DNA from: Asterias rubens | Lineage: Eukaryota | NCBI RefSeq assembly: GCF_902459465.1 | Contig: NC_047071.1 | Span: forward strand, 10,354,001-10,418,000 | DNA length: 64,000 nucleotides | Reading direction: 5' to 3' | Shown here: positions 1 through 64,000 of the stretch, piece by piece | How positions within the stretch are numbered: position 1 is the stretch's first letter | Layout of the letters: each line of letters begins with the position of its first letter | Translations under genes and position numbers: made by a program | The notes under the pieces: generated by a model | What the model saw: the letters and a program-made list of their open reading frames with translations, nothing else | The model's database searches: none | What the model was told of the DNA's origin: nothing

Positions 1-32
1 TTTTATCATGTTTGGTTCATCTACATGTACAG

Positions 33-1711
33 GGCCAATATCACCTAGCGTACAGACAGGTTGCAAAGGCAATAAGAAGGTATGTTTAAACATAGAATCT
101 TTGTTCTGTGTGTCATGGCGAATTTGTCCATCCTAAAATCTAGGGTATGTAAAAAGCTGCATGAAAGTAAATTCTGATTTGATCCTTGTCACCTTTTTTC
201 TCCATCAGACATCCTGGACTGCCTGAACTCTGGAGACTGATGGCTGAGATTATTCTTCAACTTATACCAGAGAAAGCTCAGGTTGGTTACCCTATGTCCC
301 CCCCCCCCCAGCCCCAACTTGTCTGAGGTTTTGATGACTTTAATGATTTATATTTGGTTTGCGGTAACACCATGTGTGTATCTTCTTGCCAGGTAGAGTT
401 TGTTCTTCAGAGAACTGTCTTGCTATATATTCTACTACCGCGGAGTCGATTTTTTCGGATTGTTCGAGAGAATTCTTGTTTCTGAAAAGAACTGTCCTGC
501 TTTTTAACTACATGTACTACCTGGGCGGAAGGTGTTTCTGAAAAGAACTGTCCTGCTTTTTAACTACTACCGGAAGGGGCGGAAGGTGTAGAAAATTGGC
601 TGCGACTAATACTTTAGTAACTGCACTACTGCGGAAATTGGTCTCAACACTGAAACCTCTGAACCCCTATAAATAGGCCCACTTCTCTCTTATCACTTCA
701 GTCTCCTGAGGATGACTAGAGCAATTAAGCTTGACAGATATATTTGATACCTGCATGTAACCATGCAATGCCATAAATCATATTAACTTTGATGATGTTT
801 ATACATCATCATCATCATCGTCATCATCTTCCTCTACTGTGTAGGGATTAACTGTGAGAGGACCCGGTCTTCACCCGCAATGACCGGGTTGGTGGCTGGC
901 CGCTGTAAATTGGAGACAGACATTTTTTGTGTGTAAAACGTGCGCATGAGCACAGCGTTCCTGTAGCTTGTCACAGTATGCAAAGGGTCTATAGATACAT
1001 TTTCAGCATGTGCGCGAAGTGCCAGTGAAACTAAGATGAATACACGTGCGATACAGTGCAAAGCGCAAACACTAGTGGTACAAAATGTATGGTGGTTTAG
1101 TAGCAATTTATTCGCTAGTTTTCCAGAGCCAGTCCTTTAGCACTTGTTAATACATCCCCACGTGATTGGATTTTGACAAATCAGAGTCTGTAAACTGTTC
1201 AAGGTATTTATTAATTTATCATAATATTATTGTGCATAACTACTTTTTGAGCTGTGATGGTTCAAATCTTTGCATTTTGATTGATCCGTTTTGGAGTGCA
1301 AAAAGCCTACAACTGCAGATCAAGATGCTCTGTGATAATTTAGGTCGGGAAAAAGAGGAGTTAATATTGAGCAAGAATTGTATTTGATTTGTTTCTTTAT
1401 TATAGGCAGCCGTTAAATGCAGTCATGCATCCATACAAGACAAAAAGGCTACAAAGGTAAGCACCATTGATTTTGTTTTACATACATTTAGCTTTACAGG
1501 TCAGGCCTGTGTAACTTATCCATTTGTAATCATACATACTGTGTTATTGGTGATGATATTGATGATGTCTTCTTCACCAGGGTTCAGTTTCAGTGTATGC
1601 CTTGGCTACTCTAGCGATGGGTCTACACAGCAAGTCTACACCCACCAGTCAGAGGTGTGTGAATGCCGCTCAGAAAGCTGTCCATCTCTACCCAGGTCAG
1701 ACTATGCTTTC

Positions 1712-1747
<36 letters not shown>

Positions 1748-3788
1748 ACATTATTGATTTGTTTTGTGGGGGTTGGATAAAGATTTTAGAATGGTTTCTT
1801 ACTGACACCCCCAGAGCTGACAACTCTCCCTGTTTACGCTTTGGTCATTTTTAAAAAACCACAATATAAATGTCTTGTATTATTATTTTGGGGTTGAACA
1901 AAGAATTGACTAGAGTGGGATTCCAACCAACGACCTCCGGATCAACGTGTTTTATTATTTGTTCAAACACAGATATCTTTTTCTACGTCCATCAAATAAA
2001 CTTCTATAGTTCTCTGTACCATTGCTATTTGTGTGAGGAAACTTATTTTCTCTCTTTTGCACAGACTCGCTGGAGAACTGGGCTGCACTGAGTGCCAGCT
2101 ATCTGTTACATGGAATATGGAACTCAGCGCAGACACATTCTGAGCACGTGGAAAACAACATGGCGTCCAAGCTGGCTACATTTGTGCATTCTTGGGGTGA
2201 GAATGTCCTATCCGAACATCCGACACACTAGTGATATGTGCTAGCAAAGTTTCCTCCTTTTACAGTTTCCCTTCTGATTTACTTCAAGGGTTTGGGTACT
2301 TTTTGTACAACACAAAACACAAACGTCCACCGATTTACATTAAACTTACCCATTTTGAAGATAATGGTAGTAGAAAGATTCCCTTAAAATATTACTTGCT
2401 TAGATGCTGTAGTTTTTGAGAAATGAGTAAAACAATGTTTTGAAAACAACACTTGAAGAAAGCCTTTTAATACACCAGTTGCAAATAGTTATCTATCTGG
2501 TATGATTGGGTTTTGCTTATTCGTTTTCTCCTCAGGTAAGGAGAGTGAAAATGCTGCAATTCAGAAATGGTCAGCATTACAGATTGTTGTTAGTCTACTA
2601 CATGAAGGCAAGATAGAGAGAGCAGATGCACTCACCAGAAAGGTAATCACATTTGGTTCATTTCATTCATTAATTCTGGTTGTGAAGCCAATGACTCTTG
2701 GAAAAGTGAATTTGATCAGAGCTTCCTCCTTAGTTTTCACCTTATTTCTCTATTTTACAGATTTTGAAAACGCTTTTTGAAATGAAAATTTCACATGTTA
2801 CATGTACATGTATAGTTTAATTTTATACATCTACACATAGTATTAAAACAACCGAACGGTTCCAAAAACCAAAGGTATACTTTGCCTTCAAGATAAAGAC
2901 CTCCTTTTGATTTTGTCCAACAGTTGGAGGTTGTGTATCAGTCAGATGCCATCATGAAGTCAACGTTACAGCTTCTACAAGCAGAGGCAGTCTGCATGCA
3001 GCATGACTCACATCAAAGTATTGAGTTCCTGAGGAGAGTCATAACGATGACCTCTCATCAGTCATCTGCAGCGTGGCAGGTACAAATGAGAGAGTTCAGG
3101 GCTTGCATTTAACACTATCCGTACACTTATCGTACAATAAGGGAATCAATGTGTGGTGAAGAGGTTTTCAACTAGTGGTTTAATCCCAATGAGGCTTGGT
3201 TCTTGATAATTTTACCGAGACGAAGTCGAGGTAAATTATCAAGAACCAGGCCTCGGCGGGTTTAAACCACTAGTTGAAAACCGATTCAACACACTTTGAT
3301 TTCCATTCATAAATACCTTTTTGGTTAAAAGGCGTTATAAAGTAAGAAACTCTGTAAAACTTATCCGTTTCCGAGTGCGTGAGCTCTGTATGTTTCCACC
3401 TCCATGGTATGTTCAGTATGCGTGTGTTGAATGTACATGTACGATGTCCGTACGCGTGTGCTTTCCGGTTCCGTTCATGCGCATGCGCGTATAGTCTTGG
3501 TGCATATTCGCTGGTTTTCCTTTCACACACAGGGCGGCCAAATCACCGACAGTGTCTGCATCGCCCGTAACAAGAAACGTCTTGTATCAAGACTAGCGCG
3601 GACAATCGGTTATAAACACTGGTCATTATCAACGGTTTAAACACCACCACATGGCGTGCTCTCCACCAATAGGAATAGCGAAACTGTCTGAGTTATTTAT
3701 GAATATGTATTTAAAACCTGCTATGGGCTACATGTAGTAGACACCAATTTGCCCTGTTAGCTACTAAAACTTATTGGTATTTATACAT

Positions 3789-3852
<64 letters not shown>

Positions 3853-6800
3853 AAGGTATTTATAAAGCGCTCTAACTAACAGGGGAAAGTACCACAGCGC
3901 TGTACACACAAAATAAACAAAGAGCAAAGAATAAATAAAAGCAAGCAAATCAGTTGAACAGGTGGGTTTTGAGAGATTTCTTGAAGGCTGCTAGTGAGCT
4001 AGAGTGGCGGATGCTGTGAGGTATCCACAACAGTGCAAACTGTTCTTTAATTAGAACTCTTTATTGTCAATAAAATGAGAAAGTAGTTTTCAACTAAAAA
4101 CAAAAATGGGGGGTTGTATAAAACTTAACTTTTATAGAGAATATCTATGTTGAGTTGTTTTGGTTTTCGTTTGATTTCAGTTATTAGCCAAGCTGTATGA
4201 GAAAGAAGGCATGGTGGCTGCAGCAGAGTCAGCCTACAAACAAAGTGTAGTACACTCACAGCCTGGGCAGCAGGTGGTTCCGTTTCTCAGATTGGCTCAT
4301 CTGGCTTTAAGAGCAGCTACGGTAAGGGTCCAGGCTACAGACAGTAGAAAGAATATTTAACACTCACAGCCTGGGCAGCAGGTGGTTCCGTTTCTCAGAT
4401 TGGCTCATCTAGCATTAAGAGCAGCTAAGGTAAGGGTCCAGGCTACAGACAGTAGAAAGAATATTTAACACTCACAGCCTGGGCAGGAGGTTGTTCCATT
4501 TCTCAGATTGGCTCATCTAGCATTAAGAGCAGCTAAGGTAAGGTCCAGGCTACAGACAGTAGACAGAATATTTTAAACTCACAGCCTGGGCAGCAAGTTG
4601 TTCCGTTTCTCAGATTGGCTCATCTAGCTTTAAGAGCAGCTGAGGTAAGGGTCCAGGCTACATGTACAGCAATAGACAGAATATTTAACACTCACAGCCT
4701 GGGCAGCAGGTTGTTCCGTTTCTCAGATTGGCTCATCTAGCATTAAGAGCAGCTATGGTAAGGGTCCAGGCTACAGACAGTAGAAAGAATATTTAACACT
4801 CACAGCCTGGGCAGCAGGTTGTTCCGTTTCTCAGATTGGCTCATCTAGCTTTAAGAGCAACTGAGGTAAGGGTCCAGGCTACAGGCAGTAGACAGAATAT
4901 TTAACACTCACAGCCTGGGCAGCAGGTTGTTCCATTTCTCAGATTGGTTCATCTAGCATTAAGAGCAGCTGAGGTAAGGGTCCAGGCTACAGCAATAGAC
5001 AGAATTTTTTACACTCACAGCCTGGGCAGCAGGTTGTTTCGTTTCTCAGATTGGCTCATCTAGCATTAAGAGCAGCTAAGGTAAGGTCCAGGCTACAGAC
5101 AGTAGAAAGAATATTTAACACTCACAGCCTGGGCAGCAGGTTGTTCCGTTTCTCAGATTGGCTCATCTAGCATTAAGAGCAGCTAAGGTAAGGTCCAGGC
5201 TACAGACAGTAGAAAGAATATTTAACACTCACAGCCTGGGCAGCAGGTGGTTCCGTTTCTCAGATTGGCTCATCTGGCTTTAAGAGCAGCTACGGTAAGG
5301 GTCCAGGCTACAGACAGTAGAAAGAATATTTAACACTCACAGCCTGGGCAGCAGGTGGTTCCGTTTCTCAGATTGGCTCATCTAGCATTAAGAGCAGCTA
5401 AGGTAAGGGTCCAGGCTACAGACAGTAGAAAGAATATTTAACACTCACAGCCTGGGCAGCAGGTGGTTCCGTTTCTCAGATTGGCTCATCTAGCATTAAG
5501 AGCAACTGAGGTAAGGGTCCAGGCTACAGGCAGTAGACAGAATATTTAACACTCACAGCCTGGGCAGCAGGTTGTTCCGTTTCTCAGATTGGCTCATCTA
5601 GCATTAAGAGCAGCTAAGGTAAGGTCCAGGCTACAGGCAGTAGACAGAATATTTAACACTCACAGCCTGGGCAGCAGGTTGTTCTGTTTCTCAGATTGGC
5701 TCATCTAGCTTTTTAAACCAGCCGAGCCCAAACAACAAGCAGCAAATTTGCTTATATTTAACAGCTGTTTTCATTATCAACTAAAGAGGTGACTCTAACC
5801 ATACTCACAACAGTTTTTATCCCAGTGCAATTAGGTAATTGAATGATTATTAAGGGAATCAATGTGTGGTGAAGAGGTTTTCAACTAGTGGTTTAAGCCC
5901 AATGAGGCCTGGTTCTTGATAATTTTACCGAGACGGGTTTAAACCACTAGTTGAAAACCGATTCAACACACTTTGATTCCCATTCATAAATACCTTTTCG
6001 GTCAAAAAACATCAACACTTTTTGGTCAAAAAGTAAAATAAATGCAAAATTATAATTTTTCAATGATTTCTTTCAACACAACACCCCTCGAGCTACGAAA
6101 TGGTGAGGCCCTCGGCCCGAAAGGGTAAACAACTCCTTATAAAGGAATGATGTGCGCGTCGCGCATATTGCGTAATGTGGCACAACTGTCCCGGCCATTG
6201 CTCTCGACCAATAGGAATGAAGAAACTGTCTTATAATCACAGGTGCAAGCTCGCGTGTCACGCTCATGTTTCAACACTTTTTACTGGTCATAAATGTACA
6301 ATAAAACAAACTATTGACTATTGGCTCAAGTTGTTAACGACAATGTATTATTGACATTGTGTTTGCATTCAAGGTAAGCAGTGATGAGCGATGGTTACTT
6401 CTTGGACTGGAAGCAACTACTGAAGTCTTGAAGATTATACCACACTGTGCTATAGCTCTGCTACTACAGGGACTTCTACAACATCATAAAGGCAATACAA
6501 GGTAAGGCCATACAGTTGGTTGTAAGAACAAACAATTTCCTGTCCTCTACATTTTTAAATATTGTATGAAAGTATTCGGTTGACTCATCTTCGTTTAATC
6601 TCTAAGTGAAGATGAATTGAATTGTATATATAATTGTGTTATTGTAGGGGTATCAAGTGTGCCCTCACTGTTCATGATACTTAATAATTTACATATTGTC
6701 TTAAAGGCAGTGGACACTATTGGTAATTACTCAAAATAATTATTAGCATAAAACCTTACTTGGTAACGAGTTATGGGGAGAGGTTGATAGTATAAAACAT

Positions 6801-8316
6801 TGTGAGAAACGGCTCCCTCTGAAGTAACGTAGTTTTCTAGAAAGAAGTAATTTTCCACAAATTTTATTTTGAGACCTCAGATTTAGAATTTGAGGTTTCG
6901 AAATCAAGCATCTGAAAGCACACAATATCGTGTGACAAGGGTGTTTCTTCTTTCATTATTATCTTGCAATTTCGATGACCAATTGAGCTCAAATGTTCAC
7001 ACAGTTTTTTTTTTTTTTTTCATGTACATGTTGAGATACACCAAGTGAGAAGACTGGTCTTTGACAATTACCAATAGTGTCCATTGTCTTTTTGAATTTA
7101 ATGTTATACACTGTAGATATTTGTTATTGTGTGCTCCTCAGTGTTGTTGTATCTTTCTAATTTGCATATTTTCTTTCTACACTTGATTTTTGTGTTAACT
7201 TTCTCTTTAGATCGTCCGTTTTGTTTTAAATTTTTGATTCGAACCTTCAATTGTAGTTAGTAAGTAAGTTTGCGGTGACACCATGTCAAATCTCTTGGTG
7301 AGTAATGGTCGCTCTGAGAAGAGCCGGTTGTACTGCTCAACATTTTGGTCAGTGTGCTCTGACCGTCTTCTGGAGAATGCAGTACAAACTGGCTATCCTC
7401 AGAGCCACCACTACTCACAAGGAGATTTTACATGGTGTCAACGCAGAACTTACTTAGCCTTTAGTTTTGCCTTACTTCAGTTGTATTGTATTATATTTGA
7501 CGCTCACTGAAAACATTTGGTTCAATATTGTATTGTGTATAGCGTTTTTAACATTTGTAGATTTTCATTTGTTTTGACCTATTGCCTGCTTGATTTGAAG
7601 TCTTTTTTTTTTTTACTACAATAAACCAACCATAAATCTTGCGGCCACTATGTGCATTTTAGGCACAAGGCACTTGGTGTTTGAGGGGTTAAACTATCTT
7701 TTTTATATTTTGGTCTTAATAGGCCTTCCAAGAGATGTTTTCAGCAAGTTCTTGCCATCTCCTCGGATGATAAGATGAATCTCGCTAGATCTGTGGCCAG
7801 ATTTCACATGATTCAGATCTTATTGGACAAGAAAGATCTCAGTTCAGCTCAGGTGAGATCAAATGTAGGCCTGGAATTGCCACCATTGCCCTAGTCTTGG
7901 CCCTTGGTGCTTGGTGCCCTTTAAAAAGGTTTTCCACTGACTTTAAAGGGGCACAGATTTCTGAGGGTTGGCGTCTGTTTATGAATGTTGCAACCAGAGA
8001 TGCAGTTGGTAATGGCTGTCACCTGGCCAACTAGATGGATTCAACGTTCGTGTGTAAATATTGCGACAGTTTTGCCGCTTTCTCAGCTAATAGACACCGA
8101 CTGTATTTAGCTGACACTTTCACTATGCAACTTATATCTTTCTTGATAAATTGTCCTATAAATCAGCATTACTTGTTGAGAAAAACCAATCTACAACCCT
8201 ACCTTTAATAAGAGATATTCTTGTCTGTTTTTACGCAGGTTCTGGTTGACGAAGCTGCTCAAGAAAATGATCTCAACCTTCACCAGCTTCAAGATCTCAT
8301 GTCTACTGCTCAGTAA
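33..8316 (+). CDS. SKIC3: SKI complex subunit SKIC3/TTC37 (TPR protein), C-terminal part; gene starts upstream of the window
   Basis: Phase-consistent GT-AG exons 33-79, 209-281, 1406-1456, 1581-1695, 2065-2196, 2536-2642, 2924-3079, 4181-4321, 6374-6501, 7723-7852, 8239-8316 (TAA). Translation includes AQKAVHLYPG, QKWSALQIVVSLLHEGKIERA, AWQLLAKLYEKEGMVAAAESAYKQS, FLRLAHLAL and EATTEVLKIIPHCAIALLLQGLL. These match in order the TTC37 C-terminus as I recall it ([75 protein letters not shown]). Confidence 0.92.
1712..1746. repeat. (TGT)n microsatellite
   Basis: About 11-12 perfect units; source of the spurious poly-C, poly-N and poly-L ORFs. Confidence 0.95.
3138..3705 (+). mobile_element. Foldback/MITE-like repeat with a ~75-bp-arm hairpin; second copy at 5851-6240
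   Basis: GGGAATCAATGTGTGGTGAAGAGGTTTTCAACTAGTGGTTTAA...TTAAACCACTAGTTGAAAACCGATTCAACACACTTTGATTTCC is present at both 3141 and 5854. The copies share a distal motif, ACCAATAGGAAT. Confidence 0.75.
3790..4030 (-). mobile_element. 3' end of an L2/CR1-group LINE with a (TAA)~20 tail
   Basis: The minus strand reads SSLAAFKKSLKTHLFN* (typical L2 ORF2 C-terminus), followed by GCGCTTTATAAAT and a (TTA)n tail (AAT repeat 3790-3851). Confidence 0.7.
4252..5712 (+). repeat. Minisatellite of 14 units (~108 bp; 13 full plus 1 partial) built from the last 70 nt of a SKIC3 exon, its donor site and 38 nt of intron
   Basis: Unit starts (ACACTCACAGCCTGGG) at about 4252, 4360, 4468, 4575, 4688, 4796, 4904, 5011, 5118, 5225, 5333, 5441, 5549, 5656. 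Each full unit contains G|GTAAGG. Confidence 0.97.
6701..7092 (+). mobile_element. Non-autonomous TTAA-targeting DNA transposon (Kolobok-type MITE), family A
   Basis: TIR AGGCAGTGGACACTATTGGTAATT / AATTACCAATAGTGTCCA(C/T)TG(C/T)CT after TTAA. Other copies lie at 35875-36245, 40115-40490, 40675-40852 (inverted half), 51783-52178, 57663-58046 and 60003-60432. Superfamily inferred from the TTAA TSD plus RR termini. Confidence 0.85.
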
Positions 8317-9643
8317 TAACAAATATACAGTTCTTATATAGCTCTTTATCTGTGTCCGACAGGAATCTTAAAGAGCTTGGTGGGGTGGTTGGGTTGGCAT
8401 AACGGTTTTTTCCTCAAAATGTTCTCACACAATTGATTTAAAATAATGACAAAGGGGTTGCTTTTTGAAAGCAAGAAATTGGGTTGCTGTTTTCGGACAT
8501 TCACTACCATTTTTATTTCCACAAAGTGATTATTTAAAAGTACAAAATAAGAAACATACTATGAAGTTACTGAATGGTCAGTTGGAAGTTGTTTATGAAA
8601 GAAAGAAAGAAATTCCCAACAAGAACTTTGCGGTTTTCAATGGGGGCGGGGGGGAGACAGGATATTTCTCAACAATACTTTTGGAGTTAAAGTAGAGACA
8701 ATGGCCACAACCTTTGCTCTGTTGGTCATTTTGAAAACGTACACTTTTGGCAAGTCTAAGTCGTGGCAAGTCTAACTACGTGACGTAAATGTGAAAATGT
8801 GGTATTAAACTTCAACAATGACGGCTATTATGCATATAAACTTTCTATAACTTGATATTATCATATTTTCATTTTGTGAAGTAAAGAACACAAAATCTGA
8901 TTTAAATTTCCATTCCTATAGTAAGCACTGTACATTGACAGCTTAAGAACCTTAGACATGTTAGAGCCAGCATAACTCCATGTTTGTGTCAAACTAAATC
9001 TTCCTCCACAAGCAAACTTTCCTCCATGTTTTTGAGATATTACTGAAAATTGGGAGCGAATAATATCCATGCAGGAAGAATAATTCCTAACTTCGGGGCA
9101 TAAAACTAACATCTTTTTACATAACCACATTACTTTCAAAGTGAATTGTTTCTCAAAATGCTTTATTCTGGTGAAAGCTGCTGTAGGCTTCTAACCAAAC
9201 GTTTTTTTGTTGCCATTAATTTTAAGAATGATTACCAAAAGCATACCTTCCCTTCAAGAGACCACATGGCCGCAAGTGACTGGTATCAAATACCCTTTGG
9301 GGCCACAAATGACCGCCAAATCAACCAAGATTTCCAAAGCAAAGGTCATGTATGGAGGTGATATTTTACAAGGTTTCCCATTTTAACATACCATCTACAT
9401 TTGAATACAAATAATAAAAAAATGATTTTCCAGAAAATTTTAGTGGATAACATTTTTTCAAAACTTTACAATATTACTAGCCATGCCTAGAAATAACGTG
9501 ATGATTACACTTATAAATGAATTGTCTTGAAATAAAAAAGGTGTGATACACAATTCAAAGGAGTGATTTATCTTACATTAGTCCATTTGTACAACCTGTA
9601 TGTTATTGACTGATATCCACTTGTCACTAATATTCCTTTTCCT

Positions 9644-12600
9644 TCAGTAGTACGGTCTTCTGGGGTTGTTCTGCAGAAAACAAACAAACAAACATTTTAA
9701 ATATTTTTTTTGGTTGAACAAAGAGAAGTCTGTTATCTAAAGTATAATGAGCTTGCTTGTCGTCGTGTGCTGAATTTACCACTTTGATTTCAGTTCTAGT
9801 AGTATGTCACATTGTCATGAATGTCTACAGACCCGCATTGGTTCCGGTTCTATGATCTGATGATTGTGTCACATTGTCATAAATGTCTACAGTCCTACAG
9901 ACTCGCTATGGTTCCAGTTCTTTGACCGAGTGTGACACATTGTCAGTTGTCAAGAAAGTCTTCCGTCACATAAACCTGCTTTGCTTTTGATTCTTTAACT
10001 GGGACACATTGTCAATTGTCATAAATGTCTACAGTCCAATAGACCCAACTTGGTTCCAGGTCTACGGTTGCGACACACCGTCATGGATGTCTACTGCCAA
10101 CAGTCGACCAGACTAGCTTTGGTTACAGTGCTTTGACTGTGACACTGTCAATTGAGATGAAAGTTCATCATCACTGAAAACCCCTTTGGTTCCAGTTCTA
10201 TGATTGTGTCAAATTGTCCTGAAAGTGTACAGGAGCCAGACCCAATGAAGTTTAAATCTTTCACAGTTTGCTTTTTTTCCAGATGTGGAACCTATAACTC
10301 CTCAACGAAATAGTGTTGAACTTGATGTGATCATGTTTTAAAATGATATTTAAACTCACCAGTGGGTTTGGTCTGAATCTATAAGCAAGCATCATCCTCT
10401 TGCGATATGCTGAGAACTCGTCCTCTGCATCTTCCTGTGTGAGATTGGAAGCTTTGTCGATGCCCAGGCCTGTCGTTGAAGTAGATGCACTGCCTCTATG
10501 AACATCAAAATGAAGGAATGGAGATAAGTGACGAATCAGGATTCAATGCGTACGCCTGCAATCCAACTACCACAGGGGGCAATTTACGAAGGAAAAATTG
10601 GTGTCGACTGAACAGATTGTTAACTGGACAATATACACACCGGAAATAATGTTTTGTCGGGGACTGAAAGAGTCTTAAAAATGTGACTGGTGCCAAATTA
10701 AAGACGTCAGATCACATCATTACTGTCTGCCCAAAGAGGTGTCTTCCTGAAGGTTATGGCACTCCGTCTTCATGAAAACGGGATTGAGCGGAGAAGCTGC
10801 ATTCACTCGACTTAAACATCAATAGAATGAGTCGGGTACATGTACAACACTCGAACAAGTATCGTACATGTTTGATAATGGTGCTTTCGGAAAAAATAAA
10901 GTACATGTTCGACCTTTGCAGTGAAGATTTTTATACAGAAAGGACCCTACATGTACCAAGACTGTGTAACTCCAAAACTAGAAGGCTGAGGTCAAAGAAG
11001 GCGGTGTAGTTCCTTCTCAATATCTAGATAATCTATTCAAAACCACTTTGTAAAGGTAGATTATTGCCTGGTTGTTAGATGACTTACTTATTGACAGGTG
11101 TTGTGATACCTTGCCCCTCGGTACCAAGTCCCTGGCCTTCCTCCCATCCAAGCTTCTTCAACATCTGATAACCTGTTGAGGATCAAGACCGTATATATTT
11201 TATTTTTTATTTATTTATTTCCAGGCAAACAGTACATACAGAGAAACAGGCCTGCGGATAACCAAAAAGCAAAAGAAATAACTATCTAAAGGTGATCCAG
11301 ACTTGACATAGACATTTTTATTTCAGGTCACAGCTCAAGCTTTTCTCCAAGACGATCAGAGCATACTGATCGAAACGTTGAGTCGTTTTAACCACCGTTT
11401 TTTTTCAGAACCAACACTACTGAAAAAGAGATATCCACATGGTGTTACTACAAACCTCCCTTTAGTTAAGCAAGTTTTTCTCAATTTTTTAAAATAAAAA
11501 CAAGGTGGGCCTTTGATACATACCAATGTTATCAGCTTGAATCTTGAACTTCTGGTAGTCGGAGAAGTCTGGGGTCCTGCCTTCTTTCAATGCTTCAAGC
11601 GTCTCAAGGAATTTCTCTAGTTCATCTGGAGGGAGGAAGTCACCAAGATGGTGCTTGCCACGTCCCATCTGAGTCAAAATCTCTGCCCGCTCTGTAGGTT
11701 TAAAAAAAGAATAAAAGCCAATGAGAAATGATAGCGAAATTGATACAATGAAGTTGGGATGACTCGCTCCTTGCCAACCACATACTGTTTGAAACGTGGA
11801 AGGAAAGGCTGTGATATTGAGTCCCTACAAGATTCTGTGGCAAGTCATGGTCTAGCGGTGAAGAGCACTAGACTTGAGCTTTGATTTTCTGGTCAGCAGA
11901 GTGTGGATTTGAGTCCCAGTTGAGACTATTGTGTCCTTGCACTTAACCATGCACTTAATGCACTTAACCATGATTGCTTCATCCTTCGGATGGAATACGA
12001 GTGCTATACAAGAAGCCACTATTTTCCCCGGTTAGGGCTTTCCTTTAGCATCTTTAACTGATATTTCTTCATCATCTTCTCTACGTGGGTATCTTCAGGT
12101 CTAAGGGTCACACTGCTCACTGCTTTTAATGACCTTTTTGTGTCATTAACAGAAAGAAATTGTTGAACTCTCATCTAAAAACTATTTCAAACGAGCTGCT
12201 ACAACTTAATGGTATCATGGAGAAATGCGTACCTCTGGTTTCCGTCATTTCTTGTGTACGCTGTTTATGCTCCCACGTTCCGCCATGTGTGTCTTCATCA
12301 CTGTCATACGCATACTTATTCTTCTTCTTCGTGCTGCCCTCTGTGGTTTCCTGTCTCGGCGCGGTTGACGCAATCTTGTTGTGGTATTTTACCATGGAGT
12401 CTACCATCCGTTGCATCTTGTGTGTTTAGTGAAGATAGAAATATTAAAAAGTCTGTTTATTATACTTCAATGTTTTCTTCAATATCTAATCTGACGATAT
12501 TATCATGATATTGCCAGGCTGTTAGATCAGTATGAAATAACACTGCATATATTGTATGGGTTTTTCCTGGAGTAATTCTCTAGCTGGTTTTTCCTGCCTT

Positions 12601-15600
12601 CGGGCATAGTCGTGGTTTTGGCATCACCTTGGGCCTACACATCTAAAACTGACACTTCCTTCTTTATCTTTCTCCCCACAGGGTTTTTGTCTAGTATAGT
12701 GATTAAGTTCACCTTTCTGAGAGACCTTGGCTTCACAACCAGAACTAATAAAGAGCTTAATACACATCCGTGTAAGGGAAAAACCAAATCGTATGCTTTA
12801 TCCCCTAATGCAAAATCTATGAAATGCTAAGGATTCGTACTGCTTTTAGCCATCGACCATGCTCAGTGGTCTAGTGGTAAGACATCTGCTCTATGCAAAG
12901 GTCTTGGGTTTGAATCCCACCCGATTGTATTGCCTAAAAAATAAAATGCAATAAGAGAAACAGAATGATATCAAACCTCTTGTTGCTCCTTCAGTTGCTT
13001 CAGCTGTGCCGCACTCAGCTCAGTCGTTCCGATCATCCCAAAGGAATTAACTCCACTCCCAAGGCTCGATGTCGACGTCCCTCCACTTGCCCCAAACCCC
13101 CAATCATTATCCTCGACCCCCTCTAGTCCGGTCCCTGTACCCCCTACCCCAGCTACCCCAGGGAGCTTGGATGGTGTTGCCCCTCCGCCGACGGAGCTCG
13201 GAGCGATGATGGTGATCTTCGGAGGAGGGATTGCTGGACTCTCTCCGGGTCCGCTGTCTATCCAACGACTTTTACGTTTGCGTCCCTGCGACTGGCTCGT
13301 GGCTCCGGCTGAAACATCAAACACGCACAAAAAGTGAGGTTATCACAGTGGGCCCAATTTCATCACATGAATTCTGCGCTTGTGATCAACATTCTGCGCT
13401 TACTCGGGCAATTGACAAATTTCTGTGCTAGCTGTACATGCAAAGAACGTAACATGGCCTCCATTGCGCACAAGCAGCAATTCAGTGCTAACCTGTGAAA
13501 TACTATGTTGGTTGATGTGGCTGGCTGCTAAAAGTGCCTTTTAATTTTTGCAGCTTGACCACTTTGTCGCTGCATACTTCATAATTCAGCTTCTCAGAGT
13601 AGGGCATTTGGGTTCAAATATTTTTATTATCAGGCTTGACTGGAGACTATCTCTTGATTTAGACCACTCCCTTGTTCAAAGTATTTACCTGATTTTCTCA
13701 TTTCCTGAACAAAGCGTATCTTCTTAGCTAGTCTCAGCTCAACAAGTCTCTTCTGGTAGTACTTATGATCAAGACTGTCACTGTCAAACAGGAACCTAGA
13801 AAATAACAAGATTCATACAAAGACTCTTCTGTTACAATAAAGTATGTGTTACCTTATCGTCTTATCAGCCCTGGAATTTTATCTTTGAGGGGGCAAGGCT
13901 ATTTTTTATTAAAGGAACATACAGAACTGGTAAGAAAAAGTATCGTCTAAGATCACAGATTTACATCAAACTTACACGGTCTAATGATGATAGTAGAAAA
14001 ATCCCTTGAAATATTTCTGTCCCTAATTGTCATAATATTTGATGAGAAATAAATAAAACTAATTTCCTGTTTACAAGGAAGAGCTTATCAGTTGTATGCA
14101 GGATAGAGTTGTTTGGCGCGTCAGACATCAAGCCAGACTCGAACATGCGGCAACGTGACAACTTCGGTCGCCTGAGTGAGTGAGTGAATTTCCTGTTTGG
14201 AGTTTATCGCTCAGTGAGCGTTTTATTAATTTTTTGTAAAACGATGTCATGCAAAACATATTATCAGTTTTAACAATAAAACAATTCTGTAATGTTTCTT
14301 TTAAAAGCAAAGGGCACTTCCGTTTGAAAATCTCAAAGTCTATGAGAAACTTTTGAAGGGGCACCAATGGATATGACCTTGGAAATAGGAGATCCATAAT
14401 TCGGAAAAAGTGGGAGCCACATTGAAAATTGAAATTACTGAAATTAAGGTAAAAAAACAAAAATGACGAAGCTGCTGATTGCCTTGGTATGAACTTACTC
14501 AAACATAGGATCACGTTTGTGCTTCTTCTTGGCTGTCTCTTCAACTGTCAGTCCTCCCTCTGCAACCTCTTCAGCCAGTATGTTGATGGCTTGCAATAGT
14601 TCAGGATCTTCTGGCGGTAAGACTAAAGGCTCCTATAAGTATCGGCATTGGAGGTGGGAGGGAAAACGCCCGCAGGAAGAGCCGTACGTAAAGTCTTGCA
14701 ATTTGAACACATTAACCTTGATGTCTTTATTGTAACTTATAGGTTATCAAAGAACCCAAAACAAATTAACTTTGGTCTCAAGACTTAAGTGCCAAGTGGT
14801 AAAATAAGGAGAGATCTTTAGTTTTGACTTGATAGATTTTGCCATTAACCAACATTCAAGGAAAAGTTTACCTTTGGTTTTTGGAACCGTTTGGTTGTTT
14901 TAATCATATCGAAATGCAGATGTTTACAATAAAACTAACAATCTGGAGTGGTTGTGTCCACGCTGGAAGAATAATCCATAATTGGAATACACAATCTAAG
15001 ACAGTAATGCTTCTCAGTTTTAAAATTAACAGCAAATTTTGACACCCTTTTTACTAAATCTGACAAAAACTTTGGTTAACAGGGTTGTCTTCATTCAAGG
15101 CACAGCAGTGGACAATCAACTTACTTGCATTAAGCCCTTCTTCCTCTTCCTCATCTGAATCTCTGAAGGCACTTGGTTTGGGCACCGGTAACGGCATCTT
15201 GCGAGCTTGAGTAGGTGCTGCGCTGAAGGCTATAGGCTGGGCTGAGGTTGGGGCATACAATGTGGAAGGGGGCGGAGAAGTATCCGGTGCTGGATGCGGG
15301 GAATCTGGCAGTGGGATATCCTTTAGATCTAGAGTTTGGTTTAGCATTGGTGCACTAGAAATACTGGATCCTTTACACACACAAAAATAAGGGGAAAAAA
15401 TGACATGAATTTGATGGTAACCCCACATGTATAGTCCCAGGGAGCTGGGATGGTTTAAGGAATGAAATATATGGCCCAGTTACAAGGGGTATGTAATAAT
15501 GTCCGAAAAACATAACGATCCTTCTTTATAATTGCACAATACATGTATAAGAGTCAATAAACTGTGTGTTGCTTAACTGTGTTCTTATCCATGGCAGTAT

Positions 15601-16592
15601 TTCAGACATAAATTTTTAGACAAAAGATTTAAGCATTCAGAATTTTTTTTATACATTTTCAAACCATTCCTTGAAGCATTTCAAGCATTCTACACCAACC
15701 TCTAGTTTGTCCTGCACTCTGCTCTTGCATCTTGCGGAACTGCTCCAAGAAACTGCCGTCATTGGAGAAAATATTGCGTACAGGCGCGGGGGCGCTGGGC
15801 GGTGCTGCCGGTCGTGGCGGAGGTGCTGGTGATTGAACAGCTGGTGCTGGGGGACGTTGTGCAGCAGCCGGAGGTTTAGGTTGCCCAATGTTGCTGGAAA
15901 AAAAGTTATATTTTTTACGTTATTTGCCATTATCAGAAGTCATTCTTGAGAAAAAAAAAAAAAGATGCAGCGTGCCATAAATTGAGGAAAAGACCAACTA
16001 TTCTGCAGCGTGCCGTGGCTGAGCGGTTTAGAGCTCGGGACTCAAGCTCTGACATTTCTGATCACCAGAGTGTTGATTTAATTCCTCGTCATGGAATTTG
16101 TATCCTATAACTGGTTTGTCCTTCGGACTGGAAATTAAGCCATAGGTCCTGTGTAATAGAATTGATTGTGCTCATATGAAAGTGCCCGGAGCACACACCG
16201 TCGAAGAGTAGGGATTAACCCTGGTGTTTCTGGTTCACAAAGCAAGCACGCTTGTTTACAGGTTTCCTCAGGCTTTTTATCTAGTACTGTGATTAAGTTC
16301 ACTTATGAGGCATCTTTGGCTTCATTACCAAAAATTTATAAATGAAAGTACAAGAGACTAACAATTTTATGCTTCCTGTTGAAGTTTTCTTGGTAGTGCC
16401 AGCCTTGGCTGCCTCTTCAGCCTTCTGTTTCTTCTTTTCTGCCATTTTTCTTTGAATCTCTTGTTTCTTTTGCTCAATAAGACGCTCTTGTTCGCTGATC
16501 GACACCGCCTTAGACTGGCTCAGATCTGGCTGCTGGTTACCCTGGGCCTGGTAACCATGCCAACGAGCTCCTCCAGTGTTACGGAATGACAT
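9644..16592 (-). CDS. SUGP1: SURP and G-patch domain-containing protein 1 (splicing factor 4)
   Basis: Minus-strand exons 16363-16592 (ATG), 15700-15893, 15125-15370, 14499-14622, 13689-13795, 12977-13308, 12233-12416, 11524-11691, 11088-11172, 10360-10495, 9644-9670 (TGA); all phases join. Motifs: [17 protein letters not shown] ([22 protein letters not shown]...[13 protein letters not shown]), RKRKSRW, YDSDED...[23 protein letters not shown]-patch [19 protein letters not shown], and C-terminal [24 protein letters not shown]. The 14622 acceptor was chosen by phase; another AG lies just upstream. Confidence 0.97.
9790..10250. repeat. Degenerate minisatellite (~7 units of 60-75 bp) in the last SUGP1 intron
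   Basis: Recurring GTCACATTGTCA(T)..ATGTCTACAG...AGACCC...TTGGTTCCAGTTCT. Confidence 0.7.
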
Positions 16593-17497
16593 CCTGAAAG
16601 AATCTGGTCACAGCTAAAGACCATGTAAGGGGAAAAAATCATAATTTTTTTAGCCAATTTATTTTATTGTAATACAAAGATAAAACCATTCTCTTACGAG
16701 TGGTAGAAATATTCTTCTTGCGAAGGGATATGGGTGAGTGTCAATTTAGCCAGAGGTTTTTTTGTGTACTATTTCCATTCAAAGCAAAATATTATTTTCC
16801 TAGATACATTCACGCGCTTATTACGCAAGCATGTACAAGATGCGCAAAAACTTGGGAAGCAGAATCATTGATTCTGCTGAGCTGAGAGACTGAACACACA
16901 CATGTCAAAAACTTGAATGTAGATAAATAAAAAAATAAAAATGTGAAGTTGGGTTGGGGTTTCCTGCTGAAAATTAAATGAGTTAACTTATTAATAGTGA
17001 TAGTAGTTACTAGTAGACCCAAGTATGTTTAGTTTATATCTAGCCACAGTATAGGCCTACTTTATAACAATGCAAACTTTAGTTTTTATTTTAATTAATC
17101 AATAATTGAATAAATTAACATCACTGCATCGACTTCTTTCTTTTTTCAATCCATTATTTCACTTTCACTATGTCACACTCACATGGACATTGCAATGTTT
17201 ACATACACCACCAACATTGGCGGACATATTATGCCATTGGCTGTATGCACCGGGCCCACCACACAGTACACTCCTATCACGTCCGCCATCTGCAGTCAAT
17301 GCCCCATGCATGCTATGCTAGCTAGCTGTGCATTGCGTTGATTGTATTGTGAGTTGAAAAGGGTTGACATTTGCAATTTTGATCTTCGCCTGCTATAAAG
17401 TTTGAGGTTTGATTTGCACATATCACTGATATTATCAGGCATTTCTTATATTAATAATGAAAGTCTACTTTTTGATGAAAATGGCCGTTTTACTTAC

Positions 17498-17600
17498 TTT
17501 GGAAGAACTTTTTAGTTACTCAAATCCGAGAGCCTTCGCTGTTTACTCGATTGCGTGTTACGTGCCTCATTATTATGTCGCTCTTCGCTTCGTATCCGAA
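17498..17600 (-). other. SUGP1: Probable non-coding first exon of SUGP1 (5' boundary approximate)
   Basis: The SUGP1 ATG is preceded by an acceptor (TTCTTTCAG|G ATG, exon starts at 16593), so an upstream exon is needed. A consensus minus-strand donor AAA|GTAAGT (ACTTAC at 17492-17497) lies in the CpG-richer promoter zone. Confidence 0.55.
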
Positions 17601-17980
17601 GAAATTACTGTTTCAACCTACTGCCGCTAGAGGGCGTTTGTCGGAATTTCCAATCGCAAGCTAGCTGCACATAAATCATAACAAAATAATGCCAGATTTT
17701 ACAAGTAAGTGTTCAAAAACTGTTGACTGTAACAAACACGAGTCAAGTTTGATCATTACTTTATCAATCACAGCTTAAGATTGCGAGATTTTAAAAAACA
17801 ATCAAGCTAAAAAAACTGTTTTTCGTCACTTACTAAAGGCAGGATTTTTATGTTAATTTACTGATGCATTCTTAGTCGTACTTCGGATACGTTTTCGTCA
17901 TAAACCTCTCAAAGTCGAAGAAACGTGTTCAGCAGCACCAGCTCAGGCGGTGATCAGCAGTCACTTTAATTCTCTGCACA
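17560..17980. promoter_or_regulatory. Bidirectional promoter region shared by SUGP1 (-) and SMN (+)
   Basis: Divergent genes with 5' exons within a few hundred bp of each other, local CpG enrichment, a CTCF-like motif CCGCTAGAGGGCG (17624-17636), and an inverted 11-mer pair at 17591-17601 and 17881-17891. Confidence 0.7.
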
Positions 17981-18008
17981 GCAATTCTTGAAGTTGAAAT
18001 TGTTGAAA

Positions 18009-21000
18009 ATGAACCAAGCTTCTGCACTTGTCTTTCGTACCGAAAAGGTACATATTATTATGGTTTTTGATACTTTTTTACATTTGAGAATTATTGACAT
18101 TGTTGTTCTTCGACTATTCTTTGAACAATTGGAAGTTACTGCTTTTTTATATAAACGCCTTATTTATACCATTTTATAGGCCCCTATTTATTTTTTAAAC
18201 AATTTTATTAAATTTTAGGAGAATTTAAGCATTATTAATTTATTTGAAAAAATTTCAGTATCCTGCCACCACTTTTTAACCAAACAAAATCTCCTAAAAA
18301 TAGTTATTTGTGAACCCTTTGAATGATAGATTCTAACTAATATTTGGTCAGCCCCGCCCCTGTGCCGTCACTGTGTGTAGTGGCACTCATCATCATGTAC
18401 ATGGATGACATCTTTTTCATCTGCTGGACCAGTGCAGTGATGATGCAAGCCTCACACTTCACAGCGTTCATTTATCTCATAAATTCCTTCCACAGGCACA
18501 GGACCCTCAAGCTTACGAGCGACTCTCAACCAAAGATACCCACCCACCCGTGTCAGAGTTAACACTACAGATAATGGTTTAAAGGGACACGTTGCCTTGG
18601 ATCGGACGAGTTGGTCTAAAAAAGCGTTTGTAACCGTTTGTTACAAAATGCATAAAGATGTTGTACAACTTAAAGTAAAATATAATGATCCACACAAATA
18701 CGCCTTGAAATTGCATGGTTTTCATTTAACATCGTCGACTAACACGGTCGTCCATTTATGGGAGTCAAATTTTTGACTCCCATAAATGGCTGACCGTGTT
18801 ATTTTGCAAAGTAAAAAGGAAACCACAATTTTGAGGCATATTTGTGCAGATCATAGCACTCTACTTTTACATCTTACCAATGCATTTTATAACAAACGAT
18901 TTTTATAGACCAACTCGTCCGATCTAAGGCAACGAGTCACTTTAATCATAGGCCCAGTAACTGGGACGCTGTACTCCTATTTTTTTTTATTATGTTGTCA
19001 TTATCGGCCGTGCTGTACTTTTTTACTTTTTTCGAAACTTTGTTTATCGGTAGAATATACAACCATTTGGTACAATCGATAACAAAATTTTGAAAAAAGG
19101 AGTACAGTATGCCAAGGTGTGCCAGCTTAATCACAGATTCCTCCTTGGTTAAACACACAGATAAATATCAATTCTACATTCAACTAGCTGTCACCCTCAT
19201 TGCCTAATTCAGGGAGTTAGGACCTCAGACATCGTCAAATCTTTTCTGATGATTCTTATTTTATCCACCACTCACACAGGAACTTAAGAAGCGCTTTGTT
19301 TCCAGGGGTCATATCCCCCTAGCAGTCCATCGAGCGATCCAGAAAGTCAAGGCTCGTTCTAGGGAGTCAGTACTTTCCAAAGGACCCAAGCAACAACAGA
19401 GTTCCAAGGGGAAAGTTAATTTTGTTATGACTTTCCACCCCTGAACTTCCTCCCATACGAAGAATAAACAGTTCTAAACATCAAATTCTTCACACATCCG
19501 ATCGACTTCATCAAGGTGCGGTACAGGAAGAACCCATAGTTGCGTACAGACGCCCACCTGTTCATTAGAGTAGGGAGAAACTGTGGATAAGGCGCCTTCA
19601 GACCATTCAACCCCATGGTCTGAACATCCAAGAAGGAGATGACTTCTCCTTCTCCCCACAGATCCACTTTTCTAGCTTGCCTCATTTACTAATCAACTTT
19701 AGCCACCTCTTTCCATGCAAGGGCATCCTACACATACACAGTAGTCATATGCTTTATAAGTTCCGTTTGTGCTTGATGAGTTGATTGTGGTTGAGTTTGA
19801 AATGATGAATAATTGCAATTAACCCAACAGAACTGTCTAAGTCCAAGCATTCTTGGTAGAAGCATTGAGGAAGGAACCATGGTAAGAAGTGAGCTTGTAG
19901 GTGGGCAAACTGGACAGGTGCTGATTATTTTCTTTGTCTCTGTTTTTTGTTTCAGAGTGATGACAATGATGCATCTGATATCTGGGATGACACTGCCTTA
20001 ATCAAAGCATACGACAAAGCCATTAAGTCCATCCAGGTAAGACCATGTCCAGTGTTAAAGTAGATTCATGTGGTGAATGCATACAGAGTACACAGTCAAC
20101 CCTCCTACTGTATGTCCATTCAGTATCATCCATTGTAGTTTTGAATGATACAGACAATGCCAGGCTGCTGCATGTGGTCAATGCATATGTGCATGCACAA
20201 TGGGCCATATTTTTGACCGCATGAGGGCGCTCTCAATCACTTCCGGGGGTATATCATTGATCGCCATTATAACTCGTCAGTATAATGGAGATTAATGGGG
20301 TATATTTATTCATTCATACCCAAAACAGTTGTTAAAGATTGTTACACATTACCAACACAGACATCTAATCCAACATGGACAGTAAGACTTTTAAAAGGAG
20401 CTGTTATAATCCAACTCTAAAGCAAATTGAAACAACGGCACAACAAAACTGACAGAATGCCTATTAATCTGTGCAGGGCGAATCGCGTTTACTCCCGGAA
20501 GTGATCAAAATACTATTTATAGCGCCCTCACGCGGTCAAAAATAAGGCGCATTAGTCCTGTGCACAGTTATGCCACCATGCACAACCCATTAATTTGAAT
20601 GATTTCAAATGAAAAACATGACTAAGAGTAGGCGTAGGAGGGTTAATGTCAACACAATTTTCATTCTTTACAGGGTAGAGGCAGCAATGAAGAAAGTGGT
20701 GAGGTAGAGAATGGCAGAAGCAGTGCCAGTAATGCCAGCAGACGTCGCAAGAGGAAATATTACTCACACCACAAGATGAACCGGAAGAAACAAGGGGTGG
20801 GTTATGATTGTTTGTTTTGTTTGTATGTAACAGTTTGTAAAACAACAAAGACTTATTATTTTAAACAAGCTTTTTACTAAATGTGCTTCTATTTTTCCTC
20901 TCCTAATTACATATTTGTATCTATTGTCCTTATGTCAATGCATTTTTACAGGGCTGTTTATGTCAATGCATTTTTACCGTTATGTCAATGCATTTTAATT

Positions 21001-24000
21001 AACTGTTGTAGGCCTGCTACTGCATTTTTGTCAGTATTTTTACTGTTCTATCTACTGTCTTTATGCATTCTTTAATGTCAATGTTGTATCTACTATCTTG
21101 ATATCGATGCATTTTTAGTGTCTTCTGGCTTTAACTGTTTGGGAAGTCCTGTATTAAAAGCATCTTGTGATTTATTTTATGGATTGTGGTATTTTCTTGC
21201 TTTTACCAGATGTTACAACATGTAGCTTTTTAATCACTGACTAAATATTTTGTATGGATTTAATGGAATGGGCCCATTTAAGTTATAAAATTATTAACGT
21301 GCATTTTTCATCCAATTTAAGATACATAAGAAAAACTGTAAATGCGACAAATTACTAAAAAAAAATTCATATGATCCACACCTTGCAAAGCTTCAAACAT
21401 GTCAAACATCGCTTAAATTAGAATTAGAATTAGAATTAGAATTATTTTATTGTCCACGTTAAATGTAAGATGTTTTTCTGCATTAAGTTGTGTGCGAATT
21501 GAACCTTCAGGAAGCCCATGGCTCTTCTTGTAACCCGTTACATGGTACGTTGATTTTTATTAAAATATCACCAGTGGAAAGTCGGTGATCGTTGCCGTGC
21601 GACATACACGGAGGACGAGTTCATTTACGACGCCGTGATTAAGCTCATCGACAGTGACACGTCTACCTGTTGGGTGACGTACATCGGCTACGGCAATGAA
21701 GAGGAGAAAGAACTGAGTGAACTCATGTCTGCTGGATCGGAGAGTGCCTCCCCATCGAGACCAGTTAATGGAGACTTTGAGGTAGGTTCGGGATGAGTTT
21801 GACTTTACTGTAGATGGGGTGTCGTGGATGGGGGGGATAAGAGCACTGGACTCAAGGTCTGGCGTTTCAGTTAAGCAAAGTGTGGGTTCGAGTCCTGGTC
21901 ATCACACTTGTGTCCTTGAGCAAGACACTTAACTATTTGTGTTTCTCTCCAAGTAAATGGGTACCTGTGATGGCAGAGATAGTTATTGTGATTAGTTGCA
22001 CATACATGTATTTGTTGCGTAGGCTGCACACTCCTCAGAGAGCTGATGAGATGATTTAAGAAATGGCCTTGCCCTCTCAATAGACTGATCCAGTAGGCTC
22101 CACCCACGACGCACGTGTGAGCAAGAACATGTGGGGTTCTCCAATGCCTTTCTGCACAACTCTGCCGCACGCACCAAGCATACGCGCACTCATGTCGGAC
22201 CTTATTGTCGGACCTTTGTTGCGTTGTAATTGGTCAATATGCAATGGGGCGGAGCTTAATGGATCGGTCTATTAGATGAAACTCCATTCATGCATTTATT
22301 ATTTAAAATACCACAACAAAAACTTAGGACATCCAGAATTTTGTGAGTGTACAAAACTTTGAAATCTACCTTTTCTTTGTTTCTTCAACAGGCAGGCTAT
22401 GAATCAATGGACTACCCTAACCACACCCAAAGCCCCGCTCATTCTGGGTCAGAGTTCAGGGGTCAAAACTACAACTCGTATCAAGGTGCACAGGCCTGGC
22501 ACCAACCTCACTCCCAATTCATTCCGCCTGGCCCCCCTCGGATGCATTGGCCGCCCCATCCAATGGTGAGTTTGTTCTACAGTCAGACACGCACAATGTA
22601 CTACTGACCATGACCTATTTTCTGCGCTTACGTCACGTCAAGCATTTTTCATGGGTTAGCAGGGAACTTTGGCTGGTGGGCGTGCAGACTCCTAGGCATT
22701 CTTGCTTACACAGCTAGCGCAGAACTTCTGCGCTTGCCAGTTTTGCGCTTGCCTGCCAGTAGAAATTATATGCGAACTCCTAGGCATTCTCGCTTACACA
22801 GCTAGCGCAGAACTTCTGCGCTTGCCTGCCAGTAGAAATTATATAATTGTTATTTATATTTTCTATGTAATGTTCAAGTTTGTGTTATCTCTTGTATTTG
22901 TATGTGCTTTTGTAGGTTGTTTTTGTCTGGATCACCTTTAGATAGTGATTATTTCGCGTTTTGGTTATCTGCAGGCCCGTTCTCTGTAGTCTTATTTTTA
23001 GTGTTATTTTTCTGTGTACTGTTTGGAAATACCTGGAAATATATAAATAAAATTAAAAATAACAGGGATCGTAAGCAAAGAATTCAGTGGTAAGCAGAGC
23101 CATGAAATTGGGCCCTTGTCACGTTGCTTGTAAAATGAGTGATGTTGTGCATTCCAGGGCACTTCCTGGCAGGCATATGCCAAATTGTTGATGGTCTTAT
23201 TGATTGTTGCGGAAGGTCTTAAACGTTTTATTGTAACTCGTACAAATAAAAGTATTGTGAGACCAGTTTTCATATCAAAAAGTATAACAAAAATGTGTTA
23301 TTTTGGGGATTATTCCAGCAGTGTACATATTGTGCCAGCAGAAAGCATTTATTACCAGATTCACACACTACTTGTACTTTAAAAGCTAACATTTTGTCCT
23401 TTAAATCACACAGCAACCTAGCTTCACTCCACCGAGTATGCCTCCATTTCCTTACTATCCTGGCAGTGGGTTTATGCCCCAGGTAAATAAACATAATTCA
23501 CTCTTTGCAAGCAAACATATAAGTCATTTGTTAAAAGTTTTGCATTAATTATAGCATTTTAGCCTTGTTTTTGATGAACTTGCATAACAGTTATCTGTTT
23601 TTTGAAACACACATACATGTAGGCCTGCACACTTGCATTTTTGCATCCCTGTGGAGACATCTTTTGTTCTTTCATTTGTCCCTGTAGTTGATAAACTCCC
23701 ATAGATACAATGTATGTCCCCAAATTCATTGCGAGGGACCCGTCTTTAGCATCCCCCTATTGAGATTTTGTGTGTTCCCTTTTCTGTTTTTTTTTTCTTG
23801 TTTTTCTTCCATTCTCCATAAGGTTTTGTGAGTATGAAATCACACACTTAAAGTCACCTGGAAGTGGTATTTTTTCAAAATAAAGCTTTTGTCACTAATA
23901 TATGTGTTTTGATGAGTGGAATGTGAATAAACAGTTAACTAAGGTTTTAAAAAATCAGTTCTTATGTTATTTACAAATTTAAGAGTAGACCCCGACCCGA

Positions 24001-25308
24001 GAGGGCGCTGTTTGTGACGTCAACCGAGGCAGACTTTGCCTGTAATGCGTAGAGTAAACGCAATTGCAAAGTACATGTACGGACCAAGTCGTGAGTTTGT
24101 AAGTTTCAACAACAAAAAAATTGGGTTTTTTTCGGCAATGCCGACCAGGTGTATTGCTGCTGAATGCAGAAAAACACTTTTTGAAATGTACCAACTCACG
24201 ACTTGGACGTACATGTACTTTGCACGTGTGTTTACTATATGCATTGCAGGCAAAGTCTGCCTCGATTGACGTCACAAAAGGGGTAGGCGGAGTCAGCCCC
24301 CCAAACAACTTCATATATTTTTTAAACATATAAATTGTGACAAACAATTACTAAAAAAATTGTTTTATTGTTCGTAAGCATATACTCTTATGTTTGAAAG
24401 AAAAACAATTTTATTTCCAGGTGACTTTAATTAGTTCATCAACTAAATTTAACACCTAGGCCTATTTAACAGCAGTAACATATTTTTTTACTTTCTTGAT
24501 GATGTCTGGCTTCTCCATTTTAAAACAGCCATGAATTGCTACATACACTGTTTTTATGTCTCCTCCTTACAGGGTTTTGGAATGCCTCATATACCCTCCA
24601 TGATACCTCCTCCACCACCGATGTCTACACCTCCCGAGGTACACCAAGAGGGTAATGAGGAGGCTCTCCATTCCATGCTAATGTCTTGGTATATGAGTGG
24701 GTATCACACCGGTTACTACCAGGTAATTTAGAACTCGTGGAATTCTCAGCAGTTCACTAGCAACCAATTCCAGAAAATCTTTAAAATGAAAAATACTCCT
24801 ATTTCATTTTCTCAGTAATAAGGTGTTAATTTGTATTCCCAAAGTGTTCCTATAAAATCATCCAGTGAGGGGCCAGTTTGGTGGCATAATGAGATAACCA
24901 GTGTGTACGATGTGATTAAGACAATGGAAATATAAATAAAAATATTATATATTTGTAATGTTTTTAAATGTAAATTTTTTGTAATTCAGCCTTAGTACTG
25001 CGAGGACAGGTTTTAAAATCCATTTTATCTATCTATTTATTTATCTATCCACCATTAAAATATGTCAGCATGTGCCGACAGTGTCCCTCACTGCAGGGTT
25101 CTAAATGAACTTATGACGAAGAACAAAGTTAAGACTATGGGTGATCAGCTGGTTTATAATTTCCCAATTGTTAATTTTTTTTGTTTTCCCCCAGGGATTG
25201 AAACAAGGGAGATCATCCTTTCATTCCGCCTCTCCTAGAATGCCAGAAAGTAGAAGACAATCAGAGCGCCAGTCAAGACCAAGAAATAGTGGTGCTCAAT
25301 CTAGATAG
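18009..25308 (+). CDS. SMN1: Survival motor neuron protein (SMN), 295 aa
   Basis: All phase-0 exons 18009-18047 ([13 protein letters not shown]), 19956-20036 (Gemin2-binding [16 protein letters not shown]), 20674-20796 (basic), 21575-21781 (Tudor [22 protein letters not shown]...[11 protein letters not shown]), 22392-22565 (Pro-rich), 24573-24722 (PPPPP and YG box [17 protein letters not shown]), 25195-25308 (GLKQ...TAG). The exon layout parallels human SMN. Confidence 0.97.
18398..19750 (+). mobile_element. Decayed Penelope-like retroelement reverse transcriptase, interrupted by MITEs, in an SMN intron
   Basis: Frameshifted peptides in PLE order: [10 protein letters not shown]...FIYLINSFH...LKLTSDS (18398-18520), [17 protein letters not shown] (~19150-19205), [12 protein letters not shown]...FVMTFHP (~19275-19440), [11 protein letters not shown]...[11 protein letters not shown] (~19480-19560). 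Confidence 0.75.
18579..18945. mobile_element. TTAA-flanked MITE, family B (~36-bp TIR)
   Basis: TTAA-AGGGACACGTTGCCTTGGATCGGACGAGTTGGTCTA...TAGACCAACTCGTCCGATCTAAGGCAACGAGTCACT-TTAA. Confidence 0.85.
20204..20548. mobile_element. MITE with a ~28-bp TIR plus an internal ATCACTTCCGGG inverted block
   Basis: GCCATATTTTTGACCGCATGAGGGCGCT...AGCGCCCTCACGCGGTCAAAAATAAGGC; TSD not clear. Confidence 0.7.
21817..22095 (+). mobile_element. tRNA-derived SINE with a CORE-like central block; copies at 11840-11995, 16006-16235, 42277-42368
   Basis: Head ...TAAGAGCACTGGACTCAAG...GTGTGGGTTCGAGTCC (B box), followed by TGTGTCCTTGAGCAAGACACTTAAC...GTAAATGGG, which resembles the MIR/CORE consensus TGTGACCTTGGGCAAGTCACTTAACC...GTAAAATGGG. 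Confidence 0.7.
22683..22841. repeat. Imperfect ~85-bp tandem duplication in an SMN intron
   Basis: ACTCCTAGGCATTCT(T/C)GCTTACACAGCTAGCGCAGAACTTCTGCGCTTGCC...TGCCAGTAGAAATTATAT occurs twice. Confidence 0.85.
23848..24430. mobile_element. TTAA-flanked Kolobok-type element, family C, with a long internal foldback (24013-24275)
   Basis: TTAA-AGTCACCTGGAA...TTCCAGGTGACT-TTAA. Internal arms TGTGACGTCAACCGAGGCAGACTTTGCCTG / CAGGCAAAGTCTGCCTCGATTGACGTCACA. Confidence 0.85.
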
Positions 25309-27598
25309 CAATGGCCTCATCTCATCTTGTCTCATCTACTGACATTCATCTCACAGTGTTTTTCTAACCAGGAGCTTCAAAGATACTCCCAAGAGGCAAA
25401 TCTTGAAGAGAAAACTGAATTGCAAAGAGTACTGTATGTGATGCGATCGAGCTAAATGAGTCACTGGCTGTGAAAATATCAGCTTGGAGAAGAAACAGGC
25501 CAAAACAAGCAAATGGATGTGAAATTGTCATCATCAAAAAAATGATTTTATTTTAATGCAAAATTTGTTTTTACTTTTTTCAACTTCCTTTCTGATAAAT
25601 AATATCAAAAACAGGTTAAAATTAGCTTTTCTGGTTGTTTCTACTCTCATACATGTGTAACTTTTGAACTAAAGGTGGTATCAGCATGGGGTTTTAAGGG
25701 TATTAAATCATTATGCTCGTTTCAAATGTATTGAAGAAAGATATTGAATGTTCTTAGTCGACAAGCGACTTATTTTGCTCGAGCGCATCACTTATATTAT
25801 TTTCCACTTGCAACCTATGCAACAACAATAAGACGAGATTAGCCCTCCATCAGAGCTACCAACTCTCCCTCATTCTGCAGAAAATATTCCAAAAAAAAGC
25901 AAATCTTTCCGTGTTCTGTTGAGCTAGTTTGACAATCGCCCTGATCGTGGAAGCCTTTCCCCCGTTATGTTGAATGTATATTTCTTAATATCTCACACAT
26001 TGTTATCTATATTGTGAAGGAAGGGGGGGTCTGCTGTTGTCTGGTCATTTATTTGTGCTGTCAACTGGAGACGAGTTAGTAACAAGTTAATTCAAATAGT
26101 GGACCCACGGTGTCAGGCCTGAATTCTGTGCTTGAGAGGGCAAGGCAGTTTTTCCTTGGTAAGGGCACCTCTATGAGGGATGTGTAAATCTCTTGACCGT
26201 TTGTACAACGCACTTACACACAGCTATCCTGTCCACCAATTTGCGAGTCAAAAATAATTGGATTCCCAAAATGGTACTACGCTCTGTACGGTTGTGCGTT
26301 CCATGCAGTGCAAGGGAACAACATTGGAACATGTTTGTGAAGGGCACAAAGGCAGTGATATTAGGGGCATAGAGGCAAGTGTTTCAGTTTGGTAGGAGGC
26401 CTGGGCTCGATTTCGCAAAGCACCAAGGTTCATCGTAAGACAAGTTGTCAGTATCGCCAGTGAGCAACTACAATTGATTTGCAGTTAAGATCAATCGTAG
26501 CTCTTAGTGAAATCGGCCTGTGGACTTCATACCATTGTAAAACCAGTTACATGTAATGTTTAACTTAATACTATTTTTAATAAGCGTTTGTGTGAAATAA
26601 AACTACGGTACAAAAATTATTGATTTGTTTATTTTTATTTCGTGTTAAATCTGTACAGGGGTATAAACTGAAGTCAAAAAGCTACTTGCGGTGATGTTTT
26701 GTACCAAGTTACATATCTGATTGCAGAGATGAATACAACTCGGTTATGAAAAGCAAAATATTTACAGAATTTGTCAAGAAATTATTGTTTTCCCTTGTAA
26801 TACGAGATTGACCCTTAGCCATAATGAACCAGCACCACGGACCTTTTTTTTTTATGCAAAAAAAGAAGAAATTGGTAGAACATGAAAGTACTTACATGCA
26901 TAACAATTTTGGACACTCAATGATCAGATCATTGCCAAAAATGTCTGGCATTAACCCTCATACAAACAGGTACCATAGACTTCCACTCAGAGCAGTCTTC
27001 AGTCCAACATGTTCAAATAAAACAGATTGCTAGAGTAAAGGCCGAGTGTGTGCGTACGTATTCTAGTGGAGCGATTCAACCAACAGATTGTAGTTTGTGC
27101 CGTGATCGCCATCGTTCAGGTGTGGATGGATTGAGGTTTTATACCCAGTGCTTTTTTTTTTCCAAATTGACTTATCCAATTGTTTTTTTCATAACTAATA
27201 CTAAGCATTCATGATTGAGGTTTTGCTTTATTGTTTCAAAATACCCAACTGACCTCAGAATTACCATATTATGAGGGACAAGGGAACTTGCATCAGAAAC
27301 ACAAACACATACATGACATAGAACTAACACAAGGCACCAAATATTGGCTTGAAATAGAAGAGTAATTATCTATATTTGTACAAGAAGTAAACGTGAAAAT
27401 CAAAGGGATTTATTTGAAGCTTAATAACAGCAAATTTATCTGGTTCATCCGTTGAGATATAAAAGTATTTCGTCTGCCCATCTTTCTTTGTACAATAGTC
27501 GCACCCAGATGCTCCCAGTAGACAAAGGGTGAATGTTTTGCCAGGGATATTTGTTGTTGCTGCCCTTTCTCTGCCGATTTCATCTAGGAGCTTAGCGT

Positions 27599-29901
27599 TT
27601 ACTTCTTTGGGGGTTTGGCCCCTTCCTCTTTTTTTTCATTTGCTTTCTGCTGCTTCAAACGCATGGCCTCGGCATCTCTGAAAGAACAAACAAAAAAGTG
27701 CATTATGTTATTTCAAGGTATTACACAGGATTGGTAAGAACAAGAAACACAACGAAACAATCAGACAGCTTTCAGACTTTAAACTAAAACAAAAATTAGT
27801 TTTAGTCTGAAAACTTTCTGTTTATTTTGTTGTTCATATAAACACCATGTTTTGTATGTGAAATGAAGTCATATTAAAAAAAAAGTATCAGAAAACCTAA
27901 ATAAGATTTTGCAGCTGATATCGGTTGTTACAACCAATATTATTGACAATATGTTTACAAAAATGGTGCATGGTTTTGCACCATTTTCTCATGACTCACA
28001 CAATGGATTAAGCCCAAACTTCCACAGGTCTGTTATTCATGTATTCTTATGTTTGATCACACAAAACTTGAATACTGTATGCAACTATTGGTCAGCTCAC
28101 CACCAATCCTGTATAACACCTTTATAACACTGGTTATATTGCTATTTGATGGCGCAGGGAGCTCAATGAAATATAAAACCCAGGAAAAATCCTGACAAGT
28201 CAAAGCGATGAAAGATTTGGGAAAGAAATCGGCAGAATATGGGAATAAAATATTTGTAACCTACACTGTAACTATTTAACTACAAAGTGTGACAAGAATC
28301 TTAATTTTTGTTTACCTGTGACGTCTGTCCTCCAGGCTTTTCCCATCCCCTTTTTTCTTTCCTTGTTCTTGTTTCTTCTGATTTTTCGCCCTCGCAAGTT
28401 CTCTCTGGTTTCCACCTGAATTTAACCAAACAAAACATACACACAGTGTAAAAGTAATGAGTACAGATAGAAAGATAGTCTTTCTAAGAGCTTTCAATCA
28501 GTGTGCAATACAACTTTACCATTTCTCATTGCAAAACCACTTACACATAATTTATGATGTATATATCTGCAAATTTTTCTAAACTAGCTTACAAGTTAAA
28601 GCAGAGGTTTATTTTTTTTTCGGCCTGGAATAACTTCACTTCGAAGTGACCTCAATTTCTTTGTTATATGGATGGCTGATATATTTCCCATGCTTTGTTT
28701 TACCCAATCACAGAGGGACAGCAGGTCCTGAAATTTATGCTCCCACCCATTCCAATTATTTCCCTTTTCAGGTGGTCGTTGTGTAATCCCAAAACTTCCA
28801 GACCTTTGTCTTTTTATACAAAGGCGGCTTACAAGAATGGACACTCGGGCAGTGTTGTAGCCACGGTGGGCAATGCTTGGCAAGCCTGCCCAGGACTAAC
28901 AAATTTCGCACAGCACTCTGAGCAAAAAAGCTGTGCTGTCAAGAGCGCAGATTTCCCCCAGATTGCACTTACAGTCACTCAGTGTTACAGCAATGATGGC
29001 CCTATACAGTGTTATATGATATCTAACTTGGTGTACCAAATTGGATTTAAGACCCACCACTAAAATTGGTCTAGATACAACCATGGAGTACAACACTGAC
29101 TGACTGCCACCATTAATTATCATAACAATGCATTCATAAAGTGCGATGCCAATGGAGATATTCAAGTCCAACTCCAAGCTTGGCAAGATTACTTTTTACA
29201 GCATGCCAGGATGGCAGATCAAACATAAATAAGTAAATGACTTTTAACTGTGGCTGTGTCACTGTCAGTCACTCATATAATATTAATTGTTCAGTTGTAA
29301 ACAAGCATTCAATAATTGTGCAAGTAACAATCATTAATGAATAAAGTTATTGTATTTACATTAAATACGATAACTTTTTATTCATTAATGATTGAATGAA
29401 ATTGTAAATTTGTTTGTAAATTACAAACAAAATTTACAATTTCATTCAATTCAATCGATGATTATTTATTGATTTGACTTGGTGATTACACCATTATAAT
29501 TATTATATATTGATTTTTTGATTTTTTTATTATAATTTAAATCAAATAAGCAAACATTCCATACAAAAAAATTGCAAAAAATGGCGCTATACTCCAGAGT
29601 GAAATAACACACAAAGTAATTATCAGGGATAACACGAGATTTATACAAAATCAGTTTTAAAACCATGAGTCGGTGCTATTTTATTTTGTGTAACTGTGCA
29701 CTGGACTATGTAACTGTATGTTTAGTGTTTAGTGAAGTAAACTCTGTGTGTGTACACATGAATACCCGTACGTAGTACACATTTCCGTGTCCGATACCGA
29801 TCCTGTCAGTTATTTAATCAAATGAGATAATCTTTTGATAAAAATGAGCGAAAAAGTGGTGGCAGGATACGGAAATCTCCCCGAGTCTACTTACGTGTCA
29901 T
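27599..29901 (-). CDS. SERF: Small EDRK-rich factor (SERF1/SERF2/MOAG-4 family), 61 aa
   Basis: Exons 29895-29901 (ATG ACA C|GTAAGT), 28316-28415 and 27599-27677 give [61 protein letters not shown]. This carries the [11 protein letters not shown] signature and the 7-nt first coding exon. Confidence 0.95.
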
Positions 29902-31288
29902 TCTGATATGAGTTTATGTCACAATATCACCGGAAAATGACAATTTCAACCGGGCTTACTGCATATATCGCTGACGTTTCAATAGCCAATTATTTGCTAT
30001 CTGATATTTAGTGCATGGTACCGAAACTCTTGTCCTCACTGTTCGGTTTAATTTTAACGTGGTATGTGTTTCCGAGGAGAGTGGGTACCAGACGATTAAA
30101 ATAGTAAAAGGGCGCCCTCATCGCCAGTCATAAGTGAAAAACTAATTATTGCTTGTGACGACTGGGAGTCATTCTGACTATGATGAGCCTTTTTGTGAGG
30201 AAAGTGGGGCTTGAGAAGGGATTTCTTGAAAATCCCTTAAAATAAGGGCTTTTTATAAAAACGGTAAAAACAATGGATATTAATAGAGGTTATAAGTAAC
30301 ATATATGAGGATACACAGACATGTTTAAGCAATGCATACAATAGTGGTAGCCTCCTGAGCGGTCGAAATTAGATTTCACATCCTCAAAACTAAAGCACTG
30401 TCAGATGAGAGCCCTTTAGGAAGACCTTTAAATGTTCCAAGATCCAATCCTTTTTCTTGGAGATACGGCCGATCATAAGTGCATTTTATTGTTACTCTGT
30501 GTCAGTTTCGTGTAGGCTATACAAACAAATGCTTGTGAACACTGTAAGCGCAGATGAATTTTTGAGAAAGGTCAAAATGAATTTTTGAGAAAGGTAAAGT
30601 ACAATCTATTTTGCCATATCCATAGCAAAAATAAGAACGTGTAAAAAGAGGCTGAAATAGGACCACTTCCAAAGCACTCCATTGGAAACTTTGAAGCGGA
30701 AACATTGAAGTGCTGAATATTTCTCAACTTATTCAGCGTCTTCATTTTAGTGGTAGCTAGGCCTACATCCCCGGCCCTGCCTGGCGCCACTGTTGATGTG
30801 AATACGCATAGCCATAATTTTAAAGAGATTTTCAGCCCTGTCCAATATTATTATTATGCTGTATAAAAAAACACATTTCTTGTTATAGAAATTCGCGCCT
30901 AAGCAAGATCGATCTTGAACTATCACAATGTTGCGGTGTGTTGTATACACATGCACTTTTTCATTGTTTGTCATCAAACATTGTGGTTAATGACGTCATG
31001 TGCAATCCATTTATTGCGTCAGCAGATTGTACGCGCGCGTGTGACGTACATTACAGGATCTATATCTATACGATCTATATACGCGCAGTGATTGTACGCG
31101 CACATGCTCTAGCTCATTGTTGCTATGACGTTATTTCTTGTTTTGGTATCTTAGCAAAACACAAGTTTAGTAACATGTGAATTCGATGTCAACACCTTTA
31201 TTCACCATAATAATGGTGGCAAAATACGATGCGACAAGCTTAAATGCCGGTACTCTGGTCATTACCAATTTGAAGCCTATTGTCCGCA

Positions 31289-34200
31289 ATGCGAAGGTGG
31301 AAAAACAGGAAACGAAATGCCCCTACACAACAAGGGAACACAGCACAGACGAAGAATTCTACCACCACCAACCAACGGCCGAATGATTCTGTTACCCAGC
31401 TGCAGAAGGGCTCTGTCAGCAAGCTGCAGAAGGGTTCTGTCAGCAAGTTGAAGAAGGGTTCTGTCAACACCAAGGAGTCTGTGAGTCTTCCGCAAGTAGA
31501 ATCTTTAGAACATGATCTCACGTCGGGACCATCCCAGCCCAACAAGGCGCCAGTATCGAACCCACCGAAAGGAATGGTGTTGTCAGAGCCACCAGAGTTG
31601 CAATTGAAACTTAGCACGCTGCTGGAGGTATCTCATCCAAATGTTGTACTCCCATCGTCCGACGCTCTTCACTCCGAGCACGTGCTCGTGGCAATGGCCG
31701 CACTGTGGAAGAAGAAACAACTGAACGACGTGGTGCTGGCCATTGGACCACACCGGATTGGAACCCATAAACTAATCCTTGCCGCTTGCAGTGGATACTT
31801 TCTGGAACTCTTTACGAAGGACGGAGTTGGAGACAGCGATGACGAGTTCCTGTACACGCTTCATGGTATCTCCTTCGAGACTCTCAAACTGCTCCTGGAG
31901 GCGATGTACACGGGTCACTTCTCCGTAGACTCTTCTCGACTCGAGGAGATACTCTCGGCAGCCGTCTATCTCAAACTGTCCTTTGCACTCAAAATTTGTA
32001 GCGATTTCATGATCGGAAGCTTGAATACGCACACCTGCTTGAGAACTTTAGGGTTGGCTACTGTATTCGGCTTGACGCGAGTGATTGATAAAGCATTTGA
32101 AATGGCGTCCAGAAATTTCTCCCTGGTTGCTGATACTCCGGATTTCTTGGAGTTACCAGAGAAGACTCTGATGACTCTTATATCCCGGGATGACTTGGTC
32201 GTGGACACCGAGCTGAGTGTCTTCCAAGCAATGCTACGTTGGATTGACGTTTACCGTGAGGTACGGCTGGACCACGCTTCCCTGCTCCTTGAGAATGTCC
32301 GTCTCCCGATGATCAAGCCTCCGGACCTCGTGGACCACGTGGAAAGCGTTGAGTACCTCATGAGACTCCCCGAATGTGAGGCTCTGGTGAAGGAGGCACT
32401 TCACTATTACTGCTTGCCTCTACGGCAGAGCATTATGCAGTCTAAGCGGACTACTCCTCGGTCTACAGTACACCTTACCACCATGGTGGCGCTGGGTGGA
32501 CATCCTCGTCTGGCTAAACAACCAGTGGGGAATGTCTTGATGTACTACAACTCCAACACAAATGAATGGAGAATGCTTTCCAAAATGATTCACCCGAGAC
32601 ATCATCATGCTGGTAAGTTATCTGACCTTTTTCCGAATGTGTACAAGCGATGTACACGGGATCCCAACCCAAATGCCACCAAATTAAAGGTAAACAAAAT
32701 TATGAGCAAGGTGGTGGGTAAACTTTTGGTAATATATTTTCTTTAATAGAAACACAGACCATACATGTGTGGTTAAACTGTAAGTTGACTATAACTTAAG
32801 GTGATTACCCGACCTTACAATACATAATGATGAACAACTTAATTTAAAACGCACAGTTTAGTTATAATACGCGAGGGTGCAGGCGGATCAGCCAACTTAT
32901 GCTTGCAAACTCTAGCATATTGTGCAATACGGCCTTTAACCGACGGAGACTGTTATCATTATTCCATTGTCCCCCATTTTCAGCTGCCGTCCTGGGCGGA
33001 TTTCTGTACGTTGCTGGTGGGAGGGAGGTTCTTAACAGCCCAGACGCCCCGTTGAAATCAGGTCATAGATACGACCCACGTACGGACTCGTGGATTCAAA
33101 TTGCAGACATGCGCAACGCGAGGGAGAGCTTCCAGATGGGAGTGGTGGATGGAATGATCTATGCTGTTGGTGAGTGGTCATTGTCTCTTAGATTTCCATT
33201 GTCAATGTTTTGATTTTTCAACCCCGCACCTCACTTTTCCTCTTCGGGCAGTGTGGTAGGGCTGCAGAGACTCTCCAGTTTACACTACAAGTTTGGATTA
33301 ATATTCCATGACTTCCATTTTCTCTGCAGTACGCCTTCACGTTGTTCTCAGCCGTCCTACCTTCCTCTTGCCTTCATGAGTGTCATTGCTTTCCTGCAGT
33401 GGCCTTTAAACGTGACCAATCCACTTCCATCTTCCAAAATGTTTTTTACTCAGCACTGTGTGATTTGTATGATGATGGCATGGGTGGCTTGTCAATTTCG
33501 CCACTGTACACGGGGGACACGGGTTTGTCTCCTCCCCTTGTGGTGTTATTTTGTTTTTACTCATACCAGTTTCTCAACGAATTTATGGACCAATTTTAGG
33601 AGGACGTATGAATAGCGATTCGTCATTGGCTGCCGTGGAGAGATACAACCCAAACACCGACCAATGGGAAGACAGGGCACCACTTTCAACTCCTAGACGA
33701 TGTGTTGCTGTCGCTGTGCATGATGGAAAGTTGTATGCCGTGGGTGGATCAGGTGACAACAACTAAAATAAAAAATTATTTTTATGTTGAAAGAAACTTT
33801 TTAAAACTCGTCACTTTGACGGTTTTCAAAGCAAGGGTTTTCAAACCACGGGCCTTTTGAAATAATATCGTCACTATTATGCTGGTTTTACACCAAGGGC
33901 TCGTTAAAATCTCGTCACTATGCCGGTTTCAAACCACGCACCTTTTTACTCGTCACTATGCCGGTTTTATAAAAACTAAGCTGGTTTATAACCACGGGCC
34001 TTTTCAAATCTCGTCACTTTGCTGGTTTTTAATCCGCGAGCAATTTTCCGGGTTAGCCCAACCAAGGAAAGGGTCAGCTACGCTTGGACCCAAAATCCGG
34101 GTCAATTCTGACCCGGGATGAGTGTATAGAGTGATCCAATACCATTTGTAGGCCTACTAGTAATTTGCAATACTTAAAATATGATGGTGAAGGTAGCACT

Positions 34201-34732
34201 TAAACTAATTACATAACAAAGTTCATGGGCTTTCGTAGCAACAACTATTTCATCAGATGCAATTAGTTATGCCTTTTGTATTATGTTTAACACAGGAAAC
34301 AAGAAAATATCCAATAAGGTTGAGGTTTACTTGCCCCGCTCCGACACATGGAAGACGAAAAAAGACTTGAAGTCACCACGATTCTTCTCCCACTTGTCAT
34401 CCGTTGGGGATTACCTCTACCTGGCTGGCGGTGCCGAAGTCGACCCTACCGGGGGAGGAGTTCGGTGTGTCCCGCATATCCAACGCTACGACCCTGTCAA
34501 GGACACGTGGACCAAACTGAGAGCTATGAGGCAGCCCCGGGCCGAGGCGGCAAGCTGCGTAGTGGGTACCCGCATCTACGTCATAGGGGGGTATTGCTGG
34601 GACAAGAAATCCTGGCTTCGGTCTGCCGAGTGTTACGATGTAGAGGCGGACGAATGGACAGACGTTGAGGATTGCACAAACGCTTACACTGGAATGGCTT
34701 GCTGCTGTTTAACACTTCATAAACTTCCCTGA
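31289..34732 (+). CDS. Kelch-like protein (BTB-BACK-6x Kelch; probable CUL3 substrate adaptor), resembling the KLHL9/13/26/36 group; orthologue not assigned
   Basis: Exons 31289-32612, 32984-33169, 33600-33752, 34296-34732, with phase-1 introns. BTB (LNDVVLAIG...HKLILAACSGYF), BACK (LPEKTLMTLISRDDLVVDTELSVFQAMLRWI, LLENVRLPMI) and Kelch GG/Y/W repeats (LYVAGG...RYDPRTDSW, IYAVGG...VERYNPNTDQW). The first ATG is at 31289 with an in-frame TGA at 31271; an upstream exon cannot be excluded. Confidence 0.9.
33809..34030. repeat. Degenerate repeat with about five TCGTCACT...GGTTTT units in Kelch-gene intron 3
   Basis: TCGTCACT(A/T)TG(C)CGGTTT and AAACCACGGGCCTTTT recur. Confidence 0.6.
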
Positions 34733-35020
34733 AAGTTAAATAATATTTCTTGAACAAAATGAAACTCCATTATGCCGCCACAACGGTAGTTAATGTGGTA
34801 GGCCTATTTGGGGGCAATGGGGATGGTTACGTCGTTGACGGGTCCAGGACTATGGGAAAGGAGGTTTGCGAACTGACTTCAAAACTTGGTTTTGTTTTCT
34901 AAAATTGATTACCGGTAATTGACTACAATTCTGATATGAAAATCGAGACATACTCACGAACCCCTGGATCCGCCGATGAGCGAAGTCCAATCAATGAAAG
35001 GGGCAAGAAAAAAGTTTATT

Positions 35021-35514
35021 GCCGGTGTCAGATGCAATTGTGTCCACCATGCAATACTGTCCGCTCCGGACTCCCCTGCATATGCAATCGTGTCCGGGGC
35101 TATAAATCCGTCCCCGGACATGTACATGACTGTGTGTGCGCGTAAGCAAGAGCGTGCATGCACTGAACCTACGAACGTATATTATGCAGCATGAATATTC
35201 ACGTATTTTATGATTGCAGCGAATACCCAACGGCCGAACATTTCCCATGTCATTCGTAACATGCACTTAGCTTGTAAAAGAAGGGCGAATGTGTTCCGTT
35301 GATCAATGGCGTTTAATTTACCGCAAGGATAGTTTTGCACGGGGCGGACACAACTGCATATGCAAATGTGTCCGGGCGGACACAATTGCATTATGCAGCA
35401 GCGTCCGGGCGGACACGATTGCATATGCGAAACCGTCCGGCGAACATTATTGCATATGCAATAATGTCCTCCGGATAGTATTGCATAGAGGACATAATTG
35501 CATGCGACACCGGC
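35021..35514. mobile_element. MITE with TIR GCCGGTGTC..ATGCAATT.TGTCC and internal palindromic subrepeats
   Basis: GCCGGTGTCAGATGCAATTGTGTCC (35021) versus GGACATAATTGCATGCGACACCGGC (ends 35514); internal GGACACAATTGCATATGCA units. Confidence 0.75.
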
Positions 35515-35874
35515 ATCGGTTTTTGTTCGCAGATTGTTTCGAAAATTCAAAAACGTGTTGTTGTTGTTGCAAACACTGACAATTTTAATGTCGTTTACGC
35601 CAAGTAAAATTAATGTCCCAAAGGACACTGCTCCCTTTTCATGATTCAAACAAACGTGCTTGGCTTTATTTTGGTTGAGGATTAATAAATGGGGTAAAAA
35701 CAAAAGTCATGTCGCATGCTTCTGCTGTTGCTGACACTGGTGGCCGAGATTTGTTTCAAGAAAATGTATAAGGGAAAAAGGCTTTTCCCTTCTAAACTGA
35801 TTCCCCTTAGAATGCACGCCGATGCACGCTATACAAATAAATATCTAGGCATTATAACTGGTAGTCATTAATTT

Positions 35875-36245
35875 GGATACTATTGGTAATTACTCAAAAT
35901 AGTTATTAGCATAAAACCTTACTTGCTAACGAGTAATGGGGAGCTTTTGATAGTATTAACCATTGTGAGAAACGGCTCCCTCTGAAGTAACGTAGTTTTC
36001 GAGAGATAAGTAATTTTCTACGAATTTGATTTCGAGACCTCAAAATTAGATTTTCAGGTATCGAAATCAAGCATCTGAAAGCACACAACTTCGTGTGACA
36101 AGGGTGTCTTTCTCTCATTATTATCTCGCAACTTCGACAACATTGAGCTCAAATTTGTCACAGGTTCGTTATTTTATGCATAATAACGTTGACACCAAGT
36201 GAGAAGACTGGATTTGACAATTACCAATAGTGTCCGTGTCTTTAA
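35875..36245 (+). mobile_element. Kolobok-type MITE family A copy
   Basis: Same body as 6701-7092 (CTATTGGTAATTACTCAAAAT...GAAACGGCTCCCTCTGAAG...AATTACCAATAGTGTCC...CTTTAA). Confidence 0.85.
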
Positions 36246-36847
36246 ATTGAAACACTAGCTGCAACGAGAAAGATGACAGGCCTACTGTACTATTATTTGT
36301 CTATACATCTTGACATGTAAACTAATTGAAGGAAAGAACAATTAATGTAAATAAATAAACGTAATTTTTGAACAATATCGGTAAGAGATTTAGGCCTACC
36401 AAAAATGTAATGGACCATGCGTTCATGACGTTATAATACGATAAGTTGGTCTCAACGTTTCGACCCCGAGCCTGCCGAAAGAAGTCATCGCAACAAGTCC
36501 TCGATCGCTCCCCCCTAATGATTATTTTGTTTCACAGTGGTCAATCTACACTACTCTAAAATTGGGAAGTTCGTGGGTGGTGGGGTAAGAATCCCACCCG
36601 AGTAATGCCTGTGATTTTTTCCCCACAGAACTCGGGAAAGTATCGGTACTGAGTTTGGGCCAAATCAGTGCTGACACACATCGGTGTTAACATAATGGGT
36701 AAAAAACAAACTGAATATTCTTTATGCGATGCAATTAACGTATATTTTGTTTCACAACTTGGGCAGGTATTTTTTAGCTCCACTTGTGGCCAACTCTGAA
36801 TCCTTGCACAGAACGTGTAGGCCTACTATCTACAGGTATTTTTCAGA

Positions 36848-37158
36848 CCTTGAGACGCCTACTAGGTTAGATCATGGTCCGGTAATAGATCAAACAGCGC
36901 TGATGCGTCGGCACACATAAAAATGGGTACACACTTTGATCGGTCTGCTCATCTGCTGGTCACATCTGTGGGCACACTACGTACAGGTGAAACATGGCAG
37001 CCTTGAGACGCCTACTAGGTTAGATCATGGTCCGGTAAAAGATCAAACAGCGCTGATGCGTCGTCGGCACACATAAAAATGGGTACACACTTTGATCGGT
37101 CTGCTCATCTGCTGGTCACATCTGTGGGCACACTACGGACAGGTGAAACATGGCAGCC
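36848..37158 (+). repeat. Direct tandem duplication (~153/156 bp) covering the methyltransferase 5' leader and start codon
   Basis: CCTTGAGACGCCTACTAGG...ACAGGTGAAACATGGCAGCC occurs at 36848-37002 and 37001-37158, near-identical. Confidence 0.95.
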
Positions 37159-40100
37159 ACAGAGCTCCAGTGTGAAGGGGCCGACCAGGCGTTTTTAAAC
37201 CGTATTTCTGATCAACTTCTGGGAGGTATAGCGGGTATTGGTATTGCCATGGGTATGGAGACGGGTTTATTTGATGTGCTGATTACCCTGGGGGAGAATC
37301 CAAACACAAGCCAGCAGATTGCAGACACGGCTGGGATGAAAGAAAGGTATTCAATTTAGTTCTTCAAGATTTGCGCCATATGGCTCATGCAAATTCTACC
37401 TCCATGCATGCCATGGTGGAAGCCCTTCTTTATTTCTATCTGTTTAAATAAATTCTCTGTTGTGTCTCCAAGTTTATACTTCTTCTTCTTCTTCTTCTTC
37501 TTATAGTATTTAGTAATAGTATAGGCCTACTGTACTACACACGCCTTACTTCTAGAAACTATAAAAAAATAAGGCTCTCCACGGGGGTCACATGTAAGTA
37601 ATATCGTACTATTATGAAATGCAAAAGTAGCAGTGCTAAAGTGCAAGTGGGCAACTGGTGGCTGGCTTGGTTAACAGAGCCTAAACTATAGTTTCTAGAA
37701 AGTAGAAGTGGCGCTTGCGGCTTGGGACGATTTTTTTTTTTTTTAAGATTGTGCTTGGAATCGCATGATGAGGGGTCATATCATATGGTTTGCTGCTTGT
37801 TTCAAGTCCATGTCATCAAATGTCTTGATTTTGATTTGAGTATGTGTCAGCTACTTCGTCATTTATTTTCAATCTAGGGTTTATATTTCTATGACTCATT
37901 TCTGGACCCCACTCACTGGAGTGCTGTTGTGATGAATTTCCCTTCAAAATCCTGGTGAGAGTGCTGATTGATGTATAGCTCAGTGATGGGAAAGCTTGAA
38001 AGTGATGGGATAGCTCAGTGATGGGAAAGCTTGAAAGTAAACGTATGACCACCAGACACTAAGTCAGGCAGTCTATTAGTATAATGAGTGAATAATAGTA
38101 CCTACCTCATCTTGTTTATAAACAAAATGATATTCAAGTTGACTTTGAGTCGGATAGGCCTAAATATCTTAAAATTCCGTTGAGTACATATGAAAGTTCA
38201 CTGAAGGCCCTATAGATTTTCTGGTCAAGCAAAAGTTGTTTTTGTTCCACAAAGCTGAGCCCTGAAAATGTTTCTTGCTTTTTGTGTCTGTTTTTCTAAT
38301 AATAATAACTGGATTTACAAAAAATGCGAACCAAGGAGAAAAGTTCACAGATCAAAGTGATGGTGACAACCAGCTACAGATTTGAGAACAGGTGAGTCTT
38401 TAGAAAATTTTTTGACAGGACAGCAGAACAGTCTGAGCGTTTTTAATGGGGACAGAAAGACAGTTCCACTAGAGGCAGCAGTGGAAAATAACTCTCTCAC
38501 CGGCTAGTCTGTTTCTAGTTTCTACTCGTTTGGTTTAGATTACATTATTGATCATAGCTTCTGTTCTACTTCTTTTCACAGATATGTGAAAGAGTGGTTG
38601 GGATGCATGGCTGCTGCTGATATTATTAAGTTCGATGGGAAAACGGAAACCTACTGGCTCCCGACCAACCGATCAAACATCATGGAACTGAAAGCTGTTG
38701 CTTTAACAGCACCCACTTTGTACGGAGGATTCTTCAAAGTTGCAGAATGTTTCAGAAAGGATGGACCATCAGGTGACAAAAATTAAACCTGAATGCGTGG
38801 GTTTCTTTTGAATGCCCCCCTTGGCAAGGCACTAAGCCGAAGAAGCATATAACATGTAGTGTTTGCCTTGTCCTTCGGTGTGTGAGCGGCACACAGGCTT
38901 ATGGGGGCCCCCTTGGTGGGTCTTTAGACCCCACAAGCATGGACCCTACAATATTTATTCAACCTGGACCCCACAAGGGAATACTTTAGAAAAGGGAATA
39001 ACAGAACAGTAATGACAGGACCCGACAAACCTGATATGCCTGATCTGTAAGGTTGTATTTGGGTGCGTATGTTTGTGCGCGCAATATTTGCCCAAGCTAA
39101 AACTCAAGGAAGACTTGGCATATCAACTCCAAATATGGTTTGTTGGTTAATTCTTTGGACCCCCAAGAAGCCTATTGTTTTTTGGAATATCCATAGGTTG
39201 AATATCAAGGTCAGTATGGGAACAAACAAAAAATGTTTTCCGAGCAATAACTCAAGAATGAGATTAATCTCATCTGTGTGGTATTTGTGTTTGTCAACTC
39301 GCACCAGTCTTGCTGGATCATAACAATTTGCCAACCCAAAGCACCTTTCGTACTAGACAAGTTTCACTGGAATTTCACTTAGAAATTCAGTGGAACTTTT
39401 CACACTAAAGGCCAAGTCACACTGCAGCGATAACGAACACGATCACGACGCAAAGACATCGCGTTATATTGGTTGAATGAGCATGTACGTATTCTGCATG
39501 GAGCAATTCAACCAATAGAATGCCATCTCAGACTCTTTGCATCATGATTGTGTTTTTTTTTATCACTGCAGTGTGACCCAGCCCTTTAATCCTAACTTAA
39601 ATTGTTAATCCTGATAAACTCGCTTCGCTTTGATAAATAGCTACCACTATGTACTTGGGAAGCGAACTACTGTGTTCATTTTTTCTTTTTTTCCCTAACA
39701 AATTTAATCAGGTGTGATCAAGCATAAAGTAGGGTTAAAAAATCTCAAGGAAGTTTAATTCCTGGGAATTGGCTCTGTAATTTGAAAATATCCCTGGAAA
39801 AAAAGTACAATTTGGTTTTGAAATGCTTTCATTTGATAAATTAATTACCTGTTGTCTTTTGTCACCTCTTCTCTTTATCTCTTATTAAGGTGTACCATAT
39901 AATGCCTATCATAAGTTTGATGAGCTGATGGCTTTGACGCAAGGCCCCTTTTTTAGGGATCAGCTAGTCCAGAAGTTCATTCCATCCGTGCCCGAGTTGC
40001 ACCAACAGCTAAGTAAGAAATAAAGGCTCAAATCCCCAAGATAGCAGGGATTGCTTGTAGTGTAGAAGTGTTACTAGACCAGAACTTAGTTTTCTAGACA

Positions 40101-41701
40101 AGAATCAAAATGAGTTAAAGGGAAGGTACACGCTTGGTAATTACTCAAAACAAATATCAACTCAAAAACTGACTTGGTAATGAGCATTGGAGAGCTGTTG
40201 ATAGTATAAACCATTGTGAGAAACAGCTCCCTCTGAAAGAGCATAGATTTTGAGAAAGAGGTAATTTCTCACTAAAATAATAAAAGACTTCTAGCTAGAA
40301 GTCTTTTATTCCTATCTGAAAGCACACAAATTCGTCCAGTAAGGGTGTTGTTTTTCTCATCATTTTCTCGCAACTTAGATGACCAATTGAGCTCAAATTT
40401 TCACAGGCTTGTTATTTTATGCTTATGTTGGGATACACAAAGTGAGAAGACTGGTCTTTGACAATTACCAAAGGTGTACTTTTCCTTTAAACGGTTTAGA
40501 TAAGTTACCTTTTGTCTTTTGTGTAAGTGTACATTGTTACTCAAGAGAGGGTATTATCTGATTCATGGTCAACATTTTTTCACAAAGCTATTTAAAACAA
40601 GACCGCCAGGCTTGTCTGGTCATGAGTTTACTGGCCCCGATGCTGAAATCACACGCCTTGAGCCTGCGTTCCAGTATAAATTTCGAAATCAAATTTGTGG
40701 ATAATTACTTCTTTCTCGAAAACTATGTTACTTCAAAGGGAGCCAATTCTCACAATATTTATACTATCAACAGCTCCCCATTACTTGTTACCAAGTAAGG
40801 TTTTATGTTACTAATTATTTCGAGTAATTACCAGCAGTGTCCACTGCCTTTAAGCAGGTCCCAATTAATGTGCCTGAGACTTGCACAGTCTATTTCGTAC
40901 AGTTGCTCGAGCAGAAAACATTGCCTAGCAACTTTCTTCTAGGTAATAACTAGCAGGATACCAGTCCCAAATGGTGCAATGGTATTTTGGCTGGTATACC
41001 CTCATTCCTGTAAGTAATTATTTTTGTAGTGCTTAGCTATATATTGTGCTCTGAAAGCAAATCTATGAAATTGGACCCTGGTAATTTAAAGTACCTTCTT
41101 AACTCTTTGTTTTATTTTAGTAACTGGACTGGAGGTGTTGGACATCGGATGTGGAGAAGGCATCTCCACTTTTGCCATGGCCAGACACTTTCCCAAGAGT
41201 AAATTTTACGGTGTGGATCTATCCCAATCGGCCCTCGCCAAAGCTCGAGATAAAGAGGATGAGATGGGTCTTACTAACGTCGAGTTCATCAATGCGGATA
41301 TCACACAAATGCCCTCTGACTGGACGGACAAGTTTGACTACCTGTTCATGCATTTTGTCCTTCATGATCTCTCGTACCCCACTAAGGCTCTCCGAGAGAT
41401 GCATCGGGTACTCAAGCCAGGAGGAACACTCTCAGTCGTCGAAAGCAATACTCATTCAAACCTCCAAGAAAACTTGGATATGCGAGACCGGGAGAATATT
41501 CTAATTGAATATATTTATAGTCTACTGAATTGTATGCCAACATCTCTATATCCGGGAGATGGGGCAGCAGGTTTGGGGGCAATGTGGGGTCGTGAGAAAG
41601 CTAAAGAGTCACTGGAACAGGCCAACTTCCGAGTTGTTATGGTAACTGAAGCTTATAAAGAAGGGGTACATCTAATGTGTAAGAAACCAATGACTAGCTA
41701 A
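37150..41701 (+). CDS. Class I SAM-dependent methyltransferase with N-terminal winged helix, Rv2258c-like (~363 aa)
   Basis: Exons 37150-37346, 38582-38772, 39890-40012, 41121-41701 join in frame. N-terminal GMETGLFDVL...TSQQIADTAGMKERYVKEWLGCMA and CFRKDGPSGVPY; motif I VLDIGCGEG, GVDLS, ADITQMPSDWTDKFDY, VLHDLSYPTKALREMHRVLKPGG; C-terminal SLLNCMPTSL...GLGAMWGREKAKESLEQANF. Confidence 0.88.
40115..40490 (+). mobile_element. Kolobok-type MITE family A variant with intact TTAA TSDs
   Basis: TTAA-AGGGAAGGTACACGCTTGGTAATT...AATTACCAAAGGTGTACTTTTCCT-TTAA, in methyltransferase intron 3. Confidence 0.85.
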
Positions 41702-42800
41702 ACGTCTGCTAATTGGTTTGGGGTTAACTGAAATGTCCTGTTGGCCCAATTTCATAGAGCTGCTTAACAGCAAGTGTTGTGTTACATATGTAACTGCGCA
41801 GGTTTCCACTGCATAGCCCTGCTTATCGTAAGCACACAAAACGACGAGCTATTTTTCTGGTGCTTACTGTATGAAAACACTAATTGTGAACGTGCAAGCT
41901 CACCAAGCTGGTCGCCTAATGCTCTTGCTAATTTGGGAAATACACTTATACTCGGGAGAAGCATTTGTAAATATTTATGACTTGACCATTGCTGGCTGAC
42001 CACCAGATGGCCATTGGCAAAATATTATGAACATTCCTAGGAATGGTGAGCAGTGGTCAAGGTTTCAATGTATCAATGTTTTATTTGACCCTGCTTGTCC
42101 ACATTTGCAGTACTGATAATACACCTGTACATACTGTACATGCAAGTACTTCAGTAATGCCATCAATGTACACTCACATAAATGAATAAATTTAAATAAA
42201 AACGAATACAACTCAATTATGAAGTAATTTCACCTTTTGTCCACTCTTAGTGAAGCAGTGAGTGTTAACGATATAGCGTACCGGACTTGATCACTGGCGT
42301 TTCTAATCAACAGAGTGAGGGTTTGAGTCCAGGTGTTGAGACTTTTGTCCCTGCAAGACACTTAAAAAACAGGGGCTCAAAGGTCAGATGTAATTTTGCT
42401 ATGTACTTGTCTCCAAATATTAATAGTCTTTTTGAAAGTGGAAAGACAATTTTAAAGTCTCTACTTAAACCCAAAATGGTGTAAAACATATTGAATTTTA
42501 TAATCCTTCTCGTGTGAAATTTGTTGTAAAAAAATCATCCACATTTCAAACACATGGGTCTGTATTTGGTAAGGGGAATTTTCTGTACTTTCCAGTATTT
42601 CCAAGATTATTCCTTTAGAACAGCAATGAATTTGAACTTTTGACTGACAACAAATTCCTCTTTGGAATGTGCAGACCCATTTGTTTTTGACATTCCACGG
42701 ATTCATGTTTCAAATTGAGCTCTGAAAGAGTTAGGTATATAAAAGAAAAGGGCATAACAAAACATTTCAATGTGAGGTAAACAAGACTTGTATTTTTTTT

Positions 42801-43138
42801 TTAAGCCATTATACACTTTCGGTTAAACAGTATTGTCCAAGTCCCACACTTCGTGTATCACTACTTATATATAAAATAACGAACCTGTGAAAATTTAGGT
42901 TCATTTGGTCATCGGAGTCGGGAGAAAATAACGGGAAAACCCATTCTTGTTTCCGCATGTTTCGCCGTGTCATGACATGTGTTTAAAATAAATCCGTAAT
43001 TCTCGCTAACGAGAATTTATATTGTTTTAATGTTTTCTCAAAAAGTAAAGTACTTCAAGAGAAGTCTTTCACCATTACCTTCTGTAAATCCTGTAAAAAA
43101 AATTGTTTTTCTGTACCGAAAGTGTATAATGGCTTTAA
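42801..43138. mobile_element. TTAA-flanked MITE, family D
   Basis: TTAAGCCATTATACACTTTCGGT...ACCGAAAGTGTATAATGGCTTTAA. Confidence 0.8.
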
Positions 43139-44381
43139 TCAGTATTACTTCAGATGGCAGGCAGAAATTCGCCTTTGAAATTCGCTCTTGAAGGGGCACC
43201 CCATGGGGCATTGCTTAGTTGGATGCATTAATGTGTTTTTTGTGTGTTTGCAGTCAATGTGCTAGTATGCCCTCCGGACAAGCAGGACTCGCCTGTCTTG
43301 CACTATCCTGGCTATCATTGTCTAGTAGAAAATGGTATGGGGCTACGTACATTAACACCACGTCTCAACTTGCCCCGTCGGCTACTAAAAACTCTCCAAC
43401 CAACTTGTTGAAAATGCTAATGTTTCTTCTTTTTCAGCTGTGAGTAATTATTCACTTTTAAAAATGTGTTAATATATTTTTGAGTGTGTGGACGTTGACA
43501 ATTCGACTGGTTGTGATCACTTCCATTAATTAAATGGTAAAAGAAACATGTATCACAATACACGAACATGCTTAAAAATCTGTTCTACTAAAACTTCCTA
43601 GAGCAAGTAAAATGCAAAGTTTACTAGCTTAAGCCCAAGGTCCGAAGAGGTTTTTGCACAGTACAGGAAGATGATAAGGTTGACTCCATGTTAAAAAAGA
43701 AATGTGTTTATTACTACTGGCACTTCACATACATGTAAACATCAACAAAATGAAGATCAATTTGAATGGACACTTTACCTTCAGATTAGGCTCATTTGAG
43801 CGTTTGTCATAAAATTATTATTTTTGGAAAATAATTTCAAATTTGAGTTATAAATATTCACAACAGTCGCAAATAATCTCAGAATTGTGTGGTTTACGAT
43901 TTCCTTCTTAAACTAACACGGTCTGTACTCTGTGCAGTAAAAGATATTGTTCTACACGATGGCAGACCCCGTTAGTTCATGAAGTCTCAGGGAAAACCAC
44001 ACAATTCCAGGGATAATATGTGTAAATTTGATTCACACAAATTCCAGGGATAATATGTGTAAATTTGATCAATTCTACTTCTTTCCAACCATATTTTATG
44101 ACAAACACTTTTCAAGCTCAAATGCCCAGTCTGAAGGCACCGTGTCCCTCTAGGCCTGGTTCATACTTAAAGTAAAAGCAAAGCGAATTTTTGCACTGCA
44201 AACAATCAGTCGTGCTATTTTCTAATTAGGCCTTCATTGTAAAAAAAATTCACTTTGCTTGCGTGAAAAACGAATCCAGGCTGCTAGACGAACATGCTGG
44301 AGACCCAAAACAGGATAAATTTTCAAGTAATTCTTATAAATTACCACAAATGAAAACTTTAGTTGAGACAAATTGGTGATG

Positions 44382-46268
44382 TTACTTGTGAGAGGAAAAC
44401 AACCGAAAAATTGAAGTGTACCATCGCTTGTTTGGGGATGAAGAAGATGGCATACTGTGACTTTCCATTATACTACAAGTAGGTGAGCTGGATTGAGAAT
44501 CAAAACTCACACTAGAAGTTAATGAAGATCTACATGTAGAACGAAATACCCTGAAAAGACTGTCTTTAAATTTATCACTGATATCGTTAGAATGAATACA
44601 ACATTTAGACATCAGTGCGTCAGGCACTTGGCATCGTTCTATCCCTAAACAAATGGGTATTATTAAGTTTGTACTCCCCCTTTCTATTGAGTGTGTTAAA
44701 CTCAAATTCATCACATATTTGAAGTACTCGTCGTCAATTGACTTGGGTGTGAGAAGTAACAAAATCTTCTCAGTATTCTTGATGGCTTTCACAAGCTCAT
44801 CGCTCTTAAATGTTCCTGGCGTGTCGTCTCTGCCATTTTTGAATCCTCGAAGATGTTTGTCTTCTAAGAGGTGAAAGATGCAATCGGCTTTATCTGCATC
44901 GTCATCATGGGAAAAAATAACGAAATTGTACAATTGACATTGGTCGTTAGTTTCTTTGCTACACGATAAAGGAACCTGACATTGGTCATTAGTTTCTTTG
45001 CTGTACGATGTAGGGACCTGACATTGGTCATTAGTTTCTTTGCTGTATGATGTAGGGACCTGACATTGGTCATTAGTTTCTTTGGTACTTGATGCAGGGA
45101 CCTGATGTTGGTCATTAGTTTCTTTGCTACTCAATGCAGAGCCCCCACATTGGTCATTAGTTTCTTTACTACTCGTTGCAGAGATCCGACACTGGCCACT
45201 AGTCTCAGACCTCTGACACTGTTTTTTACTTGCTGTGCTGCTCATTGCAGAGCTCTGACATTGGTCATTAGTTTCCTCACTACTAAATAAAGAGGAGCCC
45301 TGACATTGGTCATTAGTTTCCTCACTACTAAATAAAGAGGAGCCCTGACATTGGTCATTAGTTTCTTTATTACTCAATGCAGAGCCCTGATACTGGTCAT
45401 TAGTTTCTTTACTACCCAATAGGCCCTGGTCATTAGTGTCTGCACTGCTTTTACCAGCACAGCCATGATTTGTTGGTAGTTCACCAATATTATTGGCTTT
45501 GCATGATTTCTCTGTGTTAAATTGTTGCTGAGTACCCGATAAGAATGGATGGGATTGGTCTGACAAGATAGTTAACTGTTCTAAGTTATCACTTGTCAGT
45601 GAAGCACTGTTTACAGGCTCTTCCATCTCTTCAACCTTAATTTGAACTGAACACCCACGATTTTCCATGCAGGAGGTTCCATGACTGTCTGCTGACTGAG
45701 ACAGACCAACCTCTCGGCTGGCGAAGGAAAATTCTGACAGCTCCAACTGAATTGACTTCTCCGACTCTTCAAGTTGCCCCATCTGATTCTGGGTTTCTCT
45801 GCTTAGTGTAACTGTTCCACAGGCTGACGACAAAGGCAAAACTGATTGAGAGGTAAGTTGGTGGCTCGAGCATACTGTATAACTTGACTGTGGCAGTAAC
45901 TCTTGTGATACGTTGTCGACGCTATTCGGGGTACTTGTAAGTTCTCCACAGTCCGATGACAGTGACATGGGGCAGTCCAAAGTACCGCCATAGCTTGAAG
46001 AGGAACAAATAATTGACCCCGAATTCAGATGACTGTGCGTAGTTGACATGCACTCCTTATCATCGGCAGATGATTTGAAAACTGACCTTTTTTCTGTTAA
46101 TGATGGGGAAGCAGCCTGAGCCAGCCTGGGATCCAACTGATGGTTTGGATGTGAAAACGATGACATCTCTAAAGCCAGATGGGCATTTGAATACAAAGCA
46201 GTTCTGATGCCATTCAACTCGTCTACAAGTAATCTTCTTGTCCAGTTGCTATGTTTACAGCTTGCCAT
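44382..46268 (-). CDS. TIR-domain protein, TICAM (TRIF/TRAM)-like adaptor, single coding exon, 628 aa
   Basis: Uninterrupted 628-aa ORF with a Ser-rich N-terminus, an ETNDQCQ repeat array and a TIR domain at about 44544-44933: box 1 YNFVIFSHDDDADKA, BB-loop GRDDTPG, AIKNTEKILLLLTPK, SLTHSIERGSTNLIIPICL. No transmembrane or LRR segment. A splice acceptor (TTTTGCATGTATCCAG|) at 46393 suggests a spliced 5' UTR. Confidence 0.85.
   Translation of the reverse strand: MASCKHSNWTRRLLVDELNGIRTALYSNAHLALEMSSFSHPNHQLDPRLAQAASPSLTEKRSVFKSSADDKECMSTTHSHLNSGSIICSSSSYGGTLDCPMSLSSDCGELTSTPNSVDNVSQELLPQSSYTVCSSHQLTSQSVLPLSSACGTVTLSRETQNQMGQLEESEKSIQLELSEFSFASREVGLSQSADSHGTSCMENRGCSVQIKVEEMEEPVNSASLTSDNLEQLTILSDQSHPFLSGTQQQFNTEKSCKANNIGELPTNHGCAGKSSADTNDQGLLGSKETNDQYQGSALSNKETNDQCQGSSLFSSEETNDQCQGSSLFSSEETNDQCQSSAMSSTASKKQCQRSETSGQCRISATSSKETNDQCGGSALSSKETNDQHQVPASSTKETNDQCQVPTSYSKETNDQCQVPTSYSKETNDQCQVPLSCSKETNDQCQLYNFVIFSHDDDADKADCIFHLLEDKHLRGFKNGRDDTPGTFKSDELVKAIKNTEKILLLLTPKSIDDEYFKYVMNLSLTHSIERGSTNLIIPICLGIERCQVPDALMSKCCIHSNDISDKFKDSLFRVFRSTCRSSLTSSVSFDSQSSSPTCSIMESHSMPSSSSPNKRWYTSIFRLFSSHK
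44935..45445 (-). repeat. Coding tandem repeat in the TIR protein: about 12 units of 42-45 nt (S-K/E-ETNDQCQ-x6-7)
   Basis: Recurrent GACATTGGTCATTAGTTTC on the + strand. Protein reads SKETNDQYQGSALS/NKETNDQCQGSSLFS/.../SKETNDQCQVPTSY/SKETNDQCQ|LYNF. Confidence 0.95.
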
Positions 46269-47100
46269 ATCGCCCAGAAATCTTCTGGTGCCATTGTGAA
46301 GAATCCCTCAGATGTCTCCAAGGTCTGAAGCTGATCATGACTGTAGTTCCTCTATGCAGAGGTAATGCGGCGCTTCAGTACTGCACACCTTTCCTGGATA
46401 CATGCAAAAAATATATATAACAATTAGGTCAGTGGTTCATTAACTTATTAAAAGTAGATTGAATTGAACCTAGGCCTATTAAACAAGTAGTTGTTTTACT
46501 TTATAACCAAGTGACACAGGTAAAACTTAAACTGCAGTGCATAAAAATTCAGTGTAATTATATAGAGTATTGCCATTGTAGGGCAAGGACCAACACAAAT
46601 GTTAAGACAATTTCTGACAAATCGACACAGGTTGCTTTTGACAAACCTTCACAGTTTTGCCTACAAACTGAGAATAGAAGAGTTCTGTTTTTTTTCACTT
46701 ACTTGTTTGAAAATGAAAGCTCAGACTGTGCACACTTTAATTTCACATGCATCCTAGCAAATGCAAACGAAAGTGTTAACATGGGTTGTTGAACGTGAAC
46801 GGACCAGCCACCCTACACTACATCATAACAATACATGAACCAACCGTACACCAGACATTACTATTTTTGTTGATTGTCTATTTTTGGACAGGACAGGAGT
46901 GAGCCTGAGAGTGGTGTCCCCAAAATAGAGCTCATCAGCCCAAAACACACTGTCACTAAACAGTATCTCTAGTGCAGTGGTGGCGGCGGCGAAACAAACC
47001 AGACATTTTGTGTCTTGGGATGGGCATGGGATTTGTGAGAGTCATGACTGAGTCATGACGTGTTTTTTGGTGTGTTTTTTTTTGGGGGGGGGGGGGGGGC

Positions 47101-47236
47101 CGGGAAAAGTTTCCGTATGGCGCCACCACTTTTTCATTCGAAATAAAATAATATAGTATCTAATTTACCTGATTGATATATCCCTTTTTGTAAAAATGAG
47201 TGAAAAAGTGGTGGCGCCATACGGAAAGTTATCCCT
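47101..47236. mobile_element. Short MITE (~135 bp, ~33-bp TIR); single-end relatives near 18255-18275 and 29840-29875
   Basis: TTTCCGTATGGCGCCACCACTTTTT...AAAAAGTGGTGGCGCCATACGGAAA. Confidence 0.75.
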
Positions 47237-50200
47237 AATGTTAATACTAATAGATAAGATAAGGATGATATTCTTACATTAAACATGTCATGATGAACAC
47301 CCATGGAATGGTAGAAATGGTTACCCGCTAGAGCTCCACTGTCCGTATAATCAGCTTGGATCGTTATGGGAATTTACCGGTGCATACTCGGTTGGTTGTC
47401 ATCGCACATTGCACAATGCATGACCTTGTTGTTTTATTGGTGGCGTAGGCCAATGGAGGGCGCTCGCACAAAAATTCACACGATGATCAACGGACAACAA
47501 AAACTCATGGACTTTTGAACGATGATGCGGGTCACGAGGTCCCGCTTCAGCCCGGGGAAATTATTACCAACAAATATAGCTGAACATAATTTATGTGCGT
47601 GTATTCTTGCACTTTGGGTATAATAATAGGCTTTTGGACCTAACAACGAATTTGTATGAGCTTCTTATACTCGTATAAACCTGTCGGATAAGACGTGCAA
47701 CCTGGAGCGCCAAAGTTTCTGCAGGAGGCCCTCCAGCATAGCACCACACAATGCACCATAGATCTTATGAGCAATAATTATTAGCCTAAAAAATAATAAA
47801 TTGAAAGTATCATCCAGTATAACATCATTATTAATTATGTCTAATTATTATTTGTTTACCCTTGTCACTGCACTCAGATTTCAGGCATTATCATCGACCC
47901 ACGCTTGAGCTAGACTTGATTCAAGTCCCATTCTCGTGTGAGAGGTCCCTATAGCTATTACCTCAACTTACTATGAAACACGCGCTCGCCGTCAAAATGT
48001 GGTCCCGAGAACAGTAGTTTTCTAGGGGATGGCACGGGATTGGGACTTGAGTCAAGTCTACGCTTGATCCCGCGCCCATTCCATGCATTTTGCCTACCAT
48101 ACTTGCAGGCCTACTTGGGTATGATTATTGGTTGAGGATTTTGGGCAAGTTAATAAGGAAAACTACCAATAAACTGCAAATAAAAGTAAAATTGCTCCCC
48201 CCCCCTCCCCTCCGTTGATGCATCCCAATCTAGTCATAAACCCCGAAAGTTACCCGCACTGGTGGTAGGATATCAGTGATTCGTACAGCACAAGCTTCAC
48301 GGTGATTGATTTTTCCTGTTCTACTAAGGTTTTTTTTTCCACAAACGAAACCGGACTGACTTAACTGACATACACGCCGCAGGCCCTGTACATCAATATT
48401 TCAGAATTAACGATGAATTTAGAAGAAAGTACAACAATTATTTCGGAAACTATGTTTTTTGGAAAAGTTTTTCTACACCAAATAGGCAGACGCTTTATTA
48501 AAGGACGAAAAAAACCACGTGCAGATTAATGAGAATGCAAAGTAACTTTGTTTCCGTAGAATATTTATATAGGCCTAAAAATTAAGTGCTGTGCACAGAG
48601 AGGCGCCGCGCTTAACCAGTCATGCCCAGTGCCTGCCTCCTCATCTCTCATTACCCGGTGTTTGGTCAACATTCCCCTCCAGTGCTGTTCCCCTCATACA
48701 GATTATGCCTACTTTTAAAAAAAACCTACACTTTATACACACGCGCGTACCTGGCCGAGACAACAATGGAAACAATGTCATGAACTATATGGTCCCCTTA
48801 ATCCATTGAAGAGTATTAGGCCTAGTTGAGGGCGGCCGATTTTCTACCTTCCGCATAATTTTTTTTTATATAGATAATTAATTATCATGCTGTCATCACC
48901 ATCTTGGTTCCCTGATCCCTGTTTCCATAACAGTAATGAATACTAACATTCGTTGCGTAAACATGGCACCAGACTAATATTTCGTCCAGCCTCAGTTTGG
49001 TTACAATGAGTTGGAATGGAGTAAAGTCAAGATGGCTACACCGTGGTAAAGGTCCATTGTACAGTTTTTCCCATTGAGAAGACTCCCGAAGAAAGTTCAG
49101 AAAATCTACTCAGCGGTAGCGACAAGAACACAATCTACCTGGCAGCAAACGTAACCGGCAAAACAATGTATGGGATGTCGGACACTTCGTAATTTTGCCA
49201 GTGCTTACATGGACATGTCGTACCTTCCAGACACTTCGTACATACATGTAGGCCTATATCGAAAGTCACTTCGTACCCTCGGCCCAGGCGAGTCACACCT
49301 TCATTATGTGCATTCCAAGTTAATGTTCGTTGAGATACAAAATTAGACTTCGTCGTTTTTGTGTAATTATGTGAGTGTCCCTTTTAACGTGAAACTAATA
49401 TTTTGTTCATAAGCCATGTCCGCCAACAACAACATTTTCCGCCCATAACTTTTTTTTAAAGTTAAACAATCACACAGTCGTCCTTTCTCACAACAAAACA
49501 ATAATAATAGATGCCTAATGGTTTGATTTGCTTTCATCAACTGATCACAAAAGCACAAAATAATCACAATGATGCAGAAATCACAGTGTCTTGTGATAAG
49601 GTAGGCATACGAAGTGTCCAAAGTGACTACAGACTACTATGCAAAAATTACGAAGTGTCCAGGGTACGAAGTGTCGTGATACCTGTCATTGTAGGCGCCT
49701 ACCATACACAATAAAACTTTAGACCAATAATATTGAACCAGCTTGTTGTAGAGGCATTAACTGCACTGGACATGAACGAGCAACGGAGAGATGCTGCTAT
49801 TTCATAAAACACTATTAAGCAACTTTCTCATGCATCTGAAGGCCCACACATGTGCAACTTCTTATTTCTTGCAACTTCGGTAACCAATCAAGCCAAAAAT
49901 ATGTTCACACATGAGAATGCATGTTGGGATCATAAGAAACTAGGCATAATTATCTGTCTGACAAAAAATTGCAACTGTCAGTGCCTCCAAAATTAATATT
50001 GTAATAATTCAGTAAACAAGTTTGATTGTCGATTGTCGTGAATAAACAACTTAGTGCAAACTTTTCTACTGCTGAGCATCAATTTCTATTGGTTGAATGA
50101 ATCAAATCAGTCGAATTAAATAAGTTTATGACAAAATACTGGGAAGTTCTCAAGATAAGAAGAGGCAAAAGTGTGGGTGTGTACGTGTGTGCGACCTTCC

Positions 50201-50339
50201 CAACTAAACTGGCCCCCATGCCACCAACCAGTTTGAATTTTGACATACATGTACATACATCGAACAGCCAGATCATGACTTGTGAACTAAAGAGCTAGTA
50301 CAAGTCTATTAATCTATCGAACGGTGACGAAATCCAGTC

Positions 50340-50471
50340 AGAGTGACGTCATCACACAATATGGCCGTCTCTGACTTGTAAAAATGAAGTCTCCGAGGAA
50401 CGCTTCCGGAATCTTGAAATACTTGTTTACTGTGACAAATCACGAGCTCTAAAACACCGATTGAATTGAAG
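50340..50471 (+). promoter_or_regulatory. Candidate promoter and non-coding first exon of an unidentified + strand transcript
   Basis: Perfect CRE TGACGTCA (50344-50351), YY1-like AATATGGCCG, ETS-like CTTCCGGA, a CpG-richer patch, and a consensus donor AAG|GTAAGT at 50471/50472. Confidence 0.45.
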
Positions 50472-51782
50472 GTAAGTTATGTGTCCCTTCAGCCTGCTTG
50501 TTGCGGACGAAAATGGCTATATTCAGTGGTTAACATTTAACGTTTAGAATTAGAGTGTCTGCTGCGCGCTGCGCCCATGTTGAGCTGGGCATCAATGTTC
50601 AATACACAAAATGTCAGTCACGTCAAACTTCAGATATAATTCATGTTGTCTCATTTTGTATTGTCGAGTCTTTCTTTTCATGTTTAAAAAGTGAAAACAG
50701 TGTATATTTGGCACCATATATTATTAAATTTTAAGCCCGAGCACTTTCCTTTCGTTTTTGGTTTTGTTTCGGGGGTTGGTCCTGCTGGATTTTGTTGGAT
50801 TGTTGGAGGGGTGTGTGTTTGTGTGTGAGGAGGAGGTGAACGAGTCGTTGATGCAGAATTGCAAATGTACGGTATCATGATTTTTGTACAAACTGTACCT
50901 TGCTTTATCAACAGTGTAACCTCATGTAAATGTCAATGCATTGTGATTTTGACATGAATTTGATGTCACAACTCTATTTTCGTTGCGATATTCGCGATGT
51001 AAGACTCAGTCAGAGAGTTAAAATAAAACTTAAAGCACAACCACAACAACTCAACTGCCTGCTGCTGCGAATTATTTGTTGCAAATTTGTGACGTCAACA
51101 TTCGTATTGCATTCGCAGGAAGTACGAACCGAGCTGTAGTCTCAGTCATTAATAATTAATGTTATTACACGAACTTCAAGAGTAGCAGGATAACAAATGC
51201 ACACCCATCCATCTCCACCATAGGAAAAAAGCAGATCCACCCTTCTGTCCTGTTGTACTGTGATTTTGGTCATGGATGGAGAGCTTTTGTCGCATTATGC
51301 GCTACAAATGTGGAGCAACTCAATGAATTTCATGTCAAAACTGAAGCAAAAAATGTTGATTACTGTACATTGTTACAAGCGTTAGTCTGTGAACTACATG
51401 TAATAAACAATGTACCATGGAGCAATATTATAATTTAGTTTGTTGCTCCATCCATCGTAACTAAAGTTACATTAAGTTAAGGTATAGAATATTCATAAAG
51501 CTTAATTTTATAAAGTGAGGGTGCCGATATTGTTCTTTGGCTGGTGATGACATAAACTTGCAAAGAATATTGTGGAGTGTGTACAAAGTATTCACAATAA
51601 CATCGTAATAAAGGTTTATCACAATTCAGAACCACAATGCATCATGGGAAGGGCCAGGCAGAGGGGGCATTCGACGATGCGGTGTACATGTATGTTGTCG
51701 TGCACAACGTACGTGCGCATGTATGACCTATCTCTGTGTGGGTTCAACAGCGCCCTCTTTTGATATTTTGCTATTTGTGTTA

Positions 51783-52178
51783 TTTAAAGGCTATTGGTAA
51801 TTGCTCAAAATAATTATTAGCATAAAACCTTACTTGGTGACAATTAATGGGGAGAGGTTGATGGTATAAAACGATGTGAGAAACGGCTCCCTCTGAAGTG
51901 ACATAGTTTTAGAGAAAGAAGTAATTTTCCACGGATTTGATTTCGAGACCTCACGTTTAGAATTTGAGGTCTCGAAACCAACGATCTAAACGCACACAAC
52001 TTAGTGTGACAAGGGTGTTTTGTTCTTTCGTTATTATCTCGCAACTTCGACGACCAATTGAGCTCAAATTTGCACCTAAGGTTTGTTATGTTATAAAATG
52101 CATATGTTGAGATACACCGTACACCAAGTGAGAAGACTGGTCTTTGGCAATTAGGTCAATAGTGTACCTAGCCTTTAA
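51783..52178 (+). mobile_element. Kolobok-type MITE family A copy
   Basis: Family A body, ending in GCCTTTAA. Confidence 0.8.
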
Positions 52179-52571
52179 CTTTGTTTACGAAGTCAGTAGG
52201 CCTACAGAAAGCTATATTGTGTTTTAACTTTCCTTTAAATATTCTTTTAAAATGAATGTGAATTCAAGAACAAATTATAATTCTGAAAACTTTTTAAATG
52301 AATACCAATTTTTGCAATGGTACAGCTGACCTTTATACCCTAAACGTTGTAGGCCCTACGCAATGGAGGATTCCAACCTGGGTTATTCTCGTCTACATGA
52401 TTTGGCCTGATTTTTGTAAACTTTGTATTTTGGTGATGATAATTAGTTTGAATGAAGTCAGAGTAAAAGGGTTTCTGAGTTACATGCACACAATCATTTG
52501 TTGATAAATGGTTTAAGTGGACACAAGTGTTACATGTACTAAATATCAATATAAACCACAACGCCAATATA

Positions 52572-52666
52572 GGGCTAGTGAGCTCAGTTGGTAGAGCGCC
52601 GGCACGTTAATCCGGAGGTCGTTGGTTCGAATCCCACTCTAGTCAATTCTTTGTTCAACCCCAAAA
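52572..52666 (+). mobile_element. tRNA-derived short SINE (Asn-like GTT loop); 5'-truncated minus copy at 1886-1949
   Basis: A box TGAGCTCAGTTGG and B box GGTTCGAATCC are present. The anticodon loop ACGTTAA lacks U33, and the non-tRNA tail ATTCTTTGTTCAACCCCAAAA is shared with the 1886-1949 copy. Confidence 0.7.
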
Positions 52667-55600
52667 ATTATGTACTAAATATGTCAAAGACTTGAGATTT
52701 GGTAGTACATGTACCATGTACATGAAGAGACGTTTTGTAGATGTTCTTGGCAACGCAACAATGAGTAGGGCTGCTCATATCCTTAATTTGTTGTCAATTT
52801 GTGGGTGTTTTTGTTTGTGACAGCTTTAACAAAAAACGACAGACTGTCCTTTTCAGTATTGAAATAACGTGCATAATTTATTTATCGTTTTATTAAAGAC
52901 TTCTCAATGTAAAAGAAGTACGGAGTTAGTGACACTAAAACTACTGGCTTCGGGCCTGTGGTCCAGTGTCAAATTTGAGCCCTGATGTAGGTAATGAACA
53001 ACTCATCGGTCTGTGCCCCCTTGCTTGATACTCGGAAATCAATTGCTTTTATTGAGGATTTCCTGACAATCCGGCTGGAGTAATTGGATACATCAAAATG
53101 GAGAAAGAACACTTTACATAGACATTTGATGCACTGCAGTTGTAGTTCAGTTCTGTAATACCTCGGACCATTGGATGGTTAGACTGCAGGACTTGCAATC
53201 ACAAGGTTGTGGGTTCTAATCCTCCCAATGTACACTATACTTATTTATGTATCGTACATTTGAACTGTTGTTCACGAGGTAGCCAGTCCAAAAAGGGCAG
53301 TACAATGAACGTCAGATGTTTTAAAAAAAGTAAAATCAAAGCAATGTGACAAATTTGTACATGATAACTGGTTTGGCATGCTCTGTTTTAAAAAATTCAT
53401 TTTATATTGTACACTTATGAGAATTGTTTATAAAAATAGATGAACAAGTGTGTACAGTATACATCCAGTCTGTACTACACATGTATGTACAATGCGATGT
53501 TTGTACTACATGTACATGTACATGTACTACGTACTTGTACTACGTACTTAGGGAATAATTAACTTGAAATTTGATCATCTGATTTGTATTAATTTATTGT
53601 CGAGAATATTCTTGTCCCTAAGACTCGAGTCATGCGTTTAATTAAAATAACTCATCTCCAACTACAGGTCGTTATGATACTTAATGAACTGACCTCATTA
53701 ATTTATGTGTAATGGAGCTTGAAGCCCCACTCCCCCACACACCCGTTTTTTGTACATTGTGTTTGTATTTTTGCTGTGCAGTTTTTTCCAGATCATTGAA
53801 CTTGATATAAGAAGAATGATATGGACATGTACATGTACTACATTAATCAAGCATGCACTGGTTAAATGTAGGGGTGGAAATCCACTATTGATCAGCTTGA
53901 CCACTTGGTGTGGTACATGTACATGTACATGTAGGTCAAACCATAGAGAAAAAACCACTGTGGTCCTTTCTCTATGGTCAAACTGTTGACTGAAACAGAA
54001 CTGTCTTTACAAGGACCAGAACTTATGTTACATACTGTACATAAGCAATAGGGGTGGGTGAGGTTGGCGAGACGAGGTTTTGTTTAGCTGCATGAAATGT
54101 TTCTCAGATTGATCATTTTAAATCCCCAACTGCATGCCAAAATTGTGTTTCTGAGTAGCTCGTCTGATACATTTTGTGCACCATTATTTGCTATGCTGTC
54201 TGTGCAAGGGATATCGTGCACTAAATATGTTACAACCAATCTGTGGCAAATGCCGTGGGTGCCCCAAGGCTGTCTGTGTTGTGGCTTGCCATGGCCTTTG
54301 TAAAGTTACAATACAATGTTTTCCCGGGAACTAGAATTAACCATGAAGTAAAATTGCCTGAGCTCTTCAAGAAAGAAAAAAAAAACCCATCTCAGTCAAA
54401 GCCCTGATACCATGGATACAGCAAATGTCAACTTTTGAATCCAGAAATGTTCTACTCTTTTGGCAATCAAAAGTAGTTTTGTCAAAGTTTTAGCCAGTGG
54501 TAATCTTGTTAAATTCATTTTTAGTGAATATTATAATATTTGTTTTGAGTGAAGATACTGTGCAGCATGACCCAAAGGACATTTCAGTACATGATCACAT
54601 TCATACGGCATCGTCCAAAGGTTGATACATGTACATGTAGCTTCATGTGTACAGCTTAGTCTTATCATTGATCAGCTTAAGAGCGGAGCAAAGACTGCCT
54701 GTCCATCTACAGGGTACATGACAGTGGAGGTCTGCAACTTACTGATTGCAGATAAAGTCAATTCATCATGTAAATCTGGCAAACAGCAGTAAAAACAAAT
54801 TCAAGATTTAGCCTAGATGTTGCGGTACCAGTGCATGTTCATTTCCCTGCACATGTTGAACAATTTGTCAAAGCAAACACACATATTCCTCGCATGTTTG
54901 CAGTCAGAAGTAAATTTAACTGACCCCCCCTTCCCCCTCCAATGTACTACGAGGAGGGAGGAGGGGGGGGGGGCTGGGTAATTTTATTTTATTAACAGGC
55001 CACAGGCCCAATTCATGGTGGCAACAGTTGCCCACTACGCAAGCTGCCTTGGTGTCCCTTCAGATGTTCCACTACAAATTTCCATTTCAATCATCATTAA
55101 GGGAGGGGGTGGGGGGGGGGGAGGCACTACTACAGACAATTTTCCCGGCCCTACAGCAGCATGTGTACAATAAATCCTTACCGTTGTTACTGACCTGTAA
55201 AATTACCTTTTAATTTGTATTTTCTCTAGGGTTAAAAACTTTATGGATTGAATGTCATTGTTTTTTAAAATTGTTACATGTAAGCGTTCAGGAGCTTGTT
55301 TTACGAATGGCACGATCATAATTTGAAGTCTGCTGTTTTAAACCATGGTTTGATTGTCTAAAGTGTAGGGCCTAGGATGCATGACATGTACATGTATGAG
55401 CCAGGAGGGTTTTCTAGCCAGCTTAGGTTAGATGCTACACACTACATTGTGTGCATGTGTGGCTGACTGATTCCATTTTGCGGATTATGATTTATTGGCG
55501 CCCACTGACTTTGACTCTTATGGAAAATGTACGTGTTTAAATAATTTAATTAATTCAAGTACATTGGAAGTGCATTCAGATACAATTTAGAAGTTAACGC

Positions 55601-56054
55601 TTTAGAGTGGCCTCACTCAATCCTCGCATTCAATAAACAAAGGCCACAGAGGCCATTGCCTCTGATGTTTTGAGTGTTGCCCGTACTCTTTGCTATTGTG
55701 CCCTCTAAAAGTTTTCCATAGACATTCAGATGTTCTTTGATGGAAGTGCCCCTTGAAAAATGAAAAGAACCTTGCCCTCTCAATGATGAAAATTTCCAGG
55801 CCTGTTCACTAGCTTTTGTACCTGTGTGTATGAACACAGATGCAGGAATGATGTTTATAGACCTTATCTTGGTTCTGCCATCTTGACTTTTCCCCATTGG
55901 TTTCAATGTTACCAAACCTAGGCTGGAAGAACAAAATAGTCTGGTTACTATTTTCAAAATGATTATTAGCGTTCATTATTGTTATTCGATACGTGGAACA
56001 TGACCAAGATGGAGGCAGCATGATAAAGGTGTATGGAATTGAATTGATGTTAAT

Positions 56055-56205
56055 TGAATGGGAGACTTTATGGGACGATAGAGGGCAGCAGACTTACCGG
56101 GTAAATCCATTGTTCTCAGAATTATGCGCATGTTCAGAACTACGTAAACAATGGAAACTTACCCGGTATGTCTGCTGCCACCTAGCGTTGGAAAGTCTCC
56201 TATTG
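56055..56205. mobile_element. Palindromic MITE-like element (~150 bp)
   Basis: Left arm GGAGACTTT..ACGATAGAGGGCAGCAGACTTACCGGGTAA and right arm TTACCCGGTATGTCTGCTGCCACCTAGCGTTGGAAAGTCTCC are reverse complements with a few mismatches. Confidence 0.75.
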
Positions 56206-56694
56206 AATTGAAATTGTACAATGTACATGATTACAGCGATGCAGATCTGATTACTTGTACACTGTATGAAGTTTTTCCTTGTTGAGGCCCAGTGCACTTG
56301 CTGTACATGCTTGTATGTTCGTCTTTACACCAGCATTTTACCTTAATACCATGTGGTCTGCTGCCCAAATGACAGCTAAAACACGAGAGGACCATAACAT
56401 TCTATTTAAGGATTTTTTCTTAATGCCATGATCAAGTTAACAGTCCATATCAACAATTGTAGAATTCGATATTGAGCTTACGTACATTGTGGTTACATGC
56501 ACCAGTGATTGTGAGTTTAATTTTGTGTGTACACACAAAATTGACAAATAGATTCCAATTCCAACATATTTAATTTAACACATTGCAAGTCCTTTACTAA
56601 GCTTTACATTAGGATTACTGTCGGCCCATCAAATATGTGGAGACCCATCACAACAAGCCTTGACATTAGTTGGTCTCTAGACAAAACCCCCTCA

Positions 56695-56958
56695 GTCAGA
56701 CTGGAGCCATCATCAACAGAACCCCCCCCCCCCATGATCATTTGTAACTACATATTACCATATAATTATTACACAGCAGGCCTAAGTCTGAACATTGAAT
56801 TTGCCTGTTCATCAATGGCCGCACTGTCAGACTGGAGCCATCATCAACAGAACCCCCCCCCCCCCATGATCATTTGTAACTACATATTACCATATAATTA
56901 TTACACAGCAGGCCTAAGTCTGAACATTGAATTTGCCTGTTCATCAATGGCCGCACTG
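56695..56958. repeat. 131-bp direct tandem duplication
   Basis: GTCAGACTGGAGCCATCATCAACAGAACCCCC...ATCAATGGCCGCACTGT occurs twice (56695, 56826). Confidence 0.95.
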
Positions 56959-57662
56959 TGCGACACAGAAAACATGACTACTGAAATCATAAGGCCAAGT
57001 AAATAAATAATATGTTTCTCGGCTGCACCTGCTACGATTTTGGGTTTTGCACAATTTTCTTTTTTTTTTAAACAAAATAAAATATCTGAAATCAATCGGA
57101 GATAAAATTTATCGGAGTTAAATACAATATAAGCTTAAATCGGAGTCAAAATGGCCGCACAAGTAGGCCTACATGTCCATGCCAACTGTATACGGAAATT
57201 GAGGACAATTCAAAAATCATATTATTGTAAAAAAAAAAAAACAATGGTGTGCAAATTCCACATTTTCTGAAATATCTCTGACGATTAGTTCATTTGTTTC
57301 TAACCATTTCCAAAAACTATTTTTGAATATTTGTGTTTGTGAACATTGCTTCCTACAGACTTTGGCTGTCTGTTTTTAGTTTGCATTATGGCTTTCCATA
57401 TTTTTCCAACATCGTATGTTGCAACGGTCATCTTAAACATGGTGGCCAGCTTGAAAAAAAAAAAAAACCCAATTATTGATAAAAGGTCTGGACGAGCAAC
57501 ATGTTGCTTATTTTATTTGGCCTAATGAGCTACAGTATGGTCTACAGTATCGATTTACTGGAGTTTGTGGCATCTTGACTATGAAACGAGAATTTTAGCA
57601 TTGATGTCTTATACAAGCCGCATTCTCTGCTCAGAGGGGTAGTGTACGAGCGTCCAAATGTT

Positions 57663-58046
57663 TTAAGGCAGTGGACACTATTGGTAATTACTGAAAATAA
57701 TTATTAGCATAAAATCTTTCTTGGTGACGAGTAATGGGGAGAGGTTGATGGTATAAAACATTGTGACAAACGGCTCCCTCTGAAGTGCCGTAGTTTTCGA
57801 GAAAGGAGTAATTTTTCATGAATTTTATTTCGAAACCTCAGATTTAGAACTTGAGGTCTAAAATCAACCATCTAAACGCACACAACTGTGACAAAGGTGT
57901 TTTTCTTTCATATATTATCTTTCATATAAGTTCGAAGACCGATTGAGCTCAAATTTTCACAGGTTTGTTATGTTATGCTTATATGTTGAGATACACTAAC
58001 TGTGAAGGCTAGTCTTTGCAATTACCAATAGTGTCCACTGCCGTAA
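57663..58046 (+). mobile_element. Kolobok-type MITE family A copy
   Basis: TTAAGGCAGTGGACACTATTGGTAATT...AATTACCAATAGTGTCCACTGCC. Confidence 0.85.
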
Positions 58047-58329
58047 AGATGCAGCTTCTGCTCCAATGTTGAATTTGTTTTTTTGGGGGGGGGGGAGTGA
58101 CACTTGGAATAGTAAGGGTAGCAGACCTGATACCTCGAGGAGGCGTAAGGGTGATTGCCTCCATGCCCCCCTGATCATTGCCTTGGTGCCCTTGATATGC
58201 TTCAGAGGACGTTTACAGTTTTCTTGTGCCCTGAGGAGGAGAAAATGCCAGGAGGAGAAAATGCCAGGAGGAGAAAATGCCTTGTTGCCCTTGCCCTTTC
58301 AAAACTGAAGCTTACACCTGTTCAAGCCT

Positions 58330-58532
58330 GGGCCCAATTTCATAATCTGCTGCAGCTTTTAAAAGCAGAAAATAATTATTTCCTAAACAATTTCCTGCTT
58401 AGCAGGAACGAGCAGGATACCGGCCACAAATCTTAGTTTGGCTTCTTGTAACCTTTTAATCTTGTGAGTAGTAATCATGTTGTTGTGCTTAGCTACTTTT
58501 TGTGCTAAAAGCAGCTCAAAGAAAATTGGGCC
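58330..58532. mobile_element. MITE with GGGCCCAATTTC TIRs (PIF/Harbinger-like ends); related copies or ends at 13350, 23090-23115, 40857-41080, 41741, 55040
   Basis: GGGCCCAATTTCAT...GAAATTGGGCCC; the terminal motif recurs across the window. Confidence 0.65.
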
Positions 58533-58946
58533 CTTTGGTAGTGAAGATGTTTGTTTGAATGTGGACGAGTTATACTCTGTGTAATTTAATTGAGACGATC
58601 AGAAAGTGTGTGTGTATGGACTATATGGCTTGGCCATATTCAAACTTTGGACTCGTTCAAGTGCGGGATTGCATTTTTCTTCACACATTTCAAGTAATGC
58701 ACTTGGGATCCCAAGGTTCGGAGAATGTACGCACAGAGACTTCGTGGTCCATGTGATTACAGCGTATTCACGTACGTGTAATGTAATAACCTTGGCTTTT
58801 GTCACACCATGTCGTACAAATGTATGTAATGTAGAGCTGTTGAAGGATAAATTAATTTTCCAAGCAGAATTAAGTTCAAGTTTGTACTGGCATTGGCAGG
58901 TAGCCAGAAAATACTGTGTTGCTTTTAGGTGACTGTTAAAAAAATT

Positions 58947-59028
58947 TGTTGAGGGAGGGATTCGAACCCCTGCGGGGAGATCCCAACAGAATTAACTTTG
59001 ACGCGTTAGACCACTCGGCTATCTCAAC
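58947..59028 (-). pseudogene. tRNA-Leu-like pseudogene (type II, long variable arm)
   Basis: Minus strand GTTGAGATAGCCGAGTGGTCTAACGCGTCAAAGTTAATTCTGTTGGGATCTCCCCGCAGGGGTTCGAATCCCTCCCTCAACA (82 nt). It has a 6/7 acceptor stem, a Leu-type D loop, a GGGA-TC-TCCC variable stem, an intact T loop and a T7 run just downstream, but a broken anticodon arm. Confidence 0.65.
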
Positions 59029-60002
59029 AAGTCATAATTTTCTAGTTAAATAATTGTTCTATATAATTTTTTTTATATCATCAGAGCATGGTTGTTTCCA
59101 TAATTGAGCAGAGAGGGGGTGTGAGAAAACATGTGATGATTATTAAATTATTATTATGTAGGCCTACCATTTTCTGTCTTAAAATGTATTGTCATAAAGT
59201 GCTCATCCAGCTGTTTTTTATGCATTTTCATTCTTAAAAATTGAGGTTTTTTTTCATGTAGAAATTGTAATATCTGTACCGACATTTGAGTGTAACTGTA
59301 AACCTGTCTGAATCCTTTACTTGATTTAAGGAGATTACTAAATCAATTAACATAAATGAAGACATAATTCTCTGCAAATAAGACATGCATGTAGTGCATG
59401 CACATCAACCTCTCATGATCGTTAGACAAAACCGTCCAAACAGCCCCTCGGCTGATAACCATGGTCGCAACCGGGTCACTATATCCCAGAAACGAGGAGA
59501 CGGGCAACATGAGAGGGGCCGTGGCGAAGACAGACTGAATTGGTTCAGTGTGAATAACGAACTATGAGTCAGCGAATGGTTGAAACAAGAGATAATGTAT
59601 GTACACATGAACCATGTATTTTCTTAAGTACTACATTACAATGTTATACAATATTCAGCAATACATTGTTATTGTACCATGTATCAGCATACACTGTACC
59701 CTGTCAGTGTTTTTATGCAAGAGATTGTTGATAGCAAGTCATAAATGTGACTGGTTTAAAGTTTGATGAAGTCCACAAGACCCACAGGGGCTGGCTTATA
59801 AAGCTCAAAGAAGAAAAGTTATTCAGAACAATAATTTGTTATTTTAAATGTAATATTTTGCTAGTTGTGTTCCACAGTGATAAGCATTGCAGTCCTGTCA
59901 TGCCTGTCAGTAATTTTTAATATTAGAGATTCTTGATAGCAAGTCAAGAATATGTGGGGCATGTGTAGCGTGTGAATGGTTTAAAGTTTGATGAAGTTGC
60001 CC

Positions 60003-60432
60003 TTCAAAACATTGTAAGAAACAGCTCCCTCTGGTGTGACGTAGTTTTCAAGAAAGAAGTAATTTTCCATGAATTTGATTTCGAGACCTCAAGTTTAGAA
60101 TTTGAGGTCTCAAAATCAAGCATCAGACATGTCAGAAGGCACACAACTTCGTGTGACAAGGCTGTTTTAGTTTTCAAGAAAGAAGTAATTTTCCACGAAT
60201 TTGATTTCGAGACCTCAAGTTTAGAATTTGAGGTCTCAAAATCAAGCATCAGACATGTCAGAAGGCACACAACTTCGTGTGACAAGGCTGTTTTTTCTTT
60301 CATTATTATCTCGCAAATTCGACGACCGATTGAGCTAAAATTTTCACTGGTTTGTTATTTTATGCATTGTTGAGATACCCCAACTGTGAAGACTAGTCTT
60401 TGACAATTACCAATAGTGTCCACTGTCTTTAA
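60003..60432 (+). mobile_element. 5'-truncated family A MITE with an internal 126-bp tandem duplication (60042-60293)
   Basis: The duplicated block explains the repeated peptides in ORFs 59972-60373 and 60004-60303. It ends CAATAGTGTCCACTGTCTTTAA. Confidence 0.85.
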
Positions 60433-62067
60433 AGAGAGAATCCTGCATAAATGAAAACATGCATTTTACATGTACCTTGTTTTCTTTTAACCAACATCGT
60501 TTTTATGCACTTATTCGTACTGCAATACAAAATTACAGTCCCTTTGGCTGCAATCCTGGGACTGCTGCAAGGCCATTTTACTGCATATATTTCGGATTTG
60601 CAAGTTTGGGTCCCGCAAAATATTCACAAATTGTGCAGCGTGCGTTATCAGTGATCAGATCAGGCCAGTTTGGGCACAAACAGAACTCTGCTTTAAATCT
60701 AAAGATTTAAATGCTAAGTGTTTTTTTTCTCAATGTAAAACCGGTTGTACACAAGGTTGCATTGTGACAGTAGAATAAATGCAAAACACATGTACTTTTG
60801 AAATACCATTCACTCAATAAAAACATATTTTTTAATGTTTGGGGCCAAAACCCTGACATAGCATCTTTAATCATCTGATTAACAGGTAGTTTTCATCATT
60901 ACTGTGTGTAAGCCTAACTGTACATTGTAATGCAAAACTTCATACCCGTATTATAGTGAATAGTTTCAAGTGTTGGCTTCATGTACATGTAGCTTTGATG
61001 TTTAAGTGCGTGTACACATAGTTATTTAATACGTGTGTACAAGTTTAAAAACCAAATTAGCCAAAGTGAATCACTGAAAATGAAATGTTTTTATAAGCTC
61101 CTAACAGGCATCAAATGTTGTTAGCCCTGGTTCTCTTTGCTTGAACCTGGAGAGCATCGAGGGGAAGCTAGTATCAGGTGCCTCCCATGAGACTGACATC
61201 CATAGGATAAATTTATTCCTTCATCAGTTAATAGTCCCCGGTCATGTTTCACCAGCTGTTTGTACAACCCATTTAAAGGTTTCACAGGTCTGCAAATTAT
61301 GTGACGGAGGTTAGGATTCTAGGAATGAGAGACGTGTACACAAATCCTATGATGATAAAATGTACACTGATTGTAGGGCTTGAGTCTCTTGGTGCGGTAT
61401 TTTTGACCAACTCCTTTATGTCCGGTTTGTACTTCCTGCGAATGCGAATGCGAATTTTTATGTCTCGGGGCTGTTTTCGCAAAACGTTTTGCAGAATTTG
61501 AACACAGTAAAACTGTTGTGAATGATTTGGTGCAAATTTTGTGACGTAAACCAAGCCTCAAACAATGTGGACCCTGCATCATCTCTCTGGTAACCTCTTT
61601 TTGTTAGACATTCAGTCTCCTTTTTGTTTATCAGGTACTTTCCTCTTGCCTGTCTGATCATCATCGGTTGTGGTCTCCCCATTACAGTGTAGTCATAGTG
61701 AAATCAATGTTTCTTTCGTTTTATTGATTTTAAGCCAAAAATCCTGTTTCTATTTGTGTCAGGTATTGTGTTGGAGGAGACTACTATGCAAATTTGCTTC
61801 TTCCAGGAGACAAGGTTTTCCACCACTAGCAATAGTGTCTGGCTCTTTCATCACTAATCTACCCTGTACCATACATGTCCCTTTTACACTCTACGCTCAT
61901 TAATTATCTTGTAGTTGTGTACAATGATGAATTAATTATTGATTTCTAATAAATATTACACGGAAAAGCCCCCCTTCCCCCCTGAATTGTCTCTCATCTG
62001 TAAAGCCCAAGAAAATTCTAGTAAATGTTCTGAACTGTTTGACACCATTGTGTGTACAGTACAAGTA

Positions 62068-62258
62068 CCCGGACCTGATACTTCACGGAGGCAACAAAGG
62101 CGATCGCCTCCGTTCCCCCTGGTCATTGCCTATGTGCCCGTGAAATGCTCAACAGTAGAAATTTACAATTTCCTTAAAAGGGTGCCCTTTACCAAGGAGA
62201 AAATGCCTTGGTGCCCTTGCCCTTTCAACAACGAAGCATACATGTACAATGTATAGGC
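62068..62258 (+). repeat. Dispersed repeat (GGTCATTGCC...GGTGCCCTTGCCCTTTCAA...AGGCCT); copies or fragments at 58120-58328, 7866-7960, 26110-26180
   Basis: Shared blocks GATCGCCTCCGTTCCCCCTGGTCATTGCC and GGAGAAAATGCCTTGGTGCCCTTGCCCTTTCAA. Confidence 0.65.
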
Positions 62259-64000
62259 CTGAGTAGGCCTACTATGGTTTAACATCCCAATGATGCATTA
62301 CACTTAAGCAGTACTTCCTGTGTAAATATTAGTGGTTTCTCCTTGACACAGTATACTGTTTCTTAATGTCTTCCCCAAGACACCTCAATGAGGATTTGAT
62401 TAACGATGTCCGGTCGGATTATTTATCAGGAAGAAAATTCCATAAATATTAAGACAGTCCGCTGTGCTCGGATGCCTCCGCCTTGACGATGTAGCACCTC
62501 TATCGTGACTTGAATATCCACTTTGTGTTTGATGATCAGATGCTTGAGTTTGATGGTTGTTTTATTTACATGTACAATGTAGTTAACCTAAACTCTATCA
62601 ACATTTGCCTACTGTGACTTCAATGCTCATACCTGTAGGTCTTCAATCCTCAAATATGTTTTTAATCCTTCAACATCCTTAGTCCTCCATTATCCTCACT
62701 CTTCCAATATCTTTAGTTCTCCATTTTCCTGAATCCTTCAAAAATCATGTGTACAATGTACAATGATGTGCCTATACTGTGCACAAGTAATTTTTATACG
62801 TTGCCTGTTTTCCAACAAGGCTTTTTCTCAATTCAGTTCTATTGTAAAACTGAGGCAAAAACCGACTGTGAACCCATCGTTCATAATGTGCAGGAATGAT
62901 TTCATCCGGCAGTTGTGAATCTAGAGTACATATATAATCACTGTTTGCAAGTATCAGCCATGTGTGTGTAGAGCCTCGAATTTTTATTTCATTTGTATTG
63001 TGTTAAAATGCCATGTTTGAATGAATGTCATTGCCGTGACAATAGTACAGTAGATATAATGCTTTTCACTGCTGTCCCCAATTTGAGGCTTCACGTACGC
63101 AAAAGTTGGGACCGGGAAAAGGGCATTGAGTAGCGAATGGTGAGCCTATTTCTTGATAGCAAAGTCCCGATACATTTTGCGTAGCTTTTTTTTGCTGGTT
63201 CTTCACTACATGTACTTTATAATGAACAAGGGAAAATCTTTCACTGATCATGTACATTTGATTGTCTTACTTACAATGAATACATGGGCCGCAGACTTTT
63301 TGTGATGATGACTTGCAGTTCATCTGTACATGTAGGCCTGTTTACACAATCATACAAATTGTATTATTGTACAACACACCAGATTAATAGCAGTTGGTTT
63401 GTATGCTTATTCTACGTATTAAGTTAAACATGCAACATCCATCACTCCTTATCCCGTCTCAATCAAGGAGGGAGGACACCAAACTACGTCATCCCTTAAT
63501 AGTAGCGATGATTCGTACGGTGATGAAACAAGACATCTCCTTGTATTATGCAGAGGTTGTTTCCCATCCCCCCTCCTCCTCCTCTCATCGAAGCGATAGA
63601 CTAGAGGAATGTGTCATTCGTATGCCTCACCGGTTGCTTAACTTACAAATTTCTCAGGCTGATGTTGTCAAGGTTATAGCGGACGCACGGTCCATACACT
63701 CATGATGCATTGTGGAATCATCTACTTAGACCTCTTTTTAACTCACCCTTTACCATGGTAATGGACTGAGCCATAACAACTGCAAACAGATCCCTTAAGA
63801 GGTTATACATTGAGGCAATCGGTTTTTCGTTCAGCTACATGCACGTGTGCTGTATCTTGACACTGGCGGATGAAAAATAATGCATAATGACGACCACGGG
63901 TTGTTCTGCCACATGTGTGATGTCGGGTGTATAGCCTGAATGGTTATGGCTTTATGTACAAGAATGCAACTTAGTTAGTCACTGAAGTCGGATGTTGCCT

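What the first reader, a model, noticed from the sequence alone, without database searches (positions are those of the whole stretch)
18009..29901. SMN and SERF are immediate neighbours, as in the human SMA locus
Seen: SMN (+, stop 25308) and SERF (-, stop 27599) are adjacent and convergent, with stops ~2.3 kb apart. Established (from memory): human SERF1A lies directly next to SMN1 in the duplicated 5q13 SMA region, upstream and co-oriented, and is often co-deleted; SERF/MOAG-4 modulates amyloid aggregation. Inference: the linkage may predate the chordate-ambulacrarian split and have survived a local rearrangement, hinting at shared regulation. Convergent 3' UTRs could also overlap.
Basis: partly seen in the sequence, partly recalled or inferred. 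Interest (0 to 1): 0.7.

Follow-up and report, generated by a model that had tools for sequence, protein, structure and literature searches.

The report
Starfish SMN and SERF: ancient neighbours
In the starfish Asterias rubens the SMN and SERF genes lie tail to tail 2.3 kb apart, an arrangement shared with another starfish, a feather star and an acorn worm, so it is at least as old as that whole animal group, but whether it is the same linkage as SERF1-SMN1 in the human SMA locus is likely and not shown.

Summary
The window is from Asterias rubens. It carries an intact 8-exon SMN gene (+, 18009-25308), whose translation equals the NCBI protein exactly. It also carries an intact 3-exon SERF gene (-, 29901-27599). 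The two are convergent, with stops 2,290 bp apart. Both are the only copies found in this genome.

The same SMN-then-reversed-SERF arrangement, with spacers of 1.7-3.1 kb, occurs in Patiria miniata, the crinoid Antedon mediterranea and the hemichordate Saccoglossus kowalevskii. A SUGP1-like gene usually sits head to head with SMN, and PC4 follows SERF in two species. The block is therefore ancestral to Ambulacraria. No SERF lies within 10 kb of SMN in a sea urchin, a brittle star or a scallop.

The chordate link stays open. Zebrafish and paddlefish SMN loci keep human 5q13 neighbours (MCCC2, BDP1, NAIP) but have no SERF. Amphioxus, sharks and non-mammalian tetrapods could not be tested.

Spliced transcript contigs cover the whole starfish spacer. 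The two 3' UTRs therefore meet or overlap, but strand information is lacking.

This is a new example of conserved microsynteny, of moderate interest. The scan had noted this same stretch once before (s1-150670).

The parts
11517..15800 (-). SUGP1-like (Surp + G-patch) gene, head to head with SMN. Only the part seen by comparison is given.
   Evidence: tblastx shows it collinear with the annotated Surp/G-patch gene of Patiria L001:1-7824, and it also matches Saccoglossus L006. A weak Surp hit lies at 13684-13797. A 57-aa exon at 11522-11692 is 100% identical to Patiria.
18009..25308 (+). SMN gene, coding part, 8 exons: 18009-18047, 19956-20036, 20674-20796, 21575-21781, 22392-22565, 23414-23482, 24573-24722, 25195-25308.
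   Evidence: All introns are GT-AG. The translation equals P0004 (A. rubens SMN-like, 318 aa). Pfam G2-BD, Tudor and YG-box hits. The last intron joint is seen in 4 runs. It is the only YG-box locus in the genome.
25309..26560 (+). SMN 3' UTR, the minimum extent shown.
   Evidence: One spliced contig (X1 record 4) runs from exon 7 through exon 8 to 26560. Other runs reach 26253 or 26608 by contigs that overlap by 30 bases. An AATAAA lies at 26596-26601 on the + strand.
26561..26936 (.). Transcribed stretch that cannot be assigned to either gene. The two transcription units meet or overlap here.
   Evidence: Contigs 26476-26862 (X13, X14) and 26640-26935 (X1) cover it at exon-like depth, while the introns are nearly empty. 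AATAAA hexamers lie on opposite strands at 26596-26601 (+) and 26628-26639 (-).
26863..27114 (.). 252-bp segment that is polymorphic among individuals, inside the SERF 3' UTR.
   Evidence: The joint 26862>27115 with 13 other letters between is seen in X13 and X14. X1 has a 26-base insertion at 27114.
26937..27598 (-). SERF 3' UTR, the minimum extent shown.
   Evidence: One spliced contig (X1 record 6) runs from exon 2 through exon 3 down to 26937.
27599..29901 (-). SERF gene, coding part, 3 exons: 29901-29895, 28415-28316, 27677-27599. The product is 61 aa.
   Evidence: Splice sites and translation. Pfam SERF-like_N. Both intron joints are seen in 4 runs, and the 5' UTR reaches at least 29979. 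The only other PF04419 locus in the genome is ZNF706-like.
31280..34732 (+). BTB-BACK-Kelch (KLHL-type) gene, divergent from SERF. It occupies the place that PC4 holds in the crinoid and the hemichordate.
   Evidence: Pfam BTB, BACK and Kelch hits.

Best explanation
Shown. The window holds the single-copy SMN and SERF genes of Asterias rubens in a tail-to-tail pair. The pair belongs to a small gene block, SUGP1-like (-), SMN (+), SERF (-), that was already present in the last common ancestor of echinoderms and hemichordates. In that ancestor PC4 (+) probably followed SERF.

Inferred. The block has mostly survived passively. The spacer between the stops is only 1.7-3.1 kb, and in the starfish it is filled by the two 3' UTRs. 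Almost any breakpoint there would damage one of two housekeeping genes, and these genomes rearrange slowly.

Inferred, at odds of about 0.55-0.6. The mammalian SERF1-SMN1 pair descends from the same ancestral linkage. This needs an inversion of one gene, the two vertebrate genome duplications splitting SERF into SERF1 (kept beside SMN) and SERF2, and loss of SERF1 in ray-finned fishes.
For: Genes and orientation. Identity with the A. rubens protein. Spliced transcripts.

Same arrangement elsewhere:
- Patiria miniata (L001): SMN ends at 17800. An unannotated but intact SERF lies on the - strand with exon 1 at 23473, exon 2 at 21.8-21.9 kb and its stop at 20170. A Surp/G-patch gene lies upstream.
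- Antedon mediterranea (L005): SMN ends at 13559, the SERF (-) stop is at 15259, and PC4 (+) follows.
- Saccoglossus kowalevskii (L006): Surp/G-patch (-), SMN (+), an annotated SERF-like_N gene (-) at 20622-24041, then PC4 (+).

Copy number: A. rubens has one SMN locus and one true SERF locus. The best PC4 match is on the same chromosome, 0.93 Mb away.

Passive retention: SUGP1-SMN is kept in 4 of 6 ambulacrarians, the same rate as SMN-SERF. No non-coding conservation is seen in the spacer between the two starfish.

Mammals: SERF1A/B is consistently co-phased with SMN and followed by NAIP (PMC11927269). Read-through SERF1-to-SMN transcripts show SERF1 upstream and co-oriented (bioRxiv 10.64898/2026.01.14.699191).

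From my own knowledge, not tested here: human SMN1/SERF1A (5q13), SERF2 (15q15) and SUGP1/2 (19p13.11) lie on three arms of the lectican/HAPLN/MEF2 fourfold paralogy group. That is what a duplicated ancestral SUGP-SMN-SERF block would leave behind.
Against: No SERF lies within 10 kb of SMN in Lytechinus variegatus, Amphiura filiformis, Pecten maximus, Danio rerio or Polyodon spathula (tblastn and motif scans).

In the paddlefish, BDP1 lies 0.9 kb upstream of SMN and NAIP lies downstream. This is clearly the orthologous locus, yet it has no SERF.

The orientation differs between starfish and mammals. Amphioxus, cyclostomes, sharks, amphibians and sauropsids were not examined. The 10-kb flank limit means 'absent' is only 'not an immediate neighbour'.
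Confidence: 0.6

Rival explanations
1. The ambulacrarian block is ancient, but the mammalian SERF1-SMN1 adjacency arose independently. On this view SERF1 is a later duplicate of SERF2 that was inserted between BDP1 and SMN1 in the tetrapod or mammalian lineage, so the resemblance to the starfish is coincidence.
For: Both ray-finned fishes sampled have the orthologous SMA-type locus without SERF: MCCC2-like upstream of SMN in zebrafish, and BDP1 / SMN / NAIP in paddlefish. The orientation differs from the starfish. No non-mammalian vertebrate with the adjacency was found.
Against: Two named genes becoming immediate neighbours by chance has odds of roughly 1 in 10,000 per genome, or about 1 in 1,000 if they already share a chromosome. 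SERF1 keeps its introns, so it is not a retrocopy. By my recollection the SERF1/SERF2 protein divergence is larger than expected for a mammal-age duplicate. Only one actinopterygian loss is needed under common descent.
Confidence: 0.35
2. The pair is held together by selection. The convergent 3' UTRs overlap and form sense-antisense transcripts, or the genes share 3' end and chromatin regulation, coupling the expression of SMN and SERF. This rival concerns the mechanism of retention and could hold alongside either history.
For: RNA-derived contigs tile the whole 2.29-kb spacer while the introns are almost empty. Contigs 26476-26862 cross the poly(A) signals predicted on both strands. Tail-to-tail orientation and a 1.7-3.1 kb spacer are kept in four species. 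In humans the two genes are also transcriptionally linked by read-through.
Against: The contigs carry no strand, so overlap is not shown. No conserved non-coding sequence lies in the spacer between Asterias and Patiria. The pair was lost in a sea urchin and a brittle star without loss of either gene family. The neighbouring SUGP1-SMN pair is equally well conserved, which points to generally slow rearrangement.
Confidence: 0.2
3. The adjacency is a chance or assembly feature of this one genome.
For: None found.
Against: The same arrangement occurs in three independent assemblies of other classes and another phylum. Transcripts confirm both genes.
Confidence: 0.01

Closest known systems
Human and mouse SMA locus (SERF1A/H4F5 - SMN1 - NAIP, 5q13.2)
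   Same: SMN and a SERF gene are immediate neighbours. In both cases SERF is a three-coding-exon gene for a lysine/arginine-rich protein of about 60 aa that begins M-[TA]-R-G-N-Q-R-E-L-A-R.
   Different: In mammals SERF1 lies upstream of SMN1 and is co-oriented with it, and read-through transcripts occur. In the starfish SERF lies downstream and the genes are convergent. NAIP, BDP1 and MCCC2 are not in the starfish window. The starfish gene is the single pro-orthologue of both SERF1 and SERF2. Ray-finned fish loci lack SERF.
Ancient conserved microsyntenic gene pairs and blocks across metazoans (Irimia et al. 2012, PMC3514665; Zimmermann et al. 2022, PMC8851819)
   Same: Unrelated genes are kept adjacent over more than 500 My in slowly rearranging genomes. 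The block is small (3-4 genes) and its orientation is preserved.
   Different: This pair was not found in the texts or the held supplements of those surveys. No regulatory-block evidence is seen here, such as conserved non-coding elements or a developmental 'trans-dev' gene. Both genes are housekeeping genes.
Convergent gene pairs with overlapping 3' UTRs (cis natural antisense transcripts)
   Same: The genes are tail to tail, the spacer is fully transcribed, and poly(A) signals on opposite strands lie about 30 bases apart.
   Different: Overlap of transcripts from opposite strands is not demonstrated, because only unstranded contigs were available.

Membership tests
SMN (survival motor neuron) orthologue | N-terminal Gemin2-binding domain | tested here: met
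   PF20636 at 1.8e-12 on exon 2.
SMN (survival motor neuron) orthologue | SMN-type Tudor domain | tested here: met
   PF06003 at 1.1e-5 on exon 4. The exon retrieves SMN proteins of other animals.
SMN (survival motor neuron) orthologue | Proline-rich stretch followed by a C-terminal YG box | tested here: met
   PF20635 at 2.9e-15. It is the only YG-box locus in the genome. The best hits to the full-length protein are named SMN across animals.
SERF / 4F5 / MOAG-4 family | Short (about 60 aa) charged protein with the SERF-like N-terminal domain and no zinc finger | tested here: met
   PF04419 at 3.1e-7. The product is 61 aa. The only other PF04419 locus is ZNF706-like and carries a CxxC finger start.
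Ancestral ambulacrarian microsyntenic block | The same orthologous pair is adjacent in lineages that split at the base of the group | tested here: met
   Asteroidea (two orders), Crinoidea and Hemichordata.
Ancestral ambulacrarian microsyntenic block | The same relative orientation and a comparable spacing | tested here: met
   All four are convergent. Stop-to-stop spacers are 2,290, 2,369, 1,699 and 3,086 bp.
Ancestral deuterostome SMN-SERF linkage (homologous to the mammalian SMA locus) | Adjacency present in chordates outside mammals (amphioxus, cartilaginous or ray-finned fishes, other tetrapods) | tested here: not met
   Absent within 10 kb in zebrafish and paddlefish. The shark look-up gave no DNA. 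Amphioxus and other tetrapods could not be reached.
Ancestral deuterostome SMN-SERF linkage (homologous to the mammalian SMA locus) | Adjacency in mammals | not testable with these tools
   Taken from the literature only: PMC8348669, PMC11927269 and bioRxiv 10.64898/2026.01.14.699191.
Ancestral deuterostome SMN-SERF linkage (homologous to the mammalian SMA locus) | SERF1 and SERF2 are products of the vertebrate genome duplications, so SERF1's place is ancestral | not tested
   This rests only on recalled human map positions (5q13, 15q15, 19p13.11 paralogy). No paper was found.
cis-natural antisense (overlapping 3' UTR) pair | Transcripts from opposite strands share sequence | tested here: inconclusive
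   The spacer is fully covered by RNA contigs and the proven UTR ends are at most 376 bases apart. No strand information is available.

The most novel reading that the evidence does not exclude
The SMN-SERF linkage has been kept since the deuterostome ancestor in both ambulacrarians and the mammalian line because the two genes are functionally and transcriptionally coupled. The coupling would be antisense 3' overlap in invertebrates and read-through in humans. That would give independent evolutionary support to SERF1 (H4F5) as a true partner or modifier in the SMN pathway, rather than a bystander that is merely co-deleted in severe SMA.
Probability: 0.15. Interest if true: 0.7.

Novelty: new member of a known kind. 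Interest (0 to 1): 0.4.

Why it matters
SERF1A/H4F5 was proposed in 1998 as a modifier of spinal muscular atrophy, mainly because it sits beside SMN1 and is co-deleted with it. Its role has never been settled. This work shows that the single invertebrate SERF gene has sat next to SMN since before echinoderms and hemichordates diverged. That makes the linkage much older than the human duplicated region. It also turns 'is the neighbourhood meaningful?' into a testable question in experimentally tractable animals such as starfish and acorn worm embryos. If the linkage proves to be only slow genome rearrangement, it is just one more conserved gene pair.

Tried and rejected
1. A protein search with the SERF exon-2 ORF returned only four candidates, all exon-only ORF calls from unnamed contigs. 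No SERF orthologue list could be built.

2. Look-ups that returned nothing usable:
- the A. rubens protein itself (withheld);
- Ptychodera flava isoform X2;
- a bird isoform X2;
- great white shark (no DNA, no neighbours listed).
All 12 context look-ups were then spent, so amphioxus, sea cucumber, priapulid and cnidarians were not examined.

3. The genome search cannot reach animal genomes other than the window's own.

4. Literature: no paper was found on SMN-SERF synteny outside mammals. The supplements of two microsynteny surveys and of the hemichordate chromosome paper hold no SMN, SERF or SUGP entry, or are not held.

5. My first 7-exon SMN model missed a 69-bp exon (23414-23482). It was corrected against P0004.

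6. Contig depths were not used to infer co-expression, because the tool warns against that.

7. No complex prediction was run, since I do not claim that SMN and SERF bind each other.
Full report
**What is there.** The window has no N. On the + strand there is an 8-exon gene with GT-AG introns: 18009-18047, 19956-20036, 20674-20796, 21575-21781, 22392-22565, 23414-23482, 24573-24722 and 25195-25308. Its spliced translation is identical over all 318 residues to P0004, named by NCBI 'survival motor neuron protein-like [Asterias rubens]'. Pfam recognises the Gemin2-binding domain, the SMN Tudor domain and the YG box on separate exons.

On the - strand there is a 3-exon gene: a 7-base first coding exon at 29901-29895, then 28415-28316 and 27677-27599. 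It encodes a 61-residue protein that begins [11 protein letters not shown] and hits SERF-like_N. The stops face each other across 2,290 bp (25309-27598).

**Copy number and surroundings.** The window is G000:C11:10354001-10418000. The genome has one YG-box locus, which is this one. It has two SERF-like_N loci: this one and a ZNF706-like gene on another contig. The starfish SERF is therefore the single counterpart of vertebrate SERF1 plus SERF2.

Upstream of SMN, head to head, lies a SUGP1-like Surp/G-patch gene at about 11.5-15.8 kb on the - strand. It is collinear by tblastx with the annotated gene of Patiria. Beyond SERF, divergent from it, lies a BTB-BACK-Kelch gene at 31280-34732, and a methyltransferase exon lies at 41.1-41.7 kb.

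**Transcripts.** Four public runs of the same species contain contigs that skip the last SMN intron (24722/25195) and both SERF introns (27677/28316 and 28415/29895). The introns have almost no coverage, so these runs are RNA.

- One contig joins SMN exons 7 and 8 to 26560, giving a 3' UTR of at least 1,252 nt.
- Another contig joins SERF exons 2 and 3 to 26937, giving a 3' UTR of at least 662 nt.
- The remaining 376 bases are also covered, by contigs 26476-26862 and 26640-26935.
- AATAAA signals lie at 26596-26601 on the + strand and at 26628-26639 on the - strand. These would place the two cleavage sites within a few tens of bases of each other.

The transcription units therefore abut or overlap. 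Contigs carry no strand, so overlap is likely but not shown. A 252-bp segment (26863-27114) is absent in some individuals.

**Comparative survey.** I anchored on SMN proteins named by their sources, fetched 10 kb on each side, and searched the DNA for SERF with tblastn and a motif scan.

Species with the pair:
- Patiria miniata: Surp/G-patch (-), SMN (+), and an intact but unannotated SERF (-) whose stop lies 2,369 bp from the SMN stop.
- Antedon mediterranea (crinoid): SMN (+), SERF (-) 1,699 bp away, then PC4 (+).
- Saccoglossus kowalevskii (hemichordate): Surp/G-patch (-), SMN (+), an annotated SERF-like_N gene (-) 3,086 bp away, then PC4 (+).

The 7-base first coding exon of SERF is also conserved in Patiria and Saccoglossus. 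Crinoids branch at the base of living echinoderms and hemichordates are the sister phylum. The block SUGP1 / SMN / SERF (/ PC4) was therefore present in the ambulacrarian ancestor. In A. rubens the best PC4 match is on the same chromosome 0.93 Mb away, consistent with a local rearrangement.

Species without SERF within 10 kb of SMN:
- Lytechinus variegatus, where a GPCR gene is the downstream neighbour.
- Amphiura filiformis, where SUGP1 is kept upstream and a MAM-domain gene lies downstream.
- Pecten maximus.

SMN-SERF is kept in 4 of 6 ambulacrarians sampled, and so is SUGP1-SMN. No non-coding similarity is detectable in the spacer between the two starfish. These points favour slow, passive retention of a compact block over a special constraint on this pair.

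**Chordates.** The literature confirms that human SERF1A/B is part of the duplicated unit with SMN, NAIP and GTF2H2 (PMC8348669). It is consistently co-phased with SMN, and SMN1 is followed by NAIP (PMC11927269). SERF1 lies upstream and co-oriented, and read-through SERF1-SMN transcripts occur (bioRxiv 10.64898/2026.01.14.699191). An inversion of one gene alone converts the starfish layout into this one.

The two ray-finned fishes I could examine lack SERF at the orthologous locus.
- Zebrafish: a carboxyltransferase gene (MCCC2-like), a discoidin-domain gene, SMN, then a NOS gene.
- Paddlefish: a BDP1-like gene 0.9 kb upstream, SMN, then a BIR-NACHT (NAIP-like) gene.

The shark look-up gave no DNA, and amphioxus was out of reach. 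Two histories remain.
- (a) Ancestral linkage, with SERF duplicated in the vertebrate genome duplications, SERF1 kept beside SMN and later lost in ray-finned fishes.
- (b) A later duplicate of SERF2 that landed beside SMN1.

I favour (a) at roughly 0.55-0.6. Chance re-creation of an immediate adjacency of two given genes is very improbable. From my own knowledge, untested here, human SMN1/SERF1A (5q13), SERF2 (15q15) and SUGP1/2 (19p13.11, beside NCAN and HAPLN4) lie on three arms of the well-known 1q/5q/15q/19p paralogy group. That is the pattern expected from a duplicated SUGP-SMN-SERF block.

**Comparison with known things, and novelty.** This is a conserved microsyntenic block of the kind catalogued by Irimia et al. 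2012 and later surveys. I found no mention of this pair in those texts, in the supplements that are held, or elsewhere. It is a new member of a known kind.

The claim that it equals the human SMA-locus adjacency fails one membership test, because non-mammalian chordates sampled lack it, and other tests could not be run. I therefore do not file it as shown. The scan had noted this same stretch once before (s1-150670), without follow-up.

**Verdict.** An ancient ambulacrarian linkage is well supported (about 0.9). Homology with the mammalian linkage is likely but open. Co-regulation is unsupported, and UTR contact or overlap is probable. Interest is moderate at 0.4.

Noticed in passing
L002 and L003 (Lytechinus variegatus CM031019.1, 22.74 Mb and 27.96 Mb): Two SMN loci 5 Mb apart on one chromosome encode the same 357-aa protein, each with the same GPCR gene about 8 kb downstream. 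The aligned DNA is about 97.7% identical. This is either an uncollapsed haplotype or a recent segmental duplication of SMN, which would be a curious parallel to the human locus.
   Followed up: partly
window 11522-11692 (-): A 57-residue exon of the SUGP1-like gene is 100% identical in protein between Asterias and Patiria. That is far above the 68% identity of SMN between the same species.
   Followed up: partly
window 24300-24496: Inside an SMN intron, RNA contig depth is about 100 times that of the SMN exons in three runs (about 40,000 against about 400). This looks like a highly expressed repeat or small RNA family whose copies lie elsewhere.
   Followed up: no
window 26863-27114: A 252-bp presence/absence polymorphism lies in the SERF 3' UTR region. 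In two runs it is replaced by 13 other letters, and another run has a 26-base insertion at 27114.
   Followed up: no
window 41135-41701 (+): A long exon encodes a class I SAM-dependent methyltransferase domain (Methyltransf_31/11/25, down to E 9e-30). Its orthology was not determined.
   Followed up: no
L009 (Polyodon spathula) and L008 (Danio rerio): Fish SMN loci keep neighbours of the human 5q13.2 region: BDP1-like and NAIP-like in paddlefish, and MCCC2-like in zebrafish. The SMN-NAIP adjacency therefore predates the split of ray-finned and lobe-finned vertebrates.
   Followed up: partly
G000:C17:5176260-5176370 (L010): The only other SERF-like_N locus of the genome is a ZNF706-like gene. 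Its product begins MARGQQKIQSQQK and a CxxC finger start follows.
   Followed up: partly
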